Assembly: GCA_963827965.1 (NCBI GenBank)
Contig: CAWHCW010000007.1
Location: forward strand, 43,937 to 107,936
Length of the DNA: 64,000 nt
Reading direction: 5' to 3'
Source of the DNA: an uncultured Chloroflexia bacterium
Lineage (GTDB): Bacteria; Chloroflexota; Limnocylindria; Limnocylindrales; CSP1-4
Shown here: one piece after another, positions 1 to 64,000 of the stretch
How positions within the stretch are numbered: the stretch's first letter is position 1
Layout of the letters: every line of letters starts with the position of its first letter
Position numbers and translations under genes: made by a program
The notes under the pieces: generated by a model
Told to the model about the DNA's origin: nothing
Seen by the model: only the letters and a program-made list of their open reading frames with translations
Database searches by the model: none

Positions 1-53
1 CGCAGCGCGCCTCCCGGGTGGGCGGGCCGCGCGAACACCCGTACGATGCGGGC

Positions 54-700
54 ATGACACCTGCCGACGTCCGCGCCCGGTTCGCGGCCGCTGCCGCACC
101 CGCTGCCGCCGCCGCCCGCGTGGCTGCGCCCGGAACGGCTGCCCGACGGCGTCCCTTTCGAGCGGCCTGCGGCGCCGCCCGATGCCCGGCCCGCCGCCGC
201 CCTCGTCCTCGTCTACCCCGGTCCCGACGGCGAGGCGCACCTCGTCCTGACCGAGCGGGTGGAGTACGGCGACCGACCATCACTCCGGCGAGGTCTCGCT
301 CCCCGGCGGCAAGGCCGATCCCGGCGACGCGGACCGGTCGCGACCGCGCTGCGCGAGGCGGCGGAGGAGGTCGGGCTCGACCCCGACGAGGCGGGCGTCG
401 AGGTGGTCGGCCGCCTCGACGCCCTCTGGATCCCGCCCAGCAACTTCCTCGTGACGCCCGATCGTGGCGCGTGGCCGCGCGCCGGCCGGCGTTCGTGCCG
501 GAGCCCCGGGAGGTGGCCGCCATCCTGGAGGTGCCGGTGGCGGCCTTCCTACCCGACGTCGCGCCCGTCATCGTCGACCCGGACCCGCGCGGCCGCCCGC
601 TCCGCTACGGCGCCTACGTCGTGGAGGGCCGGATCGTGTGGGGCGCGACGGCCGCGATCCTCGGCCAGCTCGGGGCGCGGTGCTGGGCGGCCGGTAGGGC
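54..700 (+). CDS. NUDIX hydrolase (CoA pyrophosphatase/NudL-like), interrupted by several frameshifts
   Basis: NUDIX box GEVSLPGGKADPGDAD...ALREAAEEVGL is split across two frames at about 255-335. The C-terminal YVVEGRIVWGATAAILGQL lies in a third frame. The likely N-terminus MTPADVRARF is at 54. Confidence 0.45.
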
Positions 701-1029
701 TCGCCCGGCGTGCGCACCGCCAGGCGGGCCGATCCCGCCGAGCCCGACCGCGCACGCGCCTGCGCGCCAGCCGTCCCTGCGCAGCCGGCTGTCGGACGCC
801 GGACCCGACGTCGTGCACGAGGTCGACCGCGCAGCAGCGCACACCGCTCGGTGGATCGGCGACGTCGTGCTCGACGGATCCAGGCGAATTCGGTCGAACG
901 GGCTGGACGGCTGCGCCGTCGCGGCGGATGAGCCGTCGTGAGCGGCCGCGGCCTGCCTGACGACCGGCCGCCGCGATGGCCCGCGCAGGCGGCGCCGAGC
1001 CCGGCGACCGGCCTGCCGCGAGCGGCCAG

Positions 1030-1524
1030 CTAGAGCGGCTCGCCCTCGATCGCGGAGCGGGCCGCGTCGGCGGGCGAGGCGGCAAGCTCGCCGTCGGCCA
1101 TCGCGGCCGCGGTCTCGGCGGCCTCCGTCGCGGCATCCCCCGCGCCGATCGCGAGCGCGCGCCCGTCCAGGATCCCGCGCAGGTGGGCGTCGTCCGGGCC
1201 GGAGAGCTCCACGACGATCGCCCGCATCTCGGAGAGCTCCGTCCACGCCGCGTGGGGCACGTCGGCCGGCCAGAGGACCGCCTCGCCGGCCGCGACCCGG
1301 GCCCGCTCGTCGGCGACCCGGACCAGGCCCCCGCCCTCGATGACGATGAACCACGTCGTGTGCGGGTTGGAGTGCAGCTCGACGCTCGCGCGCCGGGCGA
1401 AGGCCAGCTCCGACACGGTCCCGCGGGCGTCGGCGTGGATCACCTGGCCGGCCACGCCCGTCGTCCCGGGCGGGCCGTCGGGGCGCCGGTTGCCGACCCC
1501 GAAGCGGCGGATCTCCATGTCCCC
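1030..1524 (-). CDS. cupin domain protein
   Basis: Intact ORF starting MEIRRFGVGN... with a cupin-like core (HSNPHTTWFIVIEGGGLVRV, AVLWPADVPHAAWT). Confidence 0.5.
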   Translation of the reverse strand, partial: GDMEIRRFGVGNRRPDGPPGTTGVAGQVIHADARGTVSELAFARRASVELHSNPHTTWFIVIEGGGLVRVADERARVAAGEAVLWPADVPHAAWTELSEMRAIVVELSGPDDAHLRGILDGRALAIGAGDAATEAAETAAAMADGELAASPADAARSAIEGEPL

Positions 1525-1558
1525 CTCGGCCCGCCTGCCCTCGCCCCGCCTGCCGGCC

Positions 1559-2006
1559 TCAGCGCCGCCGGCGCTGCGAGCGGGCCGTCCGGGAGGCCCG
1601 CTTGGGGCGGATCGTCGCCTCGGGGTGGGCGAACTTCTGCTTCGAGTAGTAGCGGGCCCGGGCGAGCTGCGTCTCGTACGCGGCAAGGAAGGGCGGGAAG
1701 CGCATGAACCGGATCCAGAGAAGGATGCCGACGCCCACCGGGATGGAGAGGACGACGAAGAGGAAGTCGAAGTGGAAGAGGGCGTAGACGAGGAGCATGA
1801 AGAAGAAGATGACGCCCGCCCAGAGGAGCCACTCGTACAGGTCGAGGTAGACCTGGTGGCGGCGCAGCTGGCGCGAGCGCAGGTTGTACAGGAGGACCGT
1901 CGCGACCATCCCGACCAGCGCGAAGACCCAGATCGCATTGAAGAGATCGGGGAAGTTGGCGTCGTCGAACTTGACGAACAGGTATTCCCAGGGCGGGAGC
2001 GTCACG
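1559..2006 (-). CDS. small integral membrane protein, hypothetical
   Basis: Hydrophobic ORF (LWAGVIFFFMLLVYALFHFDFLFVVLSIPVGVGILLWI) with a basic C-terminal tail. The start is uncertain (a GTG near 2006). Confidence 0.3.
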
Positions 2007-2178
2007 GTCGCGAAGCCTCCTCGGCGGGAAGACGCCCGGTGGGCGCCACGGATCGGTCGGTCGAGTATGCCATGGTCGCGCGCTATACTCGGGCCACGGA
2101 GCGTGAACGCCGCCTCTCCCCGGGCGGCGAGATCGGCGCACGCGGCCCCGGCCGCACTCATACGGAGGTCCCAGCCGG

Positions 2179-3727
2179 GTGCGAGCCCTCCTCTCGGTCG
2201 CCAACCGCCAGGGACTGGCCGGCCTGGCGCGCGACCTCCTGGCCCTCGGCGTCGAGGTCTACGCCACCGACGGCACCCGCGAGCACCTCGCGGCCGACGG
2301 CATCGCCGTCCTCCCGGTGACCGCCCTCACCAGCCGTCCCCCCGCTCCTCGGCGGCATGGTCAAGACGTTCCACCCCGCCGTCTACGCCGGAATCCTCGC
2401 CCGCCGCGACCGCCCCGAGCAGCTGGCCGAGCTGGCCCAGCACCAGATCGGCCTCATCGACCTCGTCGTCGTCAACGTCAAGCCGTTCGCCCCCCAGGTG
2501 GGCGAGCGTCGCGTCCCCCTCGACGAGGCGATCGAGATGATCGACGTGGGCGGCACGGCGCTCCTCTCCGCCGCCGCCCGCAACCACGCCGGGGTCGCGG
2601 CCGTCCCCGGCCCCGCCGCCTACGAGCAGGTCGTGGCCGAGATCCGCGCCCGGGGCAGCGTCTCCGCGGAGCTCCGCCAGCGCCTGGCGGCCGAGGCCTT
2701 CGCGGTGGTGGCCGCCTACCACGCCGAGGTCGCGGCCTACCTGAACCAGGTGACCGGGACGACCTTCCCGCCCCACATCAGCGTCGTCCTGGAGAAGGTC
2801 ACGGACCTGGCCCACGGCGAGAACCCGCACCAGCGGGCCGCCTTCTACCGCGAGACGACCCACCGCGACGGCACGCTGGCCGACGCGAAGCGGCTGCAGG
2901 GCGGCGAGCCCTCGTTCAACGACCTCCTCGACCTCGACGCCGCCTGGCGGATCGCCGCCGACTTCGCAGCCCCGACGGCCGTCGTCGTGCGCCACACCGA
3001 CCCCGTCGGGATCGCCTCGAACCATGCCCTCGCGGGTGCGCTCCGGCACGCCCTCGAGACGGACCCGGCAGCCTCCTTCGGCAGCACGGTCGCCGTCAAT
3101 CGCACCGTCGACGAGGGAACCGCGCGGGCGATCGCGGAGGGCACCTTCGAGGCGCTGGTGGCACCCGGCTACGCCGACGAGGCCCTGCGGATCCTCTCGG
3201 CGCGGCCCGAGCTGGAGGTCCTTGCGGTCCCCCCGAACCCGTCGGACGGCCTCCGCGACTACGGGATCGCCGCCCTCGACTTCAAGCGGGTCGGCGGCGG
3301 GCTCCTGGCGGAGACGCTCGACGGGACGGCCCTCGACCGCGACCAGCTGCGCGTGGTGACGCAGCGGCGCCCGACCCTCGAGGAGCTGACCGACCTGATG
3401 TTCGCCTGGCGGGCTGCCGCCCATGTCCGCTCCAACGCGATCGTCCTGGCCCGGAGCCTCCAGACGGTGGGGATCGGCGGCGGCCAGGTGAGCCGCCAGG
3501 TCGCGGTGGAGATCGCCCTCCGCCGCGCCGGCGACCGGGCGAAGACGGCGGTGATGTCGTCCGACGCCTACTTCCCGTTCCCCGACGTGATCGCCCACGC
3601 GGCGATCGCCGGCGTGACCGCGATCATCCAGCCGGGCGGCTCGCGCCGCGACGAGATGGCGATCGAGGTGGCCGACCGGCACCACCTCGCGATGGTCTTC
3701 ACCGGCCGGCGGCATTTCCGGCACTGA
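2179..3727 (+). CDS. purH: bifunctional AICAR transformylase / IMP cyclohydrolase (one frameshift near 2340)
   Basis: The N-terminal MGS-like domain [33 protein letters not shown] is in frame 1. The remaining 456 aa ([26 protein letters not shown]...AICAR formyltransferase domain) is in frame 2. Confidence 0.85.
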
Positions 3728-3770
3728 GCCGGAGGCTGCGTCCCCCACCCGAGACCCGGAGGACCGACCC

Positions 3771-4754
3771 ATGGAGCGCCTCCTGTCGCTGGAGCTGATC
3801 CGCGTCACCGAAGCCGCCGCGATCGCGTCCGCCCGCCTGATGGGACGCGGCGACACCATGGACGCCGACCGAGTCGCCGTGGAGGCGATGCGGCGGGTCT
3901 TCGACGAGATCCCGATCGACGCCCGGATCGTCATCGGCGAGGGTGAGCGCGACCAGGCCCCGATGCTCTACATCGGCGAGCGCGTGGGCGATCCGTCGAG
4001 CGCCGTGGGCGAGGCGCCCGAGATCGACATCGCGGTGGACCCCCTGGAGGGCACGAACCTGGTCGCCCACGGCCAGGCGGGCTCGATCACGGTCCTCGCG
4101 GCGACCGAGCGGGGCGGGCTCCTGAACGCCCCCGACTGCTACATGGACAAGCTCTGCGTCGGGCCCGTGGTGGCGGGCAAGGTCGACATCACCGCGCCGC
4201 CGGCGGAGAACCTGCGGCGGATCGCCAGCGCCCTGGGGCGCGGCGTCAACGACATCACGGTCGTGATCCTGGAGCGGCCCCGCCACGAGGCCCTGATCGC
4301 CGAGGTCCGCGCGGCGGGCGCCCGGATCAAGCTGATCAGCGACGGCGACCTCTCCGCGGCGATCGCGTGCGCCGTCTCCGGCACCGGCGTCCACGCCGTC
4401 ATGGGGATCGGCGGCGCCCCGGAGGGCGTGATCACCGCGGCCGCCCTGCGCTGCCTCGGCGGCGAGATCCAGGCGCGACTCGTCTTCCGTTCCGACGCCG
4501 AGCGGGAGCGGGCGCAGGGGATGGGCCACGGCGACCCCACGCGCGTCTACCGGACCGACGAGCTGGCCTCGGGCGAGAACGTCGTCTTCGCGGCGACCGG
4601 CGTGACGAAGGGCGACCTCCTGGAGGGCGTCCGCTTCTTCGGCGGCGGCGCGCGGACGCACTCGCTCGTGATGGCCTACCAGACGAAGCAGGTCCGCTTC
4701 GTCGACACCGTCCACATGCTCGACCGCACCCGGCCGCCGGCCGTCCGGCTGTAG
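3771..4754 (+). CDS. glpX: fructose-1,6-bisphosphatase class II (GlpX)
   Basis: Intact 327 aa ORF: [28 protein letters not shown]...DPLEGTN...GGAPEGVI, typical of the GlpX family. Confidence 0.9.
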
Positions 4755-4789
4755 GGGGCGCGGCGCCGGCACGCTCGATCGCGCGGCCG

Positions 4790-5979
4790 TCAGCCGCCCG
4801 AGCCAGGGCGGCGTGGCGGCACCGCCGTGCCGCTGCCGCCCCTGGAGCTCCCGAGGGCGGCCACGTCGACCGCGGCGACGTCGGCGGCGAGGTCGCCGAG
4901 GCGGCGCAGCACCACGCCCAGCCGGGCGGTGGCCCAGGCGGACGGCAGCTTCTTCTGGCCGAACGAGAAGGACCCGAATCCCTGGCGCGCGGAGCGCGGG
5001 ATCACCACCCCGTCGGACGAGACGTTGTAGGCGACGAGGCAGGCCGCCAGCTCGGCGAGGGCGCGGCGGTCCTCGGGCCGGGCGGCGGCGCCACGCCACA
5101 GGACCGGGTAGCGACCGAGGACGTCGAGCACGAGGTACGCGCCGTACCAGGTCGGCGGCCACTTCACCGTCTTGAACTGGAGGCCGTGGCCGAAGAGGTA
5201 CGGCTTCTCGCTGCCCCGCTCCCGCCAGGCGCGCAGCGAGACGCGGGCGACATCGACCAGGCCGGGGCGGACGCTCGGCCTCGGCCAGCCGCGAGAAGGC
5301 GCGCAGGGCCTCGAGGGTGACGAGCGGGCAGAAGTCGGCCCTGCGACCGGGACCGCGGAAGCCGGCCGCGTCGTCCGGGCGGCACGGCCAGGCGCGACCC
5401 TGGGCCGTGTCCACGAGGTCGCCTGCCGCGCGAGCGAGGGCCCGCTCCACGCGCGGGTCCGCGCCCCGCCCGAAGCGCACGAGCACGTCGGCGATCGCGT
5501 GGGTGTCGCAGAGGAGGGCGCCCCAGCGCGGCTCGTCCATCTCCGCGAAGCGTGCCGCAGGTGGCGAAGCGCCCTTCGTCGTCGACGTGCTCGAGCATCG
5601 TGTCGAGCAACCGCCGGATGCGCGCGTCGTCGGCCTCGGCGACCCCCGTGTCGGCGAGCAGGTGGAGCAGGTTGGGCGCGAAGGCGGGCGCGTCGTGCCC
5701 CGAGATCTGTTGCGGCCGCTCCCAGTCGGGCAGGCGGGCGAGGAGCTCGCGGGTGCCCTCGTCGGCCAGGACGGCGTCGTGAGCCGCGCGCACCTCGCGG
5801 TCGCCAGGGGGTCGGTCGAGGAGCTCGACGAGCGCCACCCAGCGCGCGGCCGGCTCGGCGCTCTCGAGCAGCCACGGGAGCGGGTCGGCGGGAAGCATCG
5901 CCCGCCACCCGATGTCGCTCATTGGGGCACCCTCCGGCGTGCGAGCCGCGTTCTGCGGGCCCCGTCCAGCGAGCACCAT
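4790..5979 (-). CDS. conserved hypothetical protein (frameshifted)
   Basis: The N-terminal part is in the 5164-5979 frame. The C-terminal part is in the 4790.. frame (GSEKPYLFGHGLQFKTVKWPPTWYGAYLVLDVLGRY...). No family was recognised. Confidence 0.3.
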
Positions 5980-6036
5980 CGTCGATCGCGGTCCGTCCGG
6001 CCAGAGTCGATCGGCACGACCCCCGGGATCGAGCCG

Positions 6037-6640
6037 TCAGTCCCCGGCGCCTGGCGTCCAGCCGCCCCGGCGGCCGTCCCACGTGGCGATCGCGCGGACC
6101 GCGTCCCGACCCTCGCGCTCCTCGGCCCGGGCGCGGGCCGACGCGACGGTCTCGCCCCAGCCGGGCGGCCGGAGGCCGGGGGCCAGGTCGGCCAGCGGGG
6201 CGAGCACGAAGAGCCGCTCCCGGGCGCTGGCGTGGGGGACCTGCAGCCATTGGACGCCGGGCTTCGCGGGGTCCTCGCTGCGGGCGGCCGGCGGGCGTTC
6301 CACGCGGAGCGCGTGGCGACCGAAGACGAGGAGGTCGAGGTCGAGCTCGCGGGGGCCCCAGCGCTCGCGCGGCCTGGCGCCCGAAGGCACGCTCGATCGC
6401 CTTGAGCGCGAGGAGCAGGGCCAGCGCGCCGGTCTCGGGGTCGGGGCCGGCCGGGACGTCGAGGGCGACGACCGCGTTGCGGAACTCCGGCTGGTCCGTC
6501 ACGCCGACGGGCGCCGTGGCGTAGAGGCGGGAGACGCCGGCGAGGCGGGCGCCGGGCAGGGCCGCCAGGGCGTGGATGCCGGCGGCGAGCGTGCCCGCCG
6601 CGTCGCCGAGGTTCGCGCCCAGGCCGACGTAGGCACGGAC
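6037..6640 (-). CDS. folK: 2-amino-4-hydroxy-6-hydroxymethyldihydropteridine pyrophosphokinase (HPPK), frameshift near 6380
   Basis: The N-terminal VRAYVGLGANLGDAAGTLAAG...ALALLLALKAIERAFGR is in one frame. The C-terminal ELDLDLLVFG...RERLFVLAPLADLAP is in another. Confidence 0.7.
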
Positions 6641-6693
6641 CGCCGCGTCCGCGCCGCGCGCGCTCTCGTGTCGCCATGGCCCGAGAATACGCG

Positions 6694-7810
6694 CGTGGGC
6701 GCCGTCACGGTCCTGGTCCTCCATCCGCCGCTCCCCGCGGGCGCGGGTCCGCTGGCGGCCGCGCTCGACGCCGCCCGGCGGGAGCTGGCGACGCGCCACG
6801 TCGCCGGGTTCGGGGCGGCGGGCGCCGCGGCGGTCGCCCTCGTCGAGGAGGAGCTGGGCCGAGTCGTTCGGCGCCCGCCTGCGTCGCCTCGCGGCGGCGG
6901 CGGGCACGCCCGGGATCGTCGTCCTGGGATCGGGGGCGATGGCGCTGGCGCGCCCGGCCGACTACCGCGCCTTCGTGGCGGCGGCGGCCTCCGATCTCCG
7001 GGGCGCGCTGGCGAACAACCGCTACTCGGCGGACGCGATCGCCGTCGCCGGGGCTGCGGTGCTCCGCGACCTCCCCGATCTCCCCGCCGACAACGCCCTG
7101 CCGCGCTGGCTCGAGGAGGTCGCCGGGTATCGGCTGGACGACCTCCGGCGGCGGCCCCACCTCGGCCTGGACCTGGATTCGCCCGCCGACACGCTGCTCG
7201 CGGGGGGAGCGCTCCCGGCGGCCGCGGCGGGGTCGCCGTTCGCGGCGCGCCTCCACGCCCTCCGGACAGTGCTCGCAGACCGGCGGGCCGAGCTGACCGT
7301 TGCGGGGAGGACGTCGGCCGGCACGTTGGCCGCGCTCGAGCGCCACGCCGCCTGCCGGGTCCGGGCGTTGATCGAGGAGCGCGGGCTTCGAGCCGCCTCG
7401 AGGCTGGCCCTGGGTCGGGACCGCTCGCCGGAGGCGCCGCCCGAATCCGCGCCGGCTGCCCGCGCGGCCGGCCAGCTGTCGCGCCGGCCGCTCGTCCGCC
7501 GGCCTCGGTGCTCGGCCTCCTCCTGGACCGGGACGGCCCCGCGGAGCTCGGACGGCTCCTCGCCCGCCTCGGCGACGCGGCGGTCGTCGACACGCGGGTG
7601 CTCCTGGCCCATCGCCTGGGCGCCGACGAGGAGGCCTGGCCGCCGCCGGAGGACCGGTTCGCCTCGGACCTGCTGCTGCCGGAACGCATCGGCGATGCCT
7701 GGCTGCGGTCGCTGACCGCCGCTGCCGCTGCCGCGCCGATCCCGGTCCTCCTCGGCGGGCACACGCTCGTGGGACCTGGCCTGCGCCTGCTCGTGGAGCG
7801 GACGCGGTGA
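6694..7810 (+). CDS. DUF2064/nucleotidyltransferase-like hypothetical protein (two frameshifts)
   Basis: VTVLVLHPPLPAGAGPLAAALDAARREL... then GIVVLGSGAMALARPADYRAF... then ...AAVVDTRVLLAHRLGADEE... in three frames. The family call is weak. Confidence 0.3.
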
Positions 7811-7826
7811 TCGCGGAGGCCTGCCC

Positions 7827-8987
7827 GTGAGCACGCCGGCCGAGGACGCGATCCGGGCCGAGATTGCCCGCCGGGGGCCGATCCCGTTCGCGGATTTCAT
7901 GGCCCTGGCCCTGGGGCACGCCGAGGGGGGCTACTACACGGCGGCGGCGGCCCGGCCGACCCGCGGCGGCGACTTCCTGACGGCGCCCGAGCTGCACCCG
8001 GTCTTCGGGGCCGCGCTCGCCCGCCAGGTCGCCGAGGCCTGGGAGCGCCTCGGCCGGCCCGCCCCGTTCACGCTGATCGAGTACGGCGCGGGGGCCGGAA
8101 CGCTGGCGCTGGCGATCCTCGCCGGTCTCCGCGACGACGGCTCGCCGCTCGCCGGAGCCCTCGTCCACGCCCCGGTCGAGCTCAATCGCCACCGGCTGGG
8201 CGAGCTTCGCACGCGTGCCGCCGCGGCTGGCCTGCCCGTCGTCGACCCGGCCGGGCTCGACACGGCCCCGACCGCCGGCGCCGTCCTCGCCAACGAGTTC
8301 CTCGACGCGCTCCCGGTCCACCTCCTCGAGGTCCGCGACGGCCGAGCGCTGGAGGTCCGCGTGACCCTCGAGGCCGATGGATCGTTCGGCGAGACGCTGG
8401 AGGAGCCCGCGGACCCCGCGCTGCGCGATCGGCTGGAGAGCCTGGCCGGGGAGGGGATCGCCCTCGTCGAGGGCCAGCGGCTCGAAGTCCGGCCGGCCGT
8501 GGCGGCGTGGGCGCGGGAGGTGAGCCGGAGGCTCGCGGCGGGCCTCGTGCTCGTGCTCGACTACGGCGCACCGGCCGCCGACCTGTACGGGCCGCGCCGG
8601 CGGGCCGGCACGCTGATGACCTACCGGGGGCACGCGGCCGAGGGTGATCCCGGCGCCCCGTACCGCGACGTCGGGGAGCGGGACATCACGGCCCACGTCG
8701 ACACCACCGCCCTCGCCGCCGCCCTCGTGGACGCCGGCCTCGCCCTCCTGGGGGAGACCTCCCAGGCCGAGCTGCTCGTCGGCTGCGGACTCGAGGAGCT
8801 GGTCCAGCGGCGCCAGGCGGCGGCCGCGCGGGCGTCCGAGGCGCTGGAGCTGCGGAGCGCGGTCATCCGCCTGCTCGACCCGCGCCACCTCGGTGGCTTC
8901 CGGGCGGTGCTGGCCGGGCGCGGGATCGCCGCCGAGCCGCCCCTGCGCGGGCTGTCGTACCGCGGGCCGGGGGCGCGCCCGCGGTAG
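7827..8987 (+). CDS. DUF185/MidA-family SAM-dependent methyltransferase (NDUFAF7 homolog)
   Basis: Intact 386 aa ORF: [18 protein letters not shown]...[19 protein letters not shown]...[12 protein letters not shown], characteristic of COG1565/MidA. It sits directly upstream of nuoA on the same strand. Confidence 0.8.
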
Positions 8988-9244
8988 CCCGACGCAGGTT
9001 CGGGAGAGGAGCCGCTGCCGCTGCGGCGCCGTGCCGCCTGGCGTGCCGCCGCCGCTCCGTGTCGCCTGGCGTGCCGCCCCGCCACCCCCCCGCCGCGGCG
9101 GCACACAGCCCGCCAGCATCCCCTGCTACGATGCCGCTGCACGTCCGGGCCTCCGGCTGCGTGTGCGCGCGTCTCACCCGAGCTTCCCGCCGGGCCGGCG
9201 GACCGATCACCAAATTCGTGGTCCACCGGCCGCAGAGAGGTGCG

Positions 9245-9601
9245 ATGGAAGGCATCTGGTACGTCGTCGGCTTCGCCTTCGTGGGCGTCGCCTTCGTCTT
9301 CGTCGTGATCGGCGCCTCGTGGCTCATCAGCCACCGCACGAAGGGCAGTCCCCTCAAGGGCCTCCCGTACGAGAGCGGCATCCCGACGTACGGCGACACC
9401 CACGGGCGGTTCGGCGTCTCGTACTACATCTACGCGCTGCTCTTCGTCGCCTTCGACATCGAGGTGATCTTCATCTTCCTGTGGGCGCTGGTCGTGCGCG
9501 ACCCGATCCCCGGGCTGATCTCCTCCATGGGGATCTTCGTCCTCGTCCTCCTCCTGGGCCTGGCCTACGCCTGGCGCAAGGGCGTGTTGACGTGGCGCTG
9601 A
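9245..9601 (+). CDS. nuoA: NADH-quinone oxidoreductase subunit A
   Basis: [29 protein letters not shown]...[11 protein letters not shown]...[22 protein letters not shown]. Confidence 0.9.
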
Positions 9602-10326
9602 CCCGCCCGCCCGCCGGCGGCCCGCCCGCCGGCGCGCCCGGCAGCCGCCTGCCCGTCCCGGCCACGAAGGCCGAGGACGAGGTCGCCGAGGCGATCGTGG
9701 TCCCGAACGTGCTCTGGACGCCCGTCGATGACGAGGCCTACGGGGGCGTTCCCCTCGCCGAGACGCCGACCCTCGTTCTCAAGAAGTACGACGAGTCCGG
9801 CGAGGGACGCCGCAACGACGCCCGCTGGGGCGGCCTGGACGTGATCCCCACCAAGGCGGACTACGTCCTGGACCTGATCCGCCTCAACAGCCTCTGGCCG
9901 CTCCTCTCGGGGCTGGCCTGCTGCGCGTTCGAGATGATGTCCGGCGCCACGAGCAAGAACGACATGGACCGCTGGGGCATGTTCCCCTTCCGGGCCTCGC
10001 CGCGCCAGGCGGACGTCCTCATCGTGGCCGGCACGCTCACGACGAAGATGGCCGAGCCGCTCATCCGCCTCTGGGAGGAGATGCCCGAGCCGAAGTGGGT
10101 CGTCGCGATGGGCGACTGCACCTGCTCCGGGGGCCGCTACAAGCGGAGCTACAGCACGATCCAGGGGATCGACCGGGTCATGCCCGTCGACGTCTACGTC
10201 CCGGGCTGCCCGCCCCGCCCGGAGGGCCTCATCTACGCGATGATGAAGCTCCAGCACCTGGTGCGGGACCGCCGCGGCCACTGGCCGGAGCGCAACATCG
10301 GACCCACCGTCCCGGAGGGGATCTGA
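9592..10326 (+). CDS. nuoB: NADH-quinone oxidoreductase subunit B
   Basis: [12 protein letters not shown]...[13 protein letters not shown]...[12 protein letters not shown]...[10 protein letters not shown], the N2 cluster motifs. The GTG start overlaps the nuoA stop. Confidence 0.9.
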
Positions 10327-10328
10327 CC

Positions 10329-10880
10329 GTGGACCGCGCCTTCAAGGCACTCCTGGAGCGGAAGCTGGGCTCCGCGGTGGAGGGTCCGGTCCGCCAGCGC
10401 CACGACCAGACCGAGATCCGGATCCGGCCCGGCGACCTGCCGCAGGTGATGCGGACGCTGCACGACGAGCCGGACCTGCGCTTCGAGTACCTGGCCGACC
10501 TGTGCGGCGTGGACACGGGGACCACGTTCCAGGTGGTCTACCACCTCTGGAGCGACGTGACCCCCGACTGGCTGCGGGTCATCGTCGACGGGATCCCCCG
10601 CGACGAGCCGCGCCTCCCGTCGCTCACCTTCCTCTGGAAGGGCGCCGAGTGGATGGAGCGCGAGGCCTACGACATGTTCGGCCTCGTCTTCGAGGGGAAC
10701 CGCGACCTCCGCCGCATCTACCTGCCCGACGACTTCGTGAGCTTCCCGCTGCGCAAGGATTTCCACCTGGCCGACGACGTCGCGCGCTCGCCGGGCGGCG
10801 GGCTCCGGCCGATGGAGCGCGCCGGTCCTCCGCAGGACGCCGACGAGACCACGCTCCGGCGCACGTCGCCGGGGGCGTAG
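10329..10880 (+). CDS. nuoC: NADH-quinone oxidoreductase subunit C
   Basis: LCGVDTGTTFQVVYHLWS...FLWKGAEWMEREAYDMFGLVFEGNRDLRRIYLPDDF. Confidence 0.85.
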   Translation: MDRAFKALLERKLGSAVEGPVRQRHDQTEIRIRPGDLPQVMRTLHDEPDLRFEYLADLCGVDTGTTFQVVYHLWSDVTPDWLRVIVDGIPRDEPRLPSLTFLWKGAEWMEREAYDMFGLVFEGNRDLRRIYLPDDFVSFPLRKDFHLADDVARSPGGGLRPMERAGPPQDADETTLRRTSPGA

Positions 10881-10890
10881 GCGAGACGAC

Positions 10891-12105
10891 ATGACGACAC
10901 CGACCCGACCCAGCCTCGACGACCCGGCGCTCCAGATCCCGGTCGACCACGCCGGCATCTTCGAGCCGCTCCCCGTCGCCCACACCGAGCGACAGCGGGA
11001 GTTCTACGCCCTCCGCGATGGCGAGATGCTCCTCAACATGGGGCCTCACCACCCTGCGACGCATGGCGTCCTGCGGGTCGTCCTCAAGATCAACGGGGAA
11101 CAGGTCGTGGACCTGGACCCGATCCTGGGCTACCTCCACCGGGGCGTCGAGAAGCTCTGCGAGAACGCCGACTACCACCAGTCGATCGCGTACATGGACC
11201 CCCTCGACTACCTGGCCTCGATCTTCTGCGAGTGGCCGGCGGTCATGGCCTTCGAGAAGCTCCTCGACGTCGAGGTCCCGCGGCGGGCCGAGTACATCCG
11301 GGTCATCGCCGGCGAGCTCAACCGGATCGCCAGCCACACCCTGTTCCTGGGCTTCATGGCCCTGGACCTGGGCGGGATCACCCCCATCCTGTGGAGCTTC
11401 TCCGAGCGCGACGAGATCGTGGAGATGCTGGCCGGCCTGACCGGCGCCCGCATGCTCTTCAACTACTTCCGGATCGGCGGCGTCAACGGCGACCTGAACC
11501 ACGAGTTCATGAGCCGCCTGGGCGACTGGATGGGCCGGGCGAGCGAGCAGCTCGAGGCCGGCACGGGCCTCCTGAACGAGAACGAGATCTTCGTCCGGCG
11601 CGCCCGGGGCATCGGCGTGATCGACCGCGAGACGGCCCTCCGGATGTGCGCCAGCGGGCCGAACCTCCGGGCGTCGGGCGTCCCGTTCGATCTCCGCCGG
11701 GCCCACCCCTACAGCGTCTACCCGGAGCTGGACTTCGAGATCCCGACCCGCCAGGAGGGCGACTCGCTGGCCCGCTACCTGCTCCGGACCGACGAGGTCA
11801 AGCAGAGCCTCCGGATCATCGACCAGTGCCTCCACCAGATCCCCGACGGGCCCGTCATGGCCCGCCTGCCGCGCCTCCTGCGCCCGCGCCCGGGCCGTGC
11901 CTTCGGCGCGGTCGAGGGACCACGCGGCCAGTACTCCACCTACGTCGTCAGCGACGGCACGGACCAGCCGTTCCGGATGCGGATCCACGACCCCAGCTTC
12001 CTGCACCTCCAGCTCCTGGGTCTCCTGATGCCGGGCAACCTGATCGCGGACACGATGGCGATCATGTCGTCCCTGGACCCGGTCATGGGCGGCGCGGACA
12101 AGTGA
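10891..12105 (+). CDS. nuoD: NADH-quinone oxidoreductase subunit D
   Basis: LNMGPHHPATHGVLRVVLKINGEQVVDLDPILGYLHRGVEKLCE...; intact 404 aa ORF. Confidence 0.95.
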   Translation: MTTPTRPSLDDPALQIPVDHAGIFEPLPVAHTERQREFYALRDGEMLLNMGPHHPATHGVLRVVLKINGEQVVDLDPILGYLHRGVEKLCENADYHQSIAYMDPLDYLASIFCEWPAVMAFEKLLDVEVPRRAEYIRVIAGELNRIASHTLFLGFMALDLGGITPILWSFSERDEIVEMLAGLTGARMLFNYFRIGGVNGDLNHEFMSRLGDWMGRASEQLEAGTGLLNENEIFVRRARGIGVIDRETALRMCASGPNLRASGVPFDLRRAHPYSVYPELDFEIPTRQEGDSLARYLLRTDEVKQSLRIIDQCLHQIPDGPVMARLPRLLRPRPGRAFGAVEGPRGQYSTYVVSDGTDQPFRMRIHDPSFLHLQLLGLLMPGNLIADTMAIMSSLDPVMGGADK

Positions 12106-12118
12106 GGGCCGCTCACCG

Positions 12119-13462
12119 ATGACCGCCGTGACGTCCTACTGGAACCGGCTGTCGCTCCCCTCGCGGATCCTGCTGGTCCTGGTGCCCACGTTCCTGGTGC
12201 TGGGCGGCGCCGCGACGGTCGCGATCGTCCTGCTCGTGCCGCCGCTCCTCGACTTCCTGGGGGCGAACCCGGGCCTCGTCCGCTTCGCCGTCGCCATGCT
12301 GCTGGTGATCGTGGCCACGATCCCGACGGCCTTCGTGATCATCCTCCTGGAGCTGAAGGTGATCGCCCGGATGAACCTCCGGGTGGGGCCCGACCGGGTG
12401 GGACCGTTCGGGGTGGCCATGAGCGTGGTCCACGGGCTCAAGGTGCTCGCCAAGGAGGACTACACGCCGCGCGGCGTCGACGTCCTGATCTTCACCCTGG
12501 CCCCGGTCGCGGTCTTCCTGACCACGATCATGAGCTTCCTCGTGATCCCCTTCGGGCCCGGCCTGATCGCCCAGGACTTCAACATCGCCCTGCTCTACTT
12601 CTTCGCGATCGGCGGCCTCAACGTCGTGGGCCTGATGATGGCCGGCTGGGCCAGCTTCAACAAGTACAGCCTCATCGGCGCGCTGCGCGCCGCGGCCCAG
12701 GCGATCAGCTACGAGATCCCGCTCACCCTCTCCGTGGTCGGCGTGATCATCCTGGCCGGGACCATGAGCCTGGGCTCCATCGTGCAGCAGCAGGCCGGCT
12801 CGGCCCTGGACTGGAACGTCTGGAAGCAGCCCCTGGGCCTGCTCATCTTCTTCGTCGCCGGCATCGCGGAGGTGAACCGGACCCCGCTCGACATGACCGA
12901 GGCCGACCAGGAGATCGTGGCCGGCTTCGCCACCGAGTACTCCGGGATGCGCTTCGGCTTCTTCTTCTTCGCCGAGTACGTCAACGTCTTCGTCATGTCG
13001 GCGATGACGGTCGTCCTCTTCTTCGGCGGCTGGAACGCGCCCTTCGACTGGCCGTTCCCCGTCACCCTGGCCCTCGACCCGGGGAGCCTGGGGCTGGGCC
13101 TCCTCTTCGTCGTGGGGCTGGCCCCGGTGCTGGGAACGGTGCTCCTGGCGCTTCCCTTCTGGCTCGGCTCGTCGCGGATCTCGGCACTCCGGGCGCTCCT
13201 GATCGGGTTCCTCCTCTTCAACGTCCTGGCCGTCGGCGCCTTCCTCGGCTGGGCCTTCATCAGCTTCGACTGGGTGGTGGGGCTCTTCTGGATGAGCGCC
13301 AAGAGCTACGTCTTCGTGCTCGTCTTCGTCCAGATGCGGGCGACCTTCCCGCGGGTCCGGGTGGACCAGCTGATGAGCTTCGCCTGGAAGTGGCTCCTGC
13401 CTGCCGCCCTCCTCAACATCTTCGTGACCGCCATCGCGGTCTCCATCCTGGGCAACCGGTGA
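12119..13462 (+). CDS. nuoH: NADH-quinone oxidoreductase subunit H
   Basis: RMNLRVGPDRVGPFG...NRTPLDMTEADQEIVAGFATEYSGMRFGFFFFAEY; intact. It follows nuoD directly, with no nuoEFG in between. Confidence 0.95.
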   Translation: MTAVTSYWNRLSLPSRILLVLVPTFLVLGGAATVAIVLLVPPLLDFLGANPGLVRFAVAMLLVIVATIPTAFVIILLELKVIARMNLRVGPDRVGPFGVAMSVVHGLKVLAKEDYTPRGVDVLIFTLAPVAVFLTTIMSFLVIPFGPGLIAQDFNIALLYFFAIGGLNVVGLMMAGWASFNKYSLIGALRAAAQAISYEIPLTLSVVGVIILAGTMSLGSIVQQQAGSALDWNVWKQPLGLLIFFVAGIAEVNRTPLDMTEADQEIVAGFATEYSGMRFGFFFFAEYVNVFVMSAMTVVLFFGGWNAPFDWPFPVTLALDPGSLGLGLLFVVGLAPVLGTVLLALPFWLGSSRISALRALLIGFLLFNVLAVGAFLGWAFISFDWVVGLFWMSAKSYVFVLVFVQMRATFPRVRVDQLMSFAWKWLLPAALLNIFVTAIAVSILGNR

Positions 13463-13472
13463 GGGGGCCGCG

Positions 13473-14306
13473 ATGAGCAGCATCCCGGGCCTCGGCCTGG
13501 CCAGGGGCATGGCCCTGACCCTGCGCCGCTTCTTCCAGCCCCCGGTCACGATCAAGTACCCCGAGGTGGACGCGGACGTCGCGGTGAAGTACCGCGGCCG
13601 GCTCCAGCTCCTCTACGACGAGCACGGCACGCTCAAGTGCGAGACCTGCTTCCAGTGCGCCCAGGCCTGCCCCATCGAATGCATCGACATGGGCGGCACG
13701 GACACCAAGGGCCGCTTCGCGGTCCACTGGGGCGCCGCCGAGACGTACGGCGAGCGGCGCACGGAGTCGGCCCTCCGCCGCGCCGGGCGCGAGGTCCCCG
13801 ACGCGCTCTTCACGGCCTTCGAGCCGGCCGACCTCGACGCCGTGGACGCCATCCTGGAGGACCACGACCACGACCCGCACCGGATGCTCTCCATCCTGGA
13901 GGCCGTCCAGGCCGAGTTCGGCAACCTTCCGGTCGCCGCGCTCAAGCGGATCAGCCATCGGACGGGCGCCTGGTACGCGATGATCTACGGCACCGCCAGC
14001 TACTACCACCACTTCCGCTTCGAGCGGACGGTGGAGGAGGTCGCCGTCTGCCGCTGCACGGCCTGCCTGATGGCCGGCGGGGGCCGGCTTGCCGATGCGA
14101 TCAGCGCCGGGCTGCGGACCGAGATGGGCCGGCCCACCCCGGACGGCCGGATCCGCTTCGCCTGGCTCTCCACGCACCTGCCCGGCGCCGCCGCCCCGCT
14201 CGTTGCCCTCGACGGCGAGGCCCAGCCGGAGGTGACCGCCGCCAACGCCACCGCCTGGGCCCAGGCGCTCGCCGGGGAGCACCCGGCCAGCCGCACGGTC
14301 CACTGA
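13473..14306 (+). CDS. fusion of an N-terminal NuoI fragment (single 4Fe-4S motif) with a NuoE-like thioredoxin-fold domain
   Basis: Residues 1-85 (FFQPPVTIKYPEV...RGRLQLLYDEHGTLKCETCFQCAQACPIECIDM...KGRFAVHW) align with the first half of NuoI/TYKY. Residues about 125-245 (RMLSILEAVQAEFGNLPVAALKRISHRTGAWYAMIYGTASYYHHFRF...VCRCTACLMAGGG...DGRIRFAWLSTHLPGAAAPLVALDGE) align with NuoE, but the second Cys pair is replaced by W/H. It is a single continuous frame; the other frames are junk. Confidence 0.7.
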   Translation: MSSIPGLGLARGMALTLRRFFQPPVTIKYPEVDADVAVKYRGRLQLLYDEHGTLKCETCFQCAQACPIECIDMGGTDTKGRFAVHWGAAETYGERRTESALRRAGREVPDALFTAFEPADLDAVDAILEDHDHDPHRMLSILEAVQAEFGNLPVAALKRISHRTGAWYAMIYGTASYYHHFRFERTVEEVAVCRCTACLMAGGGRLADAISAGLRTEMGRPTPDGRIRFAWLSTHLPGAAAPLVALDGEAQPEVTAANATAWAQALAGEHPASRTVH

Positions 14307-14310
14307 GCCG

Positions 14311-15642
14311 ATGACGACGATCCTCGCGACACCCGCCGGCCGGCCCCGCCCGATCCTCGGCGACGCCACGGGGCCCGTCCCGGCCGACCTCGGCGCCGCG
14401 GTCGCCGGCGGCGCGTTCGCCGCGCTGCGCTCCGTCGTCGGCGACCTGGGGCCCACCGGCACCGTGGCGACGATCGCCGCCTCCGGGCTGCGCGGCCGGG
14501 GCGGCGCCGGCTACCCGGCCGGCGACAAGTGGCGGGCCGTCGCCGGTGCCGCCGACCCCGTCCGGTACGTGGTCGCCAACGGGTACGAGGCCGACCCGGC
14601 GCAGGCAACGAACCGCGTCCTCATGGAGACGCGGCCCTTCGCCGTCGTGGAGGGCACCGCCATCGCCGCCCTCGCCGTCGGCGCCCGCGAGGCGATCATC
14701 GCGGTCCGGGCCGAGTACGCCGACGCGGTGCGAGCCCTGGAGGCCGCCGCCTTCGCCGCCGAGGAGGCCGGCTTCCTCGGGGCGGACGTCCTGCGCTCCG
14801 GCCGCGACGTCGCCGTCACCGTCCGCACCGTGCAGGGCGCCTACATGCTGGGCGAGGAGACGGTCCTCCTGCAGGCCCTGGAGGGGAAGCGCGGCCAGCC
14901 CGAGCAGCGCCCGCCGTACCCCACCGAGCGCGGCCTCTTCGGCCATCCGACCCTCGTCCACAACGTGGCCACGCTGGCGACCGTGCCCTGGATCGTCCTC
15001 AACGGCGTCGACGCCTTCCGCGCCATCGGCGACCCCGACGCGCCGGGCACCGTGCTCGTCGGGGTCTCCGGCGCCGTGGCCAACCCGGGGATCGCCGAGA
15101 TCCCGACCGGGACGACCCTCCGCGAGATCATCGACCTCGCCGGGGGCCTCGCCGCCGGGCACACGTTCAAGGCGGCCCTGGTCGGGGGCCCCAGCGGCGG
15201 GCTCCTGCCGGCGGAGCTCCTCGACACGCCCTACTCGTTCGACGCGCTGCGGGCGACCGGCGCCCACGTCGGCTCGGGCGGGGTCGTGATCGCCGACGAG
15301 GGCACCTGCATCGTGGACCTGGCCCGGCTCCTCGTCCGCTACGGCGCCGACGAGGCCTGCGGCAAGACGATCCCCTGCCGGATCGGCCTGCGCCGGCTGG
15401 CCGAGATCGGCCAGCGCTACGTCGACGGCACGGCCCGGCCCACCGATCCGAAGCTCCTCGCCGACCTCGCCGACGACTGCGCCGCGAGCGCGCTCTGCGA
15501 TCACGAGCGGCTGGCCCCCTCGCCGCTCCGCACGGCGATGCGATACTTCGGGCCAGAGATCGACGATCACATCCTCCGGGGCGTCTGTCCCGCCGGCGTC
15601 TGCAGCCCGATCCGGGTCGCCGGCGCGAGCACCGGAAGGTAG
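14311..15642 (+). CDS. nuoF: NADH-quinone oxidoreductase subunit F-like (FMN/NADH-binding 51 kDa family)
   Basis: GLRGRGGAGYPAGDKW, GEETVLLQALEGKRGQPEQRPPYP, and the Fe-S region EACGKTIPCRIG...ALCDH. The middle Cys of the usual CxxCxxC is Thr here. Confidence 0.85.
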   Translation: MTTILATPAGRPRPILGDATGPVPADLGAAVAGGAFAALRSVVGDLGPTGTVATIAASGLRGRGGAGYPAGDKWRAVAGAADPVRYVVANGYEADPAQATNRVLMETRPFAVVEGTAIAALAVGAREAIIAVRAEYADAVRALEAAAFAAEEAGFLGADVLRSGRDVAVTVRTVQGAYMLGEETVLLQALEGKRGQPEQRPPYPTERGLFGHPTLVHNVATLATVPWIVLNGVDAFRAIGDPDAPGTVLVGVSGAVANPGIAEIPTGTTLREIIDLAGGLAAGHTFKAALVGGPSGGLLPAELLDTPYSFDALRATGAHVGSGGVVIADEGTCIVDLARLLVRYGADEACGKTIPCRIGLRRLAEIGQRYVDGTARPTDPKLLADLADDCAASALCDHERLAPSPLRTAMRYFGPEIDDHILRGVCPAGVCSPIRVAGASTGR

Positions 15643-15656
15643 GCGACGACCGCACG

Positions 15657-18254
15657 ATGGCCGACCTGATCTCCCGCCCCACCGACCTCGTCTCGACGAC
15701 CCGCCCCGAGCCGGTCGTCGACAGCGTCGCCGAGCGCCTCTTCCGGACCCAGGCGCCGCAGCGGCCGCAGTCGACGCCCGTCATCCGCCTCGAGGTCGAC
15801 GGACGACTCGTCGAGGGCCGCGAGGGCCAGACGATCCTGGAGGTCTGCCGCGACAACGGGATCGAGATCCCGACCCTCTGCTACGAGCCGAAGCTGCCGG
15901 GCTTCGGCGCCTGCCGGATGTGCGTGGTGGAGGTGGAGGGCGAGGAGCACCCGCCGATCTCGTGCTCGCGGGCGGCCGAGACGGGGATGGTGGTCCGGAC
16001 CCAGACCGAGGAGGTCCGGCGGATCCGCCGGACGAACCTCGAGCTCATCTTCTCCGACCACAACGCCTACTGCCTGCCGCCCTGCCAGAACAAGTGCCCC
16101 AGCCACATCGACATCCCGGGCTTCCTGAAGGCGAACGCGGAGGGCGAGTTCCGCGAGTCGGCCCGCATCTTCAAGCGGACGATCCCCTTCCCCTCCATCC
16201 TCGGCCGCGTCTGCCCGGCGCCCTGCGAGGAGCACTGCCGCCGCGACGAGGTCGACGAGGCGATCGCCATCCGCGACAGCCACCGCTACGCCGGCGACCA
16301 GGTCCTCCGCGAGATGCTGGAGCAGGACCTCGACCCGCCCGTCCCCTTCGAGCTGCAGCCGACGTCGGGCAAGCGGGTGGCGGTCATCGGCTCGGGGCCG
16401 GCCGGCGCTTCGGCGGCCTACTACCTCCTGATCGCGGGCCATGACGTCACCATCTTCGAGCGCGACGAGGCCCCCGGCGGGATGCTCCGCTACGGCATCC
16501 CCGAGTACCGCCTGCCGAAGGAGCGCGTCCTCGACCCCGAATACGAGAGCGTCACCCGCCTGGGCGGGCGCTTCGTCTGCGGCCAGGCCCTGGGGCGCGA
16601 CTTCAGCCTGGACGACCTCCAGAACCAGGGCTTCGACGCGGTCGTGGTGGCCATCGGCTGCTACGACACGAACAAGCTGGGGATCCCCAACGAGGACGCC
16701 GACGGCGTCATCGACGGCCTGGCGTACCTCAAGATCGCCACCCTCGGCCTGACCTACCCGGGCCACGCCGGCACGCGGGTCGTCGTGATCGGCGGCGGCT
16801 TCACGGCGATGGACTGCGTCCGCACCTCGGTCCGCCAGGCCGCCGCCGAGGTGACCCTCGTCTACCGCCGCGACATGAAGGACATGCCGGCCTCGAGCGA
16901 GGTCCACGAGGCGATCGAGGAGGGCGTGACCACCATCTTCCAGGCCGGCCCGACCCGCGTCCTCGTCGACGAGGCGAGCGGCAAGGTCTCCGGCGTCGAG
17001 TTCATCCGGATGCAGCTCGGCGCGCCCGACGCGTCCGGCCGCCGGCGCCCCGAGCCGGCGCCCGGGACCGAGTTCGTCATCGAGTGCGACCGGGTCCTGC
17101 TCGCCATCGGCCAGGGGCCGGACCTCGCCTGGATCGGCCCCGGCAACGACGGGCCGCAGGCCACGAAGCAGCGCCGCCTCAAGGTGGACCCCGTCACCTT
17201 CGAGACGGGCCGGCCCGGCATCTTCGGCACGGGCGACGTCCGCACCGGCGCCGCCACCGTGGTCCAGGCGATCGCCGACGGGCGGCGCGCGGCGTACGCC
17301 GTGGACGCCTTCCTGCAGGGCCTGGACCTCGGCGCGATCCGGACCCGCCAGACGCTGGCGGAGCCGCAGCCGGAGTTCCTCTCCATCGTCCCCTTCACCT
17401 CCGAGGTGAAGGAGTCGCGCCATCGCCTCGGCAGCATGCCGGCGGAGGAGCGGCGGACCTCGTACATCGAGTACGAGATCCCCTACAGCCGCGAGGCGGC
17501 GGTGGCGGAGAGCACGCGCTGCCTGCAGTGCACCTGCGAGGCGATCGGCTTCTGCGACCTCCGCCGCCTCGGCATCGAGTACGGGACGACCCTCCGGACC
17601 CTGGAACCGCAGAACAACCGGGGGGCCGGCTTCCGGAGCGTCACCGAGAATCGCTTCACCGGCACGAACCACGACTACCTCCGCGACGACAGCCACGCCT
17701 TCATCCTCCGCGAGCCGTCGCGCTGCATCGACTGCGGCCGCTGCGCCCAGGTCTGCTCGGAGGTGGTGGGCGCCGCCTGCTACGACTTCATGCGGATCGG
17801 CTTCGACACGCTGGTGACGACGCCGCTCGACATGAGCCTCAACGACACGCCCTGCGTCTCCTGCGGCCGCTGCGCCGAGACGTGCCCGACGGGCGCCCTC
17901 ATGCCGAAGCCGCGGATCCTGGAGAAGTACGAGGTCGACGAGAGCCGCTGCATCCTCTGCGGGATCTGCGTGGACGCCTGCCCCTACGACGCCCTCCGCT
18001 GCGGCCCCGACTTCGAGCTCGCCCACACGAGCCGCGAGGAGCCGGAGATCGACCTCATCGCGATCGCCGCCGTGGATCGCGAGACGGAGCTGACCTACGT
18101 GCGCCGCGAGCGCGACTGGGCCCAGCGGGCCCTCGCCTCCGGGCGCGACATCGGGCCGCGGATGCTGCCCGTCCTCCCGGCCTCCATCGCGGGCGGGGGC
18201 GGGAAGGGCAACGGGAGCGAGCACGCGGCGCCGCCCCCCCACGGAACCGACTGA
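15657..18254 (+). CDS. NuoG-like iron-sulfur protein with an inserted GltD-type (glutamate synthase small-subunit-like) FAD/NAD(P)H domain and a NuoI-like 2x[4Fe-4S] C-terminus; no molybdopterin-like domain
   Basis: Residues 40-110 form a NuoG-type 2Fe-2S domain (VIRLEVDGRLVEGREGQTILEVCRDNGIEIPTLCYEPKLPGFGACRMCVVEV). Residues about 135-555 match GltD closely (CLPPCQNKCPSHIDIPGFL, GKRVAVIGSGPAGASAAYYL, VVVIGGGFTAMDCVRTSVRQAAAEVTLVYRRDMKDMPASSEVHEAIEEGV, GVEFIRMQLGAPDASGRRR, GIFGTGDVRTGAATVV). Residues 675-745 resemble the NuoG N4 region (FILREPSRCIDCGRCAQVC...CPTGAL). Residues 730-800 read CVSCGRCAETCPTGALMPKPRILEKYEVDESRCILCGICVDACPYDALRCGPDFELA, which is NuoI-like. Confidence 0.75.
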   Translation: MADLISRPTDLVSTTRPEPVVDSVAERLFRTQAPQRPQSTPVIRLEVDGRLVEGREGQTILEVCRDNGIEIPTLCYEPKLPGFGACRMCVVEVEGEEHPPISCSRAAETGMVVRTQTEEVRRIRRTNLELIFSDHNAYCLPPCQNKCPSHIDIPGFLKANAEGEFRESARIFKRTIPFPSILGRVCPAPCEEHCRRDEVDEAIAIRDSHRYAGDQVLREMLEQDLDPPVPFELQPTSGKRVAVIGSGPAGASAAYYLLIAGHDVTIFERDEAPGGMLRYGIPEYRLPKERVLDPEYESVTRLGGRFVCGQALGRDFSLDDLQNQGFDAVVVAIGCYDTNKLGIPNEDADGVIDGLAYLKIATLGLTYPGHAGTRVVVIGGGFTAMDCVRTSVRQAAAEVTLVYRRDMKDMPASSEVHEAIEEGVTTIFQAGPTRVLVDEASGKVSGVEFIRMQLGAPDASGRRRPEPAPGTEFVIECDRVLLAIGQGPDLAWIGPGNDGPQATKQRRLKVDPVTFETGRPGIFGTGDVRTGAATVVQAIADGRRAAYAVDAFLQGLDLGAIRTRQTLAEPQPEFLSIVPFTSEVKESRHRLGSMPAEERRTSYIEYEIPYSREAAVAESTRCLQCTCEAIGFCDLRRLGIEYGTTLRTLEPQNNRGAGFRSVTENRFTGTNHDYLRDDSHAFILREPSRCIDCGRCAQVCSEVVGAACYDFMRIGFDTLVTTPLDMSLNDTPCVSCGRCAETCPTGALMPKPRILEKYEVDESRCILCGICVDACPYDALRCGPDFELAHTSREEPEIDLIAIAAVDRETELTYVRRERDWAQRALASGRDIGPRMLPVLPASIAGGGGKGNGSEHAAPPPHGTD

Positions 18255-18266
18255 GCGAGGCGAGAG

Positions 18267-18800
18267 GTGGCGATTCCGGACACCGTGCCGGTCCTGGGGA
18301 TGAGCTGGAACGACCTGCTCTTCCTCTTCCTCGCGGGGGCGCTGCTCGGCAGCGCCCTGCTGGTGGTCACCCTCCGCGACATCATCCGCTCCGGCATCGC
18401 GATGATCGCCGCGTTCGCCGCCCTGGCCGGCATCTACGTCATGCTGGGCGCCCCGCTCGTCGCCGCCGCCCAGGTCCTCGTCTACATCGGGGCGATCGCC
18501 GTCCTGATCCTCTTCGCCGTCATGCTGACCCAGGCCAAGAACGCGCCGGTCCGCCTCGTCTTCCAGACCCAGGCGATCCCGGCGGCCGTCGCCGCGATCG
18601 TCCTGGCGGTCATCGTGGCCCTGAGCGTCACGGCCACGGACTGGGGAGACGTCGGCCAGCGGGTGGTCACGGGCACCGACGCCCTCGCCCGGCTCCTCTT
18701 CACCGACTACGTGCTCCCCCTGGAGATCGTCAGCGTGCTCCTGCTGGCGGCCGTCATCGGCGGCGTCTACCTCGCGAAGCGGGAGGACCGTGACGCATGA
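18267..18800 (+). CDS. nuoJ: NADH-quinone oxidoreductase subunit J
   Basis: GTG start; hydrophobic 177 aa protein in the position and with the pattern of NuoJ ([17 protein letters not shown]). Confidence 0.85.
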
Positions 18801-19108
18801 GCCACTCCCTGGACGCCTACCTGATCCTCGCCGGGATCCTCTTCGCCATCGGGTCCTTCGGCTTCCTGGCCCGGCGGAACGCGATCAGCATGCTCATGTC
18901 GATCGAGCTGATGCTCAACGCCGTCAACCTTGCCATCGTCGCCTTCGGCGCCTTCGTGCCGGAGCTGAACGCCGACGCCTCGGTGATCGCCCTCATGGTG
19001 ATGGCGGTCGCCGCGGCCGAAGCGACCGCCGGCCTCGCCATCGTCATGGCGATCTACCGCAACCGGCGGACGCCGCTCGTCGACGAGTACGACGCCATGC
19101 GCCAGTAG
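18797..19108 (+). CDS. nuoK: NADH-quinone oxidoreductase subunit K
   Basis: [42 protein letters not shown]...; ATGA overlap with nuoJ. Confidence 0.9.
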
Positions 19109-19133
19109 CCGGCGAGGAGCCCGAGAGACCCGC

Positions 19134-21152
19134 GTGTTCGAACACCTGATCCCGAGCGCCGCCCCCTGGCTCGCCGCGGCCGTCGAGGCCGAGCCGAGCG
19201 CCGCCAGCGGCGCGATCAACCTGGTGCCGCTGCTGCTCCTGCTGCCGATCGCCGGCTTTGCCTTCACGGCGCTCTTCGGGCGGCGGATCGGGCGCTTCGC
19301 CTTCCTGGTCCCGCTGCTCCTGGTCGTGGCCACCTGGGCGATCGCCATGGTGGTCGTCTACGAGGCGCTCAGCGGCGGCTTCGGCGAGCACGGGGCGGGG
19401 ATCACGCTCTGGACCTGGATCCCGGCCGGCGCCTTCCAGGTGGAGATGGGCTTCTACGTCGACCAGCTGACGGCCTGCCTCCTGATCGTCGTGACCACGA
19501 TCGGGATGCTGGTCCACCTCTACTCGGTGGGCTACATGGCCCACGACCCGGGGCGCTGGCGCTTCTTCGCCTACCTCAACCTCTTCATGTTCAGCATGCT
19601 CCTGCTGGTCCTGGGTGACAGCTGGCTGACCGTCTTCGCCGCCTGGGAGCTGGTCGGGCTCAGCTCGTACCTCCTCATCGGGTTCTGGTACCCCAGGCGC
19701 TCCGCCGCGCTCGCGGCCAAGAAGGCGTTCATCGTCAACCGCGTCGGCGACCTCGGCTTCGCCCTCGGCATCATGCTCATCTGGGTCAGCACCGGGACGC
19801 TCGACATCCGGCAGTCCTTCGAGCTGATCGCGAAGCTCGACCCGACCACGATCGCCGCGATCGCCCTCCTCGTCTTCTGCGGCGCCGTGGGCAAGAGCGC
19901 CCAGTTCCCGCTCCACGTCTGGCTGCCCGACGCGATGGAGGGCCCGACGCCGGTCTCCGCCCTCATCCACGCCGCGACGATGGTCAACGCCGGCGTCTAC
20001 CTCGTGGCCCGGGCCAACCCGATCTTCGCCCTCGCCCCGGGAGTGATGGTGATCGTGGCCGCGATCGGCATCTTCACCGCGATCCTGGCGGCCTCGATCG
20101 CCTTCACCCAGACCGACATCAAGCGCGTCCTGGCCTACTCGACGCTCTCCCAGCTGGGCTACATGTTCGCCGCCCTGGGCGTGGGCGCCTTCGCCGCCGC
20201 GATCTTCCACCTCATGGCCCACGGCTTCTTCAAGGGCCTCCTCTTCCTTGGCTCGGGCAGCGTGATCCACGCCGTCCACGAGGAGCAGGACATGAACAAC
20301 ATGGGCGGCCTGTGGCGGAAGATCCCGGTCACCCACTGGACGATGTTCGTCGGCACCCTGGCCATCGCCGGGCTCCCTCCCCTGGCCGGCTTCTTCAGCA
20401 AGGACGAGATCCTGGGCGAGAGCTTCAAGTTCGGCTTCACCTGGGTCTGGGCCATCGGCCTCGTCGTCGCCGTGATGACGGCCTTCTACATGTGGCGCCT
20501 GATGGGCAAGACCTTCTACGGGGAGCCGTCGGCCCACGCGAGGCGGATCTGGGACCGGATCCACGAGTCGACCTGGACCATGACCGTGCCGCTCGTCCTC
20601 CTCGCCATCCCGTCGGCCCTCATCGGCATGGCCCTGGGCCTCCCGTTCGGGAGCTCGACCCTCAAGGGCTGGCTGGAGCCGGTCTTCGCCGAGTCGGAGG
20701 AGCTGCTCCACCCCGAGACACACCCCTTCGCGCTGGCCGGCATCGACGGCGCCCTGATCCTCGTCAGCGTCGCCGCGGCGACCGTCGGGCTGGTCGTCGC
20801 GATCTGGCTCTTCGGGGCGTTCCGACGGGCCGGGAACCGGTCCCGGGTCGAATCGCTCAGCGGGGCCAACGGCGCCACCCGCTTCCTCTACCGGGCCACC
20901 CTGAACAAGTGGTGGTTCGACGACCTGAACCACCTCCTCTTCATCGTGATCGGCGGCCGCGTGGCCGGGGCGATGTGGTGGTTCGACCGGACCATCGTCG
21001 ACGGGACGGTGAACGGCGTGGGCCGACTCACCGTCGACGCCGGCCGCGGCCTCCGCCGCGTGCAGACGGGGCGCGTCCAGAACTACGCGCTGGGCATCGC
21101 GATCGGGCTGATCGTGATGGCCGGCTCGTACCTCCTCATCGCGGCCAGGTAG
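19134..21152 (+). CDS. nuoL: NADH-quinone oxidoreductase subunit L
   Basis: Intact 672 aa antiporter-like subunit (WEL VGLSSYLLIGFWY..., HAATMVNAGVYLVAR, C-terminal long-helix region). Confidence 0.95.
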   Translation: MFEHLIPSAAPWLAAAVEAEPSAASGAINLVPLLLLLPIAGFAFTALFGRRIGRFAFLVPLLLVVATWAIAMVVVYEALSGGFGEHGAGITLWTWIPAGAFQVEMGFYVDQLTACLLIVVTTIGMLVHLYSVGYMAHDPGRWRFFAYLNLFMFSMLLLVLGDSWLTVFAAWELVGLSSYLLIGFWYPRRSAALAAKKAFIVNRVGDLGFALGIMLIWVSTGTLDIRQSFELIAKLDPTTIAAIALLVFCGAVGKSAQFPLHVWLPDAMEGPTPVSALIHAATMVNAGVYLVARANPIFALAPGVMVIVAAIGIFTAILAASIAFTQTDIKRVLAYSTLSQLGYMFAALGVGAFAAAIFHLMAHGFFKGLLFLGSGSVIHAVHEEQDMNNMGGLWRKIPVTHWTMFVGTLAIAGLPPLAGFFSKDEILGESFKFGFTWVWAIGLVVAVMTAFYMWRLMGKTFYGEPSAHARRIWDRIHESTWTMTVPLVLLAIPSALIGMALGLPFGSSTLKGWLEPVFAESEELLHPETHPFALAGIDGALILVSVAAATVGLVVAIWLFGAFRRAGNRSRVESLSGANGATRFLYRATLNKWWFDDLNHLLFIVIGGRVAGAMWWFDRTIVDGTVNGVGRLTVDAGRGLRRVQTGRVQNYALGIAIGLIVMAGSYLLIAAR

Positions 21153-21163
21153 GGGAGACGGCG

Positions 21164-22710
21164 ATGAACGTCGGCGACGTTCCCCATCCTGAGCGTCATC
21201 ACCTTCCTGCCGCTCGGCGGGGCGATCGTCGTGGCCCTCATCCCGCGCCGCAACGTCGGCGCGATCCGGGGCGCGGCGCTCGCCTTCTCGCTGGCCACCT
21301 GGGTGGTCAGCCTCTGGCTGCTCCTGGGCTACCTGCCCGGCCGGGACACCGGGACGGCGATGGCCTTCCAGTACGTGGAGCAGCTGGACTGGATCCCCCT
21401 CTTCGGCATCCAGTACAAGCTCGGCGTCGACGGCCTCGGCGTGGCGATGGTGGTCCTCACCACGACGCTGACCTGGATCTCCATCCTGGCCAGCTTCTCG
21501 CCGATCAAGGAGCGGGTGAAGGAGTACATGGTCTCCTTCCTCGTCCTCGAGGTCGGGATGCTCGGCGTCTTCGTCTCGCTGGACCTCTTCCTCTTCTACA
21601 TCTTCTGGGAAGTCGTCCTCGTCCCGATGTACCTGATCATCGGGATCTGGGGCGGGGCGAACCGCATCTACGCCACGATCAAGTTCGTCCTCTACACCCT
21701 GGTCGGATCGCTCCTGATGCTGGTGGCGATCCTGGCCACGGCGTTCACCTACCAGGCGGCGACCGGCAGCTGGGCTGGTGCCTTCGACCTCCAGAACCTG
21801 GCCGGCCACGGCTTCGACCGGACCTTCCAGCTGTTCGCCTTCGCCGCGTTCGCGCTCGCCTTCGCGATCAAGGTCCCCATGTTCCCGTTCCACACGTGGC
21901 TGCCCGACGCCCACGTGGAGGCGCCGACGGCGGGCTCGGTGATCCTCGCCGGGGTTCTCCTGAAGCTCGGCGCCTACGGCTTCATCCGCTTCGCGATCCC
22001 GCTCTTCCCGGAGGGGGCCCAGGCCTTCGCCCCCCTGATCATCGTGCTGTCGGTCATCGCGATCATCTACGGCGCGATCGTGGCCCTGGTGCAGCCGGAC
22101 CTCAAGAAGCTGGTGGCCTACAGCTCCGTCAGCCACATGGGCTTCGTGACGCTCGGGATCTTCGTCTTCCAGCAGCAGGCGCTCCAGGGGGCGATCCTCC
22201 AGATGGTCAACCACGGCCTCATCACCGGCGCCCTCTTCCTCCTGGTGGGCGTGATCTACGAGCGGACGCACGACCGCACGATCGCGAAGATGGGCGGGCT
22301 CGGGGCGCCCATGCCCGTCTACTCGGCGGCGTTCGGCTTCTTCGTCTTCGCCTCGGTCGGCCTGCCCGGCCTGGCCGGGTTCGTCGGCGAGTTCCTCGTC
22401 TTCCAGGGCACCTTCGCGTTCAGCCCGCCGACGGCCGCGACGATCGCCTTCGTCATGATCCTCGCCGCCGCCTATCTCCTCTGGATGCAGCAGCGCGTCC
22501 TGTTCGGGCCTCTCTCCGACTTCCTGAAGGGGACTGGGGCAGCACCTGACGGACATGCGCCCGGTGGAGATCCTGACGCTCGCCCCGCTGGGGGCGCTGA
22601 TCGTGATCCTGGGCCTCTTCCCCGGCCTCGTCCTGGACCTCATCGCCGGATCGGTCAAGGCCGTCCTCGCCGCCGTGGACCCGTCGCTCGCGACGGCGAT
22701 CGGGAACTGA
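21164..22710 (+). CDS. nuoM: NADH-quinone oxidoreductase subunit M (two frameshifts)
   Basis: ATG at 21164 (MNVGDVP), then a shift at about 21180 into the frame holding ILSVITFLPLGGAIVVALIP...FPFHTWLPDAHVEAPTAGS... An extra 10-nt run (actggggcag, about 22524-22533) shifts into the frame encoding HLTDMRPVEILTLAPLGALIVILGLFPGLVLDL...AIGN stop. Confidence 0.85.
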
Positions 22711-22723
22711 CGGGAGCCCGACG

Positions 22724-24199
22724 ATGTCCCTTGCCGACCTCACCGTCATCGCCCCGCTCGTCGTCGTCGTCCTCGTGGCGGGGGCCATCATCGTGGCCGA
22801 CATCATCAAGCCCGGGAACGCCACGCTCGCGGTCGGGGTGGGCCTCCTGGGCCTCGGGATCGCGGCCGCCCTGATCGTGCTCGTCGGGTCGACGCCGGGG
22901 ACCGCGTTCGGCGGCTCGTACCGGGTCGACGCCCTGACGACCTTCCTCCACCTCGTCTTCGTGGCGATCGCGGCCCTGACGATCCTCTTCGGGCCGGACT
23001 ACCTGGCGCCACGCGGGCTGCCGGTTCCCGAGTTCGCCGCGCTCCTCGTCTTCGCGATCGCGGGGATGATGCTCGTCGCGGCCTCGGCCGATCTCCTGGT
23101 CCTCTTCCTGGGCCTGGAGCTGATGGTGATCCCGGGCTACCTCCTGGCCGGCTACCACAAGCGCGACGCGCTCTCCACGGAGGGCGCGGTCAAGTACTTC
23201 CTGCTGGGCTCGTTCTCCAGCGCGATCTTCCTCTTCGGGCTGGCCTTCGTCTGGGGCCTCACCGGCTCCACGCGGATCGGCGACGTGGCGGGCTTCCTGG
23301 GCCGGATCGTCGAGGGGCAGACGGCGCTCTCGGCGGGCCTGGCGATGGGCCTCGCCTTCCTGACGACCGGCGTCGCCTTCAAGATCGCCGCCGTCCCCTT
23401 CCACTACTGGACGCCCGACGCCTACCAGGGCTCGCCGACCCCGATCACGGGCTACCTCTCGGTCGGGCCGAAGATCGGGGCCTTCGCCGTGATCCTGCGG
23501 GTCTTCGCCGAGGCGCTGGGGCCGCTGCGCGACGAGTGGGTGATCGTCTTCTTCGTCCTGGCCGCCCTGACCATGACCCTGGGCAACCTGGTCGCCCTCA
23601 CCCAGGACAACGTCAAGCGGATGCTGGCCTACTCCTCGATCGCCCACACCGGCTACATGCTGGTGGGGCTCGCGGCCTACGCCGCCGGCCAGATCCAGGG
23701 TCTCGAGGGGCTCCTCTTCTACAGCGCCGCCTACTCCTTCATGAACCTCGGCGCCTTCGCCGTCATCGGGGCCCTCCAGAAGCGGCCCGGCGTGACGAGC
23801 CGCCTGGAGACGTTCGCCGGCCTGGGGCGCCGCGAGCCGGTCCTCGGGATCCTGATGGTCCTCTTCCTGCTCTCGCTCACCGGGATCCCGCCGACGGCCG
23901 GCTTCTTCGCCAAGGCCTACGTGATCATCGCCGCGGTCCAGGGCGGCGGCTGGCTGACGCTCCTCGCCGTGATCGCGGTCCTCAACGCCGCGGCCGCCGC
24001 GTTCTACTACCTCCGGGTCGTCGTCTACATGTACATGCGCGAGCCGCAGGGCGAGCCGACCCCGGTGGCCCACGGGGCGCTCCTGCGCCTGGGGCTGGCG
24101 ATCACGGCGATCGTCACGGTGGTGCTGGGGCTCTTCCCGGGGCCCCTCCTCGAGGGCGTCGGGGCGGCCGCGAAGGCGATCGGGGCGGCGCTGCCGTAG
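22724..24199 (+). CDS. nuoN: NADH-quinone oxidoreductase subunit N
   Basis: Intact 491 aa ORF (FHYWTPDAYQGSPTPITGYLSVGPKIGAFAVILR...). Confidence 0.9.
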   Translation: MSLADLTVIAPLVVVVLVAGAIIVADIIKPGNATLAVGVGLLGLGIAAALIVLVGSTPGTAFGGSYRVDALTTFLHLVFVAIAALTILFGPDYLAPRGLPVPEFAALLVFAIAGMMLVAASADLLVLFLGLELMVIPGYLLAGYHKRDALSTEGAVKYFLLGSFSSAIFLFGLAFVWGLTGSTRIGDVAGFLGRIVEGQTALSAGLAMGLAFLTTGVAFKIAAVPFHYWTPDAYQGSPTPITGYLSVGPKIGAFAVILRVFAEALGPLRDEWVIVFFVLAALTMTLGNLVALTQDNVKRMLAYSSIAHTGYMLVGLAAYAAGQIQGLEGLLFYSAAYSFMNLGAFAVIGALQKRPGVTSRLETFAGLGRREPVLGILMVLFLLSLTGIPPTAGFFAKAYVIIAAVQGGGWLTLLAVIAVLNAAAAAFYYLRVVVYMYMREPQGEPTPVAHGALLRLGLAITAIVTVVLGLFPGPLLEGVGAAAKAIGAALP

Positions 24200-24211
24200 C
24201 CCGCGGGGCGA

Positions 24212-24224
24212 CCCGCCGGGCGGG
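24212..24224. terminator. GC-rich hairpin (cccgcc-g-ggcggg) between the convergent nuoN and redoxin-like gene; possible bidirectional terminator
   Basis: The inverted repeat is visible in the sequence. No U-tract follows, so this is weak. Confidence 0.25.
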
Positions 24225-24249
24225 GGCGCCGCAACAGGTCGGCCGCGGC

Positions 24250-24906
24250 CTACTCGCCGATCGTCACGCCCGGCAGGATCGTGCCGAGGCTGCGGGCCAT
24301 CTGGTCGGGGCCGAGGCCGCCGAGCGCCGCGTCCCGCACGATCCCCGCCTTGTCGATCCAGTAGTGGACGGGCAGGGCGAGGGCGTCCCACGTCGCGGCG
24401 CGGCTTCCGTCGCCATCGAGGGCCACCGGAAAGCTGACGTCGAGCCCGTCGACGAACGGCTTGACCGTCGCCGCGTCCTCCTTGACGTGGATGGCGAGGA
24501 CCACCAGGCCCGTCTCCGCGTAGCGGGCGGCAAAGCCGCTCATCAGCGGGTACTCGTCGCGGGCGAGCCGGGCGTCGGTGCTGGTGAAGACGAGCCAGAC
24601 CGGCTTCCCCAGGTAGGCCGCGAGATCGATCGTGGCTCCGTCCAGGCCGGGGGCGACGAGCGACGGAGCCGGCCGGCCGACGAGCGGGAAGGGCGACGGG
24701 CTGCGCGTGGAGCTGGGGACCGGCGAGGCGGTCGCCGTGGGCGTGGGGAGGGGCGTCGGCGAGGGGAGCACCGCGACCGGCGTCGCCGTCGCGGCCGGCG
24801 TCGGGGCGGGCGCGGCGGGCACGAGCGAGTAGACGACGACGGCCAGGCCGAGGGCGGCGACGACGCCGGCGAGCAGTCCCAGCGCGATCGCGATGAAGGT
24901 GCGCAT
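24250..24906 (-). CDS. membrane-anchored thioredoxin-fold (TlpA/ResA-like redoxin) protein lacking the CxxC motif
   Basis: N-terminal TM helix (MRTFIAIALGLLAGVVAALGLAVVVY), a Pro/Thr-rich linker, and a redoxin-like domain (GKPVWLVFTSTDARLARDEYPLM...YAETGLVVLAIHVKED...). The region that normally reads WCxxC has no Cys. Confidence 0.45.
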   Translation of the reverse strand: MRTFIAIALGLLAGVVAALGLAVVVYSLVPAAPAPTPAATATPVAVLPSPTPLPTPTATASPVPSSTRSPSPFPLVGRPAPSLVAPGLDGATIDLAAYLGKPVWLVFTSTDARLARDEYPLMSGFAARYAETGLVVLAIHVKEDAATVKPFVDGLDVSFPVALDGDGSRAATWDALALPVHYWIDKAGIVRDAALGGLGPDQMARSLGTILPGVTIGE

Positions 24907-25082
24907 CGGCGCGGAGCGTAGCGGACTGGCGCCGAGGCTGCGCGGCCAGCGCGACGGGGCCCGGTTCGGGCGCGGCGTCCAGGCCGCGCCGGCCCGTCGC
25001 CCGCCGCGCAACAGGACCGGGACCTCTGCCGTCCCAGCACCGGACAAACCGCCGGGCGGCGCCGCCCGAACTGCTTGCTAGG

Positions 25083-25815
25083 ATGCTCTCACCGATGCAC
25101 TCCCTCCTCGCCTGGATCCGCGGCCGCCTCCTGCCCGCCCTCGTGACGGCGGCCGGTGTCGCCCTGCTCGTGGCGGGGCTGCTCACCTACCAGGACCCCC
25201 CGGAGGTCGTGGCGGTCGCGCCGTCGCCCGCTCCGTCCGGGCTGGCCACCGAGTCGCCGCTGCCCAGCCTCCTGCCGCTCCCCACGCTGACGCCGCCCGC
25301 GTCCCCGGCCCCGTCGTCCGAGCCCCGGCGCGGCCCGCGTCGCGAGCCGGGTGGTGGTGCCCCTCCTCCGCATCGACCTGCCGGTCGTCAGGCCGCCCGA
25401 CGACCCGAACCACTTCCCCTATTGCGATGTCGCCGAGTACCTCCCCGACCTGAGCCAGCCGGGCAGCCCGGGCACGACGTACCTCTACGCTCACGCCCGC
25501 GAGGGGATGTTCCTGCCGCTGCTCCTCCGGTCGCGGGTCAATGACGGGAGCGCGATGCGCGGGATGCTCGTCCAGGTCTACACCAGCGACGACAGGCTCT
25601 TCCTCTACGAGATCACCAGCGTCCTGCGACACCAGTCGGGAGAGGTCTACAACGAGCCCGAGGAGCAGCTGGTGCTCCAGACCTCGGAAGGTCCCGCGGA
25701 AGGGGCTTCCCGGCTACACCGGCCTCGTGCTCGTCGTCGTCGCCCAGCCGCTCAGCTCGGTCCGGCCGACCACGCCGCGGCCAACCCGATCGCGCAGCCG
25801 GTCGCCTGCCGGTAG
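25083..25815 (+). CDS. sortase-like transpeptidase (class E-like), frameshift near 25350, predicted catalytic Cys replaced by Ser
   Basis: The N-terminal TM plus Pro-rich linker (LLPALVTAAGVALLVAGLL..PSPAPS) is in one frame. The catalytic-domain-like VVPLLRIDLPVV...SQPGSPGTTYLYAHAREGMFLPLL...VNDGSAMRGMLVQVYTSDDRLFLYEITSV...QLVLQTSEGP is in the next frame. TS occupies the TLxTC position. Confidence 0.4.
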
Positions 25816-25822
25816 CCGCCGC

Positions 25823-26852
25823 TCAGATCCAGCGGATGCGGCGCAGCACCAGGGCGAGCCCCACCGCCAGCCCGACGATGCCGAGGGTGACGATCCAGAA
25901 GCCGACCGCCTCGGTGCGGGCGAAGGCCGCGCCCGCCTCGCTCATGCCGAAGATGCCGGCGAAGGCGCCGATCCCGGCCAGGATGACCGTGACGCCGGTC
26001 AGCCGCTTCATGATCAGCGACAGGTTGTTGTTGATCGTCGAGAGGTAGACGTCGAGGGCCGCCGTGACGAGCTCCCGGAACGAGTCGTACTCGTCCGAGA
26101 GGTGGACGGCGTGGTCGTAGATGTCGCGGAAGTAGACGACGTGCTCCGGGTCGATGAACGGGAGCGTCCGGTTCGTCAGCTGGTTGAAGACCTCGCGCTG
26201 CGGCGAGCTGACGTGGCGCAGCTCGACGAGCTGGCGCTTGAGGCCGAACAGCTGCTCCAGGGTGTCGGCCTCCGGCCGGCTCACGATCCGGTCCTCCAGG
26301 TCGTCCACCGCGTCCTCGATCCGGTCGAAGACCGGGTAGTACTCGTCGACGACGTAGTCGAGGAGTGCCCACAGGAGGTAGTCGGTCCCCCGGGCCAGGA
26401 CGGGCCCCACCCCTTCCCGCAGGTGCTGGGCGCGGCGGGGGTCCCAGAACCTGCGCGTGGACCGTCAGGAGGTACGTGCTCCCCAGGACGATGTCGATCT
26501 CGTCGACGATGAGCTCCCGCTCCCAGGCGACGGCGAAGACGACGAGGTGGGCGAAGCCGTCGGTCAGCTCCAGCTTCGGCCGCTGGTTCCGCTCCAGGAT
26601 GTCCTCGGCGATGAGCGGGTGCAGGCCGAGCTCCGCCGCGACGGCCTCGACGAGCGCCGGCGACGGGTCCGTCAGGTCGACCCAGTGGCGGGCGGTCGAC
26701 TTGCTGACCGCGTGTTCGAGCGCCTCGAGCCCCACGAGCGTCCGCTGCTCGCCGTCGCGCCAGTGCTCGACCCGGAGCGACGTCTGCGCCTCGGCGGCGA
26801 GCGCGTCAGAGGGCGATGCCGGGCTCGGATGCGTCGTCGATCCCCGCTCCAT
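25823..26852 (-). CDS. corA: CorA-family magnesium transporter (frameshift near 26400-26470)
   Basis: C-terminal YPVFDRIEDAVDDLEDRI...LTGVTVILAGIGAFAGIFGMSEAGAAF plus two TM helices. The N-terminal soluble domain is in another frame (LVGLEALEHAVSKSTARHWVDLTDPSPA...). Confidence 0.75.
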
Positions 26853-28497
26853 CGCCACCTCCCGCTGCGACCGCGGCGCCGCCGGCCGTCTCGTCGCGGA
26901 GCATACGCGGCCGGGCCCCGAGCGCGACGCCCGCCGGGAACGCCGCGACGGTCACCCCCGCGGCCACCAGGAAGAGGGCGACCATCGTCTCCGCCGCCTT
27001 CCCGGCCGCCCACGCCTCCAGGGCGTCGATGACGAGCGGGTCCCGCAGGGGTCGGTCCGCCAGCGTCGGCCCGACGATCGCCTTGTAGGCGTCCGGCGAC
27101 CCGAAGACCTGGCCGGAGAATCGCTCGATCGCGGTGGAGCCGTAGGCGGTCAGGACCGCGAGCCCCACCGCCATCCCGATCATCCGGGCGACGGTGACGG
27201 TGGCCGACGCCGTCGCCGAAGCGGGCCCGCCCCACCGCCTCGACGGCGGCCGTGCTGCGGGGCGTCACGGTCAGGCCGAAGCCCAGCCCGAAGAGCCCGC
27301 CGGCGGCCGCGACGACCGGGTAGGTCACCTGCGCGTTCCAGGTGCCCATCCAGAGGAGGCCCGCGATCGACGCCCCCAGGCCCAGGGCCGTCACGGCGCG
27401 GAGCGACCAGTGCCGCACGAGCCAGCCCGACGCGAGGGCGCCGACCGCCGTGGCGGCCGCGAGCGACCCGAGGGCCAGGCGCTGGTCGTCGGGACCGCCG
27501 TAGAGGACCCGGTCCACGAAGACGGCCGAGCCGACGATCGCCGTGGCGAAGGCGTAGCCGGTCAGGAGGCTCACGAGGGCCGCCGAGGCGAAGACCCGGT
27601 CGGCGAAGAGCCGCGGGTCGAGGAAGGGTGCCTGCCGCCGCAGGCCGAGGACGATCGCCGCCAGGCCGGCCGCCAGGCCGACCACGATCAGCCCCGCGGA
27701 GACCAGGGCGGGGTCGAGACCGGCCCCTGCGCCGCCCCGGAGCCCTGCGCCGCCCCGGCCCCCTCGCCCAGGAGGGTCACCCCGAGGAGGATCGTCCCCA
27801 GGGCGACCGTGAAGAGGAGCGCGCCGGCGAGGTCGACGCGGGCCTTCGCCCGCGGGGTGTCCCAGCCCGCGGTGGCCGCCCAGCCCAGGGCGAGGGCGGC
27901 GATCCCCATCGGCACGTTGACGTAGAAGACGTAGCGCCACGCCGGGGCCAGGAGGTCCGGCGCGGGGCCGCCGAGGATCCCCAGCCGGATCAGGGCGGCC
28001 TCGGGCCGGATCGCGTCCAGGATGGCCGCCCCCAGGAACGGCCCGGCGGCCATGCCCAGGAACGTCAGCGCCCCGATCACGCCGAGCGCCCGGGGCCGCT
28101 CGTGGCCTTCGAAGAGGTGGGAGGCAGCGGCCGTCGCGACCGGGACGAGGGCACCGCCGCCGACCGCCTGGACGGCGCGCGCGGCGATCAGCTGGTCAAG
28201 CGTCTGGGCCATCCCCGCCAGGAGCGACCCGAGGGTGAAGAAGACGAGCGCGCCGAGGAAGAGGCGGCGGGCCCCCCACAGGTCGGCGAGGCGGCCGGCG
28301 AGGGGCATGGTCCCGACGTAGACGAGGAGGTAGGCGTTGATGATCCAGCTGGCGTGGCGGAGCTCCGTCCAGCTGCCCAGGTCGACGACGATCGCCGGCA
28401 GGGCGACGGCGGTGATCATCAGCTCCAGGCCGGCGAGGAAGACGCCGGTCCCCAGCACGGCAAGGAGGATCAGGGCAACCCGGCGGTCCATGCGCGG
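26806..28497 (-). CDS. MFS transporter (DHA2/EmrB-like), at least 2 frameshifts
   Basis: MDRRVALILLAVLGTGVFLAGLELMITAVALPAIVVDLG...AYLLVYVGTMPLAGRLADLWGARR..., then later TM segments in two other frames ending ...GPTLADRPLRDPLVIDALEAWAAGKAAETMVALFLVAAGV. Confidence 0.6.
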
Positions 28498-28569
28498 AGT
28501 GTAGGGCCGCGCCGGGGGCCGCCATCCGCCGGCCGGTCGGCCCGCGAACGTCGATGCATACTCAGCCCC

Positions 28570-29088
28570 GTGAGCGGCGGCAGCGGGCTCGAGATCGAGC
28601 GCAAGTACCTCCTCGCCGGCGTGCCGGCCGAGGCCGACCTCGTGGCGCTGGGCGCCCGCTCCGTCCGGATCGAGCAGGCCTACCTTCGGGCGGAGGACGA
28701 CTGGGTGCGTCGCGTGCGCCGCATCGACGCCCCGGAGGCCGTCCGATACGTGCTCACCCGCAAGCGCGAGCTGTCGGGAATCGTGCGGCAGGAGCTGGAG
28801 ACCGACCTGACGGCCGAGGAATACGGTCGCCTCCTGGCGGACGCCGACCCGGCGCGGCGGGTGATCCGCAAGACGCGGCAGGTGATCCTCTACGGCCCCT
28901 GGACGCTGGAGCTCGACGTCTTCAGCGAGCCCCCCGGGCTCGTCCTCCTGGAGGTCGAGCTGGACGACGCGGACCAGGTGCCCGAGCTGCCGCCGTCGAT
29001 CGCCGCCCTCGTCGTGCGCGAGGTGAGCACGGAGACGGCCTACCTGAACCATCACCTCGCGCTGCGGGGGACTCCGCCCGTGGCGTGA
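28570..29088 (+). CDS. CYTH-domain (triphosphate tunnel metalloenzyme / class IV adenylate cyclase-like) protein
   Basis: GSGLEIERKYLLAGVPAE...IEQAYL...LTRKRE...ELETDL...LELDVF...GLVLLEVEL. Confidence 0.75.
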   Translation: MSGGSGLEIERKYLLAGVPAEADLVALGARSVRIEQAYLRAEDDWVRRVRRIDAPEAVRYVLTRKRELSGIVRQELETDLTAEEYGRLLADADPARRVIRKTRQVILYGPWTLELDVFSEPPGLVLLEVELDDADQVPELPPSIAALVVREVSTETAYLNHHLALRGTPPVA

Positions 29089-29163
29089 CGACCGGCGCGG
29101 GTCGTCGGGGGGCGGCGTCCTGCCCGCTTGACGCGCCGGACCGCCCGCGGCACCCTCGTCGCG

Positions 29164-29445
29164 ATGACCCCGAAGCCGCGCGACGACCAGGCCGACGACC
29201 TGCCCTCCGCCGAGGCCGCGCGCGCCCGACGGCGCGACCGCGACGCGACCGCCGCCGAACGCTCCGGGATGCGGACCGGGCTGGCCAAGCAGTTCAAGCA
29301 GGTCCTCGACGCCCAGGTGAAGCGCGGCCGCGCCGCAGGCGAGGGAGACGAGGAGCCGCTGCCCGACGGCCGTCCGCCGGGCTCCTCGCGGACGAAGCGC
29401 CGCAAGCGCGGGCAACCCCCCGGCGACACGGCCCCGGAGCCCTGA
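29164..29445 (+). CDS. small hypothetical protein, low complexity (Arg/Asp/Lys-rich)
   Basis: ORF MTPKPRDDQADDLPSAEAARARRRDRDATAAERSGMRTGLAKQFKQVLDAQVKRGRAAGEG... It may be spurious. Confidence 0.2.
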   Translation: MTPKPRDDQADDLPSAEAARARRRDRDATAAERSGMRTGLAKQFKQVLDAQVKRGRAAGEGDEEPLPDGRPPGSSRTKRRKRGQPPGDTAPEP

Positions 29446-29580
29446 CCGCGGGACCGGAACGACCGGGGGATCCTCGTCAGGCGGCCGGCCGTTGGCACGA
29501 AGCCCCCGGTTCGTGCTCACGCAGTGCGTCCGCGCGGGCCACATCGCGCGCCAACCGGGGCCGCAGGCCCGGCCCGCCCC

Positions 29581-29632
29581 TTGACAGGCGCCGGAGCCGG
29601 CGTCTACCATCAACAACGCTTTATATAAACGC
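29581..29632 (+). promoter_or_regulatory. putative sigma70-type promoter (TTGACA-18-TACCAT) with an AT palindrome operator (cgcTTTATATAAAcgc) immediately downstream, upstream of the ArsR-family gene
   Basis: TTGACA at 29581-29586, TACCAT at 29605-29610. The 10-bp perfect palindrome TTTATATAAA at 29621-29630 is the lowest-GC spot in the window. Confidence 0.4.
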
Positions 29633-29635
29633 ACA

Positions 29636-30025
29636 TTGCTGAGCAGCGGCCGTCGACGGCCGGCGCCCCGCCACCCCGATCGGAGCCGCCCCCTGAGCCC
29701 CTCGCCCGCCCGCATCCGCTCCACGATCGCCTCGATCGTCGACCAGCCGGACGACCTTCGCGAGATCCGCATCTTCCACAAGGCGCTCGCGGACGTGAAC
29801 CGCCTCCGCATCGTGCGGCGCCTGGCGGACGGCCCGGCGAGCGTCGGCGACCTCATCGATCACGTGGGGCTCAGCCAGCCCCTGGTCAGCCATCACCTCC
29901 GCCGTCTCCGCGAGGCCGGGCTCGTCGTCAGCCGGCGCGCCGGCCGCGAGACGATCTGCTCCCTCCGGCCGGAGGCCTTCGGCGAGGTCGCCGCCCGCGA
30001 GCGGGCCATCCTGGGGATGACCTGA
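29636..30025 (+). CDS. ArsR-family HTH transcriptional regulator
   Basis: IFHKALADVNRLRIVRRLADGPASVGDLIDHVGLSQPLVSHHLRRLREAGLV. TTG start; the true start may be internal. Confidence 0.7.
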   Translation: MLSSGRRRPAPRHPDRSRPLSPSPARIRSTIASIVDQPDDLREIRIFHKALADVNRLRIVRRLADGPASVGDLIDHVGLSQPLVSHHLRRLREAGLVVSRRAGRETICSLRPEAFGEVAARERAILGMT

Positions 30026-30027
30026 TC

Positions 30028-30762
30028 GTGGCCATCTCGAACGGCACGCGGAGCAGGGTCAAGAAGGCCGGCGAGCCGCTCGCCCTCTTCCTGGGGCGCC
30101 GGGGGCTCACCCCGGACGGGCTCACCCTCATCGGCTTCGGGATCACGGCCGTCGGCGCCGTCCTGCTGGCCAACCAGCTCTGGCTGGCCGGCGGCCTCGT
30201 GGTGTTCGTGGGGGGCGCGTTCGACATGCTCGACGGAACCCTGGCCCGGGCCACGGGACGGGTGAGCCGGCTCGGCGCCTTCATGGATTCCGTCTTCGAC
30301 CGCATGGGTGAGGCGCTCGTCTACGTCGGCCTGATCTGGGGCACGCTCGACCTCGGCCTGTGGCGTCCCGTCGTCCTCGCCGCGGCGGCGATGGCGGCGG
30401 CATTCATGGTCAGCTACACGCGGGCCAAGGCCGAGGGCCTCGGCTTCTCCGCCGGCAGCGGCATGGCCGCCGTCGGCCTCGCCCCGCGCGAGGTCCGGAT
30501 CGTCATCCTGACCCTCGGTCTCGTCGTCGCGGGCATGCTCCCCGGCTTCCCGGAGGACATGGACACGCCCGGCGCCCTGGCCTACCCGCTGTCGGCGCTC
30601 GCGCTCGAGGCCGCGCTCGCGCTGATCGCGATCCTCGGGACGGTCACCGTCGTCCAGAGGATCCTCAACACCCGCGGCCAGGCGCGCCTCCAGGCGCGCG
30701 CGGACGCGATGAACGCGGCTGTCGACGCCACCACCACGGAGGCCGGCGAGCAGACGAGCTGA
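30028..30762 (+). CDS. CDP-alcohol phosphatidyltransferase (phosphatidylinositol-phosphate synthase-like)
   Basis: D-x2-DG-x2-AR...G-x3-D-x3-D motif ([31 protein letters not shown]) in a multi-TM protein. It is adjacent to ino1. Confidence 0.8.
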
Positions 30763-30817
30763 ACGAGCGAATCCACCCCCACCACCCACCAGCAGCAGGA
30801 GTGAGAGCAGACACCAG

Positions 30818-32059
30818 ATGGCCAAGAAGAACGGGAACAACGGCGCGAGCGGCAATGGAGCGAACGCCCCGGAGCGGGCGTGGGCCGGGTCCAGGCGCAA
30901 GGATGGCAAGATCCGCGTCGCCATCGTCGGCGTCGGCAACTGCGCCAGCAGCCTCGTCCAGGGGCGCTACTACTACGAGAACGCGAAGGAGACGGACTTC
31001 GTGCCCGGGCTCATGCACGTGAGCCTGGGCGGCTACCACGTCCGCGACATCGAGTTCGTGGCTGCCTTCGACATCAACAAGACGAAGGTCGGCAAGGACC
31101 TCTCCGAGGCGATCTACGCCCATCCGAACAACACGATCGTCTTCCAGCAGGTCGCCCCCATGGGCGTCACGGTCGATCGCGGGATGACCCACGACGGCCT
31201 TGGCAAGTACCTCAGCCAGATCATCGAGAAGGCGCCCGGCCCCACGGCCGACATCGTCGGGATCCTCAAGGAGCGCGAGGTCGACGTGATGGTCTCCTAC
31301 CTCCCGGTGGGGAGCGAGGAGGCCACGAAGTGGTATGCCGAGCAGGCCCTCAAGGCCGGCGTCGGCTTCGTCAACGCGATCCCGGTCTTCATCGGCCGCG
31401 AGCCGTACTGGCAGCGCCGCTTCGCCGAGGAGGGCCTGCCGGTCATCGGCGACGACATCAAGAGCCAGGTCGGCGCGACGATCAGCCACCGGGTCCTGAC
31501 CCGCCTCTTCATGGATCGCGGCGTCCGCCTGGACCGGACGTACCAGCTCAACTTCGGCGGGAACACGGACTTCCTGAACATGCTCGAGCGCGAGCGCCTC
31601 GAGAGCAAGAAGATCAGCAAGACGAACGCGGTCACCTCGATGCTCGACTACGAGCTCGAGCCCGGCGACGTCCACGTCGGCCCCAGCGACCACGTGCCGT
31701 GGCTCCTCGACCGCAAGTACTGCTACATCGTCATGGAGGGCACGACCTACGGCGACGTGCCCCTGAAGGCCGAGCTCAAGCTCGAGGTCTGGGACAGCCC
31801 CAACAGCGCCGGCGTCATCACCGACGCCATCCGCTGCCTGAAGCTCGGACTCGACCGGGGCCTGAAGGGCACGCTCGTCGCCCCGTCGGCGTACTTCATG
31901 AAGAGCCCGCCGCACCAGCTCCACGATGACATCGCCTACAACCGGGTCGAGGCGTTCATCCGCGGCGACGACAACGAGACCCTGGAGGGGACCGAGAAGC
32001 CGGCCGTGCGCAAGCTCCGGACTCTCGCCAAGGCACCGGCCAGGGTGGCCGCCAGGTGA
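30818..32059 (+). CDS. ino1: myo-inositol-1-phosphate synthase
   Basis: Intact 413 aa ORF: [18 protein letters not shown]...[32 protein letters not shown]...[25 protein letters not shown]. Confidence 0.95.
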
Positions 32060-33162
32060 CATCCGTCCCCGGGGGCCCGGACGGCGCGGCAGCGGCCGCG
32101 TCGCCGGGGACCGAGGCGAAGAACGGCAGCGAGGGGCGTCTGCGGGCGCCCCATCGCCGCCCGGGTGGCGGCCGCCGCGCCCGCGAGAAGGTCGTCGTGA
32201 GCGCCTACCGCGCGGGCTCCTGGATCCTGGGCCGGCTCCCCTTCGGCCCGACCGTCCGGGTCGGCGGCTGGATCGCCGTCGCCGTCTACGCCCTGTGGCC
32301 CCAGAAGCGGCGTCACGTCCGGGCGAACGCCGCCCGGATCCTCGATCTGCCCCCCGGCGACCGCCGGGTCGACGCCCTGGGCCGCGCCGTGTTCCGCAAC
32401 CAGGTTCGCTGGGTGATCGAGGGGATGCACCTGGCCCGAATGTCGCCGGCCCGGCGCCTCGCCCAGTTCGGGGGGCCGGGACCCGACAGGCTCCACGCGA
32501 TCTGGAAGGCATCGAGGGGCGTCATCCTGACGGGTCTCCACATCGGCAACGGAGACGCCGCCGCGGCTGGCATGGCCGGCCGCGGCCTGCCGATCCACAT
32601 CCTCGCCGACGACACCGCGCACGAGGAGCTCTTCGAGCGGTTCAGCGCCCAACGACAGAGCTGGGGCGTGGAGGTCATCCGCTGGCGGAACCTTCGCGAC
32701 GTCTACCGGGTCCTGCGCAACCACGAGATCCTCGGGCTCCTGGTCGACTGGGGCTACCGCCCGGAGGGGCAGGCGGTGCGCTTCCTGGGCGCCTGGACCA
32801 CGCTGCCCACGGGACCGGCCGTCCTGGCCGCCCGGACCGGGGCGACCATCCTTCCCTTCTGGACCATCCGCTGCCCCGACGGAACCTTCCTGGGCGAGGT
32901 CGGGACGCCGATCCAGGTCGCTTCGGGCGAGCCGGCGGAGATCGCCCGGGCGACGCAGGCGATCGCCGAAGCGCTCGAGCCGGCGGTCCGCGAAGCGCCG
33001 GAGCAATGGTGCGTCTTCAAGCCCATGTGGCCCGCCGACCCGGTGGCGGAGGCCTTCCTGGCCGAGCGCGCCCGGGACGACCGCGCCGCCCCCGCGCTGC
33101 CGGGCGACCGCACCGCGGCTGAGGACGACCGGACCGCCGCCGTGCACGGAGCCGCCGGATGA
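32056..33162 (+). CDS. LpxL/HtrB-family lipid acyltransferase (PIM acyltransferase PatA-like)
   Basis: [29 protein letters not shown]...[12 protein letters not shown]...[17 protein letters not shown], typical of the lauroyl/myristoyl acyltransferase family. Confidence 0.7.
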
Positions 33163-34188
33163 CCGTCGCGTCCGCCGACCCGGGGGACCAGGTGCGCGGC
33201 ACCGTCGCGCAGCGCGCCCGGGCGGCCCTCGTGGGCGGCCTCGCCGTCGTGCTCGACCACCTTCCCGCCGCCGTCGTCGACGGGGCGTGCGACGCCGCCG
33301 GCGAGCTCTGGTATCACGCCGCCCCCGGCCGCGCGGCGATCGCCCGCGGCAACCTCGGCCACATCGCGGAGCGACTCGCGGCCGAAGAGCGCGGCAGTGC
33401 CCGGGCTCGCGCCGCGGCGAGCGACCCGGCCGCCCTGGAGCGCCTGGTCCGAGCCGCGTTCCGCCATGCCGTGCGTGGCTACGCCGAGACGCTCAGCTGC
33501 GCCGCGGTCGCCCGCGACGTCCGCCGCCACCTCGTCGTGGACAACCCCGAGGTCGTGGACGCCGCCTTTGCCGCGGGCGGCCCGGCCGTCTTCGCCTCGC
33601 TCCATTTCGGCTCGATGACGGCCGTCGCCTCGATCCTGGGCAGCCGCTCGCGGGTCCCCGTGACGGCGCCGATGGAGACGCTCGTGGACCCCGAGCTCCA
33701 GCGGGTGATGCTGAGGGCCCGGGAGAGCGTCGGCGTCCGGATCGTCGGCCTCGCCGAGGCCCGCCGTGAGCTCCGCGCGGCGCTGGCCCGCGGCGAGGCC
33801 GCCGGGCTCGTCGCCGATCGCGACATCGCCGGGGGCGGGATGCGCGTCCCCCTCTTCGGCCTCCCGGCGTCGCTGCCGATCGGCCCGGCGTACCTGGCCC
33901 TCGACGCCGGGGTGCCGCTTCACGTGGCCGCCGCGCGGCGCTCGACCCGTGACCGCTTCCGGGGCCGGCTCGTCACGCTGCCGCATCCGTCGGCCGACGC
34001 TGCCTCGCCGGGCCCGCGTCGAGGCGCTCCTCGCCGCCACCGCGGCCGCCTTCGAGGACCTGGTGGCCGAGGCGCCGGAGCAGTGGTGGACCGTCTTCTT
34101 CCCGATCTGGGACGACGTGGGCCCGCGTCCCCGGGGTCGCGCGAGCGCGCCCGCCGGGACGCCCCGGCCCGCGGAGCCCACGCCGTGA
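33159..34188 (+). CDS. second LpxL/HtrB-family acyltransferase (frameshift near 34010)
   Basis: VFASLHFGSMTAVASILG...GLVADRDIAGGGMRVPLFGLPASLPIGPAYLALDAGVPLHVAAARR..., then a C-terminal ...EAPEQWWTVFFPIWDD in another frame. Confidence 0.55.
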
Positions 34189-34990
34189 GCTCCCCGGTCC
34201 TCCGCTCGGCTCACGGCCCGGATCCCGCCGCTCCGCACGGCCGGGCCGACCTCCACATCCATACCCTCGCCTCGGACGGCGTCTGCGGCGTCGAGGAGAT
34301 CCTCGCCTTCGCCGTGGAGCAGACGCAGCTCGACGTGATCGCCATCGCCGACCACGAGCGGGTCGACGCGGCGCACGCCGCCCGCGCCATCGCCCGGGCA
34401 CGGGACCTTCCCCTGGAGGTCGTCGTCGGCGAGGAGGTGACCACCCGCGGCGGCCACCTGCTCGCCCTCTTCATCGAGGAGGCGATCCCTCCGCTCCGTT
34501 CGCTGCGGGAATCGATCGGCCTGGTCCACGAGCAGGGTGGCCTCGCGATCCCGGCCCACCCGCTCTTCCCGTACCCGCTCTGCGCCCAGGCCTGGACGCT
34601 CCGGGCCCTGCTGGACGCGAAGGACCCGCGCGTCCGGCCCGACGCCCTGGAGGCATTCAACCCCACCACGTTCGGGCGCCCGGTGCACCGCCGCGTGGTC
34701 GCCTTCGCGGCCGAGCGCGGCCTGGCCGTGGTGGGCAACAGCGACGCCCACGAGGCCGCCGAGCGTGGGGACGGGCTGGACCACGTTCGCTGGCCGGACC
34801 GCCGAGGACGTCCGGGCCGCGATCCTGGCGGGCGCCAGCGGCTGGCACGGGAGCTTCCACGGCACCTCGTCGCAGCTGCCGACGTTCGGGCAGCAGCTCC
34901 GCAAGTACGGCCGCGACGCCCGGGCGGAGATCCTGGGCCGGGCCCGCCGCGACGGGATCGGGCCGCGACCACGGCTATCCCGGCGGCGAC
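34187..34990 (+). CDS. PHP-domain metal-dependent phosphoesterase (frameshift near 34775; stop not resolved)
   Basis: ADLHIHTLASDGVCGVEEILAFAVEQTQLDVIAIADHERVDAA...GGHLLALFIEE...LAIPAHPLFPYP...VVGNSDAHEAAERGDG, the PHP histidine/aspartate motifs. The tail GWTTFAGRTAEDVRAAILAG is in the next frame. Confidence 0.6.
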
Positions 34991-35047
34991 CGGCGGCCGC
35001 CAGCGCTCCAGATGCCGGCCGTCGCTCGGCGGGGAGAGGAGGAGCGG

Positions 35048-36231
35048 CCGTGAAGGTCGGGCTGGTGACGCCCTACGTCTATCCGCTCCCTGGCGGCGTC
35101 AACGACCACGTCGGGCACCTCTACGAGAGCCTCCGCGCCCGCGGCCACGACGTCCGGATCCTGACCGCCAGCCACGGCCTGCAGCGCAGCTCCGAGGGCG
35201 ACGTGATCCGGATCGGCAAGGGCTTCTCCGTGCCGTCCAACGGCTCCGTCGGGACGCTCACCGTCTCTCGCCCGCTACCCGTCGCAGATCCGGGACGTCC
35301 TGGAGCGGGAGCAGTTCGACCTGCTCCACTTCCACGAGCCGTTCGTCCCCTTCCTGACGCTCATGACGCTCGCGCGAATCGCGGAGCGTGAACGTCGCCA
35401 CGTTCCACGCCTTCGCCGGCTACGCCCCCGGCTACCAGCTGGGTGGCCGGATGCTTGGCCCGGTCGCGGCCAACCGGCTCCACGGGCGCATCGCCGTCAG
35501 CGCCGCCGCCCGCCACTTCGCGGACCGCTACCTGCCGGGCGACTACAAGGTCATCCCCAACGGGGTGGATCTGCGTCGCTTCGACCACGCCGTCCCGCTG
35601 GCCCGCTGGCAGGACGGCCACCCGAACATCCTCTTCGTCGGGCGCCTGGAGCCGCGCAAGGGCCTGGTGCACCTCCTGAAGGCGTTCCGGATGGTCCGCA
35701 AGGCAGGCTGCGACTGCCGCCTTCTCGTCGTCGGCTCCGGGCCCCTGGAGCGCGAGGCGCGGCGCTACGTCATGACCCGCCGCCTCGGCGGCGTCGAGTT
35801 CCTGGGGCGCGTCTCGGACCAGGAGAAGGTCCAGCTCTTCAAGACCGCCGACGTCTACGTCTCGCCGGCGACCGGGCGCGAGAGCTTCGGGATCGTCCTG
35901 CTCGAGGCGATGGCGGCCGGGACGGCCATCGTCTGCAGCGACATCCACGGCTACAAGGGCGTCGTGAAGCGCGGCGAGCAGGCCCTCCTCGTGCCGCCCG
36001 GCGACCATCGCCAGCTCGCCGAGGCCATCCTCCGCCTCGTCGGCGACGCGGACGCTGCGGGCGCGCATGGCGGCGAGCGGCCTGGTCCGCGTCCAGGAGT
36101 TCGGCTGGGACCGGATCGCGGCCCGCGTGGAGGCCTACTACGGGTTCGTCATCCGCCGCCTCGCGGCCCAGGGGGCGCTCCCGGCCCACTATGCCGCCGA
36201 CGTGCCCGCGGACCCGCGCCTGCCCGGCTGA
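35048..36231 (+). CDS. GT4 glycosyltransferase, PimA-like (phosphatidylinositol mannosyltransferase), 3 frameshifts
   Basis: VKVGLVTPYVYPLPGGVNDHVGHLYESLRARGHDVRIL..., then ...FDLLHFHEPFVPFLTLM..., then ...FVGRLEPRKGLVHLLKAF...SPATGRESFGIVLLEAMAAGTAIV..., then ...RVQEFGWDRIAARVEAYY. A good RBS (ggagaggagga) precedes the GTG. Confidence 0.75.
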
Positions 36232-36246
36232 GCCGCTCCGCGGCGG

Positions 36247-39200
36247 TCAGGCCGCGGCGGCGCCCGGATCGCAGTCGTCGTCCTCCGCCCTGCGCTCGGC
36301 GAGGGCCAGCCGCCAGACCCAGGCGGAGTAGGCCACGAAGCCCGCCGCCAGCATCACGGCAGCGAAGAGGAGCACCGGCCACGGGCCCAGGAGCGAGACG
36401 CTCACCGGCGGGTCGACGTTGACGGGGAACTGGAAGGGGTAGAGCCAGGTCGGCAGCAGGCCCTGGTACCAGTTGTAGACGGCGCTGGGCAAGGGCAGGC
36501 CGGACACGTTCGGGTAGAAGAGCACGAAGACGAAGCAGGCCGCCAGGACGAGGCCCACCGCGAAGCGCCGCGGCGAGGCCGCCCGCACGACGACCCAGGC
36601 GAGGGGACCCAGGATCCCGAGGAGGAGCAGGGCAAGGAGCTCGCCGGGCACGCCGCCGGTCTCCACGAGCGGCGTCGCGGGCAGGAGGAGGGCGGCGGCG
36701 GCGAGCGCCGCGACCCCGCCCCCGAGGGTGAGCCAGATCCGGACGATGGCCGGGTGCGCCTCGGTCGGCAGCCGCCCCGCGGCGCGATCGCCCGATCGAC
36801 GTCCAGGAGCTGCCAGACGAGGGCGATCCCGGCGACGGCGATGACGGCGATCAGGCCGACGGCCTGCAGGGTGAGGGCGATCGGCAGCGCCGCCGGCTGC
36901 GTGCAGGCCTGGGATCCCGGGTTGGCGCGTTCCACGTCGACGACGGCGCAGAGCGGCCCCCGGAAGAGCCAGAGCGCCACCGGCCCCAGCACGGCGCCCG
37001 CGGCGGCGGCCCGGACGAGGAGCCACGTCCGGCGCGACGGACCGTGCCAGATCTCGGCCACGAAGTAGGCCAGGGCGAGGAGCACGAAGGGCAGCGCCGT
37101 GTAGTAGTGGTACTGGAACGCCGCCCGGTCGATTCGCGCCCAGGGCAGCCACAGCGACGGCGAACATGATTCCCAACAGGGCGAGGGCCAGGCTGCGCCG
37201 GCGGAAGGCCTGCCACGCCACGAACGCCAGGGCGGGAATCGAGAGCCACCAGGTCAGCCAGGTTGCCGGCGTCGTAGATGGCCCCGACGGTGCCGCCGGC
37301 GAAGCTCTCCTGGTAGAACCAGACCGGCTTCAGGTTGGCTGGCCAGGCCCACCAGGGCGAGGCAGCGGCGTGCGTCGCCCGCAGGTCGTTGTGGTAGTCG
37401 TACATGTCGACGAGTCAGGTCGAGCAGCGTCTGCCCGTCGTGGCCCGGCGGCCAGCCGGGAACGATCTGGTTCCCGAGGTCGGCCCACGGCAGGTACGAG
37501 ACGACGTAGACGACGACCGGGATCGCGAGCAGGCAGAGCGCCGCCCAGGCGATCGGCAGGCCGGCCAGCCAGCCCGGGCGCAGCCAGCCCGGCGGCGCCG
37601 GATCGGCGGGCTCGAGCAGGGTCGCCGGGTCGTCCGGCGCCGGCAGCGGGGCGAGCGGCCCGAGGCCCAGGCGTCCGGCGAGCCAGAACGCCCCGGCGGC
37701 CGCGCCGCCGAGCGCCATCAGCCCGACCGCGGCGGCCTGCGCGAGCGGGCCCAGGCCCAGCGGACATGGAGGCCAGGCCCAGCAGGGCTCCCGCCGACGG
37801 CCGGCCCGCCGACGGCGATCCGGATCTCCTCCACGGTCCAGGCCACGGGATGGAGGACGGCCACCGCCGACGCGACCAGGGTCAGGGCGACCATGAGGAG
37901 CAGGAAGAGCAGGTTGCCGCCGGTCGTCGCCTCGGGGCCGGTGGAGATGGCCATGTAGCCGAGGGTCGCCGCGATCGCCGCCAGGCCGACCACGATGAGG
38001 GCCCGCCCCAGGGCCGAGCGGAGCAGGATCAGGAGCCCGATGCCGCCGATCGCGTACAGGGCAACCCACTTCGAGGCAAGGGCCAGCCCGAGGAGGATCC
38101 CGATGACGGGCAGGCCCACCCAGAAGGCGCCCGCCAGCGCCATGCGCCGGTCCAGATCGTGGCGAAGAGCGTCACGGCCGCGACGATGAAGAGCGCCACG
38201 TAGGCGTCGTTCATCGCGATCCGCGATTGGGCGAAGAGCATCCCGTCGGCCAGGACGAAGAGGCCCGCCAGGACGGCCACCGCCCGGCGCCGGAAGAGGA
38301 TCCGGGCCAGGAGGTAGAGCAGGCCCGCCATCAGGGCGCCGGCGAGGACGCCGGGAAGGCGCCAGGCGAAGGCGTTCTGGCCCATGTCCACCGCCGCGCC
38401 GGCCCCGTCCGCGGCGAAGAGGAGGAGCTGCTGGCGGTCGCTGCTGGGATAGGCCGTCGCGGTGTCCACGGCCCAGGCGGCCGGGGCGAAGGGAAGGACG
38501 GCGTCGGCGAAGACGGAGTTGCCGCGCGGCTCGACGACGTAGACGGTCGTGGCGGCGCCGTCCGCCGTCCGGCCCAGGGCGTGGACCAGCTGGCTCGCGT
38601 CGTTGAACGCCACGCGCTCCACGGCCCCCGGCATCCAGACGGTCCGCTGGAGCGAGGCCGCCTTGTCGCTCGTGGGCATCTTCACGACGGCGAGGGTGCT
38701 CCCGCTGGCGACGTAGAGCGTCGGCGCCTCGAGGCCCTCCACGGCGACGAGGCTCGTCGCGGCGGCCTCGAGCGGCACGCTCCCCGTGGCGCGCCCCGAG
38801 GCGGGCTCCAGGAAGGTGACGCCGGCCGCGCCGGCGACGGCCACCTGCGGCACCTGCTGGACGGCCAGCCCGGCCAGCCGGCCGTCCGCGATCGCCGCGT
38901 CGATCCCGGCGATGGTCGCGTCGATCGCCTCGCGGTCGGCTCCGAGGTCCGCCGTCACGATGACGCTGGGCGCATCGCGGGCCAGCAGATCGCGGTACGT
39001 CGCCTCGTCGCCGCCGGTCAGGCCGGCGACGACGGCGGCGGCGGCGGCGGGATCGGGCACCTCGGCCGGCGTGGCGACGAGCGCGTCGACACGTCCGGCG
39101 TCCGCCACGTCGGCGCGCCCGTCGATGGTGGTTCGCGAGAGCTCGGCCGCGGTCGCCGCGTCGAGGGTCACGAGGCCGTCGTCCGGCGTTCCCGCGACCA

Positions 39201-39941
39201 GGTAGTCGCCCACCGCCCACCGCCCAGAGCCGCTCGACGGGCGCCCCGACCGTGGCGAAGGCGATCGGCGCATGGTCGGCGGCGGCGGCGCGCAGGTCGT
39301 CCGCCGTGACCTCCGTCGCAAAGGCCAGGATCGTGCCGTCCTCCGTCCCGACGTAGGCCTCGCGGGCCACGCGATCCACCGCGACCGCCCGGGCGCCGGG
39401 CACCGCGAAGCGGGCCAGGAGGGCGCGCGTCCGCAGGTCGTACAGATCCAGGGAGTCGCCCGTCACGACGTAGAGGCGCTCGCCGCCGCGCGTCATGGCC
39501 CCCGGCTCGGACTCCTCCGTGACGTCCCAGCGCGGCTCGATCGCCGCGTCCCGGACCGCCGTCCCGAGGTCGCTCTCGGCGACGACCCGGTTGTTCCCGA
39601 AGAAGTCGATCCCCTCGGCGATCGCGTACTTGGCGAGGTGGGGATGGGTGTACTCGTAGATCCCGTGCGGGCTCGCCGTAGCGCCAGTCCTGGAGGAACT
39701 CGATCGCCGTCCGGGCGTGGTAGACCTCGTCGAAGTGCATCCGCATCGGCTCGCCGAGACGGAACGTCCGCAGGCAGAGCGCCGCCACGACCAGGACCAG
39801 CAGGAACCAGAGGTCGAGGCGGTCGAGGCGCCCGCCGCCCTCGCGGGCGAGCGAGGCGGTGCGGTCGAAGGGGAAGGGCGGCGGCGCGTCCGGGGCGTCG
39901 TGCGCGGATCGCGCGATGGCTCCCGCTGCGGCGCCCGGCAT
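36247..39941 (-). CDS. large PMT/GT39-family (protein O-mannosyltransferase-like) membrane glycosyltransferase with a central soluble repeat region; heavily frameshifted
   Basis: PMT signature LDLWFLLVLVVAALCLRTFRLGEPMRMHFDEVYHARTAIEFL (about 39700), then HGIYEYTHPHLAKYAIAEGIDFFG, many TM segments down to 36247 (..WYQGLLPTWLYPFQFP..), and a beta-strand-rich middle segment. The pieces are spread over all three minus frames. Confidence 0.45.
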
Positions 39942-39949
39942 GGCGCCCG

Positions 39950-41520
39950 AGGCGGCGGCATGGCGAGGGGCGGCGGCGCCACGCGCCCCGGGCCGCGTCC
40001 GGCGGCCGTCGGCGCGACGCGCGCCGGCGATCCCGGCGCTCGGTGGATGGCGGGTGGCCGCGCTCCCGCCGGGTCGCCCCCGCGAGGCGCGGCCGGATCC
40101 TCCTCGTCGTCGATCGGCGTCGATCGGTCCGTCGTCGAGCTCGCGGTCGGTCTCCCCGGCCACCGGCCGGACCAGGAAGGCCGCGGCCGCGACCAGGCCG
40201 CCGGCGTGGGCGAGGGCGGCGACCCAGACGCCCGCCTGCGAGCGGATCGCCTCCCCGAGCCGCGTGCCCGAGCCCCCCGAAGGCATCGAGCATCGGCGCG
40301 AGACCCGGGTTGTCGTAGAACGGCAGGGTCAGGATCCCGTAGAGGTTCGCGAAGTTGGCGGCCGCGAGGATCGCGTAGACCACCGCCCAGCGCGGCCGGA
40401 GGACCAGCAGGATCGCCCCGAGGGCGAAGAACGGGTAGAGGTAGCGCTCGTGGACGCGCGTGGGGATCACGAAGAAGGCGATGGCCATGACGGTCAGGGC
40501 CACCAGGAGCGCCCGCCGGTCGTCGTGGCGACGCCACAGGACGACCATGAGGCCGATGATCGCGACGCCGATGAGGGCCCCGCCGATGAGGACCGCCGGG
40601 ATGCCCAGGGGGGCCAGGAACGGATCGGTCGGGCGTGCCGGGTCGAGCACGTCGCGGATCCACGTCCCGGCCGACGCCAGCCCGGAGCCGTCGAGCGAGA
40701 CGAGGGCCCATGGGTTGTAGGCGTTCACCGTGGCGTACGGATAGCCGCCGGCGGTCGAGAGGATCTGGCCGAGGAGGCTGTTCTCGAACGGGATCCCCAG
40801 CGAAGGGGAGGGGCACGATCGCCAGGCCGAACGGGAGGCAGACGAGCGTCGCGGCCAGGATCCCGGCGATCGTCGTGGTGAGGATCCGGATGGGCCCGCC
40901 ACCCAGCGGGCCGCCGTCATCCGGCCGCTCGACCAGGTGGCGGCGGACGATCACGACGGCGGCGAGGGGGATCAGGATCCCGAACTGGGGCTTGATGATG
41001 GCGGCGATCGTGGTCAGGATCGCGGCCCGCTCGGACCTCCCCCGCCACAGCTCCCGGACGGCCAGCAGCAGGAAGAGCGTCCCGACGGAATCCACCTGGG
41101 CCCAGACGGCGCTGTCGAACCAGGTGATGGGCACGAGCAGGAAGACGGCCGCGGCGGCGATCGCGCCCCGGCGGGTCGCGCCGAGCTCGGCGGCCAGGGC
41201 GAAGATGGCCAGGGCCAGGGCCAGGTCGGCGACGATCGCGGGCAGCTTGAGGAGGTCGCCGATGGGGACCGCAAGCGCCTGGGAGACGAGCCCCAGCCCC
41301 CACAGGACGTAGAGGTAGCCCGGCGTGTAGTCGACGAAGATCTCGCGGTCGTAGAGGCCCCACGGCCCGTTCTTGGCGAGCTCCATCGCCCACCCGGAGA
41401 AGCTGCCGAGGTCCACCTCGAACCCGGAGCCGGGCAGGAGAACGTATGCGATGATGAGGCGGAGGGCGAGGCCGAGCGCAAGAAGGACGCCGAGCGGAAC
41501 GACGGCGTCCCGCATGCGAA
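39950..41520 (-). CDS. GT-C fold integral membrane glycosyltransferase (possibly fused to the downstream PMT-like gene)
   Basis: MRDAVVPLGVLLALGLALRLIIAYVLL...FEVDLGSFSGWAMEL...YTPGYLYVLWGLG...AIIKPQFGILIPL, then ...TRVHERYLYPFFALG... in another frame. No stop was resolved before the PMT-like region. Confidence 0.4.
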
Positions 41521-41612
41521 CCCGGGCCTGCTCGCCGGCCCGCGCGCTCTCGCCCGCTGCGGGGCCTGGCACGGGTTGTTGGTTCGGCCTCCCTGGAACG
41601 AGCGCTGAGGTG

Positions 41613-43017
41613 GACCGGAGTATAGCCCAGGGCACGCCGCCGGATCCCGGTGGCGCCCTCGTCGACGCGGCTGCCCCTCACGCGCGGACGGCGCTCGCCG
41701 TCGGCCTGGGTCTCGTGCTTGCCTGCCTCGTGCTCTACCAGCTGACGCGCCCCGCGGAGCAGGTCATCTACAACCACTTCGCCTGGCAGGCGCAGGCCTG
41801 GCTGGAGGGCCGGCTCGCGATCGAGTACCCCGTTGCCGCCTCGGTGACCGGACCGGGCAACGACTACTTCAACGACGTGATCCCCGTCGTCGACGCCGCC
41901 GGCCTCCCGACCGGCCGGGGCATGATCCCCTTCCCGCCGCTGCCTGCCGTCGTCCTCCTGCCCTTCGTGGCGGTTCTCGGCCTGGCCGTCGACCAGGGCC
42001 TGCTCGCGGTGGTCATCGGCGCGCTCGACGTCGCGGTCGCCCTGTGGGTCCTGGGGCGGCTCGGCGTGCGGCCGGCCCTCCGCGTCCTGCTGACCCTCTT
42101 CGTGGGCGCCGGGGCGGCCCTCTGGTATGCCGCGTCGCTCGGGTCGACCTGGTACTTCGCCCACGTGGTGGCGGTCGGCCTGACGCTCGGCGCCGTCGGC
42201 CTCGCCCTGGACGGTGCGAAGCCGCGTGCGGGGCGCGATCCGGCGGGGCGACAGCCGCTCCTCGACGGCCGCCAGGTGGCCGCCGGCTTCCTGCTCGGGC
42301 TCGCCGCGACGGCCCGCCTGACGGTCGCCTTCGGGTTCCCGTTCCTCCTCCTGGTCGGGAGTGGCGGATGGCGGCGGCGCGGGGGGTCCGCTGCGATCGG
42401 CATGGCGACTCCCGATCATCGGACTCCTTGCCTACAACCTGGTCGCCACGGGCTCCCTGTTCAGCCCGGTCTACGAGGCCCTCTATCGCTACGAGGTGCT
42501 CGCGTACCCGGAGCTTGACTACAACGCCGCGTGGTCCCTCCAGGACGTCCGCTACATCCCCCAGAATCTCGGACTCATGCTCTTCGGCCTGCCGACCCTC
42601 ATGCCGCACTGTGATCCGGGTGCTGTCCGCCTGGCCTGGAGCGCGACCGGCTGCTCGTGGGTGATTCCCGAGCAGACCGGGATGAGCGTGCTCCTCGCGA
42701 GCCCGGCCTGGCTGCTGGCCATGCCGTCGTTCGCGTTGCTGCGCGACCGTCGGGTCGGGGGTGCCCTCCTGGCCACGCTGGCGATCGCGGTCGTCAACCT
42801 GGCGCATTTCAGCCAGGGCTGGGTCCAGTTCGGCTATCGCTTCAGCCTGGACTTCGCCCCGTTCCTCCTCGTCGCGGTGGCCCTCGGCGCGGAGCGCTTC
42901 CTGGGCTCGCGCGGCGCGTCCCGGCGCGGCCGGATCGCGGTCGTGGTCAGCCTGGTGGTCCTCTCCGTCGCCATCCAGGCGTGGGGGATCGCCTGGGCCC
43001 GGACGCTCGGCTGGTGA
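41613..43017 (+). CDS. GT-C fold membrane glycosyltransferase (PMT_2/ArnT-like), frameshift near 42400
   Basis: YNHFAWQAQAWLEGRLAIEYPV...NDYFNDVIPV...MIPFPPLPAVVLLPFVAV..., then ...LLAYNLVATGSLFSPVYEALYRYEVLAYPELDYN...FSLDFAPFLLVAVALG. Confidence 0.45.
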
Positions 43018-44727
43018 GCGCGGCCGAGGCGCTCCGGCGTCCGTGGTCGGCGGTGGCGGCGCCAGTCGCTCGTCGGCGCGGTGGCCTTCGTCCTGGCCCG
43101 CGGCGTGGCTCCTCCCCGGCCAGGGCTTCTGGGACACCGGCGAGTTCCAGGCCGTGCCGCCGGTCTTCGGGACGGCCCATCCCACCGGCTATCCCAGCTA
43201 CGTGCTCCTGGGCTGGCTCGCGTCGCTCGTCCTGGTCCCGGCCGGCGAGGCCGCCCTGCGGATGAACCTCCTGTCGGCGCTTCTCCTGGCGACGGCGGCG
43301 GGCCTCGTGGTCGTCGTCGTCCGGCAGCTGACCGGTCGCTCGATCGTGGGTCTCGGCGCGGGCCTCCTCCTGGCGCTCACGCCGATCCCGTGGCGGATGG
43401 GCGGCTTCGCCGACCCCCACACCCTCCACCTCGCGCTCGTCGCGGTCCTGCTCGTCCTCCTGGTGGGCTGGGAGCGGCGGCGACGCGGGAGGTCGCCCCG
43501 GGCGGACCGCTGGCTCGTGGCCTCCGCCGCCCTCTACGGCGTGATGCTGGGCAATCACACGCTGGCGATCCTGCTGGCCCCCGGGATCGCCTTCTTCGTG
43601 GTCGCCGTGGAGCCGCGGATCCTGCTCCGCCCGGGGTTCATGGCCCTCTGCGCGGGAGCGCTCTTCGGCACGACCGCCGCCCTCTACCTGCAGCTGCCGA
43701 TCCGCGCCGCGATGGGGGCCCCGCTCGTCTACGGGCGCCCGGACACCTGGGACGGCTTCTGGTACGTCGTCTTCGCCGAGCAGTTCCGCGGCGACCTCGT
43801 GGACCCGTTCGGCGATCTGGGGCGGAAGGCGGGCGACCTGGTGAAGATGGCCGGGGACCAGCTCGGGGTCCTGGCCGCGGCCGTCCCGGCGGCGTTCCTG
43901 CTGACGGCGGTGCGGCGCCCCCGGTTCGCCCTCCTCACCGCGACCTGGCTCGGCGTCACCTGCTGGTTCGCGGCGTCCTACACGAACGCTGCCATCGACC
44001 GCTACTACCTGGGTCCGGCGCTCATCGTGGTCGCCTGGCTCGGCGTCGCGGCCGGCATCCTCGTGGATGCCCTCGCGCCCGCCGTCGGATCCGCGGGCGA
44101 CCGGGGGGACGACGCCGTCCCGGTGGACGGACGCTCTTCTTGCGGACCGGGTCCCGGGGGCGGCCAGCGACCCCCCGGTGGGCGGCGCCCACCTTGCGGA
44201 CGGGGTCCCGGAGGCGGGCAGCGGGGCGCGCCTGGTGGCGACCGCCCTCGCGGTGGCGCTGGCCGCGGCGATGGTGCTCCCGGCGGCCCTCGCCGCGCCG
44301 GTGACCGCCTCCCGCATCGACATGTCGCGCGACACGCGGGCGGCCGACTGGAGCCGCTGGGCGCTCCAGGTCATGGACGCCGACGCGGTCGTGGTCTCCT
44401 GGTGGAGCTTCTCCACGCCCCTCTGGTACCGGACCATCATCCTCGGCGAGCGGCCCGACGTCCGCGTCGTCGACGACCGCGATCGCCTCGACGAGGGCCT
44501 TGGAAGCGTCGACGACGTGATCCGGGCCAACCTCGAGGCGCGGCCGGTCTACCTCGTGCGCAACCCCGCCGAGATCGGGACCCTCGAGGCGACCTGGGTC
44601 CTGGAGACGCTCTCCGACCCGACCGACCTCCAGCCGCTCTACCGGGTCGTCGGTCGCCAACCGGCGGCGGGGCGGGCGCCGACCGTCAGCCACCGTTCAG
44701 GTCGGGCCCGCTACGATGCAGCCATGA
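43013..44727 (+). CDS. DUF2723 (GT117/TMEM260-like) membrane protein, about 3 frameshifts
   Basis: LLPGQGFWDTGEFQAVPPVFGTAHPTGYPSYVLLGWLASL... followed by many TM helices. The GTGA overlap with the upstream gene and the ATGA overlap with the downstream GT2 imply translational coupling. Confidence 0.55.
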
Positions 44728-45506
44728 GCCTCGACACCCCGGCGCGCGTCCCCGCCCTCTCCTACTTCTTCCCGGCCCACAACGAGGAGGCGAACCTCGA
44801 GGCGCTCGTGCTGGAGGCGCTCGACGCCCTGCCGGCGCTGGCGGACCGCTTCGAGATCATCGCCGTCGACGACGGCTCGAAGGACGCCACCGCCGCGATC
44901 GCCGACCGCCTGGCGGCGGCGCACCCGGACGTCGTCCGCGCCGTCCACCACCCCACCAACCTCGGCTACGGCGCCGCGCTCCGCTCGGGCTTCCGGGCGG
45001 CCCGCTACGACCTCGTCTGCTTCACCGACGGCGACCGCCAGTTCCGGGTCGCCGACCTCGGCCGGCTCACCGGCCGGCTCGGGGAGGCCGACGCCCCCGA
45101 CGTCGTCGTCGGCTACCGGATCAAGCGGGCCGACCCGCCGATCCGGACGATCTACGCCCGCCTGTACAAGCTGGCGAACCGGGTCTGGTTCGGCCTCCGG
45201 GTGGGCGACGTCGACTGCGCCTGCAAGCTCTTCCGGCGGGCGGCCCTCGAGGGGGTGCGGGTGGAGTCCGGCGGCGCCTTCTTCTCGGCCGAGCTGCTCA
45301 TCAAGCTGCGCGCCGCCGGACGGTCCCTCGTCGAGGTCGGCGTGCCGCACTACCCGCGGACGGCGGGCTCTCCGACCGGCGCCCGCCCGTCGGTCATCTG
45401 GCGCGCGGTGAAGGACTTCTGGGGCCTGCGCCTCCGCCTGTGGGCGAACCGGGCCCGCGCGCTGCGCCGGGGCGAGGCGATCGCGGGGGCCGCGCCCGGG
45501 GCCTGA
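44724..45506 (+). CDS. GT2 polyprenol-phosphate mannosyltransferase (Ppm1/Dpm1-like)
   Basis: LSYFFPAHNEEANLEALV...FEIIAVDDGSKDATAAIADRLAAAHPDVVRAVHHPTNLGYGAALRSGF...FTDGDRQF. Confidence 0.75.
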   Translation: MSLDTPARVPALSYFFPAHNEEANLEALVLEALDALPALADRFEIIAVDDGSKDATAAIADRLAAAHPDVVRAVHHPTNLGYGAALRSGFRAARYDLVCFTDGDRQFRVADLGRLTGRLGEADAPDVVVGYRIKRADPPIRTIYARLYKLANRVWFGLRVGDVDCACKLFRRAALEGVRVESGGAFFSAELLIKLRAAGRSLVEVGVPHYPRTAGSPTGARPSVIWRAVKDFWGLRLRLWANRARALRRGEAIAGAAPGA

Positions 45507-45517
45507 CGCCCGGCCGC

Positions 45518-46048
45518 CTACTCGCGCGGCGGCCCCTCCCGGGGCCTGTCGGTGCCCGGCTCGACGTCGAGCGAGTTCACGAAATCGCGGAAGATCGAGA
45601 GGCGCTCCTCGTCCACGGGCTCGTCGTCGTCCGCCCGGTCGCTCTCCACGCCGGCGCGGTCGAGGACCTCCTCCGCCGCGTAGATGCGCGCGCCCGTTCG
45701 CACGGCGAGGGCCAGGGCGTCGGACGGCCGGGCATCGATCTCGAGGACCCGGCCCGCGACCTCCAGCATGATCCGGGCGTGGAAGGTCTCATCGGCGAGG
45801 TCGGCGATGACGACCTCGCCGATCGTGGCCCCCAGCTCCGCCAGGACGCCGGCGAACAGGTCGTGGGTGAGTGGCCGCTCCGGGGAGAGCCCCTGGAGCT
45901 TCATCGCGATCGCGTTCGCCTCCCACGGCCCGATCCAGATCGGCAGGAAGCGGTGGCGTTCCAGGTCCTTGAGGATCACGACGTGCTGGGTCGAGAGCAT
46001 GTGCACCCGCACGCTCTCGACCGTCATCTCGACCAGGCGTCCGCCCAT
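45518..46048 (-). CDS. bifunctional nuclease (BFN/DUF151) domain protein
   Basis: MTVESVRVHMLSTQHVVILKDLERHRFLPIWIGPWEANAIAM...RPLTHDLFAGVLAELG...ARPSDALALAVRTGARIYAAEEVL. Confidence 0.65.
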   Translation of the reverse strand: MGGRLVEMTVESVRVHMLSTQHVVILKDLERHRFLPIWIGPWEANAIAMKLQGLSPERPLTHDLFAGVLAELGATIGEVVIADLADETFHARIMLEVAGRVLEIDARPSDALALAVRTGARIYAAEEVLDRAGVESDRADDDEPVDEERLSIFRDFVNSLDVEPGTDRPREGPPRE

Positions 46049-46155
46049 GGGACGATTATCCCATGCTCGATCGAACGGGGGTCCGCGCGGCGGCGGTCGG
46101 CGCGGACGGGAGCCGGAGCGTGCCGACGGGAGCCGGGCGTGCCGGCGCCGGTCGG

Positions 46156-48440
46156 CTAGGGCTTGACGGTCGGCTTGGGCTTGGCCGTCGGCTTGGCCGA
46201 GCCCGACGGGGACGCCGCCGGGCTGCCGGAAGGCGCCGGGGTGCGGGCAGCGTGGAGATGTCCTGCAGCTCCGCCATGCCGACCCGCTGCGCGTCGATCC
46301 AGTAGACGACCGGCGCCTGCCCGTTCGCCCGGTTCACGACGAAGAGGCCCCGGACGTCGGCCCAGTCGGGGCCGCCCGCGGCGATGCGGAACTGGGCCTG
46401 GTACTTCCCGCTCGCCTTGTCGAAGGCCACGATCCGATCGCTGCCGGAATCGTACCCGTACAGCGTTCCCTCGCCGCGCGTCCCCGGGCGACGCGATGAG
46501 CCGGTAGGTCGGCAGGGGCCGCAGGAGCACGTCCGGCGGCTCGTCCGGGCCCCAGGTGCCGCCCCGCCCCGAGACGAACCGCTCGACGATCCCGCCGTCC
46601 GCAAGGTAGACCTCGCCGTCGATGTACATCGAGGTGACGCGCGACACGTCCTGCGGCGACGTCAGGTACCCGGACCCGACTCCCGGGTAGCCGCTGCCGT
46701 CCTGGGCCGGCGTGTAGCGCAGGATCTGCTGCTCGGACGGGTCCAGGACGTAGAGGTTGTAGAGGCCGTCCTCGGCATTGCGGACGTAGGTGCCGAACCC
46801 GAGGATGTCCGCGCCCCACGTGGCTGACTCGGCGATCCGGATGCGGGCCGGCGTCCCCTTGCCCTTGGCGTCGGCCGGCCGCCAGCGCCACAGGACGTTC
46901 TTGGCGTCGAGGACCACCACGTCCGGGCCGCCCGCCGCGAGGAGCTTCGGGTCGCCGACCTTGATCCCCGAGACGCTGGCCCCGGAGCGCAGGACAGCGG
47001 TGGCCTTCTTGGCCCGCAGGTCGACCCGGTAGACCGTCTTCGTGGTCCGGTCGAGGACGTAGGGGACGCCGTCCGGCCCCAGCACGATGGCCGACGAGGT
47101 CGAAGGGCTTCTCCTGGCCCTCGAACGAGAACGCCGTCCGGGGGGCCACGTCGACGACGCTGTAGAGGTCGTCGAGACCGCCGACCACCTCCGCGCGGAG
47201 AGGCCGCAGCGTGCCGGCGGGGACGCCGTTGGCGGCGGCCTGGTCGAGCTCGGCGTAGGCGTCCTTGAGGAGCTCCTCGGCCTTCCTGGGGTCGTCGACC
47301 ACCAGGTTGGCCCCGTTGTGGAAGACGAGCCGGAGGTCCTCCTTGATGGCCGCGAGGGCCTTCTCGCCCGCGGTCACCTCCTCGATCGCGCCGCTGCCGG
47401 ATCCCCCGACCACCCACAGCCCCACGCCAAGCGTCGCCGCGATCACGACGAAGGCGAGGACGGCGACGGCCGCCCGGCGCTGCGATTCCCGGCGGGTCGC
47501 GGCCGGGGTCACCCGGCGGTAGCGGGGCCCGCGGCGCGGCAGGAGCTCCTGGAGGCGGGCGATGGCGCGGCCGACCGCGCTGCCGGCGGCCGATCGCGCC
47601 CGGCTGGCGCCGGAGCTGACGGCCGCCACGCCGCCGGCGACCGAGTCGGCGAGCGGGATCGGCGAGCGATCCGGGGTGCCGGCCAGCGGCTCGGGCGGGC
47701 GGACGGGCACGAGGCGGCCACGCTGGCTGGTCGACGAGATCTCCACCGCCTCGATGGCGATCGCGCCGTCGCTGCCCGCGCCGCCGGCGGCCGTGAAGCG
47801 CCCGTGGACCCGCTCCATCGCCGCCTGCGGGTGCATGCGTGTTGATGGCGTCCTTCAGCTCGTCGGTCCCGAGCGCGGCCGTGATGTTCCGGGAGACGAG
47901 GACCAGCGTGTCGCCCGGCGCCACCTCGCCGCGCCAGATGTGCGGCGCGAGGTCGTCGGCGGGCAGGTCGATGGCGGCGTTGGGTTCGGGCAGCGTCAGC
48001 AGGTGCGCCTGGTGGACCAGGTAGGCCTCCACCGGTCCCGCCGTGGTGACGTAGAGCTCGCTCCCCCGCACGACCGCGACGCCGAGCCCGACGGAGCCGC
48101 CCCCGTCGCTCCCGAGGCCCAGCCGGTCGCGATTCGCGGCCAGCTTCCGGTTGGCGGCCCGGATCGACTTCTCCAGGCAGGCGACGAGGCCGGCCGACTC
48201 GTCGTAGTAGTACTCGCCCTGCACCGTGTCCGCGACCAGCCGGGTGGCCTCCTGCAGCCGCCGCGCCCGGCCCACGCCGGAGACGACGACGAAGAGGCTT
48301 CCCTTGGATCGCGACGTCGCCCCGATCGTCGGCTCGACGACCACGACGGTGTCCGGGGAGTCCTCCAGGCGCTCGGCCTCGGCGACCACGCCGAGCTTCA
48401 TCTGCAATCGGACGGCCATCGGCTCACACGACGTTGGAGA
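46156..48440 (-). CDS. large hypothetical membrane protein: cytoplasmic N-domain, one TM helix, C-terminal beta-propeller-like repeats; at least 4 frameshifts
   Basis: N-domain (..LFVVVSGVGRARRLQEATRLV..), TM (AAVAVLAFVVIAATLGVGLWVV), then repeats (VYRVDLRAKKATAV..., LYNLYVLDPSEQQILRY..., IVAFDKASGKYQAQFRI...). The pieces lie in three frames and end KPTAKPKPTVKP. Confidence 0.35.
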
Positions 48441-48498
48441 GGTGGCCGGCGTGACGCCGGCCACCCGGGCCGGGCGGTGCGCGGGCGGCTCGCCGAGC

Positions 48499-48864
48499 CT
48501 AGGGCGAGCGGATCATACCCCGGCCCACCACCACCCGCAGCCGGTCCGCCGGGATGCCGCCGGGTCGCCCGCCGAACGCCTCGAGCAGCTCCTCGGCGCG
48601 AATCCGCAGCTCCTGTCCGATGGCCGGCGCCACGACCTCCACGACGAGGGTCCCCGTCCCCTCCACCCGGACCGGCCGCGATCCGCCGGCGGCGCCGGGC
48701 ACCCGCTCGACGACCACGGCCTCCCAGGCGGCTCCCGCCAGCGCCCAGCGCAGCTGCTCGACGAGCCCGAGCTCGCGGGCGGCGTCCGGGAGGAGGTCGC
48801 CGACGCGGCGGACGGGACGGCGGGATGGCAGGCGGGGGTCGTCGAAGGAGCGCGCCGGGCTCAC
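48499..48864 (-). CDS. DUF721 (DciA-like; Rv0004 homolog) protein
   Basis: LLPDAARELGLVEQLRWALAGAAWEAVVVERVPGAAGG...GTLVVEVVAPAIGQELRIRAEEL. It follows recF with a GTGA overlap, as in the actinobacterial dnaA-dnaN-recF-DUF721 cluster. Confidence 0.65.
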   Translation of the reverse strand: MSPARSFDDPRLPSRRPVRRVGDLLPDAARELGLVEQLRWALAGAAWEAVVVERVPGAAGGSRPVRVEGTGTLVVEVVAPAIGQELRIRAEELLEAFGGRPGGIPADRLRVVVGRGMIRSP

Positions 48865-50040
48865 GCCGACGCCTCGACCAGGCGGGCGCCGCTGCCCGCA
48901 ACGCCCGGTCCCGGCGGCTCCCCGCCGTCCACGCGCCACGCCGTCCCGGCGGCGCGGAGCGCGGGGTCCAGGTCGTCGAGCGTCGTCGTCGTCACGAACG
49001 CCTGGGGGAGAGTCGGCAATCCGGCGGACGAGGTGGGCCCGGCGTGCCGGGATCGAGCTCCGAGAAGACGTCGTCCAGGAGGAGGAGCGGGGGCCTGCCG
49101 TCGCTCGCCGTCAGGAGGTCCAGCTCGGCGAGCTTGAGGGCAAGGATCGCCGTCCGCTGCTGGCCGCGCGAGGCGAAGGAGGAGAGGTCGCGGCCGTCGA
49201 GCGCGAAGGCGATGTCGTCGCGGTGCGGACCGACGAGGGTCGAGCCGTTCCAGACCTCCTTCTCGGCCGTCTCGCGCAGGCGCCGGGCGAGCGCCGCCGC
49301 CGGCCGTCTCGCCGCCGCCGGCCGGGGCGTTCGTCACGTACGCCAGCCGCAAGGCGCCTTCCTCCGGGGCGATCTCGGCGTGCGCCGCCGCCAGCGGCGC
49401 CGCCAGCTCGGCGAGGAGGAGGTGGCGCGCCTCCAGCACGGCGGCCCCGGCCTCGACGAGCTTCGCGTCCCAGAAGGGGAGCTGGTCGCGGGACGCCTGC
49501 TCCTCGCGGATCGCCCGCAGCAGGTGGTTGCGCTGGGCCAGGGCCCGCCCGTAGGTCGAGAGGTCGGCCGCGTAGGCCGGGAAGCGCTGCGTGGCCAGGG
49601 CGTCGAGGGTCGTCCGGCGGAGACTCGGGGGCCCCGACGACCAGGAGCATCTCCTCGGGCGCGAAGACGACCGTCCGCAGGACCGCGGCGAGGGCCGCCG
49701 CTCCGGCGCGCCACTCCGTTGACGCGAATCCGCTTCCGGCCCGCCGGAGGGGCCCTCACGGACCAGCGTCACGTCCACCTCGGCCGGCCCGCCGTCGCCG
49801 CCCCGCCGGCCGTCGACGCGGGCGAAGGGCGCGGCCCAGCGGATCATCTCGACGTCGGCCCCGGTGCGGTGCGAGGAGCCGCGGGCCAGGAGGACGATCG
49901 CCTCCAGGAGGCTCGTCTTGCCCGCGGCGTTCGGGCCCCAGACCAGGTGCGGACCGGGCCCGAACGAGGCCTCGAGCGCGTCGTAGGCGCGGAACCCGGC
50001 GAGGCGAAGGGAGGTCAGCAGGGTCGTGCCGGGCGCGGAG
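48861..50040 (-). CDS. recF: DNA replication and repair protein RecF (multiple frameshifts; start unresolved)
   Basis: TLLTSLRLAGFRAY...WGPNAAGKTSLLEAIVLLARGSS (Walker A), then ..KRIRVNGVARRS.. and ..EMLLVVGAPES.. in other frames, then ..LDALATQRFPAYAADL...QAFVTTTTLDDLD. Confidence 0.8.
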
Positions 50041-50059
50041 CCCGGCCTCCCGGGTCTGC

Positions 50060-51177
50060 CTAGGAGGTCGTCCGGACCGGCATCACGACGTGCGTGTAGT
50101 CACGTCCGTCGGCCGGCCGGAAGACGCCCGGCGAGAGGGGGCCGTTCAGCTCGATCGACGAAGCGGTCGGCGTCGACGTTCTGGAGGACGTCGCCCAGGT
50201 AGCGGGCGTTGAAGGCGATCGTCGTTCCGTCGCCCTCGATCACGGCGTCCACGACGCCCTGGTGATCACCGACGTCGGCGGCCGCCCCGACGGTCACCTG
50301 CGGCGCCCCGTCGGGCGCGACCTGCAGCTTCACGATGTTGGCCGAGGCGCTGGCGATGTAGGCGGCGAGGCGAACGGCCTTGAGCAGGTCGTCGCGGTCC
50401 AGCTCGACGCGAGTCGTGTGGGTCGCCGGGCAGGACCTGCTGGTAGTTCGGGAACTGGCCGTCGATGAGGCGGCTGACCAGGTCGACGCCGTCGACGTGG
50501 AAGAGGACCTGGTTCTTCTGGGCCGAGAGGATGATCTCGACCGGGTCGTCGGTGTCGGAGAGCACCCGCGCCAGCTCGGTGTACGAGCGGGCCGGCACGA
50601 CGACGCTCGTCTCCTCGACGGCATCGAGCCCCGGGATCGTGGTGATCGCGATGCGGTAGTTGTCGGCGGCAGCGAGCGTGATCCGGTCGCCCTCGAAGCG
50701 GGTCAGGACGCCGGTCAGGATCGGCCGGGCCTCGTCGCTCGCGGCCGCGAAGACGATCTCGGCCAGGGCGCGCCGCAGGACCTTCTGGCTCACGCGGGTC
50801 GTGGGCCGCTCGCCGGCCGCCGGGATCGCCGGGAACTCGTCGGCGTCGATCCCGCGGAGGTGCGTCTCGAAGCGGCCGCAGCGGAGGTGGAGCCGATCGC
50901 CGTCGCGAACCTCGAGGTCGATCCGCTCGTTCGGCAGCGAGTTGACGACGTCGGTCAGGAGCCGGGCCGGCACGGTGATCGCGCCGTCGGTCTCGATCTT
51001 GCCCGGGACCCAGTACGTGATCCCGATCTCGAGGTTCGTGGCGGTGAGCTTGAGCCCGGCGTCCTCGGTCCGGAGGAGGACGTTGGCGAGCACCGGCAGC
51101 GTGCTCCGGCTCGACACCGCGTGGCTGACGACCGACAGGCCGCGGGCGAGGTTCTCCTGGATGACCGACAGGTTCAC
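50060..51177 (-). CDS. dnaN: DNA polymerase III beta sliding clamp (2 frameshifts)
   Basis: MNLSVIQENLARGLSVVSHAVSSRSTLPVLANVLL...; the C-terminal VMPVRT stop is in a different frame. Confidence 0.9.
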
Positions 51178-51602
51178 GGACGTGTCACTCCGGGTGAGCG
51201 GGCGGGACGGTCCGGTGGGCTGATGTCGAGGCGAGTCCCACCGGTGGATTCGTGGTGGGTCTCATCTTCGCATGAACGTCATCACCGTATTCATCATGGT
51301 GTGGATGTCGTGGACGGGCGAGCGCGGTCGTGCGCACCGCGGCCGTGGAGCACCACCGGCCGGGACGTGGACAGCTCGGCGCGCGCCGGGGGCCGCGCGA
51401 GGGGACGAGGGGTGGACAGGCCGGCGCCGGCCGGCGCGAAAGCCCGCGGCGACCGACGCCCGGAGGCCGAGCTGTCGACACCGCACGCCCCGGTCCGCCG
51501 ACGCCCTGCCCACGCGACGGGTGCGGCCATCCACGGTCCAGCGGCGGAGATCCACGAGGGACGGCGCGACGACCGCCGGGAGACGGGGCGCGTCCCGGGC
51601 GC
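51178..51602. other. candidate oriC: dnaA-dnaN spacer with at least 6 DnaA-box-like 9-mers and an AT-richer stretch
   Basis: Boxes with an (A/G)TCCAC core on both strands: TGTGGATGT (about 51300), CGTGGACGG (51309), CGTGGACAG (51366), GGTGGACAG (51411), CCATCCACG (51526), AGATCCACG (51548). The stretch 51262-51300 (tcatcttcgcatgaacgtcatcaccgtattcatcatgg) is about 45% GC against a 72% background. Confidence 0.55.
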
Positions 51603-52958
51603 TCAGTCGGCGTAGATCAGCTCGCGGACGGCCGCGATGTCGCGGCGCAGCTCGTCGTTGACCGCGGCCTCGCGGTTGATCTTGTCGCAGGCGTGGAGGA
51701 CGGTCGAGTGGTCGCGGCCGCCCAGCTCGGCGCCGATGCGCAGGAGCGAGACGTCGGTCTCCTCGCGCATCAGGAACATCGCGATCTGGCGCGGCGTGAC
51801 GATCGCCCTGTCGCGCTTCTGGCCCCGCAGCTGCTCCATGGCGACCCCGTAGTACTCGGAGACCGCGCGGGCGATCTTCTCCGGGGTGACCTGGCGCTTC
51901 TTCGGGTTGTAGAGGACGTTCGACAGGACCGCCTGGGCGAGCTCGATCGTGATCGGCATCGCCCCCATGCTGGCGTAGGCGACGACCCGGTTGAGGGCGC
52001 CCTCGAGCTCGCGGATGTTGCTGACCACCTTGCGGGCGATGAACTCCACCACGTCGGAGCCGATCGGCACCGAGGACTCCTCGGCCTTGGCCCGCAGGAT
52101 GGCGATCCGGGTCTCCAGGTCGGGGGCCGTGAGGTCGGCGATGAGGCCCCACTCGAACCGGCTGCGCAGGCGCTCCTCGAGCGTGGTGATCTGCTTCGGC
52201 GGCCGGTCGGAGGAGAGGACGATCTGCTTCCCGTCCTCGTGGATGGTGTTGAAGGTGTGGAAGAACTCCTCCTGGGTCCGCTCCTTGTCGGCGATGAACT
52301 GGATGTCGTCGATCAGGAGGAGGTCGATCCGCCGGTAGCGCGCCCGGAAGTCGTCGATCCGTCCCTGCTGGATGCTCGTGATGAACTCGTTGGTGAACTT
52401 CTCGCTGGTGGCGTAGACGACCTTCTTGCGCGGGAAGCGGGCGATCACGGCGTTGCCGATCGCGTGCATCAGGTGCGTCTTGCCCAGGCCCACACCGCCG
52501 TACAGGAAGAGCGGGTTGTAGGCGTGGCCCGGCCGCTCGGCGACCGAGAGGGCGGCTGCGTGGGCCAGCCGGTTGGCCGAGCCGACGATGAAGTTGCCGA
52601 AGGCGTAGCGAGCGTTCAGGCTCGACGAGCCGCCCTCGGCACCGACGCGGGTCGGCTCGACGCGGACCTGCTGGGCGGCCGCTTCGGCAGGGGCGAGGCC
52701 GGCCTGCCCCGCATCCTCGCGGACCAGGAACTCCACCTGGACGCTGTAGCCGACGATGCGGGCCAGCGTCTGCGAGATGAGCGACCGGTAGCGGGTCTCC
52801 AGCCAGTCCTTGGCGAAGCCATTCGGGACCGCGATCCGGAAATGGGTGTCGTCCACGTCGACGAGCGAGGTGTGGCGGAGCCACGTCTCGAAGTTCGCCG
52901 GGGACAAGGCGACCTGGAGCTCCCCGAGCGCCGCGCGCCAGATGTGCTTCGCGTCCAT
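51603..52958 (-). CDS. dnaA: chromosomal replication initiator DnaA
   Basis: Intact 451 aa ORF: LFLYGGVGLGKTHLMHAIGN, LLIDDIQFIADKERTQEEFFHTFN, and the C-terminal DNA-binding HTH (GGRDHSTVLHA). Confidence 0.97.
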   Translation of the reverse strand: MDAKHIWRAALGELQVALSPANFETWLRHTSLVDVDDTHFRIAVPNGFAKDWLETRYRSLISQTLARIVGYSVQVEFLVREDAGQAGLAPAEAAAQQVRVEPTRVGAEGGSSSLNARYAFGNFIVGSANRLAHAAALSVAERPGHAYNPLFLYGGVGLGKTHLMHAIGNAVIARFPRKKVVYATSEKFTNEFITSIQQGRIDDFRARYRRIDLLLIDDIQFIADKERTQEEFFHTFNTIHEDGKQIVLSSDRPPKQITTLEERLRSRFEWGLIADLTAPDLETRIAILRAKAEESSVPIGSDVVEFIARKVVSNIRELEGALNRVVAYASMGAMPITIELAQAVLSNVLYNPKKRQVTPEKIARAVSEYYGVAMEQLRGQKRDRAIVTPRQIAMFLMREETDVSLLRIGAELGGRDHSTVLHACDKINREAAVNDELRRDIAAVRELIYAD

Positions 52959-53454
52959 AGGGCCCTGTCGGCCCGGCGCCGGGGCGCCGGATGGGAGGTT
53001 GGGGATGGGATGAGGTGAGGCTGACGGAGGAAGGGCGGCGGCGTGACGATGAGCCGCTCCGGACTGCCGGAGTCGCCCACCAGCCTCCCCGTGGAAGGCC
53101 CCCCAGGGTCACCCGCGGGCGTCCCCGGAGCCGTGGGCCGCCGCATCGTAGCACCGCCCCAGAGGGCCCCGCAAGGCGATTCGGCCTCCAATCGCCGATA
53201 CTCCGGGGGGGTATCGGCCCACTGCCTCTGCCTGCTCTGTCCGCCTCGGCCACCCGTCGCAGCAAACCACTCCCCACCGGGGTCCGCCGCGACTGTTCGC
53301 GAGCCCGGCCGGGCAGGCGACCGGTCGCGCCAGGCTCCTCGAGCCGCTCGAGGACTCGGCCGGTGTATCGACACCACCACCAGCGTGCGGAAGGGGCTCA
53401 ACCCGTGTCGGACGCGTCACAGGCGCTGGGATGCTCCGGCGACGGGCACCTCCT

Positions 53455-53482
53455 TTGACACGCCGGGGTGGCGTTCCATAAT
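53455..53482 (+). promoter_or_regulatory. putative rpmH promoter (TTGACA-16-CATAAT)
   Basis: TTGACA at 53455-53460, CATAAT at 53477-53482, about 110 nt upstream of the rpmH ATG. Confidence 0.4.
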
Positions 53483-53483
53483 C

Positions 53484-53530
53484 GCCCGGCGTTGACGCGC
53501 CCGGCGTTCGCGCGCCCGGCGCGTTGGCGT
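53484..53530. repeat. three tandem 15-17 nt direct repeats (cgcccggcgtt[g/c][a/g]cg) immediately downstream of the putative rpmH -10
   Basis: cgcccggcgttgacg / cgcccggcgttcgcg / cgcccggcgcgttggcg, read directly in the sequence. Confidence 0.5.
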
Positions 53531-53595
53531 GCCTCTTCGAATCGCGCGGCGGTTCGATCCGGAGGCTGGACACCAAGAGGAAGACACGACGCCCG

Positions 53596-53730
53596 ATGAA
53601 GCAGACCTACCAGCCGAAGAAGCGCCATCGCGCGAAGGAGCACGGCTTCCGCGCCCGGATGAAGACCGCCGGGGGCCGCCGCGTTCTGGCCACTCGTCGC
53701 GCTCGGGGCCGCAAGCGGCTGGCGGTCTGA
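53596..53730 (+). CDS. rpmH: 50S ribosomal protein L34
   Basis: [44 protein letters not shown]. Confidence 0.95.
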
Positions 53731-53751
53731 CACCGGCACCGGGCCGCCCCC

Positions 53752-54101
53752 GTGGACGGCTCGCGACGCTCACCCGACCCGCGGACTTCGCGGCGATCCA
53801 GGCTCGCGGGACCTCCCGGTCCCACCCGCTGATGACCGCCCGGTTCCTGCGGACCGGCTCCGACGGCGTCCGGTTCGGCCTCGCCACCGGCCGCGCCCTC
53901 GGGGGCTCGGTCGTCCGAAACCGGGCCCGGCGGCGGCTCCGGGAGACACTCAGGGTGATGGCGCCCTCGTTCCAGCCGGGCTGGGACGTTCTGATCATCG
54001 CCCGGCCGGCGCTCGTGGACGCGGACCATGGGGCGCTCGTCGAGGCGCTGGAGCGACTCCTCCGGCGGGGGGGAGTGCTCGGAGGATCGGCGGACGCGTG
54101 A
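53752..54101 (+). CDS. rnpA: ribonuclease P protein component (start unresolved, probable indel near the start)
   Basis: [15 protein letters not shown]...[26 protein letters not shown]...DVLIIARP. No in-frame start codon lies between the rpmH stop and this sequence. Confidence 0.75.
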
Positions 54102-54304
54102 AGCGGATCGGGATCGGGCTCATTCACCTCTACCGAACGGTCTTCGCGTGGCTGCCGTCGAGCTGCCGCTACCACCCCACCTGCTCGCACTACGCGGAGC
54201 AGGCGATCGACAAGTACGGCCTGGCACGGGGCAGCTGGATGGGCGCAAAGCGGATCGCGCGATGCCACCCCTGGCACCCTGGCGGATATGACCCCGTTCG
54301 ATGA
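54098..54304 (+). CDS. yidD: membrane protein insertion efficiency factor YidD
   Basis: [62 protein letters not shown]. Confidence 0.85.
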
Positions 54305-55511
54305 AGCCGAGGACCTCGTGACCCTCCCCCGCATCCGGCGCGACCACCTGCTTCTTCTCGCCCTCCTGGCGCTCGTCATCCTCGTCGTGGCCGCCTGTGC
54401 CGGTTCGCCGGCGGTCGTCCCGGGCGGCTCGGCGGCACCGTCCGCCACGGCGTCGCCGCATCCGCCTCTGACCCCGGCCGAGCCCGGGGCGGACCCCGTC
54501 AAGCTCCTGGCCTGGATCTTCAACCCGATCTTCCAGGCCCTCTTCATCGTCCTCGCGGGGATGGAGCAGGTCACGGGCGACATCGGCATCGCGATCATCG
54601 TGATGACGCTCATCGTTCGCGCCGCCCTCATCCCGCTCTTCCGCCGCCAGATCGTGTCCATGAAGCGGACGCAGATCCTCCAGCCCGAGCTCAAGGAGCT
54701 GCAGAAGCGCTACAAGGGTGACCGGGCGCGCTTCAGCCAGGCCCAGATGGAGCTCTACAAGGAGCGCGGGGTCAACCCGGCGTCGGGCTGCCTCCCGATG
54801 CTGCTCCAGCTGCCCCTCCTCCTGATCATCTACCAGGTCATCAGCCAGGGCCTCACCAACCCGGACCCGACCGCCATGTTCAACGTCTTCGGGCTCCAGG
54901 TCCTCAACATCCATTGCGTCAACGGTCTCGGGACAGCGGCCTACGACGCCTACAAGCCGTGCATCGACACGACGGTCGCCTGGCTCGGCAACATGGACGT
55001 CTCGAAGGCGCAGGTGCTCTTCAGCCTGCCCCTCATCGGCGGGTTCAGCCTCCTGGCCTTCATCTCGGCGATTCTCCAGCTCGTCCAGAGCCGGATGACG
55101 ATGCCGCCGTCGGACCCCTCCTACCAGGACCAGAACAGCAAGGTCCAGCGCCAGCTGGTCCTGTTCCTGCCCCTCATCTCGATCCTCTACGGCGGGTTCC
55201 TGCCCGCCGGCCTCTTCATCTACTGGATCGTCACGACGGTCTTCGGGATCGCCCAGCAGTACCTGATCGTCGGCTGGGGCTCCATGTTCCCCATCCTCCG
55301 CTGGACGCCGGGCTTCGCCAGGGACCACCGCCCGCGCTTCCCGGTCGCGCCGCCGTCGCTGCGATCCGCCCCGCCCGACGACGCGAAATCCGGGCGGACC
55401 ACTCCATCACGAGCCACTGCGCGCACCGAGGCCGACCGCACCAAATCCGCGGCGGCCACCGTGCGATCGCGCGAACGAGGCCGCCAGGGCCGCCGAGGGA
55501 GAAAGCGCTGA
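54288..55511 (+). CDS. yidC: membrane protein insertase YidC/Oxa1 family
   Basis: [46 protein letters not shown]...[16 protein letters not shown]...[20 protein letters not shown]. Confidence 0.9.
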
Positions 55512-55515
55512 GACC

Positions 55516-56649
55516 ATGAGCGAGTACCGCGAGTTCACCGGCAAGTCCGTCGAGGAAGCCCTCCGCAACGCCCGCGAGGCGTTCGGGGTCGGCCTCGACG
55601 AGCTCGACTTCGAGATCCTCACCCCCGGCAGCCGGGGCGTCCTGGGGATGGGCGCGGAGCCCGCCCGCATCGTTGCTGCGCCGCGCAGCGCCCTCGGAGG
55701 AGCAGCGCCCAAGCGGTCGGCCGCCGAGGCCACGCCGCTCCCGGCCCGCCCGCCGCGCGACGACCGCGGCCCGCGCGACGACCGCGGCCCGCGCGACGAC
55801 CGCGGACCTCGCCGCGACGAGCGCCCGCGCCGCGACGAGCGCCCGCGCGACGACCGCGGACCTCGCCGCGACGAGCGCCCCGTGGGGTACGAGGAGCGCC
55901 CGCGCGACGACCATGGCCCGCGGCGCGACGACCGCCCGCGCGACGAGCGCCCCGTGGGGCACGAGGAGCGCCCCGTGCGCCGCGAGGAGCGCCCGCGCGA
56001 CGACCATGGCCCGCGGCGCGACGAGCGCCCGCGCCGCGATCGCGGCGAGCGCGTCGCCCGTCCCGCCGGCGCGCCGGATCGCCGCGGCGCCTCGACCGTC
56101 TCGACCGCCGAGGAGGAGATGGTCCAGGTCGCCCGTTCGCTCATCCGCGAGCGCGAGGAGCTCCAGGCCGCCGAGGCATCGCCCGCGGCGCTCGCCGCCG
56201 GCGAGACGATCCTGGCGCAGCTCATGGAGCACCTCGGCTTCGAGGTGGACGTCGTCGTCGAGACCGGCGAGACGAACCGCCTGAACGTCGTCGGGGTGGA
56301 CGACGAGGAGCACGAGGCCCTCGGCGCCCTCATCGGGCGCAAGGGCGAGCGGCTCTCCGCGCTCCAGCACATCGTGAACCTGATGCTCTCGCGCAAGATG
56401 GGCGAGTGGACCCGCGTCCTCGTCGACGTCGAGGGCTATCGCGGGCGCCGCGAGCAGCAGCTCCGCGAGATCGCGCTGCGGGCGGCCGACAAGGTCGTCG
56501 AGTCGGGGAAGATGCTGCAGCTCGAGCCGATGCCCGCGCTCGAGCGGCGCTGGATCCACCTCACCCTCCGCGGGCACGCTTCCGTCGGGACCCAGTCGAT
56601 CGGCGAGGAGCCGAACCGCCGGATCGTGATCATCCCGCGGGCAGGCTGA
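55516..56649 (+). CDS. jag: Jag/KhpB-like R3H-domain RNA-binding protein with an expanded Arg/Asp/Glu/Pro repeat linker
   Basis: The N-terminal Jag_N (MSEYREFTGKSVEEALRNAREAFGV) and the C-terminal KH/R3H (GRKGERLSALQHIVNLMLSRK...RRWIHLTLRG) flank a repetitive RDDRGPRRDERP region. Confidence 0.8.
   Translation: MSEYREFTGKSVEEALRNAREAFGVGLDELDFEILTPGSRGVLGMGAEPARIVAAPRSALGGAAPKRSAAEATPLPARPPRDDRGPRDDRGPRDDRGPRRDERPRRDERPRDDRGPRRDERPVGYEERPRDDHGPRRDDRPRDERPVGHEERPVRREERPRDDHGPRRDERPRRDRGERVARPAGAPDRRGASTVSTAEEEMVQVARSLIREREELQAAEASPAALAAGETILAQLMEHLGFEVDVVVETGETNRLNVVGVDDEEHEALGALIGRKGERLSALQHIVNLMLSRKMGEWTRVLVDVEGYRGRREQQLREIALRAADKVVESGKMLQLEPMPALERRWIHLTLRGHASVGTQSIGEEPNRRIVIIPRAG
55755..56045 (+). 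repeat. imperfect tandem repeat (18-nt units cgcgacgaccgcggcccg and variants) encoding the RDDRGP/RDERPR linker inside jag
   Basis: Direct repetition is visible in both the DNA and the translation. Confidence 0.6.
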
Positions 56650-56753
56650 GCGGCGGCCGGCGAAGGCTCCCGCGCGCGCGAAACGCGGGGGCGCCCTTAC
56701 GCGTCCCATCCCCGCAATGCTGGTAAATTCCGCGATCCAATGACCGCCATCCA

Positions 56754-58659
56754 ATGACCGCCCCCGCGACGCCACCGGCGTCCTCCAGGAGCTTCCCGTT
56801 CGGGAAGCTCATCCTCGGCGTGGTCGCCGGGTTCATGCTCGCCCTCGGGTTCGGCGCCGGCGCTCTGCTCGCCTACCAGGGCCAGTACGCGGAGCGGATC
56901 TACCCCGGCGTGACCGTCGCCGGCGTTGATGTCGCCGGCCTGTCGCGCGACGGCGCCGCGGCCCTCCTCGAGCGAGAGCTCGCCGGCTACGCCACCGGCG
57001 AGGCCGTCATCGACGTTGACGGAGCCACGCTCCGCATCCCCTACGCCGCCCTCGGACGACGCGCCGACGTCGCCACCCTCGTCGAGCTGGCGTGGTCGGT
57101 CGGCCGGAGCGAGCCGGACCCGGTCGGCCGGGCGGCGCTGGGCGTCCGCAGCCTGCTCGACGGCACCCGGATCGAGCCCCTCGTGGTCCTCGATCCCGCT
57201 GCGGTCGGCCTCGAGGTCGCCCGGGCGGCACGCAGCATCGCCCGGGCCCCGGTGAGCGCGACGGCGGCCGCGACGAAGACCGGCTTCTCCACCACGCCCG
57301 CGGCCACGGGTCGCGGGCTCGCCAACGAGGAGGTCGCCCGAGCGCTCCTCGACCGACTGGCGGACCCGGGCGCTCCCGAGACGCTCGAGCTCGCCTTTGA
57401 CGCCGTGGTGATCCAGCCGTCCGTCTCCGACGTGGAGGCCGCCTGCGTCGGTCGCCGCCGCCGAGCGCATGGCCAAGGACGTCGTGCTGGCCCACGCCAA
57501 GGAGACCTGGACCATCAAGGCGGCGACGGTTCGGAGCTGGATCACCTTCACCCCGACCGCCGCGGGCGACTACGGCCCGGCGATCGCGCCCGACGCCCCG
57601 ACGCAGGCACTGGCGGCCCTCGCCAAGAAGATCGACCGCGCGCCGAAGGACGCCACCTTCCTCGTGGGTCGCGGCACGGCCGTGGTCGGCGTCGTGGCGG
57701 CGAAGAACGGCCGGGCCCTGGATGTCGCGGCGTCGGCGCCGCTCGTCGCCCAGGCGGTCCTCGATCGCGCGACGGCCACCACGACCGAGCCGCCGGCGCC
57801 CGTCGCCCTCGCGATCGCCGTCGTCAAGCCGAAGCTGACGACCGAGGAGGCCCAGAAGGCCGCGCCGCTCATGAAGCGCCTGTCGACCTGGACCACCAAC
57901 TTCCACCGCTACGAGGCGAACGGGTTCGGCAACAACATCTCCATCCCCACGAGCGACATCAACGGCTACGTGGTCCAGCCCGGCGCCGTCTTCGACTTCT
58001 GGTCGGCGCTCGGCCCGGTCACCTACGCGCGCGGCTACCGGGACGGCGGGGCGATCCTCAACGGGCGCACCCAGCCCACGGGCGCCCTGGCCGGCGGGAT
58101 CTGCTCCGTCTCCACGACGCTCTTCAACGCGGCGGCGCGAGGGGGGTTCGCAATCCTCGAACGGGCCGCTCACTACTACTACATCGATCGCTACCCGGTC
58201 GGTCTCGACGCGACGGTCTGGAGGACGGGGGGCGCGACGCGGAGCATGCGCTTCCGCAACGACACCAAGTACCCGATCCTCATCCGGGGGGTCACGGGGG
58301 TCAACTTCGTCCGCTTCGAGATCTGGGGGCCGCCCACCGGACGCACCGTCTCGTTCAGCCGGCCGACCACGAAGGGCTTCCAGCGCGCGACCGACTCGAT
58401 CCAGTACACGACGAGCCTCCGCGCCGGGGCGACGAAGCGGATCGAGTACCCGGTCAACGGCTTCCAGGCGTGGGTGACCCGGACCGTCCGCGACGCCAAC
58501 GGCAAGGTCATCCACAAGGAGACGTGGTACTCGAACTACAAGCGGGTCAACGGCATCCTGCTGGTCGGCAGGAGCGCGGCGACGAGCGGCGGGACGACCC
58601 CGACGCCGACGCCGACCCCGGTGCCGACCCCGACCCCGACGCCGGCGCCGACCCAGTAG
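56754..58659 (+). CDS. VanW-family protein with an N-terminal TM anchor and a C-terminal Thr/Pro-rich tail (frameshift near 57445)
   Basis: N-terminal ...YPGVTVAGVDVAGLSRDGAAALLEREL...; VanW core ...ICSVSTTLFNAAARGGFAILERAAHYYYIDRYPVGLDATV...; ends GGTTPTPTPTPVPTPTPTPAPTQ. Confidence 0.65.
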
Positions 58660-58747
58660 CCGAGCACGGCGGCGCGGCTCGATCGGTCGTCAGGCAGCCC
58701 GCCGGCTCCGACGCCGTCTCTCCCCCCGGGCGACTCGCCATCGACAG

Positions 58748-59897
58748 TCAGCGCGGGCCGGCGGCCACGCGCGAGACGCCGCTCGACTGGCGGACGACGA
58801 GCTGGGTGGGCAGGACGATCCGGGAGGTCTCGCTGCGAATCCCCTCGATCCGGTCTGCGATCAGGCGGGCGGCCGTCCGCCCCATCTGCTCGCGCGGTTG
58901 GGCGACGGTCGTCAGCGGCACCCGCAGCTTCTGGGCCAGCGGGTCGTCGTCGAACCCCACGATGGCGATGTCGTCGGGCACGCGGAGCCCGAGTCCCGCG
59001 CACGCCTCCAGGACGCTGATCGCGATCCGGTCGTGGAGGGCGAAGACCGCCGTCGGGAGCTCGCGACTCGAGAGAAACCGCGCGATCCGGCGCGCGTTGT
59101 CCGCGATGGTCCGGTCCTCGTCGGTCGGATCGGGCGGGATCGTCGGCAGGCGGGTGAAGATCAGCGCCGCGTCCGGTGCGATGCCAGCCGCGCGGAGCGC
59201 CTGCTCGTAGCCCTGGAGGCGCTCGAGGACCGACGTGGTCGAGAGGTTGTCACTCGAGATGAAGGCGATCCGGCGATGCCCGAGCTCGACGAGATGCGAG
59301 ACCGCCAGGAAGGCCCCGCCAACGTTCTCGGGCAGCACCGCGTCGATCGACAGGCCAACGATATGGCGGTCGATGAGCACCATGGGGAAGGCGTCCTCGA
59401 CGAGCTGGCGGTACGTCGCGTGGTCCGGCCGACTGTCGATCGGCAGGACGATCAGCCCGCTCACCCCCTCTCCGAGGATGCGATGGACCCGGCCATCCTC
59501 CTGCTCGCGCGTGTTGCCGCTCGTCCCGACCAGAAGGGAGTACCCGCGCCCATGAAGCTCGTCCTCGATCGCGGTCAGCATCGCCGGCAGGGCGGGCCGG
59601 GCGATCGACGGAACGATCAGGCCGACGACGCGACGCCGGGCCTCCAGGACGCGCGGTCGTGGCCCGCGCACGAAGGTTCCGCGCCCCGGGATGGAGTCGA
59701 GATAGCCGGCCAGACGGAGCGACGCGAGCGCCTGGCGGAGCGTCCCCCGGCTGACGCCGAACTCGGCGGCCAGGCGCGGCTCGGACGGCAGCCTGGCACC
59801 CGCCGGATAGCGCCCCGACTGGATCCCGGCCTCGATCTCTTCCGAGATCCGGCGGTGCGCCGGCGGTACGAGATCGAGGGAGCCGTCCTCGCGCGTC
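58748..59897 (-). CDS. GntR-family transcriptional regulator with a periplasmic-binding-protein-like sugar-binding domain
   Basis: HTH ARLPSEPRLAAEFGVSRGTLRQALASLRLAGYLDSIPGRGTFV, then a LacI/PBP-type effector domain (VGLIVPSIARPALPAMLTAIEDEL...LIVLPID). Confidence 0.7.
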
Positions 59898-59933
59898 ATC
59901 GTCGCCTGGCCAGCGCCCGTTGAGGGCGGGGTC

Positions 59934-61199
59934 TCATGTTCGGGGAATCCGCACGTCGCCGAGGCAGGGCACGGTCCCGGTGGCGACAGCCCGGTAGGCG
60001 AACAGGTAGAGCGCGGCCGACCACGCCTGCAGGGTGACTCCCATTGGACGACCAGTCCGTCCATGCAGCCACTCGTTGAATTCCCAGCCCTCGCCGTGGC
60101 TCTCCCGGAGCGCGCGGGCCAGCCGGTCCAGGTGCTCCGCGGCTTCCCCGTGTCGGCCGGCATCGACCAGGGCGGCCACGAGGAAGCCGCCGATGAAGGG
60201 CCAGATGCCGCCGTTGTGGTACTGGTCCGGCAGGCTCAGGTACCCGTTCCGGTAGTAGTCCCGCCAGTCCTTGTGCCCGGGCTCGATCGGCGGGTGGATG
60301 GCCTTGGCCGGGTAGGGCCGGGCGACCCCAACCTCGTCGAAGTAGGACAGAATCTGGTCGGCCCGGCGGGCGCTCGCGACGCCGGCGACGATCGCCAGGC
60401 TGTTGCCCAGGACGTCGCACCAGTCGCCGAAGTCGCGGAAGGCCACCCAGGGCAGGTAGAACGGACGGCCCCACAGCTGGACCACCGTCGCCTGCACCAG
60501 CCGGCGGCTCTCCTGGTGGGCTCCGGTGAGTCCGGGCGACGTGGCGCTCGCCCACAGCCCGTGGTCGGACTCGACCCAATGGAGGGCGTTGAGCCGTTCG
60601 GTCACGATCCCGGCCAGGTTCGCGTGCAGCTCCGGATCCGGCAGGTCGATGCGGCTCGCCAGGGCCGAGTAGGCGCGCAGCGCCATCGCGTACAGGACGT
60701 TGGTGTAGAGCACCTTGCCGCGATTTGCCAGGAGATCGGCCCAGTCGGCCGCCTCTTGTGATTCGACCAGCCCGTCATCGTCGGTGTCCTGGTAGCGCAC
60801 CCAGAGCATGGCCCGGGCGATCCCCTCGCGATGCCGCTCCAGGAGGTCCTGCGCCCCGAACGTCCGGTCCATCACGTGGTGGCCGAGGATGTACCACAGG
60901 TTGCTGTCGATGGCACCGGCATTGGCCGAGCTCGGATGTCCATCGGACGCGATGTTGAGGGGGACGTAGCCGAGCGGCGACTGGTGGGCCGTCAACGTCT
61001 GGAGCGAGGCGCGGAGCGGGGGGAGCAGGTCCTCGAGCCCGTCCGCGCAGATGCCCAGGAGCGAGATCATCGCGTCGCGGGCCCACACCTCCGGGTAGCC
61101 GGCCTCGCCGGCGGAGGCGCGCAGCCCGAGCGAGGTGACGCAGCCGGCGAGGACGTCCCGCGCTCGGCCCGCGGCCTCCTCGGTCAGGGAGGGGCTCAT
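59934..61199 (-). CDS. (alpha/alpha)6-barrel glycoside hydrolase (GDE_C / GH100 invertase-like)
   Basis: GYPEVWARDAMISLLGI...IDSNLWYIL...ADWADLLANRGKVLYTNVLYAMALRA...YHNGGIWPFIGGFLVAALV. Confidence 0.6.
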   Translation of the reverse strand: MSPSLTEEAAGRARDVLAGCVTSLGLRASAGEAGYPEVWARDAMISLLGICADGLEDLLPPLRASLQTLTAHQSPLGYVPLNIASDGHPSSANAGAIDSNLWYILGHHVMDRTFGAQDLLERHREGIARAMLWVRYQDTDDDGLVESQEAADWADLLANRGKVLYTNVLYAMALRAYSALASRIDLPDPELHANLAGIVTERLNALHWVESDHGLWASATSPGLTGAHQESRRLVQATVVQLWGRPFYLPWVAFRDFGDWCDVLGNSLAIVAGVASARRADQILSYFDEVGVARPYPAKAIHPPIEPGHKDWRDYYRNGYLSLPDQYHNGGIWPFIGGFLVAALVDAGRHGEAAEHLDRLARALRESHGEGWEFNEWLHGRTGRPMGVTLQAWSAALYLFAYRAVATGTVPCLGDVRIPRT

Positions 61200-61259
61200 C
61201 GGGCCACCGTCCCTTCGAGGCTCCGGGCGATGACGCTGTCAGGGGGACCGGCCTGCCCT

Positions 61260-62080
61260 TCAGGCGGGCGTTCCCAGCGCACGTCCGGGTCGGGCTCGGG
61301 AACGGAGCCGATGAGCAGGCGCGTGTACGGGATCGACGGGGGCGTCGATGACGCTCCGTGTCGGTCCCCGCTCGACGATCCGGCCGCGGTGAAGGATGAA
61401 GATCTCGTCGCTCACCTGGTACGCGGTCGCGAGATCGTGGGTGATGTACAGGATGGACACGCCGAGCTTCTCCTTGAGCTGGACAGGGCGTCGAGGATGG
61501 CGGCGCGCAGCGAGGCATCGACCATCGAGACAGGCTCGTCGGCCACGATCAGGCTGGGCCGCAGCAGGAGGGCCCGGGCGATCATCAGCCGCTGCGCCTG
61601 GCCACCGCTCAGCTCGTGGGCGTACCGACCGAGGGTCTGGTCCGGGTCGAGGCCCACGGACCGGAGCGCATCGCGGACCAGCTCCCGGCCCGCTGCGCGC
61701 GACGGGGCAAGATGGAAGCGACCGAGCACCATGTCGAAGACATGGTCGACCCGATAGAAGGGGTTGAAGACGTCGGCGGGGTCCTGGAAGATCGCCTGGA
61801 CCTCGCGGCGGAAAGCCAGGCCCTCGTTCCGCAGCAGCGACCCGACCGGGCGCGCCGCGATAGCGGACCTCCCCCGCGGTCGGGGAGAGGAGGCCGAGGA
61901 CCAGGTGGGCGAGGGTCGACTTGCCGCTGCCGCTCTCGCCCGCGATCGCGGCGATGACCGGACGGTCTCGCCGGAAGCGCGAGCGACACGTCATCGAGGG
62001 CGACGACCTCGTGGCGGCGCAACGCGCCGCCGCCGAACGACCTTGCGCACGTGGTCGACCTCGAGGAGCGGCGGCGCGAT
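61260..62080 (-). CDS. oligopeptide/dipeptide ABC transporter ATP-binding protein (DppF-like), multiple frameshifts
   Basis: Walker A IAGESGSGKSTLAHLVLGLL, signature LSGGQAQRLMIARAL, and C-terminal VSILYITHDLATAYQVSDEIFILHRGRIVERGP, spread over three frames. Confidence 0.55.
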
Positions 62081-63145
62081 GCGGCCCGGGCGGTGTCAGC
62101 CATGGGCGATCGGGCGCTGCCGTTCCCGCGGCCACGCTCGCCGAGCGGACAGGCAACCAGGTGACCGTTCGTGATCTCGTGCATGAGCGGACGGGCCTCG
62201 GCCGGCCGACGCGCCGCCCTGGGTGCAGGCGTCGCCGAGGAAGCAGCGTGACGGATCGACCGGCGCCGCGGGCCATGAGCGACGGCGCGACCCCGAGCGG
62301 GTCGCGGATCGAGGGGACCGCGGCCATCAGGGCCCGCGTGTACGGATGGACCGGCTCGCGGAAGATCGCTCGCACCGGTCCGATCTCCACGAGCCGCCCG
62401 GCCCGCATGACCGCGAGCCGGTCGACCATCTGCGCCTGGAGCGCGAGGTCGTGGCCGATCAGGAGGAGCGACGCGCCGAGCCGCCCGGTCGCTTCGAGCA
62501 GCGTCTCGGCGACCGCGCGCTGGACGACGACGTCGAGGGCGCTCGTCGGTTCGTCGGCGATGAGCAGCCGCGGGTCCGAGGGCGGTGGCCATCGCGATGC
62601 AGACCCGCTGGCGCATTCCGCCGCTCAGCTCGTGCGGATACCGCCCGGCGACGTCGGGTTGCAGGCGCACGGACTCGAGCAGCCATCTCCACGCGCAGGC
62701 GGAGCGCCGCCCGGTCAGTCCGGTCCTCGTGGGCCGTGATCGCGTCGGCGATCTGCTCCCGGCCCGCATCACGGGGTTCAGGGCGTTCATCGATCCCTGC
62801 GGGATGCAGGCGACCCGGCGCCATCGAAGCCGCTGCAGCTCGCGCTCGGTTGACCGCCAGGAGGTCAACGCCATCGAGGACGGCCCGGCCCTCCTCGACC
62901 AGCCCCGGCGGCCGGATCAGGCGAAGGATCGCCAGGGCAGTGGTCGACTTGCCGCTGCCCGACTCGCCGACCAGGCCCAGGACCTCGCCCGGGTGCCACG
63001 TCGAAGCTGATCCCGTCCACGGCCGCGGACCCGTCCGGCGCGTCCGGGGTATGACACGCGCAGGCCCTCGACCGGAGAGCGTGGCGGCGCCCGGGACGGG
63101 CCCCGTTCCGCTTCGACGGCCGCGATGCCGGGCCCGGCGGTCATG
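62080..63145 (-). CDS. oligopeptide/dipeptide ABC transporter ATP-binding protein (DppD-like), multiple frameshifts
   Basis: N-terminal VEGLRVSYPGRAGRV...; signature LSGGMRQRVCIAMA. The start overlaps the upstream permease stop (ATGA). Confidence 0.5.
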
Positions 63146-64000
63146 GCTTGACCCCGGTTAGGCGAAGCCGCGGGTTGGACCACTCGTCCAGCGAGACGCT
63201 GATGAGGAAGAGACCGGCAAAGAGCAGCACCAGGAAGAGCGTCGGCGGCCCCCACCACCACCACATGCCTCGGGCGACGGCGGCGTAGCTGAACGCGTAC
63301 TGGAGCATCAGGCCCATCGTCGGGCGTGGTGATCGGCCCGAGCCCGAGGAGCTGGAGGCCGACCGACACCATGATCCCGCCGGATACGGCCCCCACGAGG
63401 CTCGCGGTGACGTACGGCAGGAGGTTGGGCAGGATCTCGAGGAACACAGTCTCGACGGCGTTCCGGCCGGACAGGACGGCGAGCGTCACGAACCCGCGCT
63501 CGCGCAGCGTCAGCGTCTGGGCCCGGATCGCCCGGGTGGGATACGGCCAGGCGAGCAGCCCGACGATGAGCGCCATCAGCTCGATCGACTGGGTTCGCAG
63601 CAGCGCTGCGAGGACGACGAGGACGGCCAGCGCGGGGATCGTCAGGGCGACGTCCGCGGCGCTCCGGATGAGCGCGTCGAGCGGCCCGCGCACGTATCCG
63701 GACACCAGGCCCAGCACGACGCCGAGGACCGTGCCGATGCCGCCGGCAAGCAGCCCGATCTCGAGCGTCGGTAGCGCCCCGTGGACGATCATCGTCGAGC
63801 ACGTCCCGCCCGGTCGAGTCGGTCCCGAGGAGGTGGGCCGATCGAGGCGTCTCCGCGAGTACGGCCCCGAGCCCAGTCGCAGCCCCGGACGAGCCGACCA
63901 GCAGCGAGCCGACCGGCCCGAGGGCGACGAGGCCGAGCGACGATGCGCAGGCCCGAACTCGCAGGCGCGGGTCGCGCGGGATCCAGCCGCCGGCGCAGAG
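63143..64000 (-). CDS. ABC transporter permease (DppC-like), 5-prime end beyond the window; frameshifted
   Basis: EIGLLAGGIGTVLGVVLGLVSGYVRGPLDALIRSAADVALTIPALAVLVVLAAL...; the C-terminal ...MWWWWGPPTLFLVLLFAGLFLISVSL... is in another frame. Confidence 0.55.

What the first reader, a model, noticed from the sequence alone, without database searches (positions are those of the whole stretch)
34187..34990. PHP-domain phosphoesterase inside the PI cluster as a candidate PIP phosphatase
Bacterial and archaeal PI synthesis goes through phosphatidylinositol-phosphate made from inositol-1-phosphate and CDP-DAG. It needs a dephosphorylation step, and the enzyme for that step is poorly defined. A PHP-family metal-dependent phosphoesterase sits between the PIP-synthase/ino1/acyltransferase genes and pimA. 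It appears translationally linked to pimA, with a strong RBS for the pimA GTG inside its 3-prime end. Position and chemistry fit the missing phosphatase.
Basis: inference. Interest (0 to 1): 0.6.

Follow-up and report, generated by a model that had tools for sequence, protein, structure and literature searches.

The report
PHP phosphatase inside PI-mannoside lipid operon
A metal-dependent phosphatase gene of the PHP family sits in the phosphatidylinositol-mannoside operon of a Chloroflexota genome and stays next to the PIP-synthase genes in many differently arranged Chloroflexota clusters, so it is the best available, still untested, candidate for the missing enzyme that converts phosphatidylinositol-phosphate into phosphatidylinositol in these bacteria.

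Summary
The gene is real. It runs from GTG 34185 to TGA 35053 (+) and encodes 288 aa once two 1-nt insertions (about 34759, and 34957) are removed. Intact 288-aa relatives are up to 97% identical.

It has a PHP fold with all canonical metal ligands and a PHP_C module. It is not a TrpH/RNase AM, histidinol-phosphatase or PolX-type PHP.

Its start overlaps the stop of the upstream acyltransferase (GTGA). Its stop overlaps the pimA start (GTGA). That second overlap is kept in 74 of 80 Limnocylindria species.

- All 80 genome loci keep HTH-PIPS-INO1-AT-AT-PHP-PimA.
- Among 80 metagenome loci of distant homologues (about 35-45% identity), 63 carry PI genes beside the PHP.
- These loci show at least five gene orders, including a minimal HTH-PHP-PIPS unit.

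Dephosphorylation of PIP is the only pathway step without a gene in these clusters. The literature searched knows one bacterial PIP phosphatase, the unrelated PgpA-type BT_1525. The mycobacterial enzyme is still called "long-sought".

Verdict: a well-supported, biochemically untested candidate PIP phosphatase. It may be a new, non-homologous solution for a known step. So far it is seen only in Chloroflexota.

The parts
29636..30025 (+). ArsR-family HTH regulator, first gene of the cluster
   Evidence: Pfam HTH_5 63.6 bits. The same gene precedes PIPS in the Limnocylindria loci that reach that far, and it precedes PHP in the HTH-PHP-PIPS loci.
30028..30762 (+). CDP-alcohol phosphatidyltransferase of the PIP-synthase / archaetidylinositol-phosphate-synthase type
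   Evidence: Pfam CDP-OH_P_transf. The best NCBIfam matches are AIP synthase (135 bits) and PIP synthase (122 bits), both below their equivalog cut-offs. The orthologue in L001 hits the PDB PIP synthases 5d92, 6h53 and 6wm5.
30818..32059 (+). myo-inositol-3-phosphate synthase (INO1)
   Evidence: Pfam Inos-1-P_synth 116 bits. NCBIfam TIGR03450 inositol-3-phosphate synthase 524 bits, below the curated cut-off of 638.
32056..33162 (+). PatA-like (HtrB/LpxL-family) acyltransferase 1
   Evidence: Pfam Lip_A_acyltrans 103.7 bits. The best NCBIfam match is phosphatidylinositol mannoside acyltransferase PRK07920 at 135 bits, below the cut-off of 209.
33159..34188 (+). PatA-like acyltransferase 2; one frame change near 33998-34000; stop TGA 34186-34188 overlaps the PHP start
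   Evidence: Pfam Lip_A_acyltrans 69 bits. tblastn with the L001 orthologue splits into frames 3 and 1. Sequence read.
34185..35053 (+). PHP + PHP_C metal-dependent phosphoesterase, 288 aa after removal of two 1-nt insertions (about 34759 and 34957); the candidate PIP phosphatase
35031..35044 (+). Shine-Dalgarno-like purine run (GGGGAGAGGAGGAG) for pimA, inside the PHP 3' end
   Evidence: Sequence read; conserved in L002-L004.
35050..36231 (+). pimA (GT4 phosphatidylinositol alpha-mannosyltransferase); GTG start overlaps the PHP stop; three frame changes in the window
   Evidence: Pfam GT4/GT1. The L001 orthologue scores 210 bits over residues 1-365 to PimA structures 2gej/4n9w; the next-best family scores 78 bits. 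Frame changes; stop read.

Best explanation
The gene encodes a cytoplasmic, metal-dependent phosphomonoesterase with a PHP (beta/alpha)7-barrel and a trinuclear metal site. I propose that it removes the inositol-ring phosphate from phosphatidylinositol-phosphate, the product of the PIP synthase encoded upstream in the same operon. That would give phosphatidylinositol, which the PimA encoded immediately downstream then mannosylates and the two PatA-like acyltransferases acylate.

Shown:
- The gene is real.
- The protein is a PHP protein with an intact catalytic site.
- It lies in the operon, with start/stop overlaps on both sides.
- The family is linked to PIP-synthase genes across Chloroflexota.

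Inferred:
- The substrate (PIP).
- The order of steps (dephosphorylation before mannosylation).
- A role for the cationic C-terminal extension in holding the enzyme at the anionic membrane surface.
For: (1) Pathway gap. The cluster encodes INO1, a PIP-synthase-type transferase, two PIM-type acyltransferases and a PimA orthologue. No other phosphatase was seen in the clusters annotated gene by gene. PIP to PI is the only step with no gene.

(2) Catalytic competence. H24 (nearly invariant), H26, D31, H57, E84, H91, H125, D187 and H189, plus E156, are invariant or nearly so in 86 members. The model has pLDDT 93.2 and pTM 0.91, and its best PDB matches are PHP phosphoesterases.

(3) Linkage that survives rearrangement:
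- HTH-PIPS-INO1-AT-AT-PHP-PimA in 80 of 80 Limnocylindria species loci.
- INO1-AT-AT-PHP-PimA-PIPS in Dormibacteria-type and other loci.
- PIPS-INO1-AT-PimA-AT-PHP in a low-GC lineage, GC 29% in L099.
- A bare HTH-PHP-PIPS unit between unrelated genes.
- PimA-PHP with inverted acyltransferases.
- Overall, 63 of 80 metagenome loci have PI genes. Of the 20 loci with at least 3 kb on both sides, 17 have PI genes and 14 have PIPS.
- In a rough NJ tree, PI-linked members are spread over the whole family.

(4) Coupling. The PHP stop overlaps the pimA start by 4 nt in 74 of 80 species. The PHP start overlaps the acyltransferase stop.

(5) Selection. Between Limnocylindria orders, PHP is 62-68% identical, which is more conserved than PIPS (47-60%) or the acyltransferases (45-50%).

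(6) Location. There is no hydrophobic segment (maximum KD19 of 1.07), so the protein is cytoplasmic like PimA. The tail after residue 222 has a median net charge of +6 on a core of -6 across the family.

(7) The step is an acknowledged gap outside Bacteroidetes (PMC9246714; bioRxiv 10.64898/2026.07.15.738315).
Against: - There are no biochemical or genetic data.
- Every characterised PHP enzyme I know of acts on soluble substrates, nucleic acids or proteins, none on a membrane lipid (own knowledge). The literature searches found none.
- The association is confined, as far as named sequences show, to one phylum. Part of it therefore reflects shared ancestry.
- Some family members lie outside PI clusters: P0149, L137, L141, L165 and the GT2-fusion clade.
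- The hydrophobic moment of the tail is no higher than that of the core, so membrane binding is only weakly suggested. A cationic tail could also bind nucleic acid.
- The reverse question, whether all PIPS-bearing Chloroflexota have this PHP, could not be tested.
Confidence: 0.6

Rival explanations
1. It is a soluble inositol-monophosphate phosphatase. It would dephosphorylate the INO1 product to free myo-inositol, and the CDP-alcohol transferase would be a eukaryote-type PI synthase using free inositol.
For: This also explains a phosphatase sitting next to INO1 and the transferase. The protein has no membrane segment. The transferases score just below the curated PIP/AIP-synthase cut-offs, so their acceptor is not proven.
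Against: The transferases of all cluster types match only the three inositol-phosphate-using families (AIP synthase, PIP synthase, BT_1523-type) at 122-168 bits, and PgsA/PssA at less than 45 bits. Their PDB matches are bacterial PIP synthases. The characterised bacterial and archaeal enzymes of this group use inositol phosphate (PMC4634129, PMC9246714). An IMPase in the same operon would compete with such a synthase for its substrate. In the HTH-PHP-PIPS unit the PHP pairs with the transferase, not with INO1.
Confidence: 0.12
2. It serves the same glycolipid pathway through a different reaction. Examples: removing the phosphate only after mannosylation or acylation (PIM-phosphate); acting as a phosphodiesterase that turns over or edits PI/PIM or CDP-DAG; or dephosphorylating a polyprenyl-phosphate-linked intermediate.
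For: PHP enzymes include diesterases (PMC11656708, listed; RNase AM). One diverged clade is fused to, or lies beside, GT2/GT4 glycosyltransferases and a DedA/VTT gene. The tight coupling is to pimA.
Against: The minimal HTH-PHP-PIPS unit has no glycosyltransferase or acyltransferase. A degradative diesterase in a biosynthetic operon is hard to rationalise. PIP to PI would still lack an enzyme.
Confidence: 0.15
3. It is a housekeeping nucleotide or RNA phosphoesterase of the TrpH/RNase AM or pAp-phosphatase kind that merely travels with the PI operon.
For: JGI annotates the family as 'predicted metal-dependent phosphoesterase TrpH'. The N-terminal 70 residues align to RNase AM (9etk, 7ug9). The tail is cationic.
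Against: NCBIfam RNase RNM scores 55 bits against a cut-off of 375, and nucleoside-bisphosphate phosphatase scores 35 against 400. In the HMMER alignment, query residues 88-102 correspond to chain residues 70-168 of RNase AM, so the roughly 100-residue insertion of TrpH-type enzymes is absent. The best whole-chain structural match is the short uncharacterised TM0559 (TM 0.73 on the target). Linkage to PIPS through five gene orders is not expected for a hitch-hiker.
Confidence: 0.05
4. In this particular genome the gene, and the whole PI/PMT region, is a decaying pseudogene set, so the two frameshifts are real.
For: There are at least 17 frame changes between 25.8 and 41.6 kb. The nuo genes at 10.9-24.2 kb, dnaA and yidC read as single ORFs.
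Against: After correction the protein is 97% identical to an intact 288-aa protein and has no stop codons or other lesions. GC3 stays at 0.9-1.0 in the corrected frame. Many relatives come from long-read MAG assemblies, and several database entries of the same family carry similar frameshift read-throughs. Other genes outside the region also look truncated, for example dnaN, where only domains 1-2 are in frame.
Confidence: 0.07

Closest known systems
BT_1525 (PIPPh) of Bacteroides thetaiotaomicron, the only bacterial PIP-DAG phosphatase identified genetically (Heaver et al. 2022, PMC9246714)
   Same: The reaction proposed is the same (PIP-DAG to PI-DAG). The logic is also the same: a phosphatase gene inside a cluster with MIPS and a PIP synthase.
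   Different: BT_1525 belongs to the PgpA (phosphatidylglycerophosphatase A) family. The window protein gives only a PHP_C hit in Pfam, so the two are not related by that test. BT_1525 has knockout and lipidomics support; this protein has none.
TrpH/YciV RNase AM and Cv1693-type 3',5'-nucleoside bisphosphate phosphatases (COG0613; PDB 7ug9, 9etk, 2yb1)
   Same: PHP barrel, the same metal-ligand motifs, and the closest characterised sequence relatives.
   Different: The window protein lacks the roughly 100-residue insertion. It scores far below the equivalog cut-offs. It carries a PHP_C module plus a cationic C-terminal extension. Its genomic context is lipid synthesis.
TM0559 (PDB 2anu) and BVU_3505 (3e38), uncharacterised PHP/PHP_C proteins; NCBIfam CehA/McbA metallohydrolase domain
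   Same: These are the best structural matches: Foldseek E 1e-11 to 1e-10, TM 0.73 normalised on TM0559. CehA_McbA is the best-scoring NCBIfam model at 71 bits.
   Different: They have no known function, so nothing can be transferred. The score is below the cut-off of 80. They lack the conserved FGRQLRKYGRD...GRDLGYPGG tail of the Limnocylindria proteins.
Mycobacterial PI/PIM operon (Rv2613c-pgsA1-patA-pimA-Rv2609c) and the proposed mycobacterial PIP phosphatase EphE (bioRxiv 10.64898/2026.07.15.738315)
   Same: The same core of PIP synthase, PatA-type acyltransferase and PimA, and the same missing step. In both cases the candidate was found by association with PimA.
   Different: The mycobacterial operon has no PHP gene (own knowledge). 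EphE is an alpha/beta-hydrolase-fold protein. Both candidates lack biochemical proof.
Histidinol-phosphate phosphatase (HisK) and PolX-associated PHP domains
   Same: The same superfamily and the same phosphomonoesterase chemistry on a trinuclear metal site.
   Different: NCBIfam scores are 15 and 17 bits against cut-offs of 117 and 426. Foldseek TM is only 0.37-0.40 to 2yxo.

Membership tests
PHP superfamily (polymerase and histidinol phosphatase fold) | Conserved His/Asp/Glu metal ligands: HxH, D, H, E, H, H, DxH | tested here: met
   H26, H57, E84, H125, D187 and H189 are invariant. H24, D31 and H91 are at least 90% conserved in 86 sequences. All are present in the corrected window protein.
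PHP superfamily (polymerase and histidinol phosphatase fold) | Distorted (beta/alpha)7 barrel fold | tested here: met
   The AF2 model has pLDDT 93.2 with alternating strand/helix elements. All 39 Foldseek PDB matches with E <= 0.001 are PHP proteins.
Pfam PHP_C (PF13263, PHP-associated) | Score above the Pfam gathering threshold | tested here: met
   49.6 bits against 21.3, residues 168-217. Precomputed PF13263 appears on nearly all relatives.
Pfam PHP (PF02811) | Score above the Pfam gathering threshold | tested here: inconclusive
   There is no hit at E <= 0.01 for the window protein. Many relatives carry PF02811.
TrpH / RNase AM (RNase RNM) and 3',5'-nucleoside bisphosphate phosphatase | NCBIfam equivalog score, and the insertion domain between barrel strands 3 and 4 | tested here: not met
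   55.4 bits against 375, and 34.8 against 400; only residues 21-88 match. The roughly 100-residue insertion of 9etk/7ug9 is absent.
Histidinol-phosphate phosphatase (HisK-type PHP) | NCBIfam/TIGRFAM-level match | tested here: not met
   15.4 bits against 117. Foldseek to 2yxo gives E 4e-4 and TM 0.37.
PolX-associated PHP | PolX polymerase domain plus a PHP match | tested here: not met
   17 bits against 426. The protein is 288 aa with no polymerase domain.
CehA/McbA family metallohydrolase (NCBIfam NF038032 domain) | Score above the curated cut-off of 80 bits | tested here: not met
   71.3 bits for the window protein and 61-74 bits for cluster-linked relatives. These scores are close but below the cut-off.
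PgpA-type PIP phosphatase (BT_1525 family) | Homology to the PgpA family | tested here: not met
   The Pfam scan of the protein returns only PHP_C. A direct comparison with the BT_1525 sequence was not run.
PIP (phosphatidylinositol-phosphate) phosphatase, as a functional class | Hydrolysis of PIP-DAG to PI-DAG; PIP accumulation when the gene is lost | not testable with these tools
   Only indirect evidence is available: operon position, conserved linkage to PIPS, and an intact phosphoesterase site.
Bacterial PI/PIM biosynthetic gene cluster | PIP synthase, PimA orthologue and PatA-type acyltransferase in one co-directional cluster | tested here: met

The most novel reading that the evidence does not exclude
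The PHP_C-type PHP proteins of Chloroflexota form a phylum-wide family of lipid PIP phosphatases. They would be the first PHP-fold enzymes known to act on a membrane phospholipid. They would also be a non-homologous replacement for the PgpA-type enzyme of Bacteroides. Being translationally coupled to PimA, they could hand PI directly to mannosylation. A diverged sub-clade fused to GT2 enzymes might do an analogous dephosphorylation in another glycolipid pathway.
Probability: 0.5. Interest if true: 0.7.

Novelty: new variant of a known kind. Interest (0 to 1): 0.6.

Why it matters
Bacteria and archaea make phosphatidylinositol through a phosphorylated intermediate. The phosphatase that finishes the job is known only in Bacteroides. 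In mycobacteria it was still called "long-sought" in a July 2026 preprint.

A conserved, operon-embedded, soluble and easily expressed 288-aa candidate would:
- make the step directly testable in a second phylum;
- add a new substrate class to the PHP superfamily;
- give a functional annotation to thousands of "TrpH-like / PHP-associated" proteins in soil and freshwater Chloroflexota;
- indicate that Limnocylindria, Dormibacteria and related groups probably make PIM-type glycolipids like those of Actinomycetota.

It does not solve the mycobacterial problem. No homologue was shown there.

Tried and rejected
- Reading the ORF as printed. The 732-aa ORF 33159-35357 and the 284-aa ORF 34537-35391 are frameshift read-throughs. 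They fuse the acyltransferase, PHP and pimA artificially.
- A natural PHP-PimA or acyltransferase-PHP fusion. The long database proteins P0132, P0233, P0143 and P0262 give no domain hits or only partial ones, and look like the same kind of read-through artefact. Only P0238 (PHP-GT2) looks like a true fusion.
- Looking for an actinobacterial clade through the stray homologue P0149. Its relatives are again Limnocylindria.
- Using the hydrophobic moment of the C-terminal tail as evidence for an amphipathic membrane anchor. It is not higher than in the core; only the charge asymmetry holds.
- A fold search against AFDB50 for named organisms. The library was not available.
- An Rfam scan of the window for taxonomy. 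There were no hits.
- Literature searches for a PHP-PI link, and for PI lipids in Limnocylindria. Nothing was found.
- Not done: a reverse survey (PIPS to PHP), a search for homologues in Actinomycetota or Archaea, and a full scan of the window for PgpA, PAP2, HAD or IMPase genes. Of the roughly 28 larger ORFs scanned, the only other phosphatase is a GlpX fructose-bisphosphatase at 3771-4754.
Full report
**The gene.** The window is 73% G+C. At the reported site, a GTG at 34185 overlaps the TGA stop (34186-34188) of the upstream acyltransferase. From there the third-position GC signal runs at 0.9-1.0 in one frame to about 34750, moves to the next frame until about 34920, then moves again. A TGA at 35051-35053 overlaps the GTG (35050) of the next gene. 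I joined the three frame segments into a 288-aa protein.

A search of 5.8 billion proteins returned many intact proteins of exactly 288 aa covering 100% of that protein at up to 97% identity. The alignment confirmed both junctions. DNA alignment with three relatives shows that the window carries two extra single bases, one at about 34759 and an A at 34957. None of the relatives has either.

Neighbouring genes are broken in the same way: CorA, MFS, the second acyltransferase, pimA (three times) and the PMT-like gene. In the close relative L001 all of these genes are intact and overlap each other by 4 nt. I therefore treat the frameshifts as assembly errors. The gene is 34185-35053, not 34187-34990.

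**The protein family.** Pfam finds the PHP-associated module PHP_C (49.6 bits, E 2.9e-13). It does not find the PHP model itself, although many relatives reach it. NCBIfam's best model is the CehA/McbA metallohydrolase domain at 71 bits, just under its cut-off of 80. RNase RNM (RNase AM, TrpH), nucleoside-bisphosphate phosphatase, PolX and histidinol-phosphatase models score 55, 35, 17 and 15 bits against cut-offs of 375, 400, 426 and 117, and they match only the first barrel strands. Against PDB sequences, the N-terminal 70 residues align to RNase AM. The segment that is about 100 residues long in RNase AM is only about 14 residues here.

In an alignment of 86 family members, H26, H57, E84, H125, E156, D187 and H189 are invariant. 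H24, D31, H91 and N159 are at least 90% conserved. By my own knowledge of PHP enzymes, this is the full ligand set of the trinuclear PHP site.

An AlphaFold2 model of the 97%-identical P0001 has pLDDT 93.2 and pTM 0.91. Its best PDB matches are the uncharacterised PHP proteins BVU_3505 and TM0559 (TM 0.73 on TM0559), followed by RNase AM, PsfC, BAD_1165 and Cv1693. Histidinol phosphatase is a weak match. The protein has no hydrophobic segment. After residue 222 it carries a long helix and an extension. Across the family that extension has a median net charge of +6 on a core of -6, but its hydrophobic moment is unremarkable. In Limnocylindria the tail holds a strongly conserved FGRQLRKYGRD...GRDLGYPGG.RRP motif.

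**The neighbourhood.** The genes upstream are, in order:
- an ArsR-type regulator;
- a CDP-alcohol transferase whose best matches are archaetidylinositol-phosphate and phosphatidylinositol-phosphate synthases;
- inositol-3-phosphate synthase;
- two HtrB-family acyltransferases whose best match is the PIM acyltransferase.

Downstream is a GT4 enzyme. Its intact orthologue scores 210 bits over its full length to the PimA structures 2gej and 4n9w; the next family scores 78 bits. The transferase orthologue hits the PIP-synthase structures 5d92, 6h53 and 6wm5. This is a true PI/PIM cluster, and the only reaction in it without a gene is PIP to PI.

The purine run GGGGAGAGGAGGAG at 35031-35044 lies inside the PHP 3' end, 5 nt before the pimA GTG.

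**Organism and synteny.** All named close relatives are Chloroflexota of the class Limnocylindria. A scan of one genome per GTDB species gave at least 459 relatives. The best 80 loci (62-92% identity) all keep the acyltransferase-PHP-pimA core, and wherever the contig reaches far enough they keep HTH-PIPS-INO1-AT-AT-PHP-PimA-PMT. In 74 of these 80 loci the PHP stop overlaps the pimA start by 4 nt. Because even unrelated flanking genes (CorA, MFS) are syntenic, this block alone mostly shows shared ancestry. It does show that PHP is conserved (62-68% between orders) more strongly than PIPS (47-60%) or the acyltransferases (45-50%).

**Independent arrangements.**
- A Candidatus Limnocylindrus homologue (50% identity) has the same six-gene core with entirely different flanks.
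- A 49%-identical homologue has a DUF2238 gene inserted between PHP and pimA, again with different flanks.

I then scanned metagenome contigs with a profile of the more distant members, which are 29-42% identical to P0001 and lack the Limnocylindria tail. Of 80 loci, 63 have at least one PI-cluster gene next to the PHP. Of the 20 loci with at least 3 kb on both sides, 17 have PI genes and 14 have the PIP synthase. The gene orders differ:
- INO1-AT-AT-PHP-PimA-PIPS. This includes a cluster whose members NCBI names Candidatus Dormibacteraeota, and a MAG locus annotated gene by gene.
- PIPS-INO1-AT-PimA-AT-PHP, in a low-GC lineage (GC 29% in L099).
- PimA-PHP followed by two inverted acyltransferases.
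- A bare HTH-PHP-PIPS unit in nine loci of about 50% G+C. It sits between unrelated genes (PD-(D/E)XK nuclease or RecX on one side, an NYN-domain protein on the other). In one locus a transposase has inserted between PHP and PIPS.

In every type, the transferase best matches the three inositol-phosphate-using synthase families. Named members of this wider set are Anaerolineae, Dehalococcoidia and unclassified Chloroflexota. In a rough neighbour-joining tree, PI-linked proteins occupy all major branches. Most unlinked members fall into one clade that contains a PHP-GT2 fusion. One unlinked member lies beside a PIG-L/LmbE-family deacetylase.

**Literature.** Heaver et al. [quoted passage not shown] They showed that loss of BT_1525, a PgpA-family protein, makes B. 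thetaiotaomicron accumulate PIP-DAG (PMC9246714). A July 2026 preprint still calls the mycobacterial enzyme the "long-sought PIP phosphatase". It proposes the alpha/beta-hydrolase EphE and notes that biochemical evidence is lacking. Searches combining PHP with phosphatidylinositol, Limnocylindria with phosphatidylinositol, and PHP family with lipid found nothing relevant.

**Interpretation.** Its hypothesis passes the test it proposed and survives the refutation it named. The most likely function is hydrolysis of the ring phosphate of PIP at the cytoplasmic membrane face, between PIP synthase and PimA. I put this at about 0.6. The rivals are:
- a soluble inositol-monophosphatase feeding a PI synthase (0.12);
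- another phosphoesterase step in the same glycolipid pathway (0.15);
- a hitch-hiking nucleotide or RNA phosphoesterase (0.05);
- and, separately, real pseudogenisation in this genome (0.07).

The main weaknesses are that there is no experiment, that no PHP enzyme is known to act on a lipid, that the association is seen in only one phylum, and that the reverse survey is missing.

**Novelty.** The fold and the operon type are known, and the reaction has a known but unrelated enzyme in Bacteroides. A PHP-family PIP phosphatase would be a new, non-homologous variant of a known step. I found no published mention of it.

Noticed in passing
window 25800-41600 versus 10900-24200 and 51600-56650: Frame changes are dense in the CorA-MFS-PI cluster-PMT region: at least 17 in about 16 kb, across seven of the genes compared. 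The nuo genes, dnaA, yidC and jag read as single ORFs. Both indels in the PHP gene are 1-nt insertions, and the second one creates a GATC. The cause of the uneven indel density is unknown; local assembly or base-calling problems and real decay are both possible.
   Followed up: partly
window 50266-52958 (-) and 54288-56649 (+): dnaN (only domains 1-2 in frame) and dnaA lie on the minus strand. yidC and jag/khpB lie on the plus strand. The chromosomal replication-origin region therefore lies about 17 kb from the PI cluster.
   Followed up: no
window 36283-41600 (-), 44067-45506 (+); L001 12047-20867: Convergent with pimA are a giant PMT/PMT_4TMC GT-C protein (1231 aa in L001, 2048 aa in L084) and a 485-aa protein. 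Further on come a TMEM260_N protein and a GT2. In the loci that reach that far, the PMT and 485-aa genes were detected downstream of pimA in Limnocylindria. The set may elongate a lipomannan-like glycolipid or O-mannosylate proteins.
   Followed up: partly
L082 6336-7079 (-): In Candidatus Limnocylindrus a NUDIX hydrolase gene follows pimA in convergent orientation. This recalls the Nudix gene Rv2609c next to pimA in M. tuberculosis (own knowledge).
   Followed up: no
L168 6033-6797 (-): One MAG with the INO1-AT-AT-PHP-PimA-PIPS order has a second PHP gene, divergent from INO1. It is of the histidinol-phosphatase-domain type (PRK06361, 280 bits, above its cut-off). It is a possible inositol-phosphate-related paralogue.
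   Followed up: no
L087 4558-6273 (protein P0238): A true fusion of PHP+PHP_C with a GT2 glycosyltransferase lies next to a GT4 gene and a DedA/VTT-domain gene. In the rough tree it groups with the family members that are not in PI clusters.
   Followed up: partly
L165 6403-9530: A family member outside any PI cluster lies between a PIG-L/LmbE-family deacetylase and an Acyl_transf_3 membrane acyltransferase. PIG-L-family enzymes include GlcNAc-inositol deacetylases, so an inositol link cannot be excluded.
   Followed up: no
L025, L044, L080; proteins P0023, P0298, P0492: Several NCBI MAG records are labelled Verrucomicrobiia, Sulfomarinibacteraceae, Patescibacteria or Saccharimonadales, yet the loci checked (L025, L044, L080) carry the Limnocylindria-type PI cluster at 61-69% identity. 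These are probably mis-binned contigs.
   Followed up: no
proteins P0129-P0270: Many 50%-identity cluster representatives of this family are themselves frameshift read-through products, such as acyltransferase-PHP or PHP-PimA chimeras with Arg/Pro-rich garbage tails. The public protein collections hold many artefactual proteins from high-GC long-read MAGs.
   Followed up: partly
window 3771-4754 (+): A GlpX-type class II fructose-1,6-bisphosphatase is the only other phosphatase seen among the roughly 28 window ORFs scanned. It is 30 kb from the PI cluster and not linked to it.
   Followed up: no
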